Program-made: the position numbers and the translations under genes
Part shown: positions 1 through 64,000 of the stretch, piece after piece
How the letters are laid out: every line of letters starts with the position of its first letter
Position numbering within the stretch: the first letter of the stretch is position 1
Notes under the pieces: generated by a model
What the model was told of the DNA's origin: nothing
What the model saw: only the letters and a program-made list of their open reading frames with translations
The model's database searches: none
Origin: the human T2T-CHM13v2.0 reference genome, Homo sapiens
Assembly (NCBI GenBank): GCA_009914755.4
Contig: CP086569.2
Coordinates: 29,344,001 to 29,408,000, forward strand
DNA: 64,000 bases
Reading direction: 5' to 3'

Positions 1-1527
1 CATTATGTATATAATAATATACAGTATCATATATATAATATATATAACCTATGTATAATATTATTTTACATCCTGCATCTTATATTATATATATTGTATA
101 AAATATAATAATTGATAATATATAAGTTTTATATTTATACAATATGACATATAGTATATATTATAATTTATGACATATATAAAATATGTTATATATCATA
201 TATAGAATATATTATACGGTTAATATACGTATTAAATATAAATTATACATTATATATATTATATATAATATATCTGTTATCTATAATACCCATTATGCAT
301 AATATATATATTATGTCTATGTTATATATAGTATAAAACAACATATAATAATATATAATTGTATATATAAAATGCGACCTATAATATATATTATATTTTA
401 TGATATATGTAATATATATTATATATTATATATAATACGTTGTATGTATAATACCTATATTAAATATATATTATATGACTATGTTATTAATTACATGTCA
501 CATATGTTATATATTATATATTTTACATAGAATATACCGGTTACATACAATATATACTATGTAACCTATAATGTATAATTTATTACATGTAAAATAAAGA
601 ATGCAATATATTATGTATAATTTATAATATACAATATGTGGAATGTGATATATATAAGATATAATATATGATATAGGATATACAGTATATGATATATAAC
701 ATACAATATATGATACCTAATATATATGGTATACAATATATATTTTATGATATGTATTCTATATGTTTTATATTCTGTTATATATAACTATTTGAAATTA
801 TATATAACTGTATAATATTTTATGTAAATATGTAATATAATATATATAACTATATAATATATTATATATAACTATATATTATGTTATATATACTTTTATA
901 ACATAATTTACATAAAATATCATAATATAATATATATTATATTATTTCATATTACATAACATATATTTGATATCACCCAATATAAGTAACATACATAATA
1001 TTATAATATAGATTATATTATGTTATATTAAATATCATATATATCATGTATCATATATTATATAATACATATTATACATTATATAATATGTATGTTGTCT
1101 ATTATGTGATATATATAACTATATATATAATTATATTACTATACATATATCCAGATAAACATGTAATTCTACATATTTTCATTTATAATATATAGAATTA
1201 TATAATCATATATAATTATTTATATTCTATAAAAAATTATATCATTATATAAATTATATTATATAAAAATTATAATATGTACTACAAATATATATATTAT
1301 ATATCATATATGATATAGTACCTTTGTTATATATCATAATACATATAAATGTGTATTATGTTATCTATAATTATATAATTTCATATATAAGATGTTTAAT
1401 ATGTATTATATATTATATACGTTATGTAATATATATAGTATACATAAGATGACACAGAATAAATATTATATACTATGACATATAAAATATATGAGGTTAT
1501 ATGTTACATATAAGGCATAGCACATAA

Positions 1528-1848
<321 letters not shown>

Positions 1849-2420
1849 ATATTTTTTAAATGAAAAAAAATTTCAAAGGTACTCTGCTTGGTACAATAAT
1901 CAAATGTATAAACTGAGGAATAAAACATAACCATGAAACCTACTTATAACTGCATATGGAAAATACAGAGGATAATTTTTTAAATAACATATTTTGAAAG
2001 CCTTAACTAGTAATTTGAAGAGTTGGCATTTGAAAGGCCAGTATGAATATACCTTCAAAGCAGCAACACAGGTTCCCCATGAGAAAAAGCAAACTCAGGG
2101 AAAATAAAACCACAAAGGTTCAATCTCTTCTGACCTTTGAAAGACACAGCACAGACAGTGGTCCTTAGGACGAAGAGCAGGAGACCCCTAATTCCGTCAC
2201 CATGGCGATAGGGCATAAACATTGCTGGGTGAGGGCACAATCCACATTGTGAGGTCCAACTGCTGCCAGGAAGACAGGAGTGCTTTTACATAGACCGAAA
2301 GGTCATTGAAGGCTCAGAGTTTTGTTTCAAGAACTGAATCCCAAGCCCACACGTTATTAGGCTGCGCTTCTTAAAACAAGTTATGAGATGGGAAAAAGGG
2401 CACCCACAAACATACGTATA
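1849..2420. other. ~570-bp ordinary-complexity (non-AT, non-Alu) segment of the 2.4-kb unit; origin unidentified. It recurs at about 4267-4838, 6683-7254, 9098-9669 and 11516-12087
   Basis: Balanced base composition and no obvious internal periodicity. It contains the recurrent 61-aa minus-strand ORF from the track, which I judge non-coding. Established descriptions of DYZ2 mention a Y-specific unique portion in addition to the AT-rich stretch and Alu. Confidence 0.6.
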
Positions 2421-12087
<9,667 letters not shown>

Positions 12088-12977
12088 CATTATGTATATA
12101 ATAATATATAGAATCAAATATATAATATATGTAACATATATATATAATACTGTTTTACATCCTGCATTTATATTATATATATTATATGTATTATAATAAC
12201 TGGTAATGTATAAGTATTATATTTATACACTATGACATATAATAATTATATTTTATGACATATATAATATATATTATATATCATATACCAAATATATGGT
12301 TAATGTACGTATTAAGTATATAATATACATTATATATATTATATCTACCTTATATATAACATTCACTATAGTTAATATATATATTATATCTAGTTATATA
12401 TAATATAAAAAAACATATAATAATATATAACTGTATATATAAAATATGACATATAATATATATTATATTTTATGACATATATATGATATGTATTATATAT
12501 TATATATAATACTTTGTATGTATAATACATGTATTAAATATATATTATATGTCTCTGTTATTAATTATAAATAATATATGTTATATATTACATATTTGAT
12601 ATAGGATACACATGTTACATAGAATATATTCTATGTTACATATAACGTAGAATTTATTATATGTAATATAATGTATGTCATATATTATAAATTCCTTATA
12701 ATATACAATATGTGGAGTGTGTTATGTATAACTTGTAATATATGATATATGATATACAATATATGTTATATAACATACAATATATGATACATAATATATA
12801 TGGTATACAATATATATTTTATGATATATATTATATATGTTTTATATTTTATTATATATAACTATTTAAAATTATATATAACTGTATAGTATTATACGTA
12901 AATATATAATATAATACATATAACCATATATTATGTTATATATAATTTTAATACATACTTTCCATAATATATCATAT
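12088..12977. repeat. Diverged partial 6th HSat1B/DYZ2-like unit; only the AT-rich 5' part, truncated at the junction with HSat3
   Basis: It starts with the recognisable unit-start motif (ctatacattatgtatataataatatatagaatc...) and keeps colinear landmarks (tgttttacatcctgcat, tatgacatat). It is far more diverged than units 1-5, and it ends abruptly at 12977 where GGAAT-type sequence begins. Confidence 0.7.
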
Positions 12978-14045
12978 GGACTCCTTTGGAATGGTCTAGT
13001 ATGCAATGCAATCGACTAACAGGGAATTAAAAGGAATGTAATCGAATGGATTGGACTGGAATGCAATGGACTCGAATAGATTGGAAACGGAATGCAAAGG
13101 AATGGAATGGAATAGTATGGAATGGAATGGAAAGGAATGGAATGGAATAGACTAGAGTAGAATGGAATGGACTCGAAAGCAATGGACTGGAATGGAACTT
13201 TCTGGAATGGTCTGGAATCAAACGGAATGGAATGCCATGCAATCAAATAGAATAAAAGAGAATCAAATCCAATCGAATGGATTGGAAAGGAATTGACTCA
13301 AATGGAATGGACTAGAATGAAAGGGAAAGGAATGGAATCTACTGGAATGGACTGTAATGGAATGGAATCGAAGGGGTTGGAATGGAATCGAATGGAATGG
13401 ACTGCAATAGAAAGGATTCGAATGGAATGAAAAAGAATTGAAGGGAATAGAACAGAATGGAATCAAATCGAATGAAATGGAATGGAATAGAAAGGATTCG
13501 AATGGAATGCAATCGAGTGGAATGGAATCGAACGGAATGGAATAAAATGGAAGAAAGCTGGCAAGAAAAGGAATCGAAATGAATGGAGTGTTATGGAACG
13601 GACTCAAAAGGAATTGAATGTAATAGAATGGAGTGGAGTGGACTCGAATATAGTGGACTGGAATGGAATGAAATCACATGGAATGGGAACGAATGGAATG
13701 GAATGGAAAGGAATGGAATCGAATGGAAAGGAATTGAATGGAAGGGAATGAAATTGAATCAACAGGAATGGAAGGGAATAGAATAGACGGTAATGGAATG
13801 GACTCGAATAGAATGGACACGAATGCTCAAATTGAATGGACTCGAATGGAATGGCAACGAAAGGAATGTCATCGAATGGAATTGAATCGATTGGAATGAA
13901 ATCGCATAGAATGGAGTGGAATCAAATGGAATTGAATCGAAAGGAAAGGAAGCGAACGGACTGAAATGAAATGGAATGGAATTGAATGGAAAGTAATGCA
14001 ATGGAATAGAATGGAACGAAATTTCACGGAATGGAATCAAACTGA
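12978..14045 (+). repeat. HSat3 HOR partial edge unit U0 (corresponds to unit offsets ~2375 to end, with a ~90-bp internal deletion)
   Basis: It begins with ggactcctttggaatggtctagtatgcaatgcaatcgact, which in full units lies ~2375 bp into the unit (e.g. 16420). The track ORF 13263-13607 fuses segments that are separate ORFs in full units (16846- and 16284-type), indicating a deletion. Confidence 0.75.
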
Positions 14046-17000
14046 ATGGAATCAAATCAATGGAATCTAATCAAATGGAATGGAAAGGAATTGAATGGAG
14101 TAGATTGGATTGGATGGGATTGGAATGAAATGTACTGGAAAGGACTCGAATTTCATGAAACGGAATGGAATGAATTGGAACGGAATGGACTCGAATGGAA
14201 TGGAATGTCATGGAATGGCATCAAATGGAATGGAATCGAATGCAATGGAATGCTATGGAATGGAATGGAATGCATTGGAATGGAATGTCCTCTAATGGAA
14301 TGGATTCGAGTGGAATGGAATCGAATAAAATGGAGTCGAATGAAATGGAATTGAAAGGAATGGGATCGAATAGAATGGAATATACTGGAATGTAAGGTAA
14401 TGAACTCGAATGTAATTGACTGGAATGGAATGTACATGAATGGAATGTAATCGAATGGAAAGTAATCCAATGGAATAGATTCTAATGCAATAAAATCGAC
14501 TCAGATAGAGTAGAATGTAATGGAATGGAGTGCAGTGCAATGGAATGGAATGGAATGGAATGCAATGGAATGGAATGGAATGGAATGGAATGGAATGGGA
14601 TGGAATGGTATGGAATGGATAGTAATGGACTGGAGTGAAATGGACTGGAAAGGAATGGACTCAAATTGAAAGGGCTCGAAAGGAATGGAGTCAAATGGTA
14701 TGGTCTGGAATGGAATGAACACGAATGTAATGCAATCCAATAGAATGGAATCGAATGGCATGGAATATAAAGAAATGGAATCGAAGAGAATGGAAACAAA
14801 TGGAATGGAATTGACTGGAATGGAATTGAATGGAATGGGAACGAATGGAGTGAAATTGTATGCAGTAGAAAGGAATAGAATGGAATGCAAGCGAAAGGAA
14901 AGGAATGGATTGGAATGGAATGGAATTCATTGGAATGGAAGGGAATGTAGTGTAATGGACAGGCCTGGAATAAAGTGGAATGCTACGGTCTCGAATGGAA
15001 TAAAAATGTATGGAATGGAATGCAATGAAACGGAATCGAATGTCATAGAATGTAATGGAATGCAAAAAAATGGAATCCAAAATCATTGACTGGAAAGGCT
15101 GTGTGTCGAAAGGAATTGACTCCAATGGAATGGAATCGAATGGAATGGAAGTGAATAGAATCGAACTAAATCGAATGGAATGGAATTGATAGGAACGGAA
15201 TGGAAAGGAATGCAATGATTTGGCATGGAATGGAATCGAATGGCATCGAATGGAATGGAATGGAATGCAATGGAATGGAATGTATTAGAATGTAATGAAC
15301 TTTAATGGAATGTACTCGAATGGATTCGACTGGAATGGAATGTTCTGGAAGTGAATGGACTCCAATGGAATGGATTCGAAAGGAATGGAATCATACGGAA
15401 TGGAATCTAATGGAATGGAATTAAATGGAAATGAATCAAATGGAATAGCACGGAATTGAATTGAATGGAATCGAATGCAATGGAATCTAATGAAACGGAA
15501 AGGAAAGGAATGGAATGGAATGGAATGGGCTGGAATGGAAAGGAATCGAAACGAATGGAATGGAATCGAACTGAAGAGACTGGAATGGAATGCACTGGAA
15601 TGGAAGGGAGTGTAATGGAAGGTTCTCGAAAAAAATGGAATCGAATGGAATGGAATTGAATGGAACGGAATAGAGTCGAATGGAATTGAATGGAATGGAA
15701 TGGACTAGAGTGAAATGGAATCGAACCACAAGGAATGGACAGGAATAGAATGGTCTCGAATTGAATGGAATCGTATGGAATGGCATCAAACGGAATGGAA
15801 TTGACAGCCACGGAATGGAATGCACTCGAATGCAATGGAGTCGAAACTAATGGACTGGAATAGAATGGACTCGACTGGTACGGACTCCAATGGAATGGAA
15901 TCGAATGGAAGGGAATCGAACGGAATGGACTCGAAGGGAAAAGACTGCAATGGAAAGGTCTCGAATGGAATGGAAATTAATGGAATGGAATGGAATCGAA
16001 TGAAATGGAGTCAAAAGGAATGGAATCGAATGGCAAGAAATCGAATGTAATGGAATCGCAAGGAATTGATGTGAACGGAATGGAATGGAATGGAATCCAA
16101 AGGAATGGAATAGAATGGAATGGAATCGAATGGAAAGGACTCGAATGGAAATCACTCGAATAGAATGCAATTTAATAAAATAGGATCAAATGTAATGGAA
16201 TGGAATGGAAAGGAATCGAAACGAAAGGAATGGAGACATGGAATGGAATGGAACAGAGAGCAATGGTATAGAATGGAATGGAATCATCTGGAATGGAATT
16301 GAATGGAATGGAATAATATGAAATGGAATGGAATGCAATGGAATGCCCTTGAATTAAATGGACTGGAATGGAATGGACTCGAACAGAGTGGAATGGAAAG
16401 TGTTGAGATAGAATGGAATGGACTCCTTTGGAATGGTGTAGTATGCAATGCAATCGACTGGCAGGGAATCAAAAGGAATGTAATCGAATGGATTGGACTG
16501 GAATGCAATGGACTCGAATAGATTGGAAACGGAATGCAAAGGAATGGAATGGAATAGTATGGAATGGAATGGAAAGGAATGGAGTGGAAGAGACTAGAGT
16601 CAAATGGAATGGACTCGAAAGCAATGGACTGGAATGGAACTTTCTTGAATGGACTGGAATCAAACGGAATGGAATGCAATGCAATCAAATGGCATGGAAT
16701 AAAATAGAATGAAAGGGAATCAAATGGAATTGAATCGAATGGAATCGAATGGATTGGAAAGGAATAGAATGGAATGGAATGGAATTGACTCAAATGGAAT
16801 GGACTAGAATGGAATGGATTCGAATGGAAGGCAAAGGAATGGAATCTATTGGAATGGACTGTAATGGAATGGAATGGAAGGGATTGGAATGCACTCGAAT
16901 GGAATGGACTGCAATAGAAAGGATTCGAATGGAATGAAAAAGAATTGAATGGAATAGAACAGAATGGAATCAAATCGAATGAAATGGAATGGAATAGAAA

Positions 17001-17577
17001 GTAATGGAATGAAATGGAATGGAAAGGATTCGAATGGAATGCAATCGAATGGAATGGAATCGAACGGAATGGAATAAAATGGAAGAAAACTGGAAAGAAA
17101 TGGAATCGAAATGAATGGAGTGTTATGGAACGGACTCAAAAGGAATTGAATGTAATAGAATGGAGAGGAGTGGACTCGAATATAATGGACTGGAATGGAA
17201 TGAAATCACATGGAATGGGAACGAATGGAATGGAATGGAAAGGAATGGAATCGAATGGAAAGGAATCGAATGGAAGGGAATGAAATTGAATCAACAGGAA
17301 TGGAAGGGAATAGAATAGACGGTAATGGAATGGACTCGAATAGAATGGACACGAATGCTCAAATTGAATGGACTCGAATGGAATGGAAACGAAAGGAATG
17401 TCATCGAATGGAATTGAATCGATTGGAATGAAATCGCATAGAATGGAGTGGAATCAAATGGAATTGAATCGAAAGGAAAGGAAGCGAATGGACTGAAATG
17501 AAATAGAATGGAATTGAATGGAAAGTAATGCAATGGAATAGAATGGAACGAAATTTCACGGAATGGAATCAAACTAA
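14046..17577 (+). repeat. HSat3 HOR unit U1 (3532 bp; subtype A)
   Basis: Anchor-to-anchor period. Subtype A is marked by the ...GTNGVKLY... / ...LEWNGIHW... variants in the + frame track peptides. Confidence 0.85.
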
Positions 17578-20500
17578 ATGGAATCAAATCAATGGAATCT
17601 AATCAAATGGAATGGAAAGGAATTGAATGGAGTAGATGGGATTGGATGGGATTGGAATGAAATGTACTGGAAAGGACTCGAATTTCATGAAACGGAATGG
17701 AATGAATTGGAACGGAATGGACTCGAATGGAATGGAATGTCATGGAATGGCATCAAATGGAATGGCATCAAATGGAATGGAATCGACTGCAATGGAATGC
17801 TATGGAATGGAATGGAATGCATTGGAATGGAATGTCCTCGAATGGAATGGATTCGAGTGGAATGGAATCGAATATAATGGAGTCGAATGAAATGGAATTG
17901 AAAGGAATGGGATCGAATACAATGGAATATACTGGAAGGTAATGTAATGAACTCGAATGTAATTGACTGGAATGGAATGTACATGAATGGAATGTAATCC
18001 AATGGAAAGTAATCCAATGGAATAGAATCTAATGCAATAAAATCGACTCAGATAGAGTAGAATGTAATGGAGTGCAGTGCAATGGAATGGAATGGAATGG
18101 AATGCAATGGAATGGAATGGAATGGAATAGAATGGAATGGAAAGGAATGGGATGGAATGGTATGGAATGGATAGTAATGGACTGGAGTGAAATGGACTGG
18201 AAAGGAATGGACTCAAATTGAAAGGGCTCGAAAGGAATGGAGTCAAATGGAATGGTCTGGAATGGAATGAACACGAATGTAATGCAATCCAATAGAATGG
18301 AATCGAATGGCATGGAATATAAAGAAATGGAATCGAAGAGAATGGAAACAAATGGAATGGAATTGAATGGAATGGGAACGAACGGAGTGAAATTGTATGC
18401 AGTAGAAGAGAATAGAATGGAATGCAAGCGAAAGGAAAGGAATGGATTGGAATGGAATGGAATTCATTGGAATGGAAGGGAATGTAGTGTAATGGACAGG
18501 CCTGGAATAAAGTGGAATGCTACGGTCTCGAATGGAATAAAAATGTATGGAATGGAATGCAATGAAACGGAATCGAATGTCATAGAATGTAATGGAATGC
18601 AAAAAAATGGAATCCAAAATCATTGACTGGAAAGGCTGGGTGTCGAAAGGAATTGACTCCAATGGAATGGAATCGAATGGAATGGAAGTGAATAGAATCG
18701 AACTAAATCGAATGGAATGGAATTGATAGGAACGGAATGGAAAGGAATGCAATGATTTGGCATGGAATGGAATCGAATGGCATCGAATGGAATGGAATGG
18801 AATGCAATGGAATGGAATGTATTAGAATGTAATGAACATTAATGGAATGTACTCGAATGGATTCGACTGGAATGGAATGTTCTAGAAGTGAATGGACTCC
18901 AATGGAATGGATTCAAAAGGAATGGAATCCTACGGAATGGCATCTAATGGAATGGAATTAAATGGAAATGAATCAAATGGAATAGCACGGAATTGAATTG
19001 AATGGAATCGAATGCAATGGAATCTAATGAAACGGAAAGGAAAGGAATGGAATGGAATGGAATGGGCTGGAATGGAAAGGAATCGAAACGAATGGAATGG
19101 AATGGAACTGAAGAGACTGGAATGGAATGCACTGGAATGGAAGGGAGTGTAATGGAAGGTTCTCGAAAAAAATGGAATCGAATGGAATGGAATTGAATGG
19201 AACGGAATAGAGTCGAATGGAATTGAATGGAATCGAATGGACTAGAGTGAAATGGAATCGAACCACAAGGAATGGACAGGAATAGAATGGTCTCGAATTG
19301 AATGGAATCGTATGGAATGGCATCAAACGGAATGGAATTGACAGCCACGGAATGGAATGCACTCGAATGCAATGGAGTCGAAACTAATGGACTGGAATAG
19401 AATGGACTCGACTGGTACGGACTCCAATGGAATGGAATCGAATGGAAGGGAATCGAACGGAATGGACTCGAAGGGAAAAGACTGCAATGGAAAGGTCTCG
19501 AATGGAATGGAAATTAATGGAATGGAATGGAATCGAATGAAATGGAGTCAAAAGGAATGGAATCGAATGGCAAGAAATCGAATGTAATGGAATCGCAAGG
19601 AATTGATGTGAACGGAACGGAATGGAATGGAATCCAAAGGAATGGAATAGAATGGAATGGAATCGAATGGAACGGACTCGAATGGAAATCACTCGAATAG
19701 AATGCAATTTAATAAAATAGGATCAAATGTAATGGAATGGAATGGAAAGGAATCGAAACGAAAGGAATGGAGACAGATGGAATGGAATGGAACAGAGAGC
19801 AATGGTATAGAATGGAATGGAATAATCTGGAATGGAATTGAATGGAATGGAATAATATGAAATGGAATGGAATGGAATGGAATGCCCTTGAATTAAATGG
19901 ACTGGAATGGAATGGACTCGAACAGAGTGGAATGGAAAGTGTTGAGATAGAATGGAATGGACTCCTTTGGAATGGTCTAGTATGCAATGCAATCGACTGG
20001 CAGGGAATCAAAAGGAATGTAATCGAATGGATTGGACTGGAATGCAATGGACTCGAATAGATTGGAAACGGAATGCAAAGGAATGGAATGGAATAGTATG
20101 GAATGGAATGGAAAGGAATGGAGTGGAATAGACTAGAGTGGAATGGAATGGACTGGAAAGCAATGGACTGGAATGGAACTTTCTTGAATGGACTGGAATC
20201 AAACGGAATGGAATGCAATGCAATCAAATGGCATGGAATAAAATAGAATGAAAGAGAATCAAATGGAATTGAATCGAATGGAATCGAATGGATTGGAAAG
20301 GAATAGAATGGAATGGAATGGAATTGACTCAAATGGAATGGACTAGAATGGAATGGATTCGAATGGAAGGCAAAGGAATGGAATCTATTGGAATGGACTG
20401 TAATGGAATGGAATGGAAGGGATTGGAATGGACTCGAATGGAATGGACTGCAATAGAAAGGATTCGAATGGAATGAAAAAGAATTGAATGGAATAGAACA

Positions 20501-21131
20501 GAATGGAATCAAATCGAATGAAATGGAATGGAATAGAAAGGAATGGAATGAAATGGAATGGAAAGGATTCGAATGGAATGCAATCGAATGGAATGCAATC
20601 GAACGGAATGGAATCGAACGGAATGGAATAAAATGGAAGAAAACTGGCAAGAAATGGAATCGAAATGAATGGAGTGTTATGGAACGGACTCAAAAGGAAT
20701 TGAATGTAATAGAATGGAGTGGAGTGGACTCGAATATAATGGACTGGAATGGAATGAAATCACATGGAATGGGAACGAATGGAATGGAATCGAAAGGAAT
20801 GGAATCGAATGGAAAGGAATCGAATGGAAGGGAATGAAATTGAATCAACAGGAATGGAAGGGTATAGAATAGACGGTAATGGAATGGACTCGAATAGAAT
20901 GGACACGAATGTTCAAATTGAATGGACTCGAATGGAATGGAAACGAAAGGAATGTCATCGAATGGAATTGAATCGATTGGAATGAAATCGCATAGAATGG
21001 AGTGGAATCAAATGGAATTGAATCGAAAGGAAAGGAAGCGAATGGACTGAAATGAAATGGAATGGAATTGAATGGAAAGTAATGCAATGGAATAGAATGG
21101 AACGAAATTTCACGGAATGGAATCAAACTGA
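17578..21131 (+). repeat. HSat3 HOR unit U2 (3554 bp; subtype A, lacks one 15-bp atggaattgaatgga sub-repeat)
   Basis: Anchor period. The ORF at 18237 is 129 aa versus 134 aa in other units because one MELNG-encoding 15-bp copy is missing. Confidence 0.85.
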
Positions 21132-24100
21132 ATGGAATCAAATCAATGGAATCTGATCAAATGGAATGGAAAGGAATTGAATGGAGTAGATGGGATTGGA
21201 TGGGATTGGAATGAAATGTACTGGAAAAGACTCGAATTTTATGAAACGGAATGGAATGAATTGGAACGGAATGGACTCGAATGGAATGGAATGTCATGGA
21301 ATGGCATCAAATGGAATGGCATCAAATGGAATGGAATCGAATGCAATGGAATGCTATGGAATGGAATGGAATGCATTGGAATGGAATGTCCTCTAATGGA
21401 ATGGATTCGAGTGGAATGGAATCGAATATAATGGAGTCGAATGAAATGGAATTGAAAGGAATGGGATCGAATACAATGGAATATACTGGAATGTAACGTA
21501 ATGAACTCGAATGTAATTGACTGGAATGGAATGTACATGAATGGAATGTAATCGAATGGAAAGTAATCCAATGGAATAGAATCTAATGCAATAAAATCGA
21601 CTCAAATAGAATAGAATGTAATGGAATGGAGTGCAGTGCAATGGAATGGAATGGAATGGAATGCAATGCAATGGAATGTAATGGAATGGAATGGAATGGG
21701 ATGGAATGGTATGGAATGGAAAGTAATGGACTGGAGTGAAATGGACTGGAAAGGAATGGACTCAAATTGAAAGGGCTCGAAAGGAATGGAGTCAAATGGA
21801 ATGGTCTGGAATGGAATGAACACGAATGTAATGCAATCCAATAGAATGGAATCGAATGGCATGGAATATAAAGAAATGGAATCGAAGAGAATGGAAACAA
21901 ATGGAATGGAATTGAATGGAATGGAATTGAATGGAATGGGAAGGAATGGAGTGAAATTGTATGCAGTAGAAGAGAATAGAATGGAATGCAAGCGAAAGGA
22001 AAGGAATGGATTGCAATGGAATGGAATTCATTGGAATGGAAGGGAATGTAGTGTAATGGACAGGCCTGGAATAAAGTGGAATGCTACGGTCTCGAATGGA
22101 ATAAAAATGTATGGAATGGAATGCAATGAAACGGAATCGAATGTCATAGAATGTAATGGAATGCAAAAAAATGGAATCCAAAATCATTGACTGGAAAGGC
22201 TGTGTGTCGAAAGGAATTGACTCCAATGGAATGGAATCGAATGGAATGGAAGTGAATAGAATCGAACTAAATCGAATGGAATGGAATTGATAGGAACGGA
22301 ATGGAAAGGAATGCAATGATTTGGCATGGAATGGAATCGAATGGCATCGAATGGAATGGAATGGAATGCAATGGAATGGAATGTATTAGAATGTAATGAA
22401 CATTAATGGAATGTACTCGAATGGATTCGACTGGAATGGAATGTTCTAGAAGTGAATGGACTCCAATGGAATGGATTCGAAAGGAATGGAAACGAACGGA
22501 ATGGCATCTAATGGAATGGAATTAAATGGAAATGAATCAAATTGAATAGCACGGAATTGAATTGAATGGAATCGAATGCAATGGAATCTAATGAAACGGA
22601 AAGGAAAGGAATGGAATGGAATGGAATGGGCTGGAATGGAATGGAATCGAAACGAATGGAATGGAATCGAACTGAAGAGACTGGAATGGAATGCACTGGA
22701 ATGGAAGGGAGTGTAATGGAAGGTTCTCGAAAAAAATGGAATCGAATGGAATGGAATTGAATGGAACGGAATAGAGTCGAATGGAATTGAATGGAATGGA
22801 ATGGACTAGAGTGAAATGGAATCGAACCACAAGGAATGGACAGGAATAGAATGGTCTCGAATTGAAAGGAATCGTATGGAATGGCATCAAACGGAATGGA
22901 ATGGACAGCCACGGAATGGAATGCACTCGAATGCAATGGAGTCGAAACTAATGGACTGGAATAGAATGGACTCGACTGGTACGGACTCCAATGGAATGGA
23001 ATCGAATGGAAGGGAATCGAACGGAATGGACTCGAAGGGAAAAGACTGCAATGGAAAGGTCTCGAATGGAATGGAAATTAATGGAATGGAATGGAATCGA
23101 ATGAAATGGAGTCAAAAGGAATGGAATCGAATGGCAAGAAATCGAATGGAATGGAATCACAAGGAATTGATGTGAACGGATCGGAATGGAATGGAATCCA
23201 AAGGAATGGAATAGAATGGAATGGAATCGAATGGAAAGGACTCGAATGGAAATCACTCGAATAGAATGCAATTTAATAAAATAGGATCAAATGTAATGGA
23301 ATGGAATGGAAAGGAATCGAAACGAAAGGAATGGAGACAGATGGAATGGAATGGAACAGAGAGCAATGGTATAGAATGGAATGGAATCATCTGGAATGGA
23401 ATTGAATGGAATGGAATAATATGAAATGGAATGGAATGGAATGGAATGCCCTTGAATTAAATGGACTGGAATGGAATGGACTCGAACAGAGTGGAATGGA
23501 AAGTGTTGAAATAGAATGGAATGGACTCCTTTGGAATGGTCTAGTATGCAATGCAATCGACTGGCAGGGAATCAAAAGGAATGTAATCGAATGGATTGGA
23601 CTGGAATGCAAAGGAATGGAATGGAATAGTATGGAATGGAATGGAAAGGAATGGAGTGGAATAGACTAGAGTGGAATGGAATGGACTGGAAAGCAATGGA
23701 CTGGAATGGAACTTTCTTGAATGGACTGGAATCAAACGGAATGGAATGCAATGCAATCAAATGGCATGGAATAAAATAGAATGAAAGTGAATCAAATGGA
23801 ATTGAATCGAATGGAATCGAATGGATTGGAAAGGAATAGAATGGAATGGAATGGAATTGACTCAAATGGAATGGACTAGAATGGAATGGATTCGAATGGA
23901 AGGCAAAGGAATGGAATCTTTTGAAATGGACTGTAATGGAATGGAATGGAAGGGATTGGAATGGACTCGAATGGAATGGACTGCAATAGAAAGGATTCGA
24001 ATGGAATGAAAAAGAATTGAATGGAATAGAACAGAATGGAATCAAATCGAATGAAATGGAATGGAATAGAAAGGAATGGAATGAAATGGAATGGAAAGGA

Positions 24101-24649
24101 TTCGAATGGAATGCAATCGAATGGAATGGAATCGAACGGAATGGAATAAAATGGAAGAAAACTGGCAAGAAATGGAATCGAAATGAATGGAGTGTTATGG
24201 AACGGACTCAAAAGGAATTGAATGTAATAGAATGGAGTGGAGTGGACTCGAATATAATGGACTGGAATGGAATGAAATCACATGGAATGGGAACGAATGG
24301 AACGGAATGGAAAGGAATGGAATCGAATGGAAAGGAATCGAATGGAAGGGAATGAAATTGAATCAACAGGAATGGAAGGGTATAGAATAGACGGTAATGG
24401 AATGGACTCGAATAGAATGGACACGAATGTTCAAATTGAATGGACTCGAATGGAATGGAAACAAAAGGAATGTCATCGAATGGAATTGAATCGATTGGAA
24501 TGAAATCGCATAGAATGGAGTGGAATCAAATGGAATTGAATCGAAAGGAAAGGAAGCGAATGGACTGAAATGAAATGGAATGGAATTGAATGGAAAGTAA
24601 TGCAATGGAATAGAATGGAACGAAATTTCACGGAATGGAATCAAACTGA
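21132..24649 (+). repeat. HSat3 HOR unit U3 (3518 bp; subtype B)
   Basis: Anchor period. Subtype B is marked by the ...GRNGVKLY... / ...LQWNGIHW... variants. Confidence 0.85.
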
Positions 24650-27600
24650 ATGGAATCAAATCAATGGAATCTAATCAAATGGAATGGAAAGGAATTGAAT
24701 GGAGTAGATGGGATTGGATGGGATTGGAATGAAATGTACTGGAAAAGACTCGAATTTTATGAAACGGAATGGAATGAATTGGAACGGAATGGACTCGAAT
24801 GGAATGGAATGTCATGGAATGGCATCAAATGGAATGGCATCAAATGGAATGGAATCGAATGCAATGGAATGCTATGGAATGGAATGGAATGCATTGGAAT
24901 GGAATGTCCTCTAATGGAATGGATTCGAGTGGAATGGAATCGAATATAATGGAGTCGAATGAAATGGAATTGAAAGGAATGGGATCGAATACAATGGAAT
25001 ATACTGGAATGTAACGTAATGAACTCGAATGTAATTGACTGGAATGGAATGTACATGAATGGAATGTAATCGAATGGAAAGTAATCTAATGGAATAGAAT
25101 CTAATGCAATAAAATCGACTCAAATAGAATAGAATGTAATGGAATGGAGTGCAGTGCAATGGAATGGAATGGAATGGAATGCAATGGAATGGAATGTAAT
25201 GGAATGGAATGGAATGGGATGGAATGGTATGGAATGGATAGTAATGGACTGGAGTGAAATGGACTGGAAAGGAATGGACTCAAATTGAAAGGGCTCGAAA
25301 GGAATGGAGTCAAATGGAATGGTCTGGAATGGAATGAACACGAATGTAATGCAATCCAATAGAATGGAATCGAATGGCATGGAATATAAAGAAATGGAAT
25401 CGAAGAGAATGGAAACAAATGGAATGGAATTGAATGGAATGGAATTGAATGGAATGGGAAGGAATGGAGTGAAATTGTATGCAGTAGAAGAGAATAGAAT
25501 GGAATGCAAGCGAAAGGAAAGGAATGGATTGCAATGGAATGGAATTCATTGGAATGGAAGGGAATGTAGTGTAATGGACAGGCCTGGAATAAAGTGGAAT
25601 GCTACGGTCTCGAATGGAATAAAAATGTATGGAACGGAATGCAATGAAACGGAATCGAATGTCATAGAATGTAATGGAATGCAAAAAAATGGAATCCAAA
25701 ATCATTGACTGGAAAGGCTGTGTGTCGAAAGGAATTGACTCCAATGGAATGGAATCGAATGGAATGGAAGTGAATAGAATCGAACTAAATCGAATGCAAT
25801 GGAATTGATAGGAACGGAATGGAAAGGAATGCAATGATTTGGCATGGAATGGAATCGAATGGCATCGAACGGAATGGAATGGAATGCAATGGAATGGAAT
25901 GTATTAGAATGTAATGAACATTAATGGAATGTACTCGAATGGATTCGACTGGAATGGAATGTTCTAGAAGTGAATGGACTCCAATGGAATGGATTCGAAA
26001 GGAATGGAATCGAACGGAATGGCATCTAATGGAATGGAATTAAATGGAAATGAATCAAATTGAATAGCACGGAATTGAATTGAATGGAATCGAATGCAAT
26101 GGAATCTAATGAAACGGAAAGGAAAGAAATGGAATGGAATGGAATGGGCTGGAATGGAATGGAATCGAAACGAATGGAATGGAATCGAACTGAAGAGACT
26201 GGAATGGAATGCACTGGAATGGAAGGGAGTGTAATGGAAGGTTCTCGAAAAAAATGGAATCGAATGGAATGGAATTGAATGGAACGGAATAGAGTCGAAT
26301 GGAATTGAATGGAATGGAATGGACTAGAGTGAAATGGAATCGAACCACAAGGAATGGACAGGAATAGAATGGTCTCGAATTGAAAGGAATCGTATGGAAT
26401 GGCATCAAACGGAATGGAATGGACAGCCACGGAATGGAATGCACTCGAATGCAATGGAGTCGAAACTAATGGACTGGAATAGAATGGACTCGACTGGTAC
26501 GGACTCCAATGGAATGGAATCGAATGGAAGGGAATCGAACGGAATGGACTCGAAGGGAAAAGACTGCAATGGAAAGGTCTCGAATGGAATGGAAATTAAT
26601 GGAATGGAATGGAATCGAATGAAATGGAGTCAAAAGGAATGGAATCGAATGGCAAGAAATCGAATGTAATGGAATCGCAAGGAATTGATGTGAACGGAAC
26701 GGAATGGAATGGAATCCAAAGGAATGGAATAGAATGGAATGGAATCGAATGGAAAGGACTCGAATGGAAATCACTCGAATAGAATGCAATTTAATAAAAT
26801 AGGATCAAATGTAATGGAATGGAATGGAAAGGAATCGAAATGAAAGGAATGCAGACAGATGGAATGGAATGGAACAGAGAGCAATGGTATAGAATGGAAT
26901 GGAATCATCTGGAATGGAATTGAATGGAATGGAATAATATGAAATGGAATGGAATGGAATGGAATGCCCTTGAATTAAATGGACTGGAATGGAATGGACT
27001 CGAACAGAGTGGAATGGAAAGTGTTGAAATAGAATGGAATGGACTCCTTTGGAATGGTCTAGTATGCAATGCAATCGACTGGCAGGGAATCAAAAGGAAT
27101 GTAATCGAATGGATTGGACTGGAATGCAATGGACTCGAATAGATTGGAAACGGAATGCAAAGGAATGGAATGGAATAGTATGGAATGGAATGGAAAGGAA
27201 TGGAGTGGAATAGACTAGAGTGGAATGGAATGGACTGGAAAGCAATGGACTGGAATGGAACATTCTTGAATGGACTGGAATCAAACGGAATGGAATGCAA
27301 TGCAATCAAATGGCATGGAATAAAATAGAATGAAAGAGAATCAAATGGAATTGAATCGAATGGATTGGAAAGGAATAGAATGGAATGGAATGGAATTGAC
27401 TCAAATGGAATGGACTAGAATGGAATGGATTCGAATGGAAGGCAAAGGAATGGAATCTATTGGAATGGACTGTAATGGAATGGAATGGAAGGGATTGGAA
27501 TGGACTCGAATGGAATGGACTGCAATAGAAAGGATTCGAATGGAATGAAAAAGAATTGAATGGAATAGAACAGAATGGAATCAAATCGAATGAAATGGAA

Positions 27601-28188
27601 TGGAATAGAAAGGAATGGAATGAAATGGAATGGAAAGGATTCGAATGGAATGCAATCGAATGGAATGGAATCGAACGGAATGGAATAAAATGGAAGAAAA
27701 CTGGCAAGAAATGGAATCGAAATGAATGGAGTGTTATGGAACGGACTCAAAAGGAATTGAATGTAATAGAATGGAGTGGAGTGGACTCGAATAAAATGGA
27801 CTGGAATGGAATGAAATCACATGGAATGGGAACGAATGGAATGGAATGGAAAGGAATGGAATCGAATGGAAAGGAATCGAATGGAAGGGAATGAAATTGA
27901 ATCAACAGGAATGGAAGGGAATAGAATAGACGGTAATGGAATGGACTCGAATAGAATGGACACGAATGCTCAAATTGAATGGACTCGAATGGAATGGAAA
28001 CGAAAGGAATGTCATCGAATGGAATTGAATCGATTGGAATGAAATCGCGTAGAATGGAGTGGAATCAAATGGAATTGAATCGAAAGGAAAGGAAGCGAAT
28101 GGACTGAAATGAAATGGAATGGAATTGTATGGAAAGTAATGCAATGGAATAGAATGGAACGAAATTTCACGGAATGGAATCAAACTGA
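24650..28188 (+). repeat. HSat3 HOR unit U4 (3539 bp; subtype B)
   Basis: Anchor period. Near-identical to U3 and U5. Confidence 0.85.
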
Positions 28189-31100
28189 ATGGAATCAAAT
28201 CAATGGAATCTAATCAAATGGAATGGAAAGGAATTGAATGGAGTAGATGGGATTGGATGGGATTGGAATGAAATGTACTGGAAAAGACTCGAATTTTATG
28301 AAACGGAATGGAATGAATTAGAACGGAATGGACTCGAATGGAATGGAATGTCATGGAATGGCATCAAATGGAATGGCATCAAATGGAATGGAATCGAATG
28401 CAATGGAATGCTATGGAATGGAATGGAATGCATTGGAATGGAATGTCCTCTAATGGAATGGATTCGAGTGGAATGGAATCGAATATAATGGAGTCGAATG
28501 AAATGGAATTGAAAGGAATGGGATCGAATACAATGGAATATACTGGAATGTAACGTAATGAACTCGAATGTAATTGACTGGAATGGAATGTACATGAATG
28601 GAATGTAATCGAATGGAAAGTAATCCAATGGAATAGAATCTAATGCAATAAAATCGACTCAAAATAATAGAATGTAATGGAATGGAGTGCAGTGCAATGG
28701 AATGGAATGGAATGGAATGCAATGGAATGGAATGTAAGGGAATGGAATGGAATGGGACGGAATGGTATGGAATGGATAGTAATGGACTGGAGTGAAATGG
28801 ACTGGAAAGGAATGGACTCAAATTGAAAGGGCTCGAAAGGAATGGAGTCAAATGGAATGGTCTGGAATGGAATGAACACGAATGTAATGCAATCCAATAG
28901 AATGGAATCGAATGGCATGGAATATAAAGAAATGGAATCGAAGAGAATGGAAACAAATGGAATGGAATTGAATGGAATGGAATTGAATGGATTGGGAAGG
29001 AATGGAGTGAAATTGTATGCAGTAGAAGAGAATAGAATGGAATGCAAGCGAAAGGAAAGGAATGGATTGCAATGGAATGGAATTCATTGGAATGGAAGGG
29101 AATGTAGTGTAATGGACAGGCCTGGAATAAAGTGGAATGCTACGGTCTCGAATGGAATAAAAATGTATGGAATGGAATGCAATGAAACGGAATCGAATGT
29201 CATAGAATGTAATGGAATGCAAAAAAATGGAATCCAAAATCATTGACTGGAAAGGCTGTGTGTCGAAAGGAATTGACTCCAATGGAATGGAATCGAATGG
29301 AATGGAAGTGAATAGAATCGAACTAAATCGAATGGAATGGAATTGATAGGAACGGAATGGAAAGGAATGCAATGATTTGGCATGGAATGGAATCGAATGG
29401 CATCGAATGGAATGGAATGGAATGCAATGGAATGGAATGTATTAGAATGTAATGAACATTAATGGAATGTACTCGAATGGATTCGACTGGAATGGAATGT
29501 TCTAGAAGTGAATGGACTCCAATGGAATGGATTCGAAAGGAATGGAAACGAACGGAATGGCATCTAATGGAATGGAATTAAATGGAAATGAATCAAATTG
29601 AATAGCACGGAATTGAATTGAATGGAATCGAATGCAATGGAATCTAATGAAACGGAAAGGAAAGGAATGGAATGGAATGGAATGGGCTGGAATGGAATGG
29701 AATCGAAAGGAATGGAATGGAATCGAACTGAAGAGACTGGAATGGAATGCACTGGAATGGAAGGGTGTGTAATGGAAGGTTCTCGAAAAAAATGGAATCG
29801 AATGGAATGGAATTGAATGGAACGGAATAGAGTCGAATGGAATTGAATGGAATGGAATGGACTAGAGTGAAATGGAATCGAACCACAAGGAATGGACAGG
29901 AATAGAATGGTCTCGAATTGAAAGGAATCGTATGGAATGGCATCAAACGGAATGGAATGGACAGCCACGGAATGGAATGCACTCGAATGCAATGGAGTCG
30001 AAACTAATGGACTGGAATAGAATGGACTCGACTGGTACGGACTCCAATGGAATGGAATCGAATGGAAGGGAATCGAACGGAATGGACTCGAAGGGAAAAG
30101 TCTGCAATGGAAAGGTCTCGAATGGAATGGAAATTAATGGAATGGAATGGAATCGAATGAAATGGAGTCAAACGGAATGGAATCGAATGGCAAGAAATCG
30201 AATGGAATGGAATCACAAGGAATTGATGTGAACGGAACGGAATGGAATGGAATCCAAAGGAATGGAATAGAATGGAATGGAATCGAATGGAAAGGACTCG
30301 AATGGAAATCACTCAAATAGAATGCAATTTAATAAAATAGGATCAAATGTAATGGAATGGAATGGAAAGGAATCGAAATGAAAGGAATGCAGACAGATGG
30401 AATGGAATGGAACAGAGAGCAATGGTATAGAATGGAATGGAATCATCTGGAATGGAATTGAATGGAATGGAATAATATGAAATGGAATGGAATGGAATGG
30501 AATGCCCTTGAATTAAATGGACTGGAATGGAATGGACTCGAACAGAGTGGAATGGAAAGTGTTGAAATAGAATGGAATGGACTCCTTTGGAATGGTCTAG
30601 TATGCAATGCAATCGACTGGCAGGGAATCAAAAGGAATGTAATCGAATGGATTGGACTGGAATGCAATGGACTCGAATAGATTGGAAACGGAATGCAAAG
30701 GAATGGAATGGAATAGTATGGAATGGAATGGAAAGGAATGGAGTGGAATAGACTAGAGTGGAATGTAATGGACTGGAAAGCAATGGACTGGAATGGAACT
30801 TTCTTGAATGGACTGGAATCAAACGGAATGGAATGCAATGCAATCAAATGGCATGGAATAAAATAGAATGAAAGAGAATCAAATGGAATTGAATCGAATG
30901 GATTGGAAAGGAATAGAATGGAATGGAATGGAATTGACTCAAATGGAATGGACTAGAATGGAATGGATTCGAATGGAAGGCAAAGGAATGGAATCTATTG
31001 GAATGGACTGTAATGGAATGGAATGGAAGGGATTGGAATGGACTCGAATGGAATGGACTGCAATAGAAAGGATTCGAATGGAATGAAAAAGAATTGAATG

Positions 31101-31726
31101 GAATAGAACAGAATGGAATCAAATCGAATGAAATGGAATGGAATAGAAAGGAATGGAATGAAATGGAATGGAAAGGATTCGAATGGAATGCAATCGAATG
31201 GAATGGAATCGAACGGAATGGAATAAAATGGAAGAAAACTGGCAAGAAATGGAATCGAAATGAATGGAGTGTTATGGAACGGACTCAAAAGGAATTGAAT
31301 GTAATAGAATGGAGTGGAGTGGACTCGAATATAATGGACTGGAATGGAATGAAATCACATGGAATGGGAACGAATGGAATGGAATGGAAAGGAATGGAAT
31401 CGAATGGAAAGGAATCGAATGGAAGGGAATGAAATTGAATCAACAGGAATGGAAGGGAATAGAATAGACGGTAATGGAATGGACTCGAATAGAATGGACA
31501 CGAATGCTCAAATTGAATGGACTCGAATGGAATGGAAACGAAAGGAATGTCATCGAATGGAATTGAATCGATTGGAATGAAATCGCATAGAATGGAGTGG
31601 AATCCAATGGAATTGAATCGAAAGGAAAGGAAGCGAATGGACTGAAATGAAATGGAATGGAATTGAATGGAAAGTAATGCAATGGAATAGAATGGAACGA
31701 AATTTCACGGAATGGAATCAAACTGA
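28189..31726 (+). repeat. HSat3 HOR unit U5 (3538 bp; subtype B)
   Basis: Anchor period. Confidence 0.85.
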
Positions 31727-34700
31727 ATGGAATCAAATCAATGGAATCTAATCAAATGGAATGGAAAGGAATTGAATGGAGTAGATGGGATTGGATGGGA
31801 TTGGAATGAAATGTACAGGAAGAGACTCGAATTTTATGAATCGGAATGGAATGAATTGGAACGGAATGGACTCGAATGGAATGGAATGTCATGGAATGGC
31901 ATCAAATGGAATGGTATCAAATGGAATGGAATCGAATGCAATGGAATGCTATGGAATGGAATGGAATGCATTGGAATGGAATGTCCTCTAATGGAATGGA
32001 TTCGAGTGGAATGGAATCGAATATAATGGAGTCGAATGAAATGGAATTGAAAGGAATGGGATCGAATACAATGGAATATACTGGTATGTAACGTAATGTA
32101 CTCGAATGTAATTGACTGGAATGGAATGTACATGAATGGAATGTAATCGAATGGAAAGTAATCCAATGGAATAGAATCTAATGCAATAAAATCGACTGAA
32201 ATAGAATAGAATGTAATGGAATGGAGTGCAGTGCAATGGAATGGAATGGAATGCAATGCAATGGAATGGAATGTAATGGAATGGAATGGAATGGGATGGA
32301 ATGGTAAGGAATGGATAGTAATGGACTGGAGTGAAATGGACTGGAAAGGAATGGACTCAAATTGAAAGGGCTCGAAAGGAACGGAGTCAAATGGAATGGT
32401 CTGGAATGGAATGAACACGAATGTAATGCAATCCAATAGAATGGAATCGAATGGCATGGAATATAAAGAAATGGAATCGAAGAGAATGGAAACAAATGGA
32501 ATGGAATTGAATGGAATGGAATTGAATGGAATGGGAAGGAATGGAGTGAAATTGTATGCAGTAGAAGAGAATAGAAAGGAATGCAAGCGAAAGGAAAGGA
32601 ATGGATTGCAATGGAATGGAATTCATTGGAATGGAAGGGAATGTAGTGTAATGGACAGGCCTGGAATAAAGTGGAATGCTACGGTCTCGAATGGAATAAA
32701 AATGTATGGAATGGAATGCAATGAAACGGAATCGAATGTCATAGAATGTAATGGAATGCAAAAAAATGGAATCCAAAATCATTGACTGGAAAGGCTGTGT
32801 GTCGAAAGGAATTGAATCCAATGGAATGGAATCGAATGGAATGGAAGTGAATAGAATCGAACTAAATCGAATGGAATGGAATTGATAGGAACGGAATGGA
32901 AAGGAATGCAATGATTTGGCATGGAATGGAATCGAATGGCATCGAATGGAATGGAATGGAATGCAATGGAATGGAATGTATTAGAATGTAATGAACATTA
33001 ATGGAATGTACTCGAATGGATTCGACTGGAATGGAATGTTCTCGATGTGAATGGACTCCAATGGAATGGATTCGAAAGGAATGGAATCGAACGGAATGGC
33101 ATCTAATGGAATGGAATTAAATGGAAATGAATCAAATTGAATAGCACGGAATTGAATTGAATGGAATCGAATGCAATGGAATCTAATGAAACGGAAAGGA
33201 AAGGAATGGAATGGAATGGAATGGGCTGGAATGGAATGGAATCGAAACGAATGGAATGGAATCGAACTGAAGAGACTGGAATGGAATGCACTGGAATGGA
33301 AGGGAGTGTAATAGAAGGTTCTCGAAAAAATTGGAATCGAATGGAATGGAATTGAATGGAACGGAATAGAGTCGAATGGAATTGAATGGAATGGAATGGA
33401 CTAGAGTGAAATGGAATCGAACCACAAGGAATGGACAGGAATAGAATGGTCTCGAATTGAAAGGAATCGTATGGAATGGCATCAAACGGAATGGAATGGA
33501 CAGCCACGGAATGGAATGCACTCGAATGCAATGGAGTCGAAACTAATGGACTGGAATAGAATGGACTCGACTGGTACGGACTCCAATGGAATGGAATCGA
33601 ATGGAAGGGAATTGAACGGAATGGACTCGAAGGGAAAAGACTGCAATGGAAAGATCTCGAATGGAATGGAAATTAATGGAATGGAATGGAATCGAATGAA
33701 ATGGAGTCAAAAGGAATGGAATCGAATGGCAAGAAATCGAATGTAATGGAATCACAAGGAATTGATGTGAAGGGAACGGAATGGAATGGAATCCAAAGGA
33801 ATGGAATAGAATGGAATGGAATCGAATGGAAAGCACTCGAATGGAAATCACTCGAATAGAATTCATTTTAATAAAATAGGATCAAATGTAATGGAATGGA
33901 ATGGAAAGGAATCGAAACGAAATTAATGGAGACAGATGGAATGGAATGGAACAGAGAGCAATGGTATAGAATGGAATGGAATCATCTGGAATGGAATTGA
34001 ATGGAATGGAATAATGTGAAATGGAATGGAATGGAATGGAATGCCCTTGAATTAAATGGACTGGAATGGAATGGACTCGAACAGAGTGGAATGGAAAGTG
34101 TTGAAATAGAATGGAATGGACTCCTTTGGAATGGTCTAGTATGCAATGCAATCGACTGGCAGGGAATCAAAAGGAATGTAATCGAATGGATTGGACTGGA
34201 ATGCAATGGACTCGAATAGATTGGAAACGGAATGCAAAGGAATGGAATGCAATAGTATGGAATGGAATGGAAAGGAATGGAGTGGAATAGACTAGAGTGG
34301 AATGGAATGGACTGGAAAGCAATGGACTGGAATGGAACTTTCTTGAATGGACTGGAATCAAACGGAATGGAATGCAATGCAATCAAATGGCATGGAATAA
34401 AATAGAATGAAAGAGAATCAAATGGAATTGAATTGAATGGAATCGAATGGATTGGAAAGGAATAGAATGGAATGGAATGGAATTGACTCAAATGGAATGG
34501 ACTAGAATGGAATGGATTCGAATGGAAGGCAAAGGAATGGAATCTATTGGAATGGACTGTAATGGAATGGAATGGAAGGGATTGGAATGGACTCGAATGG
34601 AATGGACTGCAATAGAAAGGATTCGAATGGAATGAAAAAGAATTGAATGGAATAGAACAGAATGGAATCAAATCGAATGAAATGGAATGGAATAGAAAGG

Positions 34701-37574
34701 AATGGAATGAAATGGAATGGAAAGGATTCGAATGGAATGCAATCGAATGGAATGCAGTCGAACGGAATGGAATCGAACGGAATGGAATAAAATGGAAGAA
34801 AACTGGCAAGAAATGGAATCGAAATGAATGGAGTGTTATGGGTCGGACTCAAAAGGAATTGAATGTAATAGAATGGAGTGGAGTGGACTCGAATATAATG
34901 GACTGGAATGGAATGAAATCACATGGAATGGGAACGAATGGAATGGAATGGAAATGAATGGAATCGAATGGAAAGGAATCGAATGGAAATCACTCGAATA
35001 GAATGCAATTTAATAAAATAGGATCAAATGTAATGGAATGGAATGGAAAGGAATCGAAACGAAAGGAATGGAGACAGATGCAATGGAATGGAACAGAGAG
35101 CAATGGTATAGAATGCAATGGAATCATCTGGAATGGAATTGAATGGAATGGAATAATATGAAATGGAATGGAATGGAATGGAATGCCCTTGAATTAAATG
35201 GACTGGAATGGAATGGACTCGAACAGAGTGGAATGAAAAGTGTTGAGATAGAATGGAATGGACTCTTTTGGAATGGTCTAGTATGCAATGCAATCGACTG
35301 GCAGGGAATCAAAAGGAATGTAATCGAATGGATTGGACTGGAATGCAATGGACTCGAATAGATTGGAAACGGAATGCAAAGGAATGGAATGGAATAGTAT
35401 GGAATGGAATGGAAAGGAATGGAGTGGAATAGACTAGAGTGGAATGGAATGGACTGGAAAACAATGGACTGGAATGGAACTTTCTTGAATGGACTGGAAT
35501 CAAACGGAATGGAATGCAATGCAATCAAATGGCATGGAATAAAATAGAATGAAAGAGAATCAAATGGAATTGAATCGAATGGAATCGAATGGATTGGAAA
35601 GGAATAGAATGGAATGGAATGGAATTGACTCAAATGGAATGGACTAGAATGGAATGGATTCGAATGGAAGGCAAAGGAATGGAATCTATTGGAATGGACT
35701 GTAATGGAATGGAATGGAAGGGATTGGAATGGACTCGAATGGAATGGACTGCAATAGAAAGGATTCGAATGGAATGAAAAAGAATTGAATGGAATAGAAC
35801 AGAATGGAATCAAATCGAATGAAATGGAATGGAATAGAAAGGAATGGAATGAAATGGAATGGAAAGGATTCGAATGGAATGCAATCGAATGGAATGCAAT
35901 CGAACGGAATGGAATCGAACGGAATGGAATAAAATGGAAGAAAACTGGCAAGAAATGGAATCGAAATGAATGGAGTGTTATGGAACGGACTCAAAAGGAA
36001 TTGAATGTAATAGAATGGAGTGGAGTGGACTCGAATATAATGGACTGGAATGGAATGAAATCACATGGAATGGGAACGAATGGAATGGAATGGAAAGGAA
36101 TGGAATCGAATGGAAAGGAATCGAATGGAAATCACTCGAATAGAATGCAATTTAATAAAATAGGATCAAATGTAATGGAATGGAATGGAAAGGAATCGAA
36201 ACGAAAGGAATGGAGACAGATGGAATGGAATGGAACAGAGAGCAATGGTATAGAATGGAATGGAATCATCAGGAATGGAATTGAATGGAATGGAATAATA
36301 TGAAATGGAATGGAATGGAATGGAATGCCCTTGAATTAAATGGACTGGAATGGAATGGACTCGAACAGAGTGGAATGAAAAGTGTTGAGATAGAATGGAA
36401 TGGACTCTTTTGGAATGGTCTAGTATGCAATGCAATCGACTGGCAGCGAATCAAAAGGAATGTAATCGAATGGATTGGACTGGAATGCAATGGACTCGAA
36501 TAGATTGGAAACGGAATGCAAAGGAATGGAATGGAATAGTATGGAATGGAATGGAAAGGAATGGAGTGGAATAGACTAGAGTGGAATGGAATGGACTGGA
36601 AAGCAATGGACTGGAATGGAACTTTCTTGAATGGACTGGAATCAAACGGAATGGAATGCAATGCAATCAAATGGCATGGAATAAAATAGAATGAAAGAGA
36701 ATCAAATGGAATTGAATCGAATGGAATCGAATGGATTGGAAAGGAATAGAATGGAATGGAATGGAATTGACTCAAATGGAATGGACTAGAATGGAATGGA
36801 TTCGAATGGAAGGCAAAGGAATGGAATCTATTGGAATGGACTGTAATGGAATGGAATGGAAGGGATTGGAATGGACTCGAATGGAATGGACTGCAATAGA
36901 AAGGATTCGAATGGAATGAAAAAGAATTGAATGGAATAGAACAGAATGGAATCAAATCGAATGAAATGGAATGGAATAGAAAGGAATGGAATGAAATGGA
37001 ATGGAAAGGATTCGAATGGAATGCAATCGAATGGAATGCAATCGAACGGAATGGAATCGAACGGAATGGAATAAAATGGAAGAAAACTGGCAAGAAATGG
37101 AATCGAAAGGAATGGAGTGTTATGGAACGGACTCAAAAGGAATTGAATGTAATAGAATGGAGTGGAGTGGACTCGAATATACTGGACTGGAATGGAATGA
37201 AATCACATGGAATGGGAACGAATGGAATGGAATGGAAAGGAATGGAATCGAATGGAAAGGAATCGAATGGAAGGGAATGAAATTGAATCAACAGGAATGG
37301 AAGGGAATTGAATAGACGGTAATGGAATGGACTCGAATAGAATGGACACGAATGCTCAAATTGAATGGACTCGAATGGAATGGAAACGAAAGGAATGTCA
37401 TCGAATGGAATTGAATCGATTGGAATGAAATCGCATGGAATGGAGTGGAATCCAATGGAATTGAATCGAAAGGAAAGGAAGCGAATGGACTGAAATGAAA
37501 TGGAATGGAATGGAATGGAAAGTAATGCAATGGAATAGAATGGAACGAAATTTCACGGAATGGAATCAAACTGA
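31727..37574 (+). repeat. Expanded HSat3 HOR variant U6 (5848 bp): a canonical unit with an internal 1142-bp segment present three times
   Basis: The next anchor is 5848 bp away. The segment beginning ggaaatcactcgaatagaat[g/t]ca[a/t]tttaataaaatagg occurs at ~33844, ~34984 and ~36126 (spacing 1140 and 1142 bp). The track 275-aa minus-strand ORFs at 33982, 35124 and 36269 show the same 1142-bp spacing. Confidence 0.85.
33844..37267 (+). repeat. Three tandem copies of a 1142-bp intra-HOR segment (unit offsets ~2117-3258) inside U6
   Basis: Seen directly. Copy junctions fall at ...gaatggaaaggaatcgaatggaa|atcactcgaatag, inside a short stretch of self-similarity (ggaatcgaatggaaagga[c/a]tcgaatggaa) that is present at both ends of the segment. 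This is the expected footprint of unequal exchange. Confidence 0.8.
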
Positions 37575-40500
37575 ATGGAATCAAATCAATGGAATATAAT
37601 CAAATGGAATGGAAAGGAATTGAATGGAGTAGATGGGATTGGATGGGATTGGAATGAAATGTACTGGAAAAGACTCGAATTTTATGAAACGGAATGGAAT
37701 GAATTGGAACGGAATGGACTCGAATGGAATGGAATGTCATGGAATGGCATCAAATGGAATGGCATCAAATGGAATGGAATCGAATGCAATGGAATGCTAT
37801 GGAATGGAATGGAATGCATTGGAATGGAATGTCCTCTAATGGAATGGATTCGAGTGGAATGGAATCGAATATAATGGAGTCGAATGAAATGGAATTGAAA
37901 GGAATGGGATCGAATACAATGGAATATACTGGAATGTAACGTAATGAACTCGAATGTAATTGACTGGAATGGAATGTACATGAATGGAATGTAATCGAAT
38001 GGAAAGTAATCCAATGGAATAGAATCTAATGCAATAAAATCGACTCAAATAGAATAGAATGTAATGGAATGGAGTGCAGTGCAATGGAATGGAATGGAAT
38101 GGAATTCAATGCAATGGAATGTAATGGAATGGAATGGAATGGGATGGAATGGTATGGAATGGATAGTAATGGACTGGAGTGAAATGGACTGGAAAGGAAT
38201 GGACTCAAATTGAAAGGGCTCGAAAGGAATGGAGTCAAATGGAATGGTCTGGAATGGAATGAACACGAATGTAATGCAATCCAATAGAATGGAATCGAAT
38301 GGCATGGAATATAAAGAAATGGAATCGAAGAGAATGGAAACAAATGGAATGGAATTGAATGGAATGGAATTGAATGGAATGGGAAGGAATGGAGTGAAAT
38401 TGTATGCAGTAGAAGAGAATAGAATGGAATGCAAGCGAAAGGAAAGGAATGGATTTCAATGGAATGGAATTCATTGGAATGGAAGGGAATGTAGTGTAAT
38501 GGACAGGCCTGGAATAAAGTGGAATGCTACGGTCTCGAATGGAATAAAAATGTATGGAATGGAATGCAATGAAACGGAATCGAATGTCATAGAATGTAAT
38601 GGAATGCAAAAAAATGGAATCCAAAATCATTGACTGGAAAGGCTGTGTGTCGAAAGGAATTGACTCCAATGGAATGGAATCGAATGGAATGGAAGTGAAT
38701 AGAATCGAACTAAATCGAATGGAATGGAATTGATAGGAACGGAATGGAAAGGAATGCAATGATTTGGCATGGAATGGAATCGAATGGCATCGAATGGAAT
38801 GGAATGGAATGCAATGGAATGGAATGTATTAGAATGTAATGAACATTAATGGAATGTACTCGAATGGATTCGACTGGAATGGAATGTTCTAGAAGTGAAT
38901 GGACTCCAATGGAATGGATTCGAAAGGAATGGAATCGAACGGAATGACATCTAATGGAATGGAATTAAATGGAAATGAATCAAATTGAATAGCATGGAAT
39001 TGAATTGAATGGAATCGAATGCAATGGAATCTAATGAAACGGAAAGGAAAAGAATGGAATGGAATGGAATGGGCTGGAATGGAATGGAATCGAAACGAAT
39101 GGAATGGAATCGAACTGAAGAGACTGGAATGGAATGCACTGGAATGGAAGGGAGTGTAGTGGAAGGTTCTCGAAAAAAATGGAATCGAATGGAATGGAAT
39201 TGAATGGAACGGAATAGAGTCGAATGGAATTGAATGGAATGGAATGGACTAGAGTGAAATGGAATCGAACCACAAGGAATGGACTGGAATAGAATGGTCT
39301 CGAATTGAAAGGAATCGTATGGAATAGCATCAAACGGAATGGAATGGACAGCCACGGAATGGAATGCACTCGAATGCAATGGAGTCGAAACTAATGGACT
39401 GGAATAGAATGGACTCGACTGGTACGGACTCCAATGTAATGGAATCGAATGGAAGGGAATCGAACGGAATGGACTCGAAGGGAATAGACTGCAATGGAAA
39501 GGTCTCGAATGTAATGGAAATTAATGGAATGGAATGGAATCGAATGAAATGGAGTCAAAAGGAATGGAATCGAATGGCAAGAAATCGAATGGAATGGAAT
39601 CACAAGGAATTGATGTGAACGGAACGGAATGGAATGGAATCCAAAGGAATGGAATAGAATGGAATGGAATCGAATGGAAAGGACTCGAATGGAAATCACT
39701 CGAATAGAATGCAATTTAATAAAATAGGATCAAATGTAATGGAATGGAATGGAAAGGAATCGAAATGAAAGGAATGGAGACAGATGGAATGGAATGGAAC
39801 AGAGAGCAATGGTATAGAATGGAATGGAATCATCTGGAATGGAATTGAATGGAATGGAATAATATGAAATGGAATGGAATGGAATGGAATGCCCTTGAAT
39901 TAAATGGACTGGAATGGAATGGACTCGAACAGAGTGGAATGGAAAGTGTTGAAATAGAATGGAATGGACTCCTTTGGAATGGTCTAGTATGCAATGCAAT
40001 CGACTGGCAGGGAATCAAAAGGAATGTAATCGAATGGATTGGACTGGAATGCAATGGACTCGAATAGATTGGAAACGGAATGCAAAGGAATGGAATGGAA
40101 TAGTATGGAATGGAATGGAAAGGAATGGAGTGGAATAGACTAGAGTGGAATGGAATGGACTGGAAAGCAATGGACTGGAATGGAACTTTCTTGAATGGAC
40201 TGGAATCAAACGGAATGGAATGCAATGCAATCAAATGGCATGGAATAAAATAGAATGAAAGAGAATCAAATGGAATTGAATCGAATGGAATCGAATGGAT
40301 TGGAAAGGAATAGAATGGAATGGAATGGAATTGACTCAAATGGAATGGACTAGAATGGAATGGATTCGAATGGAAGGCAAAGGAATGGAATCTATTGGAA
40401 TGGACTGTAATGGAATGGAATGGAAGGGATTGGAATGGACTCGAATGGAATGGACTGCAATAGAAAGGATTCGAATGGAATGAAAAAGAATTGAATGGAA

Positions 40501-41123
40501 TAGAACAGAATGGAATCAAATCGAATGAAATGGAATGGAATAGAAAGGAATGGAATGAAATGGAATGGAAAGGATTCGAATGGAATGCAATCGAATGGAA
40601 TGGAATCGAACGGAATGGAATAAAATGGAAGAAAACTGGCAAGAAATGGAATCGAAATGAATGGAGTGTTATGGAACGGACTCAAAAGGAATTGAATGTA
40701 ATAGAATGGAGTGGAGTGGACTCGAATATACTGGACTGGAATGGAATGAAATCACATGGAATGGGAACGAATGGAATGGAATGGAAAGGAATGGAATCGA
40801 ATGGAAAGGAATCGAATGGAAGGGAATGAAATTGAATCAACAGGAATGGAAGGGAATAGAATAGACGGTAATGGAATGGACTCGAATAGAATGGACACGA
40901 ATGCTCAAATTGAATGGACTCGAATGGAATGGAAACGAAAGGAATGTCATCGAATGGAATTGAATCGATTGGAATGAAATCGCATAGAATGGAGTGGAAT
41001 CCAATGGAATTGAATCGAAAGGAAAGGAAGCGAATGGACTGAAATGAAATGGAATGGAATTGAATGGAAAGTAATGCAATGGAATAGAATGGAACGAAAT
41101 TTCACGGAATGGAATCAAACTGA
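37575..41123 (+). repeat. HSat3 HOR unit U7 (3549 bp; subtype B)
   Basis: Anchor period. Carries the private variant atggaatataatcaaatgg (NIIKW in the track peptide), which is shared with U9. Confidence 0.85.
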
Positions 41124-44100
41124 ATGGAATCAAATCAATGGAATCTAATCAAATGGAATGGAAAGGAATTGAATGGAGTAGATGGGATTGGATGGGATTG
41201 GAATGAAATGTACAGGAAGAGACTCGAATTTTATGAATCGGAATGGAATGAATTGGAACGGAATGGACTCGAATGGAATGGAATGTCATGGAATGGCATC
41301 AAATGGAATGGTATCAAATGGAATGGAATCGAATGCAATGGAATGCTATGGAATGGAATGGAATGCATTGGAATGGAATGTCCTCTAATGGAATGGATTC
41401 GAGTGGAATGGAATCGAATATAATGGAGTCGAATGAAATGGAATTGAAAGGAATGGGATCGAATACAATGGAATATACTGGTATGTAACGTAATGTACTC
41501 GAATGTAATTGACTGGAATGGAATGTACATGAATGGAATGTAATCGAATGGAAAGTAATCCAATGGAATAGAATCTAATGCAATAAAATCGACTGAAATA
41601 GAATAGAATGTAATGGAATGGAGTGCAGTGCAATGGAATGGAATGGAATGCAATGCAATGGAATGGAATGTAATGGAATGGAATGGAATGGGATGGAATG
41701 GTAAGGAATGGATAGTAATGGACTGGAGTGAAATGGACTGGAAAGGAATGGACTCAAATTGAAAGGGCTCGAAAGGAACGGAGTCAAATGGAATGGTCTG
41801 GAATGGAATGAACACGAATGTAATGCAATCCAATAGAATGGAATCGAATGGCATGGAATATAAAGAAATGGAATCGAAGAGAACGGAAACAAATGGAATG
41901 GAATTGAATGGAATGGAATTGAATGGAATGGGAAGGAATGGAGTGAAATTGTATGCAGTAGAAGAGAATAGAAAGGAATGCAAGCGAAAGGAAAGGAATG
42001 GATTGCAATGGAATGGAATTCATTGGAATGGAAGGGAATGTAGTGTAATGGACAGGCCTGGAATAAAGTGGAATGCTACGGTCTCGAATGGAATAAAAAT
42101 GTATGGAATGGAATGCAATGAAACGGAATCGAATGTCATAGAATGTAATGGAATGCAAAAAAATGGAATCCAAAATCATTGACTGGAAAGGCCGTGTGTC
42201 GAAAGGAATTGAATCCAATGGAATGGAATCGAATGGAATGGAAGTGAATAGAATCGAACTAAATCGAATGGAATGGAATTGATAGGAACGGAATGGAAAG
42301 GAATGCAATGATTTGGCATGGAATGGAATCGAATGGCATCGAATGGAATGGAATGGAATGCAATGGAATGGAATGTATTAGAATGTAATGAACATTAATG
42401 GAATGTACTCGAACGGATTCGACTGGAATGGAATGTTCTCGATGTGAATGGACTCCAATGGAATGGATTCGAAAGGAATGGAATCGAACGGAATGGCATC
42501 TAATGGAATGGAATTAAATGGAAATGAATCAAATTGAATAGCACGGAATTGAATTGAATGGAATCGAATGCAATGGAATCTAATGAAACGGAAAGGAAAG
42601 GAATGGAATGGAATGGAATGGGCTGGAATGGAATGGAATCGAAACGAATGGAATGGAATCGAACTGAAGAGACTGGAATGGAATGCACTGGAATGGAAGG
42701 GAGTGTAATAGAAGGTTCTCGAAAAAATTGGAATCGAATGGAATGGAATTGAATGGAACGGAATAGAGTCGAATGGAATTGAATGGAATGGAATGGACTA
42801 GAGTGAAATGGAATCGAACCACAAGGAATGGACAGGAATAGAATGGTCTCGAATTGAAAGGAATCGTATGGAATGGCATCAAACGGAATGGAATGGACAG
42901 CCACGGAATTTAATGCACTCGAATGCAATGGAGTCGAAACTAATGGACTGGAATAGAATGGACTCGACTGGTACGGACTCCAATGGAATGGAATCGAATG
43001 GAAGGGAATTGAACGGAATGGACTCGAAGGGAAAAGACTGCAATGGAAAGATCTCGAATGGAATGGAAATTAATGGAATGGAATGGAATCGAATGAAATG
43101 GAGTCAAAAGGAATGGAATCGAATGGCAAGAAATCGAATGTAATGGAATCACAAGGAATTGATGTGAAGGGAACGGAATGGAATGGAATCCAAAGGAATG
43201 GAATAGAATGGAATGGAATCGAATGGAAAGCACTCGAATGGAAATCACTCGAATAGAATTCATTTTAACAAAATAGGATCAAATGTAATGAAATGGAATG
43301 GAAAGGAATCGAAACGAAAGTAATGGAGACAGATGGAATGGAATGGAACAGAGAGCAATGGTATAGAATGGAATGGAATCATCTGGAATGGAATTGAATG
43401 GAATGGAATAATGTGAAATGGAATGGAATGGAATGGAATGCCCTTGAATTAAATGGACTGGAATGGAATGGACTCGAACAGAGTGGAATGGAAAGTGTTG
43501 AAATAGAATGGAATGGACTCCTTTGGAATGGTCTAGTATGCAATGCAATCGACTGGCAGGGAATCAAAAGGAATGTAATAGAATGGATTGGACTGGAATG
43601 CAATGGACTCGAATAGATTGGAAACGGAATGCAAAGGAATGGAATGCAATAGTATGGAATGGAATGGAAAGGAATGGAGTGGAATAGACTAGAGTGGAAT
43701 GGAATGGACTGGAAAGCAATGGACTGGAATGGAACTTTCTTGAATGGACTGGAATCAAACGGAATGGAATGCAATGCAATCAAATGGCATGGAATAAAAT
43801 AGAATGAAAGAGAATCAAATGGAATTGAATTGAATGGAATCGAATGGATTGGAAAGGAATAGAATGGAATGGAATGGAATTGACTCAAATGGAATGGACT
43901 AGAATGGAATGGATTCGAATGGAAGGCAAAGGAATGGAATCTATTGGAATGGACTGTAATGGAATGGAATGGAAGGGATTGGAATGGACTCGAATGGAAT
44001 GGACTGCAATAGAAAGGATTCGAATGGAATGAAAAAGAATTGAATGGAATAGAACAGAATGGAATCAAATCGAATGAAATGGAATGGAATAGAAAGGAAT

Positions 44101-46971
44101 GGAATGAAATGGAATGGAAAGGATTCGAATGGAATGCAATCGAATGGAATGCAGTCGAACGGAATGGAATCGAACGGAATGGAATAAAATGGAAGAAAAC
44201 TGGCAAGAAATGGAATCGAAATGAATGGAGTGTTATGGGACGGACTCAAAAGGAATTGAATGTAATAGAATGGAGTGGAGTGGACTCGAATATAATGGAC
44301 TGGAATGGAATGAAATCACATGGAATGGGAACGAATGGAATGGAATGGAAATGAATGGAATCGAATGGAAAGGAATCGAATGGAAATCACTCGAATAGAA
44401 TGCAATTTAATAAAATAGGATCAAATGTAATGGAATGGAATGGAAAGGAATCGAAACGAAAGGAATGGAGACAGATGCAATGGAATGGAACAGAGAGCAA
44501 TGGTATAGAATGCAATGGAATCATCTGGAATGGAATTGAATGGAATGGAATAATATGAAATGGAATGGAATGGAATGGAATGCCCTTGAATTAAATGGAC
44601 TGGAATGGAATGGACTCGAACAGAGTGGAATGAAAAGTGTTGAGATAGAATGGAATGGACTCTTTTGGAATGGTCTAGTATGCAATGCAATCGACTGGCA
44701 GGGAATCAAAAGGAATGTAATCGAATGGATTGGACTGGAATGCAATGGACTCGAATAGATTGGAAACGGAATGCAAAGGAATGGAATGGAATAGTATGGA
44801 ATGGAATGGAAAGGAATGGAGTGGAATAGACTAGAGTGGAATGGAATGGACTGGAAAACAATGGACTGGAATGGAACTTTCTTGAATGGACTGGAATCAA
44901 ACGGAATGGAATGCAATGCAATCAAATGGCATGGAATAAAATAGAATGAAAGAGAATCAAATGGAATTGAATCGAATGGAATCGAATGGATTGGAAAGGA
45001 ATAGAATGGAATGGAATGGAATTGACTCAAATGGAATGGACTAGAATGGAATGGATTCGAATGGAAGGCAAAGGAATGGAATCTATTGGAATGGACTGTA
45101 ATGGAATGGAATGGAAGGGATTGGAATGGACTCGAATGGAATGGACTGCAATAGAAAGGATTCGAATGGAATGAAAAAGAATTGAATGGAATAGAACAGA
45201 ATGGAATCAAATCGAATGAAATGGAATGGAATAGAAAGGAATGGAATGAAATGGAATGGAAAGGATTCGAATGGAATGCAATCGAATGGAATGCAATCGA
45301 ACGGAATGGAATCGAACGGAATGGAATAAAATGGAAGAAAACTGGCAAGAAATGGAATCGAAATGAATGGAGTGTTATGGAACGGACTCAAAAGGAATTG
45401 AATGTAATAGAATGGAGTGGAGTGGACTCGAATATAATGGACTGGAATGGAATGAAATCACATGGAATGGGAACGAATGGAATGGAATGGAAAGGAATGG
45501 AATCGAATGGAAAGGAATCGAATGGAAATCACTCGAATAGAATGCAATTTAATAAAATAGGATCAAATGTAATGGAATGGAATGGAAAGGAATCGAAACG
45601 AAAGGAATGGAGACAGATGGAATGGAATGGAACAGAGAGCAATGGTATAGAATGGAATGGAATCATCTGGAATGGAATTGAATGGAATGGAATAATATGA
45701 AATGGAATGGAATGGAATGGAATGCCCTTGAATTAAATGGACTGGAATGGAATGGACTCGAACAGAGTGGAATGAAAAGTGTTGAGATAGAATGGAATGG
45801 ACTCTTTTGGAATGGTCTAGTATGCAATGCAATCGACTGGCAGCGAATCAAAAGGAATGTAATCGAATGGATTGGACTGGAATGCAATGGACTCGAATAG
45901 ATTGGAAACGGAATGCAAAGGAATGGAATGGAATAGTATGGAATGGAATGGAAAGGAATGGAGTGGAATAGACTAGAGTGGAATGGAATGGACTGGAAAG
46001 CAATGGACTGGAATGGAACTTTCTTGAATGGACTGGAATCAAACGGAATGGAATGCAATGCAATCAAATGGCATGGAATAAAATAGAATGAAAGAGAATC
46101 AAATGGAATTGAATCGAATGGAATCGAATGGATTGGAAAGGAATAGAATGGAATGGAATGGAATTGACTCAAATGGAATGGACTAGAATGGAATGGATTC
46201 GAATGGAAGGCAAAGGAATGGAATCTATTGGAATGGACTGTAATGGAATGGAATGGAAGGGATTGGAATGGACTCGAATGGAATGGACTGCAATAGAAAG
46301 GATTCGAATGGAATGAAAAAGAATTGAATGGAATAGAACAGAATGGAATCAAATCGAATGAAATGGAATGGAATAGAAAGGAATGGAATGAAATGGAATG
46401 GAAAGGATTCGAATGGAATGCAATCGAATGGAATGCAATCGAACGGAATGGAATCGAACGGAATGGAATAAAATGGAAGAAAACTGGCAAGAAATGGAAT
46501 CGAAATGAATGGAGTGTTATGGAACGGACTCAAAAGGAATTGAATGTAATAGAATGGAGTGGAGTGGACTCGAATATACTGGACTGGAATGGAATGAAAT
46601 CACATGGAATGGGAACGAATGGAATGGAATGGAAAGGAATGGAATCGAATGGAAAGGAATCGAATGGAAGGGAATGAAATTGAATCAACAGGAATGGAAG
46701 GGAATAGAATAGACGGTAATGGAATGGACTCGAATAGAATGGACACGAATGCTGAAATTGAATGGACTCGAATGGAATGGAAACGAAAGGAATGTCATCG
46801 AATGGAATTGAATCGATTGGAATGAAATCGCATGGAATGGAGTGGAATCCAATGGAATTGAATCGAAAGGAAAGGAAGCGAATGGACTGAAATGAAATGG
46901 AATGGAATTGAATGGAAAGTAATGCAATGGAATAGAATGGAACGAAATTTCACGGAATGGAATCAAACTGA
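41124..46971 (+). repeat. Expanded HSat3 HOR variant U8 (5848 bp), near-identical duplicate of U6 with the same 1142-bp triplication
   Basis: The 275-aa ORFs at 43379, 44521 and 45663 match, copy for copy, those at 33982, 35124 and 36269. They share the same private substitutions (RSTAFHS and YYCIPFLC in copy 1; QSIVFQS and TLFIPLC in copy 2; LLIRCQS in copy 3). Confidence 0.85.
43241..46666 (+). repeat. Three tandem copies of the 1142-bp intra-HOR segment inside U8
   Basis: The ggaaatcactcgaatagaat motif occurs at ~43241, ~44382 and ~45524. Confidence 0.8.
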
Positions 46972-49900
46972 ATGGAATCAAATCAATGGAATATAATCAA
47001 ATGGAATGGAAAGGAATTGAATGGAGTAGATGGGATTGGATGGGATTGGAATGAAATGTACTGGAAAAGACTCGAATTTTATGAAACGGAATGGAATGAA
47101 TTGGAACGGAATGGACTCGAATGGAATGGAATGTCATGGAATGGCATCAAATGGAATGGCATCAAATGGAATGGAATCGAATGCAATGGAATGCTATGGA
47201 ATGGAATGGAATGCATTGGAATGGAATGTCCTCTAATGGAATGGATTCGAGTGGAATGGAATCGAATATAATGGAGTCGAATGAAATGGAATTGAAAGGA
47301 ATGGGATCGAATACAATGGAATATACTGGAATGTAACGTAATGAACTCGAATGTAATTGACTGGAATGGAATGTACATGAATGGAATGTAATCGAATGGA
47401 AAGTAATCCAATGGAATAGAATCTAATGCAATAAAATCGACTCAAATAGAATAGAATGTAATGGAATGGAGTGCAGTGCAATGGAATGGAATGGAATGGA
47501 ATTCAATGCAATGGAATGTAATGGAATGGAATGGAATGGGATGGAATGGTATGGAATGGATAGTAATGGACTGGAGTGAAATGGACTGGAAAGGAATGGA
47601 CTCAAATTGAAAGGGCTCGAAAGGAATGGAGTCAAATGGAATGGTCTGGAATGGAATGAACACGAATGTAATGCAATCCAATAGAATGGAATCGAATGGC
47701 ATGGAATATAAAGAAATGGAATCGAAGAGAATGGAAACAAATGGAATGGAATTGAATGGAATGGAATTGAATGGAATGGGAAGGAATGGAGTGAAATTGT
47801 ATGCAGTAGAAGAGAATAGAATGGAATGCAAGCGAAAGGAAAGGAATGGATTTCAATGGAATGGAATTCATTGGAATGGAAGGGAATGTAGTGTAATGGA
47901 CAGGCCTGGAATAAAGTGGAATGCTACGGTCTCGAATGGAATAAAAATGTATGGAATGGAATGCAATGAAACGGAATCGAATGTCATAGAATGTAATGGA
48001 ATGCAAAAAAAATGGAATCCAAAATCATTGACTGGAAAGGCTGTGTGTCGAAAGGAATTGACTCCAATGGAATGGAATCGAATGGAATGGAAGTGAATAG
48101 AATCGAACTAAATCGAATGGAATGGAATTGATAGGAACGGAATGGAAAGGAATGCAATGATTTGGCATGGAATGGAATCGAATGGCATCGAATGGAATGG
48201 AATGGAATGCAATGGAATGGAATGTATTAGAATGTAATGAACATTAATGGAATGTACTCGAATGGATTCGACTGGAATGGAATGTTCTAGAAGTGAATGG
48301 ACTCCAATGGAATGGATTCGAAAGGAATGGAATCGAACGGAATGGCATCTAATGGAATGGAATTAAATGGAAATGAATCAAATTGAATAGCACGGAATTG
48401 AATTGAATGGAATCGAATGCAATGGAATCTAATGAAACGGAAAGGAAAGGAATGGAATGGAATGGAATGGGCTGGAATGGAATGGAATCGAAACGAATGG
48501 AATGGAATCGAACTGAAGAGACTGGAATGGAATGCACTGGAATGGAAGGGAGTGTAGTGGAAGGTTCTCGAAAAAAATGGAATCGAATGGAATGGAATTG
48601 AATGGAACGGAATAGAGTCGAATGGAATTGAATGGAATGGAATGGACTAGAGTGAAATGGAATTGAACCACAAGGAATGGACTGGAATAGAATGGTCTCG
48701 AATTGAAAGGAATCGTATGGAATCGCATCAAACGGAATGGAATGGACAGCCACGGAATGGAATGCACTCGAATGCAATGGAGTCGAAACTAATGGACTGG
48801 AATAGAATGGACTCGACTGGTACGGACTCCAATGGAATGGAATCGAATGGAAGGGAATCGAACGGAATGGACTCGAAGGGAAAAGACTGCAATGGAAAGG
48901 TCTCGAATGGAATGGAAATTAATGGCATGGAATGGAATCGAATGAAATGGAGTCAAAAGGAATGGAATCGAATGGCAAGAAATCGAATGGAATGGAATCA
49001 CAAGGAATTGATGTGAACGGAACGGAATGGAATGGAATCCAAAGGAATGGAATAGAATGGAATGGAATCGAATGGAAAGGACTCGAATGGAAATCACTCG
49101 AATAGAATGCAATTTAATAAAATAGGATCAAATGTAATGGAATGGAATGGAAAGGAATCGAAATGAAAGGAATGGAGAAAGATGGAATGGAATGGAGCAG
49201 AGAGCAATGGTATAGAATGGAATGGAATCATCTGGAATGGAATTGAATGGAATGGAATAATATGAAATGGAATGGAATGGAATGGAATGCCCTTGAATTA
49301 AATGGACTGGAATGGAATGGACTCGAACAGAGTGGAATGGAAAGTGTTGAAATAGAATGGAATGGACTCCTTTGGAATGGTCTAGTATGCAATGCAATCG
49401 ACTGGCAGGGAATCAAAAGGAATGTAATCGAATGGATTGGAGTGGAATGCAATGGACTCGAATAGATTGGAAACGGAATGCAAAGGAATGGAATGGAATA
49501 GTATGGAATGGAATGGAAAGGAATGGAGTGGAATAGACTAGAGTGGAATGGAATGGACTGGAAAGCAATGGACTGGAATGGAACTTTCTTGAATGGACTG
49601 GAATCAAACGGAATGGAATGCAATGCAATCAAATGGCATGGAATAAAATAGAATGAAAGAGAATCAAATGGAATTGAATCGAATGGAATCGAATGGATTG
49701 GAAAGGAATAGAATGGAATGGAATGGAATTGACTCAAATGGAATGGACTAGAATGGAATGGATTCGAATGGAAGGCAAAGGAATGGAATCTATTGGAATG
49801 GACTGTAATGGAATGGAATGGAAGGGATTGGAATGGACTCGAATGGAATGGACTGCAATAGAAAGGATTCGAATGGAATGAAAAAGAATTGAATGGAATA

Positions 49901-50521
49901 GAACAGAATGGAATCAAATCGAATGAAATGGAATGGAATAGAAAGGAATGGAATGAAATGGAATGGAAAGGATTCGAATGGAATGCAATCGAATGGAATG
50001 GAATCGAACGGAATGGAATAAAATGGAAGCAAACTGGCAAGAAATGGAATCGAAATGAATGGAGTGTTATGGAACGGACTCAAAAGGAATTGAATGTAAT
50101 AGAATGGAGTGGAGTGGACTCGAATATACTGGACTGGAATGGAATGAAATCACATGGAATGGGAACGAATGGAATGGAATGGAAAGGAATGGAATCGAAT
50201 GGAAAGGAATCGAATGGAAGGGAATGAAATTGAATCAACAGGAATGGAAGGGAATAGAATAGACGGTAATGGAATGGACTCGAATAGAATGGACACGAAT
50301 GCTGAAATTGAATGGACTCGAATGGAATGGAAACGAAAGGAATGTCATCGAATGGAATTGAATCGATTGGAATGAAATCGCATAGAATGGAGTGGAATCC
50401 AATGGAATTGAATCGAAAGGAAAGGAAGCGAATGGACTGAAATGAAATGGAATGGAATTGAATGGAAAGTAATGCAATGGAATAGAATGGAACGAAATTT
50501 CACGGAATGGAATCAAACTGA
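46972..50521 (+). repeat. HSat3 HOR unit U9 (3550 bp), near-identical duplicate of U7
   Basis: The anchor ORF peptide is identical to U7, including the NIIKW variant. The distance 37575->46972 is 9397 bp, equal to 31727->41124. Confidence 0.85.
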
Positions 50522-53500
50522 ATGGAATCAAATCAATGGAATCTAATCAAATGGAATGGAAAGGAATTGAATGGAGTAGATGGGATTGGATGTGATTGGA
50601 ATGAAATGTACTGGAAAAGACTCGAATTTTATGAAACGGTATGGAATGAATTGGAACGGAATGGACTCGAATGGAATGGAATGTCATGGAATGGCATCAA
50701 ATGGAATGGCATCAAATGGAATGGAATCGAATGCAATGGAATGCTATGGAATGGAATGGAATGCATTGGAATGGAATGTCCTCTAATGGAATGGATTCGA
50801 GTGGAATGGAATCGAATATAATGGAGTCGAATGAAATGGAATTGAAAGGAATGGGATCGAATACAATGGAATATACTGGAATGTAACGTAATGAACTCGA
50901 ATGTAATTGACTGGAATGGAATGTACATGAATGGAATGTAATCGAATGGAAAGTAATCCAATGGAATAGAATCTAATGCAATAAAATCGACTCAAATAGA
51001 ATAGAATGTAATGGAATGGAGTGCAGTGCAATGGAATGGAATGGAATGGAATGCAATGCAATGGAATGTAATGGAATGGAATGGAATGGGATGGAATGGT
51101 ATGGAATGGATAGTAATGGACTGGAGTGAAATGGACTGGAAAGGAATGGACTCAAATTGAAAGGGCTCGAAAGGAATGGAGTCAAATGGAATGGTCTGGA
51201 ATGGAATGAACACGAATGTAATGCAATCCAATAGAATGGAATCGAATGGCATGGAATATAAAGAAATGGAATCAAAGAGAATGGAAACAAATGGAATGGA
51301 ATTGAATGGAATGGAATTGAATGGAATGGGAAGGAATGGAGTGAAATTGTATGCAGTAGAAGAGAATAGAATGGAATGCAAGCGAAAGGAAAGGAATGGA
51401 TTGCAATGGAATGGAATTCATTGGAATGGAAGGGAATGTAGTGTAATGGACAGGCCTGGAATAAAGTGGAATGCTACGGTCTCGAATGGAATAAAAATGT
51501 ATGGAATGGAATGCAATGAAACGGAATCGAATGTCATAGAATGTAATGGAATGCAAAAAAATGGAATCCAAAATCATTGACTGGAAAGGCTGTGTGTCGA
51601 AAGGAATTGACTCCAATGGAATGGAATCGAATGGAATGGAAGTGAATAGAATCGAACTAAATCGAATGGAATGGAATTGATAGGAACGGAATGGAAAGGA
51701 ATGCAATGATTTGGCATGGAATGGAATCGAATGGCATCGAACGGAATGGAATGGAATGCAATGGAATGGAATGTATTAGAATGTAATGAACATTAATGGA
51801 ATGTACTCGAATGGATTCGACTGGAATGGAATGTTCTAGAAGTGAATGGACTCCAATGGAATGGATTCGAAAGGAATGGAATCGAACGGAATGGCATCTA
51901 ATGGAATGGAATTAAATGGAAATGAATCAAATTGAATAGCACGGAATTGAATTGAATGGAATCGAATGCAATGGAATCTAATGAAACGGAAAGGAAAGGA
52001 ATGGAATGGAATGGAATGGGCTGGAATGGAATGGAATCGAAACGAATGGAATGGAATCGAACTGAAGAGACTGGAATGGAATGCACTGGAATGGAAGGGA
52101 GTGTAGTGGAAGGTTCTCGAAAAAAATGGAATCGAATGGAATGGAATTGAATGGAACGGAATAGAGTCGAATGGAATTGAATGGAATGGAATGGACTAGA
52201 GTGAAATGGAATCGAACCACAAGGAATGGACTGGAATAGAATGGTCTCGAATTGAAAGGAATCGTATGGAATGGCATCAAACGGAATGGAATGGACAGCC
52301 ACGGAATGGAATGCACTCGAATGCAATGGAGTCGAAACTAATGGACTGGAATAGAATGGACTCGACTGGTACGGACTCCAATGGAATGGAATCGAATGGA
52401 AGGGAATCGAACGCAATGGACTCGAAGGGAAAAGACTGCAATGGAAAGGTCTCGAATGGAATGGAAATTAATGGAATGGAATGGAATCGAATGAAATGGA
52501 GTCAAAAGGAATGGAATCGAGTGGCAAGAAATCGAATGGAATGGAATCACAAGGAATTGATGTGAACGGAACGGAATGGAATGGAATCCAAAGGAATGGA
52601 ATAGAATGGAATGGAATCGAATGGAAAGGACTCGAATGGAAATCACTCGAATAGAATGCAATTTAATAAAATAGGATCAAATGTAATGGAATGGAATGGA
52701 AAGGAATCGAAATGAAAGGAATGGAGACAGATGGAATGGAATGGAACAGAGAGCAATGGTATAGAATGGAATGGAATCATCTGGAATGGAATTGAATGGA
52801 ATGGAATAATATGAAATGGAATGGAATGGAATGGAATGCCCTTGAATTAAATGGACTGGAATGGAATGGACTCGAACAGAGTGGAATGGAAAGTGTTGAA
52901 ATAGAATGGAATGGACTCCTTTGGAATGGTCTAGTATGCAATGCAATCGACTGGCAGGGAATCAAAAGGAATGTAATCGAATGGATTGGACTGGAATGCA
53001 ATGGACTCGAATAGATTGGAAACGGAATGCAAAGGAATGGAATGGAATAGTATGGAATGGAATGGAAAGGAATGGAGTGGAATAGACTAGAGTGGAATGG
53101 AATGGACTGGAAAGCAATGGACTGGAATGGAACTTTCTTGAATGGACTGGAATCAAACGGAATGGAATGCAATGCAATCAAATGGCATGGAATAAAATAG
53201 AATGAAAGAGAATCAAATGGAATTGAATCGAATGGAATCGAATGGATTGGAAAGGAATAGAATGGAATGGAATGGAATTGACTCAAATGGAATGGACTAG
53301 AATGGAATGGATTCGAATGGAAGGCAAAGGAATGGAATCTATTGGAATGGACTGTAATGGAATGGAATGGAAGGGATTGGAATGGACTCGAATGGAATGG
53401 ACTGCAATAGAAAGGATTCGAATGGAATGAAAAAGAATTGAATGGAATAGAACAGAATGGAATCAAATCGAATGAAATGCAATGGAATAGAAAGGAATGG

Positions 53501-54070
53501 AATGAAATGGAATGGAAAGGATTCGAATGGAATGCAATCGAATGGAATGGAATCGAACGGAATGGAATAAAATGGAAGAAAACTGGCAAGAAATGGAATC
53601 GAAATGAATGGAGTGTTATGGAACGGACTCAAAAGGAATTGAATGTAATAGAATGGAGTGGAGTGGACTCGAATATACTGGACTGGAATGGAATGAAATC
53701 ACATGGAATGGGAACGAATGGAATGGAATGGAAAGGAATGGAATCGAATGGAAAGGAATCGAATGGAAGGGAATGAAATTGAATCAACAGGAATGGAAGG
53801 GAATAGAATAGACGGTAATGGAATGGACTCGAATAGAATGGACACGAATGCTGAAATTGAATGGACTCGAATGGAATGGAAACGAAAGGAATGTCATCGA
53901 ATGGAATTGAATCGATTGGAATGAAATCGCATAGAATGGAGTGGAATCCAATGGAATTGAATCGAAAGGAAAGGAAGCGAATGGACTGAAATGAAATGGA
54001 ATGGAATTGAATGGAAAGTAATGCAATGGAATAGAATGGAACGAAATTTCACGGAATGGAATCAAACTGA
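50522..54070 (+). repeat. HSat3 HOR unit U10 (3549 bp)
   Basis: Anchor period. Its private variants (GIGCDW, ETVWNE and KRYGMNW in the track peptides) are shared only with U11. Confidence 0.85.
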
Positions 54071-57000
54071 ATGGAATCAAATCAATGGAATCTAATCAAA
54101 TGGAATGGAAAGGAATTGAATGGAGTAGATGGGATTGGATGTGATTGGAATGAAATGTACTGGAAAAGACTCGAATTTTATGAAACGGTATGGAATGAAT
54201 TGGAACGGAATGGACTCGAATGGAATGGAATGTCATGGAATGGCATCAAATGGAATGGCATCAAATGGAATGGAATCGAATGCAATGGAATGCTATGGAA
54301 TGGAATGGAATGCATTGGAATGGAATGTCCTCTAATGGAATGGATTCGAGTGGAATGGAATCGAATATAATGGAGTCGAATGAAATGGAATTGAAAGGAA
54401 TGGGATCGAATACAATGGAATATACTGGAATGTAACGTAATGAACTCGAATGTAATTGACTGGAATGGAATGTACATGAATGGAATGTAATCGAATGGAA
54501 AGTAATCCAATGGAATAGAATCTAATGCAATAAAATCGACTCAAATAGAATAGAATGTAATGGAATGGAGTGCAGTGCAATGGAATGGAATGGAATGGAA
54601 TGCAATGCAATGGAATGTAATGGAATGGAATGGAATGGGATGGAATGGTATGGAATGGATAGTAATGGACTGGAGTGAAATGGACTGGAAAGGAATGGAC
54701 TCAAATTGAAAGGGCTCGAAAGGAATGGAGTCAAATGGAATGGTCTGGAATGGAATGAACACGAATGTAATGCAATCCAATAGAATGGAATCGAATGGCA
54801 TGGAATATAAAGAAATGGAATCGAAGAGAATGGAAACAAATGGAATGGAATTGAATGGAATGGAATTGAATGGAATGGGAAGGAATGGAGTGAAATTGTA
54901 TGCAGTAGAAGAGAATAGAATGGAATGCAAGCGAAAGGAAAGGAATGGATTGCAATGGAATGGAATTCATTGGAATGGAAGGGAATGTAGTGTAATGGAC
55001 AGGCCTGGAATAAAGTGGAATGCTACGGTCTCGAATGGAATAAAAATGTATGGAATGGAATGCAATGAAACGGAATCGAATGTCATAGAATGTAATGGAA
55101 TGCAAAAAAATGGAATCCAAAATCATTGACTGGAAAGGCTGTGTGTCGAAAGGAATTGACTCCAATGGAATGGAATCGAATGGAATGGAAGTGAATAGAA
55201 TCGAACTAAATCGAATGGAATGGAATTGATAGGAACGGAATGGAAAGGAATGCAATGATTTGGCATGGAATGGAATCGAATGGCATCGAACGGAATGGAA
55301 TGGAATGCAATGGAATGGAATGTATTAGAATGTAATGAACATTAATGGAATGTACTCGAATGGATTCGACTGGAATGGAATGTTCTAGAAGTGAATGGAC
55401 TCCAATGGAATGGATTCGAAAGGAATGGAATCGAACGGAATGGCATCTAATGGAATGGAATTAAATGGAAATGAATCAAATTGAATAGCACGGAATTGAA
55501 TTGAATGGAATCGAATGCAATGGAATCTAATGAAACGGAAAGGAAAGGAATGGAATGGAATGGAATGGGCTGGAATGGAATGGAATCGAAACGAATGGAA
55601 TGGAATCGAACTGAAGAGACTGGAATGGAATGCACTGGAATGGAAGGGAGTGTAGTGGAAGGTTCTCAAAAAAAATGGAATCGAATGGAATGGAATTGAA
55701 TGGAACGGAATAGAGTCGAATGGAATTGAATGGAATGGAATGGACTAGAGTGAAATGGAATCGAACCACAAGGAATGGACTGGAATAGAATGGTCTCGAA
55801 TTGAAAGGAATCGTATGGAATGGCATCAAACGGAATGGAATGGACAGCCACGGAATGGAATGCACTCGAATGCAATGGAGTCGAAACTAATGGACTGGAA
55901 TAGAATGGACTCGACTGGTACGGACTCCAATGTAATGGAATCGAATGGAAGGGAATCGAACGCAATGGACTCGAAGGGAAAAGACTGCAATGGAAAGGTC
56001 TCGAATGGAATGGAAATTAATGGAATGGAATGGAATCGAATGAAATGGAGTCAAAAGGAATGGAATCGAATGGCAAGAAATCGAATGGAATGGAATCACA
56101 AGGAATTGATGTGAACGGAACGGAATGGAATGGAATCCAAAGGAATGGAATAGAATGGAATGGAATCGAATGGAAAGGACTCGAATGGAAATCACTCGAA
56201 TAGAATGCAATTTAATAAAATAGGATCAAATGTAATGGAATGGAATGGAAAGGAATCGAAATGAAAGGAATGGAGACAGATGGAATGGAATGGAACAGAG
56301 AGCAATGGTATAGAATGGAATGGAATCATCTGGAATGGAATTGAATGGAATGGAATAATATGAAATGGAATGGAATGGAATGGAATGCCCTTGAATTAAA
56401 TGGACTGGAATGGAATGGACTCGAACAGAGTGGAATGGAAAGTGTTGAAATAGAATGGAATGGACTCCTTTGGAATGGTCTAGTATGCAATGCAATCGAC
56501 TGGCAGGGAATCAAAAGGAATGTAATGGAATGGATTGGACTGGAATGCAATGGACTCGAATAGATTGGAAACGGAATGCAAAGGAATGGAATGGAATAGT
56601 ATGGAATGGAATGGAAAGGAATGGAGTGGAATAGACTAGAGTGGAATGGAATGGACTGGAAAGCAATGGACTGGAATGGAACTTTATTGAATGGACTGGA
56701 ATCAAACGGAATGGAATGCAATGCAATCAAATGGCATGGAATAAAATAGAATGAAAGAGAATCAAATGGAATTGAATCGAATGGAATCGAATGGATTGGA
56801 AAGGAATAGAATGGAATGGAATGGAATTGACTCAAATGGAATGGACTAGAATGGAATGGATTCGAATGGAAGGCAAAGGAATGGAATCTATTGGAATGGA
56901 CTGTAATGGAATGGAATGGAAGGGATTGGAATGGACTCGAATGGAATGGACTGCAATAGAAAGGATTCGAATGGAATGAAAAAGAATTGAATGGAATAGA

Positions 57001-57619
57001 ACAGAATGGAATCAAATCGAATGAAATGCAATGGAATAGAAAGGAATGGAATGAAATGGAATGGAAAGGATTCGAATGGAATGCAATCGAATGGAATGGA
57101 ATCGAACGGAATGGAATAAAATGGAAGAAAACTGGCAAGAAATGGAATCGAAATGAATGGAGTGTTATGGAACGGACTCAAAAGGAATTGAATGTAATAG
57201 AATGGAGTGGAGTGGACTCGAATATAATGGACTGGAATGGAATGAAATCACATGGAATGGGAACGAATGGAATGGAATGGAAAGGAATGGAATCGAATGG
57301 AAAGGAATCGAATGGAAGGGAATGAAATTGAATCAACAGGAATGGAAGGGAATAGAATAGACGGTAATGGAATGGACTCGAATAGAATGGACACGAATGT
57401 TCAAATTGAATGGACTCGAATGGAATGGAAACGAAAGGAATGTCATCGAATGGAATTGAATCGATTGGAATGAAATCGCATAGAATGGAGTGGAATCAAA
57501 TGGAATTGAATCGAAAGGAAAGGAAGCGAATGGACTGAAATGAAATGGAATGGAATTGAATGGAAAGTAATGCAATGGAATAGAATGGAAAGAAATTTCA
57601 CAGAATGGAATCAAACTGA
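54071..57619 (+). repeat. HSat3 HOR unit U11 (3549 bp), near-identical to U10
   Basis: Same private variants as U10 and the same length. Confidence 0.85.
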
Positions 57620-60600
57620 ATGGAATCAAATCAATGGAATCTAATCAAATGGAATGGAAAGGAATTGAATGGAGTAGATGGGATTGGATGGGATTGGAAT
57701 GAAATGTACTGGAAAAGACTCGAATTTTATGAAACGGAATGGAATGAATTGGAACGGAATGGACTCGAATGGAATGGAATGTCATGGAATGGCATCAAAT
57801 GGAATGGCATCAAATGGAATGGAATCGAATGCAATGGAATGCTATGGAATGGAATGGAATGCATTGGAATGGAATGTCCTCTAATGGAATGGATTCGAGT
57901 GGAATGGAATCGAATATAATGGAGTCGAATGAAATGGAATTGAAAGGAATGGGATCGAATACAATGGAATATACTGGAATGTAACGTAATGAACTCGAAT
58001 GTAATTGACTGGAATGGAATGTACATGAATGGAATGTAATCGAATGGAAAGTAATCCAATGGAATAGAATCTAATGCAATAAAATCGACTCAAATAGAAT
58101 AGAATGTAATGGAATGGAGGGCAGTGCAATGGAATAGAATGGAATGGAATGCAATGCAATGGAATGTAATGGAATGGAATGGAATGGGATGGAATGGTAT
58201 GGAATGGATAGTAATGACTGGAGTGAAATGGACTGGAAAGGAATGGACTCAAATTGAAAGGGCTCGAAAGGAATGGAGTCAAATGGAATGGTCTGGAATG
58301 GAATGAACACGAATGTAATGCAATCCAATAGAATGGAATCGAATGGCATGGAATATAAAGAAATGGAATCGAAGAGAATGGAAACAAATGGAATGGAATT
58401 GAATGGAATGGAATTGAATGGAATGGGAAGGAATGGAGTGAAATTGTATGCAGTAGAAGAGAATCGAATGGAACGCAAGCGAAAGGAAAGGAATGGATTG
58501 CAATGGAATGGAATTCATTGGAATGGAAGGGAATGTAGTGTAATGGACAGGCCTGGAATAAAGTGGAATGCTACGGTCTCGAATGGAATAAAAATGTATG
58601 GAATGGAATGCAATGAAACGGAATCGAATGTCATAGAATGTAATGGAATGCAAAAAAATGGAATCCAAAATCATTGACTAGAAAGGCTGTGTGTCGAAAG
58701 GAATTGACTCCAATGGAATGGAATCGAATGGAATGGAAGTGAATAGAATCGAACTAAATCGAATGGAATGGAATTGATAGGAACGGAATGGAAAGGAATG
58801 CAATGATTTGGCATGGAATGGAATCGAATGGCATCGAATGGAATGGAATGGAATGCAATGGAAAGGAATGTATTAGAATGTAATGAACATTAATGGAATG
58901 TACTCGAATGGATTCGACTGGAATGGAATGTTCTAGAAGTGAATGGACTCCAATGGAATGGATTCGAAAGGAATGGAATCGAACGGAATGGCATCTAATG
59001 GAATGGAATTAAATGGAAATGAATCAAATTGAAAAGCACGGAATTGAATTGAATGGAATCGAATGCAATGGAATCTAATGAAACGGAAAGGAAAGGAATG
59101 GAATGGAATGGAATGGGCTGGAATGGAATGGAATCGAAACGAATGGAATGGAATCGAACTGAAGAGACTGGAATGGAATGCACTGGAATGGAAGGGAGTG
59201 TAATGGAAGGTTCTCGAAAAAAATGGAATCGAATGGAATGGAATTGAATGGAACGGAATAGAGTCGAATGGAATTGAATGGAATGGAATGGACTAGAGTG
59301 AAATGGAATCGAACCACAAGGAATGGACAGGAATAGAATGGTCTCGAATTGAAAGGAATCGTATGGAATGGCATCAAAAGGAATGGAATGGACAGCCACG
59401 GAATGGAATGCACTCGAATGCAATGGAGTCGAAACTAATGCACTGGAATAGAATGGACTCGACTGGTACGGACTCCAATGGAATGGAATCGAATGGAAGG
59501 GAATCGAACGCAATGGACTCGAAGGGAAAATACTGCAATGGAAAGGTCTCGAATGGAATGGAAATTAATGGAATGGAATGGAATCGAATGAAATGGAGTC
59601 AAAAGGAATGGAATCGAATGGCAAGAAATCGAATGTAATGGAATCACAAGGAATTGATGTGAACGGAACGGAATGGAATGGAATCCAAAGGAATGGAATA
59701 GAATGGAATGGAATCGAATGGAAAGGACTCGAATGGAAATCACTCGAATAGAATGCAATTTAATAAAATAGGATCAAATGTAATGGAATGGAATGGAAAG
59801 GAATCGAAATGAAAGGAATGGAGACAGATGGAATGGAATGGAACAGAGAGCAATGGTATAGAATGGAATGGAATCATCTGGAATGGAATTGAATGGAATG
59901 GAATAATATGAAATGGAATGGAATGGAATGTAATGCCCTTGAATTAAATGGACTGGAATGGAATGGACTCGAACAGAGTGGAATGGAAAGTGTTGAGATA
60001 GAATTGAATGGACTCCTTTGGAATGGTCTAGTATGCAATGCAATCGACTGGCAGGGAATCAAAAGGAATGTAATCGAATGGATTGGAGTGGAATGCAATG
60101 GACTCGAATAGATTGGAAACGGAATGTAAAGGAATGGAATGGAATAGTATGGAATGGAATGGAAAGGAATGGAGTGGAATAGACTAGAGTGGAATGGAAT
60201 GGACTGGAAAGCAATGGACTGGAATGGAACTTTCTTGAATGGACTGGAATCAAACGGAATGGAATGCAATGCAATCAAATGGCATGGAATAAAATAGAAT
60301 GAAAGAGAATCAAATGGAATTGAATCGAATGGAATCGAATGGATTGGAAAGGAATAGAATGGAATGGAATGGAATTGACTCAAATGGAATGGACTAGAAT
60401 GGAATGGATTCGAATGGAAGGCAAAGGAATGGAATCTATTGGAATGGACTGTAATGGAATGGAATGGAAGGGATTGGAATGGACTCGAATGGAATGGACT
60501 GCAATAGAAAGGATTCGAATGGAATGAAAAAGAATTGAATGGAATAGAACAGAGTGGAATCAAATCGAATGAAATGGAATGGAATAGAAAGGAATGGAAT

Positions 60601-61151
60601 GAAATGGAGTGGAAAGGATTCGAATGGAATGCAATCGAATGGAATGGAATCGAACGGAATGGAATAAAATGGAAGAAAACTGGCAAGAAATGGAATCGAA
60701 ATGAATGGAGTGTTATGGAACGGACTCAAAAGGAATTGAATGTAATAGAATGGAGTGGAGTGGACTCGAATATAATGGACTGGAATGGAATGAAATCACA
60801 TGGAATGGGAACGAATGGAATGGAATGGAATGGAAGGGAATGAAATTGAATCAACAGGAATGGAAGGGAATAGAATAGACGGTAATGGAATGGACTCGAA
60901 TAGAATGGACACGAATGCTCAAATTGAATGGACTCGAATGGAATGGAAAAGAAAGGAATGTCATCGAATGGAATTGAATCGATTGAAATGAAATCGCATA
61001 GAATGGAGTGGAATCAAATGGAATTGAATCGAAAGGAAAGGAAGCGAATGGACTGAAATGAAATGGAATGGAATTGAATGGAAAGTAATGCAATGGAATA
61101 AAATGGAACGAAATTTCACGGAATGGAATCAAACTGAATGGAATCAAATCA
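57620..61151 (+). repeat. HSat3 HOR unit U12 (3532 bp), carrying a 30-bp (6-pentamer) deletion near 60820 and a 1-bp deletion near 58216
   Basis: Sequence at 60811-60842 reads ggaatggaatggaatggaagggaatgaaattg. In other units the sequence between ggaatggaatgg and aagggaatgaaattg is ~30 bp longer (aaaggaatggaatcgaatggaaaggaatcgaatgg instead of the aatgg seen here). At 58211 aatgactgg replaces aatggactgg. Confidence 0.8.
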
Positions 61152-64000
61152 ATGGAATATAATCAAATGGAATGGAAAGGAATAGAATGGAGTAGATTGG
61201 ATTGGATGGGATTGGAATGAAATGGAATGGAAAGGACTCGAATTTCAGGAAACAGAAGGGAATGAATTGGAACGGAATGGACTCGAATGGAATGGAATGT
61301 CATGGAATGGCATCAAATGGAATGGCATCAAATGGAATGGAATCGAATGCACTGGAATGCTATGGAATGGAATGGAATGCATTGGAATGGAATGTCCTCT
61401 AATGGAATGGATTCGAGTGGAATGGAATCGAATATAATGGAGTCGAATGAAATGGAATTGAAATGAATGGGATCGAATACAATGGAATATACTGGAATGA
61501 AACGTAATGAACTCGAATGTAATTGACTGGAATGGGATGTACATGAATGGAATGTAATCGAATGGAAAGTAATCCAATGGAATAGAATCCAATGCAATAA
61601 AATCGACTCAGATAGAATAGAATATAATAGAATGGAGTGCAGTGCAATGGAATGGAATGGAATGGAATGCAATGGAATGGAATGGAATGGCATGGAATAG
61701 AATGGGACGGAATGGTATGGAATGGATAGTAATGGACTGGAGTGAAATGGGCTGGAAAGCAATGGACTCAATTTGAAAGCGCTCGAAACGAATGGAGTCA
61801 AATGGAATGGTCCGGAATGGAATGAACACGAATGTAATGCAATCCAATAGAATGGAATCGAATGGCATGGAATATAAAGAAATGGAATCGAAGAGAATGG
61901 AAACAAATGGAATGGAATTGAATGGAATGGGAACGAATGGAGTGAAATTGTATGCAGCAGAAGAGTATAGAATGGAATGCAAGCAAAAGGAAAGGAATGG
62001 ATTGGAATGGAATGGAATTCATTGGAATGGAAGGGAATGTAGTGTAATGGACAGGCCTGGAATAAAGTGGAATGCTACGGTCTCGAATGGAATAAAAATG
62101 TATGGAATGGAATGCAATGAAACGGAATCGAATGTCATAGAATGTAATGGAATGCAAAAAAATGGAATCCAAAATCATTGACTGGAAAGGCTGGGTGTCG
62201 AAAGGAATTGACTCCAATGGAATGGAATCGAATGGAATGGAAGTGAATAGATTCGAACTAAATCGAATGGAATGGAATTGATAGGAACTGAATGGAAAGG
62301 AATGCAATGCTTTGGCATGGAATGGAATCGAATGGCATCGAATGGAATGGAATGGAATGCAATGGAATGGAATGTATTAGAATGTAATGAACTTTAATGG
62401 AATGTACTCGAATGGATTCGATTGGAATGGAGTGTTCTGGAAGTGAATGGACTACAATGGAATGGATTCGAAAGAAATGGAATCGAACGGAATGGAATCT
62501 AATGGAATGGAATTAAATGGAAAGGAATCAAATTGAATAGCACGGAATTGAATTGAATGGAATCGAATGCAATGGAATCTAATGAAACGGAAAGGAAAGG
62601 AATAGAATGGAATGGAATGGGCTGTAATGGAAAGGAATCGAAACGAATGGAATGGAATCGAACTTAAGAGACTGGAATGGAATGCACTGGAATGGAAGGG
62701 AGTGTAATGGAAAGTTCTCGAAAAAAATGGAATCGAATGGAATGGAATTGAATGGAACGGAATTGAGTCGAATGGAATTGAATGGAATGGAATGGACTAG
62801 AGTGAAATGGAATCGAACCACAAGGAATGGACAGGAATAGAATGGTCTCGAATTGAATGGAATCGTATGGAATGGCATCAAACGGAATGGAATGGACAGC
62901 CACGGAATGGAATGCACTCGAATGCAATGGAGTCGAAACTAATGGACTGGAATAGAATGGACTCGACTGGTACGGACTCCAATGGAATGGAATCGAATGG
63001 AAGGGAATCGAACGGAATGGACTCGAAGGGAAAAGACTGCAATGGAAAGGTCTCGAATGGAATGGAAGTTAATGGAATGGAATGGAATCGAATGAAATGG
63101 AGTCAAAAGGAATGGAATCGAATGGCAAGAAATCGAATGTAATGGAATCGCAAGGAATTGATGTGAACGGAACGGAATGGAATGGAATCCAAAGGAATGG
63201 AATAGAATGGAATGGAATCGAATGGAAAGGACTCGAATGGAAATCACTCGAATAGAATGAAATTTAATAAAATAGGATCAAATGTAATGGAATGGAATGG
63301 AAAGGAATCAAAACGAAAGGAATGGAGACAGATGGAATGGAATGGAACAGAGAGCAATGGTATAGAATGGAATGGAATCATCTGGAATGGAATTGAATGG
63401 AATGGAATAATATGAAATGGAATGGAATGGAATGGAATGTCCTTGAATTAAATGGACTGGAATGGAATGGACTCGAACAGAGTGGAATGGAAAGTGTTGA
63501 GATAGAATGGAATGGACTCCTTTGGAATGGTCTAGTATGCAATGCAATCGACTGGCAGGGAATCAAAAGGAATGTAATCGAATGGATTGGACTGGAATGC
63601 AATGGACTCGAATAGATTGGAAACGGAATGTAAAGGAATGGAATGGAATAGTATGGAATGGAATGGAAAGGAATGGAGTGGAATAGACTAGAGTGGAATG
63701 GAATGGACTGGAAAGCAATGGACTGGAATGGAACTTTCTTGAATGGACTGGAATCAAACGGAATGGAATGCAATGCAATCAAATGGCATGGAATAAAATA
63801 GAATGAAAGAGAATCAAATGGAATTGAATCGAATGGAATCGAATGGATTGGAAAGGAATAGAATGGAATGGAATGGAATTGACTCAAATGGAATGGACTA
63901 GAATGGAATGGATTCGAATGGAAGGCAAAGGAATGGAATCTATTGGAATGGACTTTAATGGAATGGAATGGAAGGGATTGGAATGGACTCGAATGGAATG
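61152..64000 (+). repeat. HSat3 HOR unit U13 (partial, runs off the window; subtype A-like, more diverged)
   Basis: The anchor motif at 61152 has the atggaatataatcaaatgg variant. The GTNGVKLY / LEWNGIHW subtype-A markers are present, and the 15-bp sub-repeat is missing as in U2. There are many private substitutions relative to U3-U12. Confidence 0.8.

What the first reader, a model, noticed from the sequence alone, without database searches (positions are those of the whole stretch)
12060..13300. Sharp junction between two unrelated satellite families (HSat1B/DYZ2-like and HSat3/DYZ1-like) at 12977/12978
The 2.4-kb AT-rich + Alu repeat stops mid-unit at 12977, and (GGAAT)n-type sequence starts at 12978 with no transition sequence. 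The DYZ2-like side ends in a partial unit, and the HSat3 side starts ~2375 bp into its unit. Directly adjacent DYZ2 and DYZ1 blocks are the hallmark organisation of human Yq12. This supports a Y-heterochromatin origin and pins down an exact array-to-array breakpoint.
Basis: partly seen in the sequence, partly recalled or inferred. Interest (0 to 1): 0.5.

Follow-up and report, generated by a model that had tools for sequence, protein, structure and literature searches.

The report
Human Yq12 DYZ2–DYZ1 satellite array boundary
This is an ordinary, already described feature of the human Y chromosome long-arm heterochromatin: the point where a block of the 2.4-kb DYZ2 (HSat1B) satellite abuts a block of the 3.5-kb DYZ1 (HSat3A6) satellite, joined base-to-base by an old non-homologous join that exists in more than one copy.

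Summary
A 2.4-kb AT-rich/Alu tandem repeat ends mid-unit at 12976, and a GGAAT-type satellite with a 3.5-kb higher-order unit begins at the same base.

Both sides pass every published or classical criterion I could test:
- **DYZ2/HSat1B (left):** unit length, three-part structure with a ~22% diverged, 5'-truncated Alu, 24% GC, 1 CpG per 147 bp, and 2.1–2.2-kb HaeIII fragments.
- **DYZ1/HSat3A6 (right):** one HaeIII and one EcoRI site per unit. The published HSat3A6-specific 24-mer occurs 11 times, and the 24-mers of 13 other HSat2/3 subfamilies never occur. The DYZ1 sexing primer pair (recalled from memory) gives a 154-bp amplicon in every unit.

"No transition" needs a qualifier. The last 0.9 kb of DYZ2 is a diverged relic (12.7% substitutions, against 2.9% in the GC-rich stretch just before it). 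The first DYZ1 unit carries three deletions of 30, 35 and 25 nt.

An independent 1.8-kb metagenome contig spans the same join at 96% identity and shares the relic states and all three deletions. The boundary is therefore an old, duplicated junction module, not an artefact or a private breakpoint.

A Yq12 origin is strongly supported but was not tested by alignment to a Y assembly. Already known; low interest.

The parts
1..11218 (-). Interior of the DYZ2/HSat1B array: one partial unit (1–1551) and four full units (1552–3969, 3970–6385, 6386–8800, 8801–11218). Each unit has an Alu fragment (antisense on the + strand), a GC-rich part of ~565 nt and an AT-rich part of ~1560 nt.
   Evidence: Units are 2415–2418 nt long and 96.6–98.8% identical to each other. 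The Alu fragment aligns on the minus strand to AluY positions 13–288 at 77–78% identity. The AT-rich part is 85.6–85.8% AT. HaeIII fragments are 2141–2189 nt.
11219..12060 (-). Alu and GC-rich part of the last (partial) DYZ2 unit, still homogenised with the array interior.
   Evidence: It is 96–100% identical to the consensus of units 1–4 in 100-nt windows up to about 12018, dropping to 90% in the last window. Over 11819–12060 it has 2.9% substitutions. Between 11824 and 12060 only 1 difference from the consensus is shared with the second junction copy L001.
12061..12976 (-). Relic AT-rich partial DYZ2 unit at the array edge. It is colinear with the AT-rich part of the interior units but strongly diverged.
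   Evidence: It has 12.7% substitutions plus 80 gap columns against the interior consensus. The adjacent GC-rich part has 2.9% (Fisher p = 1.7e-6). In 173 columns the window and L001 differ from the interior consensus in the same way, against 19 and 13 private differences.
12976..12977 (.). The DYZ2-to-DYZ1 join: 1 nt (A at 12976) is compatible with both sides, and there is no filler.
   Evidence: Side-by-side comparison with 4 interior DYZ2 units and 17 interior DYZ1 phases and the alignment. The identical 66 nt (12952–13017) occur in L001.
12976..16417 (+). First DYZ1/HSat3A6 unit, shortened to 3442 nt. It has deletions of 30, 35 and 25 nt at about 13250/13251, 13288/13289 and 13489/13490, plus a 15-nt deletion near 14186–14270.
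   Evidence: It is 97% identical to the interior consensus over the first 200 nt, followed by gaps in multiples of 5. The three deletions and 15 substitutions are shared with L001. Overall the unit is about 98% identical to other units, where interior units are 99% or more.
16418..64000 (+). Interior of the DYZ1/HSat3A6 array (GGAAT on the + strand): units of 3504–3564 nt and two variant units of 5848/5849 nt. It runs off the end of the window.
   Evidence: Unit lengths and 97.2–99.8% pairwise identity. One HaeIII and one main EcoRI site per unit. The primer pair gives a 154-bp amplicon in all 13 units carrying the site, from 14826 on. The HSat3A6-specific 24-mer occurs 11 times from 15531 on.

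Best explanation
The window comes from the human Y-chromosome long-arm heterochromatin (Yq12). It shows one of the several dozen boundaries where a DYZ2 (HSat1B) array meets a DYZ1 (HSat3A6) array.

The boundary has no function of its own. It is the scar of an old non-homologous end-to-end join between the AT-rich part of a DYZ2 unit and a point about 1.46 kb downstream of the HaeIII site of a DYZ1 unit.

Large duplications or unequal sister-chromatid exchanges spanning whole blocks then copied that join. Meanwhile, unequal exchange and gene conversion kept homogenising the array interiors. The sequence next to the join has homology on one side only, so it largely escaped homogenisation. That left a 0.9-kb diverged DYZ2 relic and a first DYZ1 unit with pentamer-register deletions.

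**Shown here:** the anatomy, the family assignments, the existence of a second diverged copy of the same junction module, and the increase in divergence towards the edge.

**Inferred:** the mechanism of the original join, propagation by block duplication, and the reason the edge is diverged.
For: **Junction anatomy.**

**DYZ2 criteria.**
- Unit length of 2415–2418 nt.
- Alu fragment covering AluY positions 13–288, 77–78% identical, antisense on the + strand. Alu-derived mir-1268 matches occur once per unit.
- AT-rich part is 85.7% AT.
- GC 23.7% and 1 CpG per 147 bp, against the published 24% and 1 per 150 bp. The three-part unit with a ~20% diverged AluY is described.

**DYZ1 criteria.**
- Period-5 GGAAT array.
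- 3.5-kb units with single HaeIII and EcoRI sites.
- GC 38.6% and 1 CpG per 35 bp (compared).
- The HSat3A6-specific 24-mer occurs 11 times; the 24-mers of 13 other subfamilies occur 0 times.
- The DYZ1 primer pair matches with a 154-bp spacing in each unit.

**Published organisation.** The alternating DYZ1/DYZ2 arrangement of Yq12, duplications spanning several blocks, and more divergent units at array peripheries are all published.

**Old, copied junction.** Contig L001 aligns colinearly across the join at 95.98% identity with 6 gap columns. It shares 173 relic-specific columns and, on the DYZ1 side, three deletions and 15 substitutions. Private differences are roughly balanced: 40 in the window and 28 in L001.

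**Edge gradient.** Unit u4 is ~97% identical to the others, where u1–u3 are 98–99% identical to each other. Units r0 and r1 are ~98%, where interior DYZ1 units are 99% or more.
Against: - No human assembly could be searched, so the Y location rests on family-specific markers and not on an alignment.
- The primer sequences come from my memory and could not be found in the paper library.
- Only one second copy of the junction was recovered, and its source organism and chromosome are unknown. Two scans of genome contigs and two scans of viral contigs found nothing.
- Altemose et al. list a minor chromosome 7 signal for HSat3A6.
- The change in divergence at about 12027–12063 coincides exactly with the GC-rich/AT-rich border. 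Faster evolution of AT-rich sequence could therefore account for part of it.
Confidence: 0.88

Rival explanations
1. The window is an HSat1B–HSat3 boundary on an acrocentric short arm (for example chr15p), not on the Y.
For: HSat1B also occurs on acrocentric short arms. On chr15p it lies next to HSat3, with a block of diverged HSat3 between the two. DYZ2 is treated as not Y-specific in the 43-Y study.
Against: The HSat3 here has the ~3.55-kb DYZ1 unit with a single HaeIII site. It carries the HSat3A6 24-mer 11 times. The 24-mers of the acrocentric-enriched subfamilies A1, A2, A4, A5, B2, B3, B4 and B5 are all absent. The composition values match the Yq12 figures to within 1%. A rare Yq12-to-acrocentric translocation carrier would still carry Y-derived sequence.
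Confidence: 0.04
2. The junction is a recent, private rearrangement breakpoint (deletion, inversion or sister-chromatid exchange error) specific to this chromosome, not an inherited and copied boundary.
For: Yq12 shows frequent structural change and sister-chromatid exchange. The join has only 1 nt of microhomology, as end-joining events do.
Against: An independent contig has the same breakpoint, the same relic states and the same three deletions, yet differs by 4% spread evenly along its length. At the pedigree-based rate that includes Yq12, ~2e-7 per bp per generation, human Y lineages about 180,000 years apart should differ by only a few tenths of a percent. The two copies are therefore paralogues of an old junction. 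The 12.7% divergence of the relic also argues for age.
Confidence: 0.05
3. The junction is an assembly chimera that joins reads from a DYZ2 array and a DYZ1 array.
For: Satellite arrays are prone to misassembly, and the join is abrupt.
Against: The same join was recovered independently in contig PKQM01000722.1. Both flanks carry edge-specific sequence states that are absent from the array interiors, which a chimera of interior reads would not produce.
Confidence: 0.02

Closest known systems
DYZ2 / HSat1B arrays of human Yq12 (Rhie et al. 2023, 10.1101/2022.12.01.518724; Hallast et al. 2023, 10.1101/2022.12.01.518658)
   Same: ~2.4-kb tandem unit. Composite of an ancient 5'-truncated AluY, a region of more than 85% AT and a GC-rich region. 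24% GC and about 1 CpG per 150 bp. Units nearer the array edge are more diverged.
   Different: Units here are 2415–2418 nt, whereas the commonest published length is 2413 nt. The terminal 0.9 kb is a relic with 12.7% substitutions, far beyond the roughly 2% variation reported for most units. The passages I read do not describe it at base level.
DYZ1 / HSat3A6 arrays of human Yq12 (Altemose et al. 2014, PMC4022460; Hallast et al. 2023)
   Same: Pentamer-derived satellite with a ~3.5-kb higher-order unit. One HaeIII site per unit. HSat3A6-specific 24-mer present. 38% GC and 1 CpG per 35 bp.
   Different: HaeIII fragments here are 3504–3564 nt, mostly 3537–3550. The commonest published fragment is 3569 nt. 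Two units are 5848-nt variants carrying a tripled 1142-nt segment.
HSat1B–HSat3 neighbourhood on chr15p (10.64898/2025.12.16.694519)
   Same: The two satellite families are adjacent, and the sequence at the boundary is diverged.
   Different: On chr15p a whole block of diverged HSat3 (~93–95% identical) lies between the arrays, and the HSat3 belongs to other subfamilies. Here the HSat3 is HSat3A6 and is already ~97% like the interior within the first 200 nt.
Edges of alpha-satellite higher-order arrays (diverged layers flanking a homogenised core)
   Same: Same logic: the interior is homogenised by unequal exchange, and diverged copies accumulate at the periphery. The 43-Y study draws this parallel for Yq12.
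   Different: A different satellite family. Here the diverged zone is under 1 kb on the DYZ2 side, not tens to hundreds of kb.

Membership tests
DYZ2 / HSat1B | Tandem unit of about 2.4 kb (2413–2420 nt published) | tested here: met
   Units are 2415, 2416, 2418 and 2418 nt.
DYZ2 / HSat1B | [quoted passage not shown] | tested here: met
Alu-derived mir-1268 matches occur in every unit. The AT-rich part is 85.6–85.8% AT and the GC-rich part is 39.5% GC.
DYZ2 / HSat1B | Base composition of 24% GC and about 1 CpG per 150 bp | tested here: met
   23.7% GC and 1 CpG per 147 bp over 1–12975, compared.
DYZ2 / HSat1B | Classical ~2.1-kb HaeIII fragment (my recollection of the original restriction definition) | tested here: met
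   The largest GGCC-to-GGCC fragments in each unit are 2141–2189 nt.
DYZ2 / HSat1B | Match to the curated consensus (Dfam/RepeatMasker HSATI plus Alu, or the published 2420-nt DYZ2 consensus) | not testable with these tools
   No Dfam library, RepeatMasker or consensus sequence was available.
DYZ1 / HSat3A6 | Derived from the CATTC/GGAAT pentamer | tested here: met
   TRF finds a period-5 GGAAT array starting at 13033. Exact GGAAT covers 33% of the right block.
DYZ1 / HSat3A6 | Higher-order unit of ~3.5–3.6 kb with one HaeIII site (the published virtual digest gives mostly 3569 nt) | tested here: met
   GGCC spacings are 3504–3564 nt in 10 intervals and 5848 nt in 2 variant units.
DYZ1 / HSat3A6 | Presence of the subfamily-specific 24-mer TCGTTTCGATTCCTTTCCATTCCA and absence of the specific 24-mers of other HSat2/3 subfamilies (Altemose 2014, Table 1) | tested here: met
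   11 exact matches on the minus strand and 0 matches for each of the 13 other subfamily 24-mers. Only the one example 24-mer per subfamily printed in the paper was available.
DYZ1 / HSat3A6 | Amplifiable by the male-specific DYZ1 primer pair with a 154-bp product (primers recalled from memory; Kogan et al. 1987) | tested here: met
   13 primer pairs with 0–2 mismatches, each spanning 154 nt, for example 14826–14979. The primer sequences could not be confirmed in the paper library.
DYZ1 / HSat3A6 | Base composition of 38% GC and about 1 CpG per 35 bp | tested here: met
   38.6% GC and 1 CpG per 35.4 bp over 12976–64000, compared.
Human Yq12 heterochromatin | DYZ1 and DYZ2 arrays directly adjacent, with array sizes in the published ranges (DYZ1 at least 50 kb, DYZ2 at least 11 kb) | tested here: met
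   At least 13.0 kb of DYZ2 abuts at least 51.0 kb of DYZ1, and both are cut by the window ends.
Human Yq12 heterochromatin | Best alignment to chrY Yq12 in a complete human assembly | not testable with these tools
   No human genome is in any searchable collection. Scans of metagenome, prokaryote-genome and viral contigs gave a single 1.8-kb contig of unknown source.

The most novel reading that the evidence does not exclude
All, or most, DYZ2-to-DYZ1 boundaries of Yq12 may descend from a single ancestral non-homologous join. In that case the ~1.8-kb junction module (0.9-kb relic DYZ2 remnant, the join, and the thrice-deleted first DYZ1 unit) would be a slowly diverging, block-specific marker. 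The relic would preserve a state of HSat1B from before the present arrays were homogenised. The ~4% divergence between module copies could then be used to order and date the block duplications that built Yq12, and to anchor reads in an otherwise featureless region.
Probability: 0.4. Interest if true: 0.3.

Novelty: already known. Interest (0 to 1): 0.15.

Why it matters
**Practical use.** It identifies the window as human Y heterochromatin and gives a base-exact array boundary. Such boundaries are among the few distinctive landmarks in 10–50 Mb of near-identical satellite. They are useful for anchoring long reads, checking assemblies and tracing how blocks were duplicated.

**Biological point.** It is one small, concrete example of how tandem arrays evolve: the interior is homogenised, and the last partial unit next to foreign sequence is left behind.

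None of this changes current understanding. The alternating DYZ1/DYZ2 structure, its duplication history and the more divergent array edges have been published since 2023.

Tried and rejected
- **More junction copies.** Exact-pattern scans of prokaryote genome contigs (two patterns) and viral contigs found nothing. The single metagenome scan gave one contig.
- **Primer provenance.** Full-text searches for both primer strings returned no paper. The only paper matching 'DYZ1 + 154 bp' concerned a different 154-bp amplicon. The primers are therefore marked as recalled from memory.
- **Rfam.** A scan of 1–14000 gave only sub-threshold, Alu-derived mir-1268 matches (33.9 bits against a gathering score of 83). 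These are a by-product of the Alu fragment, not a gene.
I tried the HaeIII and EcoRI frames on both strands and none gives 2375.
- **A hairpin or cruciform origin of the break.** The AT-rich flank is full of imperfect inverted repeats (44 pairs in 551 nt). One is a perfect 17-nt pair, 12866–12882 and 12935–12951, lying 25 nt from the join. I did not compare this with interior units; Rhie et al. report that HSat1B as a whole is enriched in inverted repeats, so I drew no mechanistic conclusion.
- **A window-specific conversion tract.** I considered whether the change in divergence near 12060 marks a gene-conversion tract specific to this window. I rejected this because L001 shows the same change at the same place.

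Full report
**1. The observation**

The window changes character within one 1-kb step. Up to 13 kb, GC alternates between about 14% and 39% with no strand skew. From 13 kb to the end, GC is a steady 37–41% with GC skew near +0.56. Offsets between repeated k-mers give a period of 2415–2418 nt on the left and 3549 nt on the right, with variants from 3518 to 3564. TRF reports a continuous period-5 GGAAT array from 13033 onward. Exact GGAAT covers 0.4% of the left block and 33% of the right.

I aligned the last left unit to the four full units before it. I also lined up the start of the right block against 17 equivalent phases further along.
- DYZ2-type homology runs through ...CATAATATATCATA and ends at 12976.
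- HSat3 homology begins with ATGGACTCCTTTGG at 12976.
- One base is compatible with both sides, and nothing is inserted.

The statement that the left repeat stops mid-unit is also right: 1758 of about 2418 nt are present, and the break lies inside the AT-rich part.

I could not reproduce the '~2375 bp into its unit' figure. The join lies 1456 nt downstream of the unit's HaeIII site on the + strand, about 2081–2093 nt on the other strand, and 1495 nt from the EcoRI site.

**2. What the two blocks are**

*Left block.* Each 2.4-kb unit has three parts:
- a GC-rich part of about 565 nt;
- an AT-rich part of about 1560 nt that is 85.6–85.8% AT.

Rfam independently finds sub-threshold matches to the Alu-derived mir-1268 family in the same place in every unit.

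This is the published description of DYZ2/HSat1B. [quoted passage not shown] Hallast et al. give about 2.4 kb, most often 2413 nt, with a 5'-truncated Alu. Hallast et al. also report 24% GC and 1 CpG per 150 bp for DYZ2. The left block has 23.7% and 1 per 147 bp. The largest HaeIII fragments per unit are 2141–2189 nt, which fits my recollection of the classical '2.1-kb HaeIII' definition of DYZ2.

*Right block.* Units are 3504–3564 nt and 97.2–99.8% identical to each other. Each has one HaeIII site and one main EcoRI site. GC is 38.6% with 1 CpG per 35 bp, against the published 38% and 1 per 35 bp for DYZ1.

Altemose et al. 2014 print one subfamily-specific 24-mer for each of 14 HSat2/3 subfamilies. 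The HSat3A6 (DYZ1, chromosome Y) 24-mer occurs 11 times in the right block. None of the other 13 occurs at all, including the acrocentric-enriched A1, A2, A4, A5 and B2–B5.

The DYZ1 sexing primer pair, as I remember it, matches once per unit with a 154-nt span. The reverse primer overlies the HaeIII site. I could not confirm the primer sequences in the paper library.

*Location.* Directly adjacent DYZ2 and DYZ1 arrays are the published organisation of Yq12: 34–86 alternating arrays per Y, with DYZ1 arrays of at least 50 kb and DYZ2 arrays of at least 11 kb. The window holds at least 13.0 kb of DYZ2 and at least 51.0 kb of DYZ1. I conclude that this is a Yq12 DYZ2-to-DYZ1 boundary. The one decisive test, alignment to a complete Y, was not possible with these tools.

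**3. The boundary is not quite 'no transition'**

The Alu and GC-rich parts of the last DYZ2 unit (11219 to about 12060) are 96–100% identical to the interior consensus over most of their length. From about 12060 to the join, identity falls to 77–91% per 100 nt. Counted precisely:

| Segment | Substitutions vs interior consensus | Gap columns |
|---|---|---|
| 12061–12976 (AT-rich relic) | 12.7% | 80 |
| 11819–12060 (GC-rich part) | 2.9% | 0 |

The difference is significant (Fisher p = 1.7e-6). Interior units do not show this, since the control unit is 93–100% identical in the same windows.

On the DYZ1 side, the first 200 nt are 97% like the interior. Between 13250 and 13490 there are deletions of 30, 35 and 25 nt, all multiples of the pentamer. 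The first unit is only 3442 nt long.

Both arrays also show a mild gradient. The units nearest the join are about 97–98% identical to the rest. Further in, DYZ2 units are 98–99% and DYZ1 units 99% or more. This matches the published finding that divergent units accumulate at array peripheries.

**4. A second copy of the same junction**

A scan of metagenome contigs for a 21-mer spanning the join returned one contig, PKQM01000722.1 (1841 nt, L001). It aligns colinearly to window 11824–13658 at 95.98% identity with only six gap columns. Its 74 differences are spread evenly: 4.6% in the GC-rich part, 3.8% in the relic and 4.1% in the DYZ1 part. They are nearly all substitutions.

Shared and private states tell the story:
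- **In the relic:** 173 alignment columns show the window and L001 differing from the interior DYZ2 consensus in the same way, against 19 and 13 private differences.
- **In the preceding GC-rich 237 nt:** only 1 shared difference, against 6 and 5 private (Fisher p = 3e-16).
- **On the DYZ1 side:** all three deletions and 15 substitutions are shared, with 15 and 10 private.

So the breakpoint, the relic, the sharp change in divergence near 12027–12063 and the deletions all predate the split of the two copies. This rules out an assembly chimera and a private recent breakpoint.

The two copies are unlikely to be alleles. The pedigree estimate of about 2e-7 substitutions per bp per generation covers the male-specific Y including Yq12. 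At that rate, Y lineages separated by about 180,000 years should differ by a few tenths of a percent, not 4%. Taken at face value, 4% corresponds to roughly 1e5 generations. This is a rough inference that ignores gene conversion and rate variation. The source of L001 is unknown. Its HSat3 part is DYZ1-like, but too short to include the diagnostic 24-mer.

**5. How it most likely arose (inference)**

1. A single non-homologous join (1 nt of microhomology) fused the AT-rich part of a DYZ2 unit to the middle of a DYZ1 unit.
2. The join was then copied along with its flanking arrays. The mechanism would be the multi-block tandem duplications and unequal sister-chromatid exchanges documented for Yq12.
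3. Within arrays, unequal exchange and conversion keep units alike.
4. The last partial unit has homologous sequence on one side only, so it is rarely included in such events. It keeps an old sequence state while the interior consensus moves on.
5. The pentamer-register deletions in the first DYZ1 unit are what slippage or out-of-register exchange between GGAAT repeats would produce.

One point stays open. The divergence step coincides with the GC-rich/AT-rich border, so faster mutation of AT-rich sequence may contribute. That alone seems unlikely to explain 173 shared differences on one side of the border and 1 on the other.

**6. Rivals**

- **An acrocentric (for example chr15p) HSat1B–HSat3 boundary.** This is the serious alternative, since those families are neighbours there too. 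The HSat3A6 markers and the 3.55-kb unit argue against it.
- **Private rearrangement or assembly chimera.** Both are contradicted by L001.

**7. Novelty and verdict**

It describes a structure published in 2023 for T2T-Y and 43 other Y assemblies, of which each Y carries dozens. The passages I read do not spell out the base-level anatomy of the junction module or its existence as diverged paralogues. These are details within a known picture. Interest is low.

Noticed in passing
window 30577-49361: A two-unit segment of the DYZ1 array (one 3539-nt unit plus one 5848-nt variant unit) is tandemly duplicated. 30577–39963 and 39964–49361 are 99.6% identical over 9.4 kb, which explains the 9397-nt k-mer periodicity.
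   Followed up: partly
window ~33780-37270 and ~43180-46670: Inside each of the two 5848-nt variant DYZ1 units, a 1142-nt segment is present in three tandem copies instead of one. In the register tested, adjacent copies were 99.0% and 93% identical. This lengthens the unit by about 2.3 kb.
   Followed up: partly
window 60008-63511: One interior DYZ1 unit is shorter (3504 nt) and more diverged (97.2–97.9% to the others, where neighbours are 99% or more). It has 30-nt and 15-nt deletions, and it carries the variant of the forward primer site also seen in the first unit.
   Followed up: no
window 1655-1721, 4073-4139, 6489-6555, 8904-8970, 11322-11388 (minus strand): Sub-threshold Rfam matches to the mir-1268 precursor (33.9 bits; the gathering score is 83) occur once per DYZ2 unit. 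They lie inside the Alu fragment and most likely only reflect the Alu origin of that miRNA family.
   Followed up: partly
window 42190; 11219-12060: Restriction-site polymorphism among units. One DYZ1 unit has an extra HaeIII site at 42190. The last DYZ2 unit has only two GGCC sites (11474, 11499), where the full units before it have three or four.
   Followed up: no
L001 (PKQM01000722.1) 1-1841: A contig deposited as metagenome sequence is human-type DYZ2/DYZ1 junction sequence. This is presumably host contamination of the kind reported for HSat1B/HSat3 in microbial databases (Rhie et al.).
   Followed up: partly
window 12866-12882 and 12935-12951: A perfect 17-nt inverted repeat (TTAAAATTATATATAAC / GTTATATATAATTTTAA) lies 25 nt to the left of the join, within a flank dense in imperfect AT-rich palindromes. 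I did not establish whether it has any link to the original break.
   Followed up: no

What the first reader, a model, noticed from the sequence alone, without database searches (positions are those of the whole stretch)
31727..50521. A ~9.4-kb super-unit (expanded 5.85-kb HOR + canonical 3.55-kb HOR) is present twice in tandem
Anchors 31727->41124 and 41124->50522 are 9397 and 9398 bp apart. U8 reproduces U6 copy for copy, including the private substitutions of each of the three 1142-bp copies. U9 reproduces U7, including the atggaatataatcaaatgg variant. Amplification therefore operated on a 9.4-kb block after the triplication arose. This is a second, nested tier of higher-order periodicity on top of the 3.5-kb HOR.
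Basis: seen in the sequence. Interest (0 to 1): 0.55.

Follow-up and report, generated by a model that had tools for sequence, protein, structure and literature searches.

The report
Two-unit tandem duplication in Y-chromosome DYZ1
Within the human Y-chromosome DYZ1 satellite, a 9.4-kb block made of one enlarged 5.85-kb repeat unit and one normal 3.55-kb unit was copied once, head to tail, which is an ordinary product of unequal exchange in satellite DNA and not a new layer of organisation.

Summary
Window 31727-41123 (9397 bp) and 41124-50521 (9398 bp) are tandem copies that differ by 29 substitutions and 1 single-base indel (99.68%). Each consists of a 5848-bp expanded unit, carrying three 1142-bp copies, followed by a canonical ~3549-bp unit. 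The copy-specific variants of the triplication recur in both blocks, so the triplication came first.

The array is human DYZ1 (HSat3A6) next to a DYZ2 block. A published 3564-bp DYZ1 unit aligns full length at 96.5-98.6%.

- U7/U9 (99.58%) are no closer than the neighbouring canonical pairs U10/U11 (99.66%) and U9/U10 (99.49%). The case for a block duplication therefore rests on U6/U8 and on adjacency.
- There are only two copies, flanked by canonical units. That is one duplication event, not a second tier of periodicity.

The 1142-bp expansion arose by exchange inside a 10-bp stretch (TCGAATGGAA) within a 33-bp internal direct repeat.

The most likely mechanism is unequal sister-chromatid exchange, about 4,000 generations ago at the published Yq12 mutation rate. 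This is a known kind of event and of low interest.

The parts
1..12990 (-). Flanking DYZ2 (HSat1B) block: five ~2.42-kb AT-rich units, each holding an old Alu fragment
   Evidence: GC is 0.20-0.27. Dominant k-mer offsets are 2418/2416 bp, and there are five minus-strand matches to an AluY consensus at 76-77% identity. This matches the published description of DYZ2.
13023..64000 (-). DYZ1 (HSat3A6) array: (GGAAT)n-based units of ~3.55 kb, with the CATTC strand on the minus strand
   Evidence: TRF finds period 5 over 13033-64000. There is one GGCC per unit, spaced 3504-3564 bp. A published 3564-bp DYZ1 unit aligns full length to the minus strand of each unit at 96.5-98.6%. The HSat3A6-specific 24-mer hits 11 times and the 24-mers of 13 other HSat subfamilies hit 0 times.
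31727..41123 (+). Block copy 1 (9397 bp) = U6 + U7
41124..50521 (+). Block copy 2 (9398 bp) = U8 + U9; 99.68% identical to copy 1
   Evidence: 29 substitutions (10 transitions, 19 transversions) and 1 single-base indel. Their positions fit a uniform spread (KS p=0.06).
31727..37574 (+). U6: expanded 5848-bp DYZ1 unit
   Evidence: Diagonals against canonical U7 are 0, +15, +1142, +1157, +2284 and +2299. It shares 17 substitutions with U8, absent from all canonical units, in its first 2087 bp.
33814..34955 (+). U6 1142-bp copy A (the most diverged copy; continues the diverged 5' lineage)
   Evidence: A and B differ at 19 sites. Copy A carries about 10 private sites.
34956..36097 (+). U6 1142-bp copy B
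   Evidence: B and C differ at 7 sites.
36098..37239 (+). U6 1142-bp copy C
34930..35001 (+). A|B expansion junction (72-nt signature). The exchange point lies in TCGAATGGAA, inside a 33-bp internal direct repeat.
36072..36143 (+). B|C expansion junction, with the same structure
37575..41123 (+). U7: canonical 3549-bp unit
41124..46971 (+). U8: expanded 5848-bp unit, paralogue of U6 (15 substitutions, 0 indels). A private T>C change creates a second GGCC at 42190.
43211..46636 (+). U8 copies A (43211-44352), B (44353-45494) and C (45495-46636), with junction signatures at 44327-44398 and 45469-45540
46972..50521 (+). U9: canonical 3550-bp unit, inferred paralogue of U7
   Evidence: 14 mismatches and 1 indel against U7. 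Shared derived sites are at unit positions 22, 532 and 882.

Best explanation
The window crosses a DYZ2-to-DYZ1 boundary in the human Yq12 heterochromatin. Inside the DYZ1 array, one structurally variant unit had already grown from about 3.55 to 5.85 kb. It did so through two rounds of unequal exchange at a 33-bp internal direct repeat, which produced three 1142-bp copies.

Later, a single out-of-register exchange duplicated that variant unit together with the canonical unit next to it, giving [U6 U7][U8 U9]. The exchange was most likely between sister chromatids, since this part of the Y has no homologue. Canonical units paired one block (9.4 kb) out of register.

The two blocks have since diverged by 0.32%. 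That is roughly 4,000 generations at the published Yq12 rate.

This is neutral satellite turnover with no function implied. It is a two-copy local duplication, not an array-wide higher-order period.

Shown directly:
- the identity of the satellite
- the structure and the junctions
- the order of events (triplication before block duplication).

Inferred:
- the exchange mechanism
- sister chromatids as the partners
- the date.
For: Identity of the satellite:
- A published DYZ1 HaeIII unit aligns full length at 96.5-98.6%.
- HaeIII-site spacing is 3504-3564 bp, and only the HSat3A6 24-mer hits.
- The flank is DYZ2 with a ~23%-diverged Alu.
- GC is 38% against 24%, as published.

Duplication:
- The two blocks are 99.68% identical over 9.4 kb.
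- U6/U8 are the only 5848-bp units, have no indels between them and share 17 substitutions found in no canonical unit.
- 19 of 26 copy-specific columns are inherited in both blocks.
- All 12 U6 tiles match block 2 best.
- U7 and U9 share 2-3 derived sites.

Real divergence, not sequencing error:
- Differences are 29 substitutions to 1 indel.
- Transitions to transversions are 10:19 between the blocks, the same as 50:89 across the array.
- 14 of the 15 U6/U8 differences are private to one copy.

Mechanism:
- The expansion junction lies inside 10 identical bases within a 32/33-identical repeat.
- The literature reports unequal-exchange patterns, sister-chromatid exchanges in about 15% of Strand-seq libraries in Yq12, and about one de novo whole-unit structural variant per Y transmission.
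- The rate used for dating is 3.86e-7 per bp per generation, applied.
Against: - U7/U9 are no more alike than U10/U11 or U9/U10. In two 500-bp tiles U7 is closer to U10/U11 than to U9. Co-duplication of the canonical half therefore rests on adjacency and few sites.
- The duplication breakpoints cannot be located, because they fall in sequence shared by all canonical units.
- One site (canonical-equivalent 3332) is G in the U8 tail, U9 and U10 but C in U5, U6 and U7. This needs an extra conversion or mutation event.
- No reads were available to verify the assembly.
- The date depends entirely on which mutation rate is used. A euchromatic Y rate would give a figure more than 10 times older.
Confidence: 0.85

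Rival explanations
1. It is a genuine second tier of higher-order repeat. On this view the 9.4-kb [expanded + canonical] block is the unit of a larger array found elsewhere in Yq12, and the window shows only its edge or a two-copy outpost.
For: Between-block identity (99.68%) exceeds the typical identity between canonical units in the window (98.1-99.3%). The expanded unit belongs to a lineage about 0.8% diverged from its neighbours in its first 2 kb, so it may have a history outside this local neighbourhood.
Against: There are only two copies. Five units upstream and four downstream are canonical and lack the junction signature and the U6/U8-specific substitutions. U10/U11, a plain single-unit pair, are equally similar. 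The junction was absent from about 127 kb of DYZ1 in public contaminant contigs, covering 35-45 canonical contexts, although that sample is small and mostly short-read consensus.
Confidence: 0.09
2. It is an assembly artefact: a false tandem duplication of one 9.4-kb stretch created while assembling a near-identical satellite.
For: Yq12 is among the hardest regions to assemble, and published assemblies carry flagged errors there. No reads were available here.
Against: The copies differ at 30 sites, about 1 per 313 bp. Almost all are substitutions, and their transition:transversion ratio matches long-standing variation between units. A 5848-bp stretch has no indel at all. Error-driven false duplicates would be expected to be nearly identical or to differ mostly by homopolymer indels.
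Confidence: 0.04
3. There were two separate events. On this view a U6-type unit was copied into a second slot by gene conversion or a separate insertion, and the U7/U9 likeness is only the general similarity of local canonical units.
For: U7/U9 cannot be told apart from U7/U10 or U10/U11 by identity. Interlocus gene conversion is documented in Yq12, where 17-29% of de novo SNVs have donor matches.
Against: Such a conversion would have to transfer the full 5.85 kb, including a 2.3-kb insertion, and land exactly one canonical unit downstream. Reported conversion events are small. U7 and U9 do share derived bases at positions 22, 532 and 882. One exchange explains everything.
Confidence: 0.02

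Closest known systems
DYZ1 / HSat3A6 satellite of human Yq12 (3.56-kb HaeIII unit built from CATTC pentamers)
   Same: Pentamer base, about one HaeIII site per 3.5-3.56 kb, 96.5-98.6% full-length identity to a published unit, the subfamily-specific 24-mer, adjacency to DYZ2, and 38% GC.
   Different: Two of the 13 units in the window are 5848 bp because a 1142-bp internal segment is present three times. I found no description of this length variant in the papers read.
Recent tandem duplications and small expansions or deletions in Yq12, attributed to unequal exchange (T2T-Y paper; 43-Y assemblies paper; de novo whole-unit structural variants in the CEPH 1463 pedigree)
   Same: Head-to-tail duplication of whole repeat units in one orientation, with homology-driven exchange. 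Published de novo structural variants span 1-2 units (2,416-4,839 bp).
   Different: The published examples are either megabase-scale (up to 5 Mb) or DYZ2 events. This one is a 9.4-kb DYZ1 event old enough (0.32% diverged) that the two blocks share no exact 2000-mer. The longest stretch without a difference is 1428 bp, so it would not show in the published 2000-mer dot plot.
Higher-order repeat variants and multi-unit 'super-repeats' in alpha satellite and other human satellites
   Same: A structurally variant unit plus its neighbour are propagated together, which produces a longer local period.
   Different: Those are called a higher-order tier only when the longer period recurs many times and is homogenised. 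Here it occurs twice.

Membership tests
DYZ1 / HSat3A6 | Array built from diverged (CATTC/GGAAT)n pentamers | tested here: met
   TRF finds period 5 over 13033-64000 with consensus GGAAT. Strong G-over-C and A-over-T skew.
DYZ1 / HSat3A6 | ~3.56-kb unit bounded by HaeIII (GGCC) sites | tested here: met
   One GGCC per canonical unit, with spacings 3537, 3564, 3518, 3538, 3539, 3549, 3550, 3549, 3548 and 3504 bp. Spacing is 5848 bp across the expanded units.
DYZ1 / HSat3A6 | Sequence identity to a published DYZ1 unit | tested here: met
   The 3564-bp unit from PMC3925983 Additional file 1 aligns over positions 1-3564 to ten units at 96.5-98.5%, and to the partial last unit at 98.6%.
DYZ1 / HSat3A6 | Subfamily-specific 24-mer (TCGTTTCGATTCCTTTCCATTCCA; PMC4022460) | tested here: met
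   11 exact hits, all on the minus strand. The top 24-mers of 13 other HSat2/3 subfamilies give 0 hits.
DYZ1 / HSat3A6 | Interspersed with DYZ2 (HSat1B: ~2.4-kb unit, AT-rich, with a ~20%-diverged AluY fragment) | tested here: met
   Positions 1-~12990 have a 2416-2418-bp period, GC 0.20-0.27 and five Alu matches at 76-77%.
DYZ1 / HSat3A6 | Located on the human Y chromosome (Yq12) | not testable with these tools
   No human assembly is searchable here. The location is inferred from the features above.
Second-tier higher-order repeat (super-HOR) | The longer period recurs many times in tandem | tested here: not met
   Exactly two blocks. The junction signature is found only at 4 positions, all inside U6 and U8. 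Flanking units are canonical. Sequence outside the window could not be tested.
Second-tier higher-order repeat (super-HOR) | Units at the same position in different blocks are more alike than neighbouring units | tested here: inconclusive
   Met for U6/U8 (99.74%, with all tiles matching best). Not met for U7/U9 (99.58%, against 99.66% for U10/U11 and 99.49% for U9/U10).
Tandem duplication by unequal (sister-chromatid) exchange | Direct head-to-tail copies with no spacer or foreign sequence at the joint | tested here: met
   Block 2 starts at the base after block 1 ends, and the alignment is collinear with one 1-bp indel.
Tandem duplication by unequal (sister-chromatid) exchange | Exchange point lies in sequence homologous between the misaligned partners | tested here: inconclusive
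   For the 9.4-kb event the breakpoint cannot be resolved, although any position in the canonical parts qualifies. For the earlier 1142-bp expansion it is resolved: a 10-bp identity inside a 33-bp repeat that is 32/33 identical.
Tandem duplication by unequal (sister-chromatid) exchange | Sister chromatids as the exchange partners | not testable with these tools
   Inferred from the lack of a homologue for this part of the Y and from published Strand-seq sister-chromatid exchanges in Yq12.

The most novel reading that the evidence does not exclude
The 5.85-kb expanded unit and its 9.4-kb block could be a lineage-restricted DYZ1 subtype that is amplified elsewhere in Yq12, or only in certain Y haplogroups. 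At the satellite mutation rate the duplication dates to about 4,000 generations ago, which falls within the time depth of living Y lineages. The 72-nt junction would then be a simple marker for tracing how individual Yq12 arrays are related across men.
Probability: 0.1. Interest if true: 0.3.

Novelty: new member of a known kind. Interest (0 to 1): 0.14.

Why it matters
It matters little beyond bookkeeping. The finding is a cleanly resolved small example of how the Y-chromosome heterochromatin turns over:
- an internal 33-bp repeat seeds a 1.1-kb expansion
- the expansion recurs
- the enlarged unit is then carried along in a two-unit duplication.

The distinct junction sequence could serve as a marker for this array in comparisons of complete Y assemblies. 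It does not show a new organisational principle, and no function is implied.

Tried and rejected
- The repeat finder on 28-58 kb (one search was a parameter error) was swamped by the pentamer background and gave nothing usable. BLAST and k-mer scripts were used instead.
- A first blastn self-comparison of U6 returned nothing after filtering. It was replaced by k-mer diagonals.
- I tested whether partial unit U13 forms a still larger repeat with U1/U2. It does not: U13 is about 2.5% from every unit.
- I tried to locate the 9.4-kb duplication breakpoint from informative sites. A crossover in the last ~390 bp of U5/U7 is compatible (no U5/U7 differences after position 3157, one U7/U9 difference at 3332). 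There are too few sites, and it does not explain the G in the U8 tail.
- The 72-nt expansion junction had no hit in metagenome and prokaryote-genome collections. A positive control with the HSat3A6 24-mer found 77 loci holding about 127 kb of DYZ1, none with the junction. This is weak evidence, because most are short consensus contigs.
- Literature searches found no description of a 5.85-kb DYZ1 unit or a 9.4-kb period. Figures and most supplements could not be read.
Full report
**What the window is**

Positions 1 to about 12990 are AT-rich (GC 0.20-0.27). They have a 2416-2418-bp period and five minus-strand Alu fragments 76-77% identical to an AluY consensus. From 13023/13033 to 64000 the sequence is a (GGAAT)n-based satellite (TRF period 5) with GC about 0.38 and strong strand skew.

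Four tests identify this satellite as human DYZ1 (HSat3A6):
- There is one GGCC (HaeIII) site per unit, at spacings of 3504-3564 bp.
- A published 3564-bp DYZ1 HaeIII unit (PMC3925983, Additional file 1) aligns over its full length to the minus strand of every unit at 96.5-98.6%.
- The most common HSat3A6-specific 24-mer of Altemose et al. 2014 (PMC4022460) occurs 11 times. The corresponding 24-mers of 13 other HSat2/3 subfamilies occur 0 times.
- The flank fits the published description of DYZ2/HSat1B: a ~2.4-kb unit with an AT-rich part and an Alu about 20% diverged.

The window is therefore a DYZ2-to-DYZ1 boundary in Yq12. I could not confirm the chromosomal location directly because no human assembly is searchable with these tools.

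**Checking the observation**

Using U7 as probe, the array divides as follows:

| Unit | Coordinates | Length |
|---|---|---|
| U1 | 14046-17577 | canonical |
| U2 | 17578-21131 | canonical |
| U3 | 21132-24649 | canonical |
| U4 | 24650-28188 | canonical |
| U5 | 28189-31726 | canonical |
| U6 | 31727-37574 | 5848 bp |
| U7 | 37575-41123 | 3549 bp |
| U8 | 41124-46971 | 5848 bp |
| U9 | 46972-50521 | 3550 bp |
| U10 | 50522-54070 | canonical |
| U11 | 54071-57619 | canonical |
| U12 | 57620-61137 | canonical |
| U13 | 61138-64000 | partial |

Block 31727-41123 matches 41124-50521 at 99.681% (29 mismatches, 1 gap). The next-best placements are <=86%. K-mer offsets peak at 3549, 9397/9398, 5848 and 1142.

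**Anatomy of the expanded unit**

Compared with canonical U7, U6 runs along diagonals 0, +15, +1142/+1157 and +2284/+2299. A segment equal to canonical positions ~2088-3214, plus a 15-bp insertion also found in canonical U2, is present three times with a period of 1142 bp. In U6 coordinates the copies are A 2088-3229, B 3230-4371 and C 4372-5513.

Copies A and B differ at 19 sites. Copies B and C differ at 7.

Both junctions have the same structure. The sequence follows the canonical 3' context up to ...GGAAAGGAATCGAATGGAA and then switches to the canonical 5' context (ATCACTCGAATAG...). The switch lies within the 10 bases TCGAATGGAA, which sit inside a 33-bp direct repeat that is 32/33 identical between canonical positions ~2088-2120 and ~3215-3247. 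This is the signature of unequal exchange at a short internal repeat. A second round, which could use the full 1142 bp of homology, would give the third copy.

The expanded unit is also a mosaic. U6 and U8 share 17 substitutions absent from all ten canonical units in their first 2087 bp. In the repeated zone there is no such substitution common to all three copies, and there is one in the 3' tail. Copy A alone carries about 10 further private sites, while B and C are close to canonical. So the A/B difference (1.7%) probably reflects, at least in part, two different parental units joined at the first exchange. It is not simply time elapsed since that exchange. This last point is inference.

**Order of events**

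U6 and U8 have the same length, no indels between them and 15 substitutions. Of the 26 columns that vary among the three 1142-bp copies, 19 show the same A/B/C pattern in U6 and U8. The other 7 are single private changes in one copy of one unit. The triplication therefore existed, with its copy-specific variants, before the 9.4-kb block was duplicated.

The identity matrix for canonical units gives:

| Pair | Differences | Identity |
|---|---|---|
| U7/U9 | 14 mismatches + 1 indel | 99.58% |
| U10/U11 | 12 mismatches | 99.66% |
| U9/U10 | 17 mismatches + 1 indel | 99.49% |
| U7/U10 | 18 mismatches | 99.49% |

So U7/U9 are not 'well above' neighbouring canonical units.

In 500-bp tiles, all 12 tiles of U6 have block 2 as their strictly best match. 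Of the six U7 tiles, two favour U9, two tie and two favour U10 or U11.

U7 and U9 share derived bases at unit positions 22, 532 and 882. At position 1752 each has a different derived base.

The block duplication is therefore established by U6/U8 and by parsimony. Two expanded paralogues separated by exactly one canonical unit are most simply produced by one two-unit duplication. The evidence from U7/U9 is supportive but weak.

Only two blocks exist, and units on both sides are canonical. They lack the junction signature (4 hits, all in U6/U8) and the U6/U8-specific substitutions. 'A second tier of higher-order periodicity' is too strong for this. It is a single duplication, of about the same age as the plain single-unit pair U10/U11.

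**Is the divergence real?**

The 30 differences are 29 substitutions and one 1-bp indel. Transitions to transversions are 10:19, the same transversion-rich ratio as across the array (50:89). Their positions are compatible with a uniform spread (KS p=0.06). The U7/U9 half is not significantly richer in differences than the U6/U8 half (binomial p=0.19). Fourteen of the 15 U6/U8 differences are private to one copy and occur nowhere else in the aligned units. This looks like independent mutation after a real duplication, not sequencing error. Without reads, however, mis-assembly cannot be formally excluded.

**Mechanism and date**

The male-specific Y has no homologue, so the simplest mechanism is unequal sister-chromatid exchange, with canonical units paired 9.4 kb out of register. 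Possible pairings are U5 with the ancestral U7, or the 5' part of U6 with U10.

The literature supports this class of event in Yq12:
- About one de novo structural variant per Y transmission, each removing or adding one or two whole DYZ2 units.
- Higher divergence of units near array edges. This matches U1/U2, the units next to the DYZ2 boundary, being the most diverged full units on that side.

Using the published Yq12 rate of 3.86e-7 per bp per generation, 0.32% divergence corresponds to about 4,100 generations. With a euchromatic Y rate (from my own knowledge, about 3e-8) it would be more than ten times older. The date is an inference and is sensitive to gene conversion.

The duplication breakpoint could not be placed.

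**Elsewhere**

The 72-nt junction has no exact match in the metagenome or prokaryote-genome collections. A positive control with the HSat3A6 24-mer retrieved 77 loci containing about 127 kb of DYZ1 at >=94% identity to U7. These cover 35-45 canonical copies of the two junction contexts, and none carries the junction. HaeIII-site spacing in the longer DYZ1 contigs is canonical at 3539-3562 bp. The expanded unit is therefore not common, but the sample is small and mostly short-read consensus.

**Novelty**

The satellite, the mechanism and this class of event are all well described. I did not find this particular 5.85-kb unit or the 9.4-kb two-copy block in the papers I could read. The blocks share no exact 2000-mer (largest gap between differences 1428 bp), so the published T2T-Y 2000-mer dot plot would not show them. 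I class it as a new member of a known kind, of low interest.

Noticed in passing
window 1-13030: The window starts in a DYZ2 (HSat1B) block: five 2.42-kb units, each with an Alu about 23% diverged on the minus strand. It crosses into DYZ1 at about 12980-13030. The DYZ1 units nearest the boundary (U1, U2) are the most diverged full units on that side (98.1-98.6% to the others), in line with the published edge effect.
   Followed up: partly
L068 (BMRF01000076.1, Actinomadura cremea JCM 3308), L077 (CAYVXY010000078.1, Polyangiaceae MAG), L072, L075 and other genome-contig loci: Contigs deposited as bacterial or archaeal genome sequence consist of human Y-chromosome DYZ1. For example, 3574 of 3637 bp of L068 are >=94% identical to U7. 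This is contamination from male human DNA in species-representative genomes.
   Followed up: partly
window 60830-60860 (U12, canonical positions 3210-3239): U12 lacks 30 bp (six pentamers) exactly within the 3' member of the 33-bp internal repeat that mediated the 1142-bp expansion. This suggests the repeat is a local hotspot for slippage or exchange.
   Followed up: no
window 46754 (U8 position 5631), and canonical position 3332 in U9 and U10: Three consecutive units (U8 tail, U9, U10) carry G where U5, U6, U7 and all other units carry C. The shared base crosses the end of block 2 and is not explained by the simple duplication model. It could be a short conversion tract or a trace of the breakpoint.
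   Followed up: partly
window 39326 (U7) and 48724 (U9), canonical position 1752: The two inferred paralogues carry two different derived bases (A and C) at a site where every other unit has G.
   Followed up: no
window 13023-64000: Variation between units is rich in transversions (50 transitions to 89 transversions at biallelic sites), the reverse of the usual human genome ratio.
   Followed up: partly
window 61138-64000 (U13): The partial last unit is about 2.5% diverged from every other unit. It has a 15-bp deletion at canonical 771-785, so unit homogeneity drops again after U12.
   Followed up: partly
window 42187-42190: A private T>C change in U8 creates a second HaeIII site. In a digest, U8 would give 135-bp and 5713-bp fragments instead of one 5848-bp fragment.
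   Followed up: yes
L011 (OWMY01000008.1, 13.6 kb of a 55.6-kb contig): This locus has GC 0.60 yet holds an exact HSat3A6 24-mer. It is either a chance match or a chimeric bacterial/human contig.
   Followed up: no
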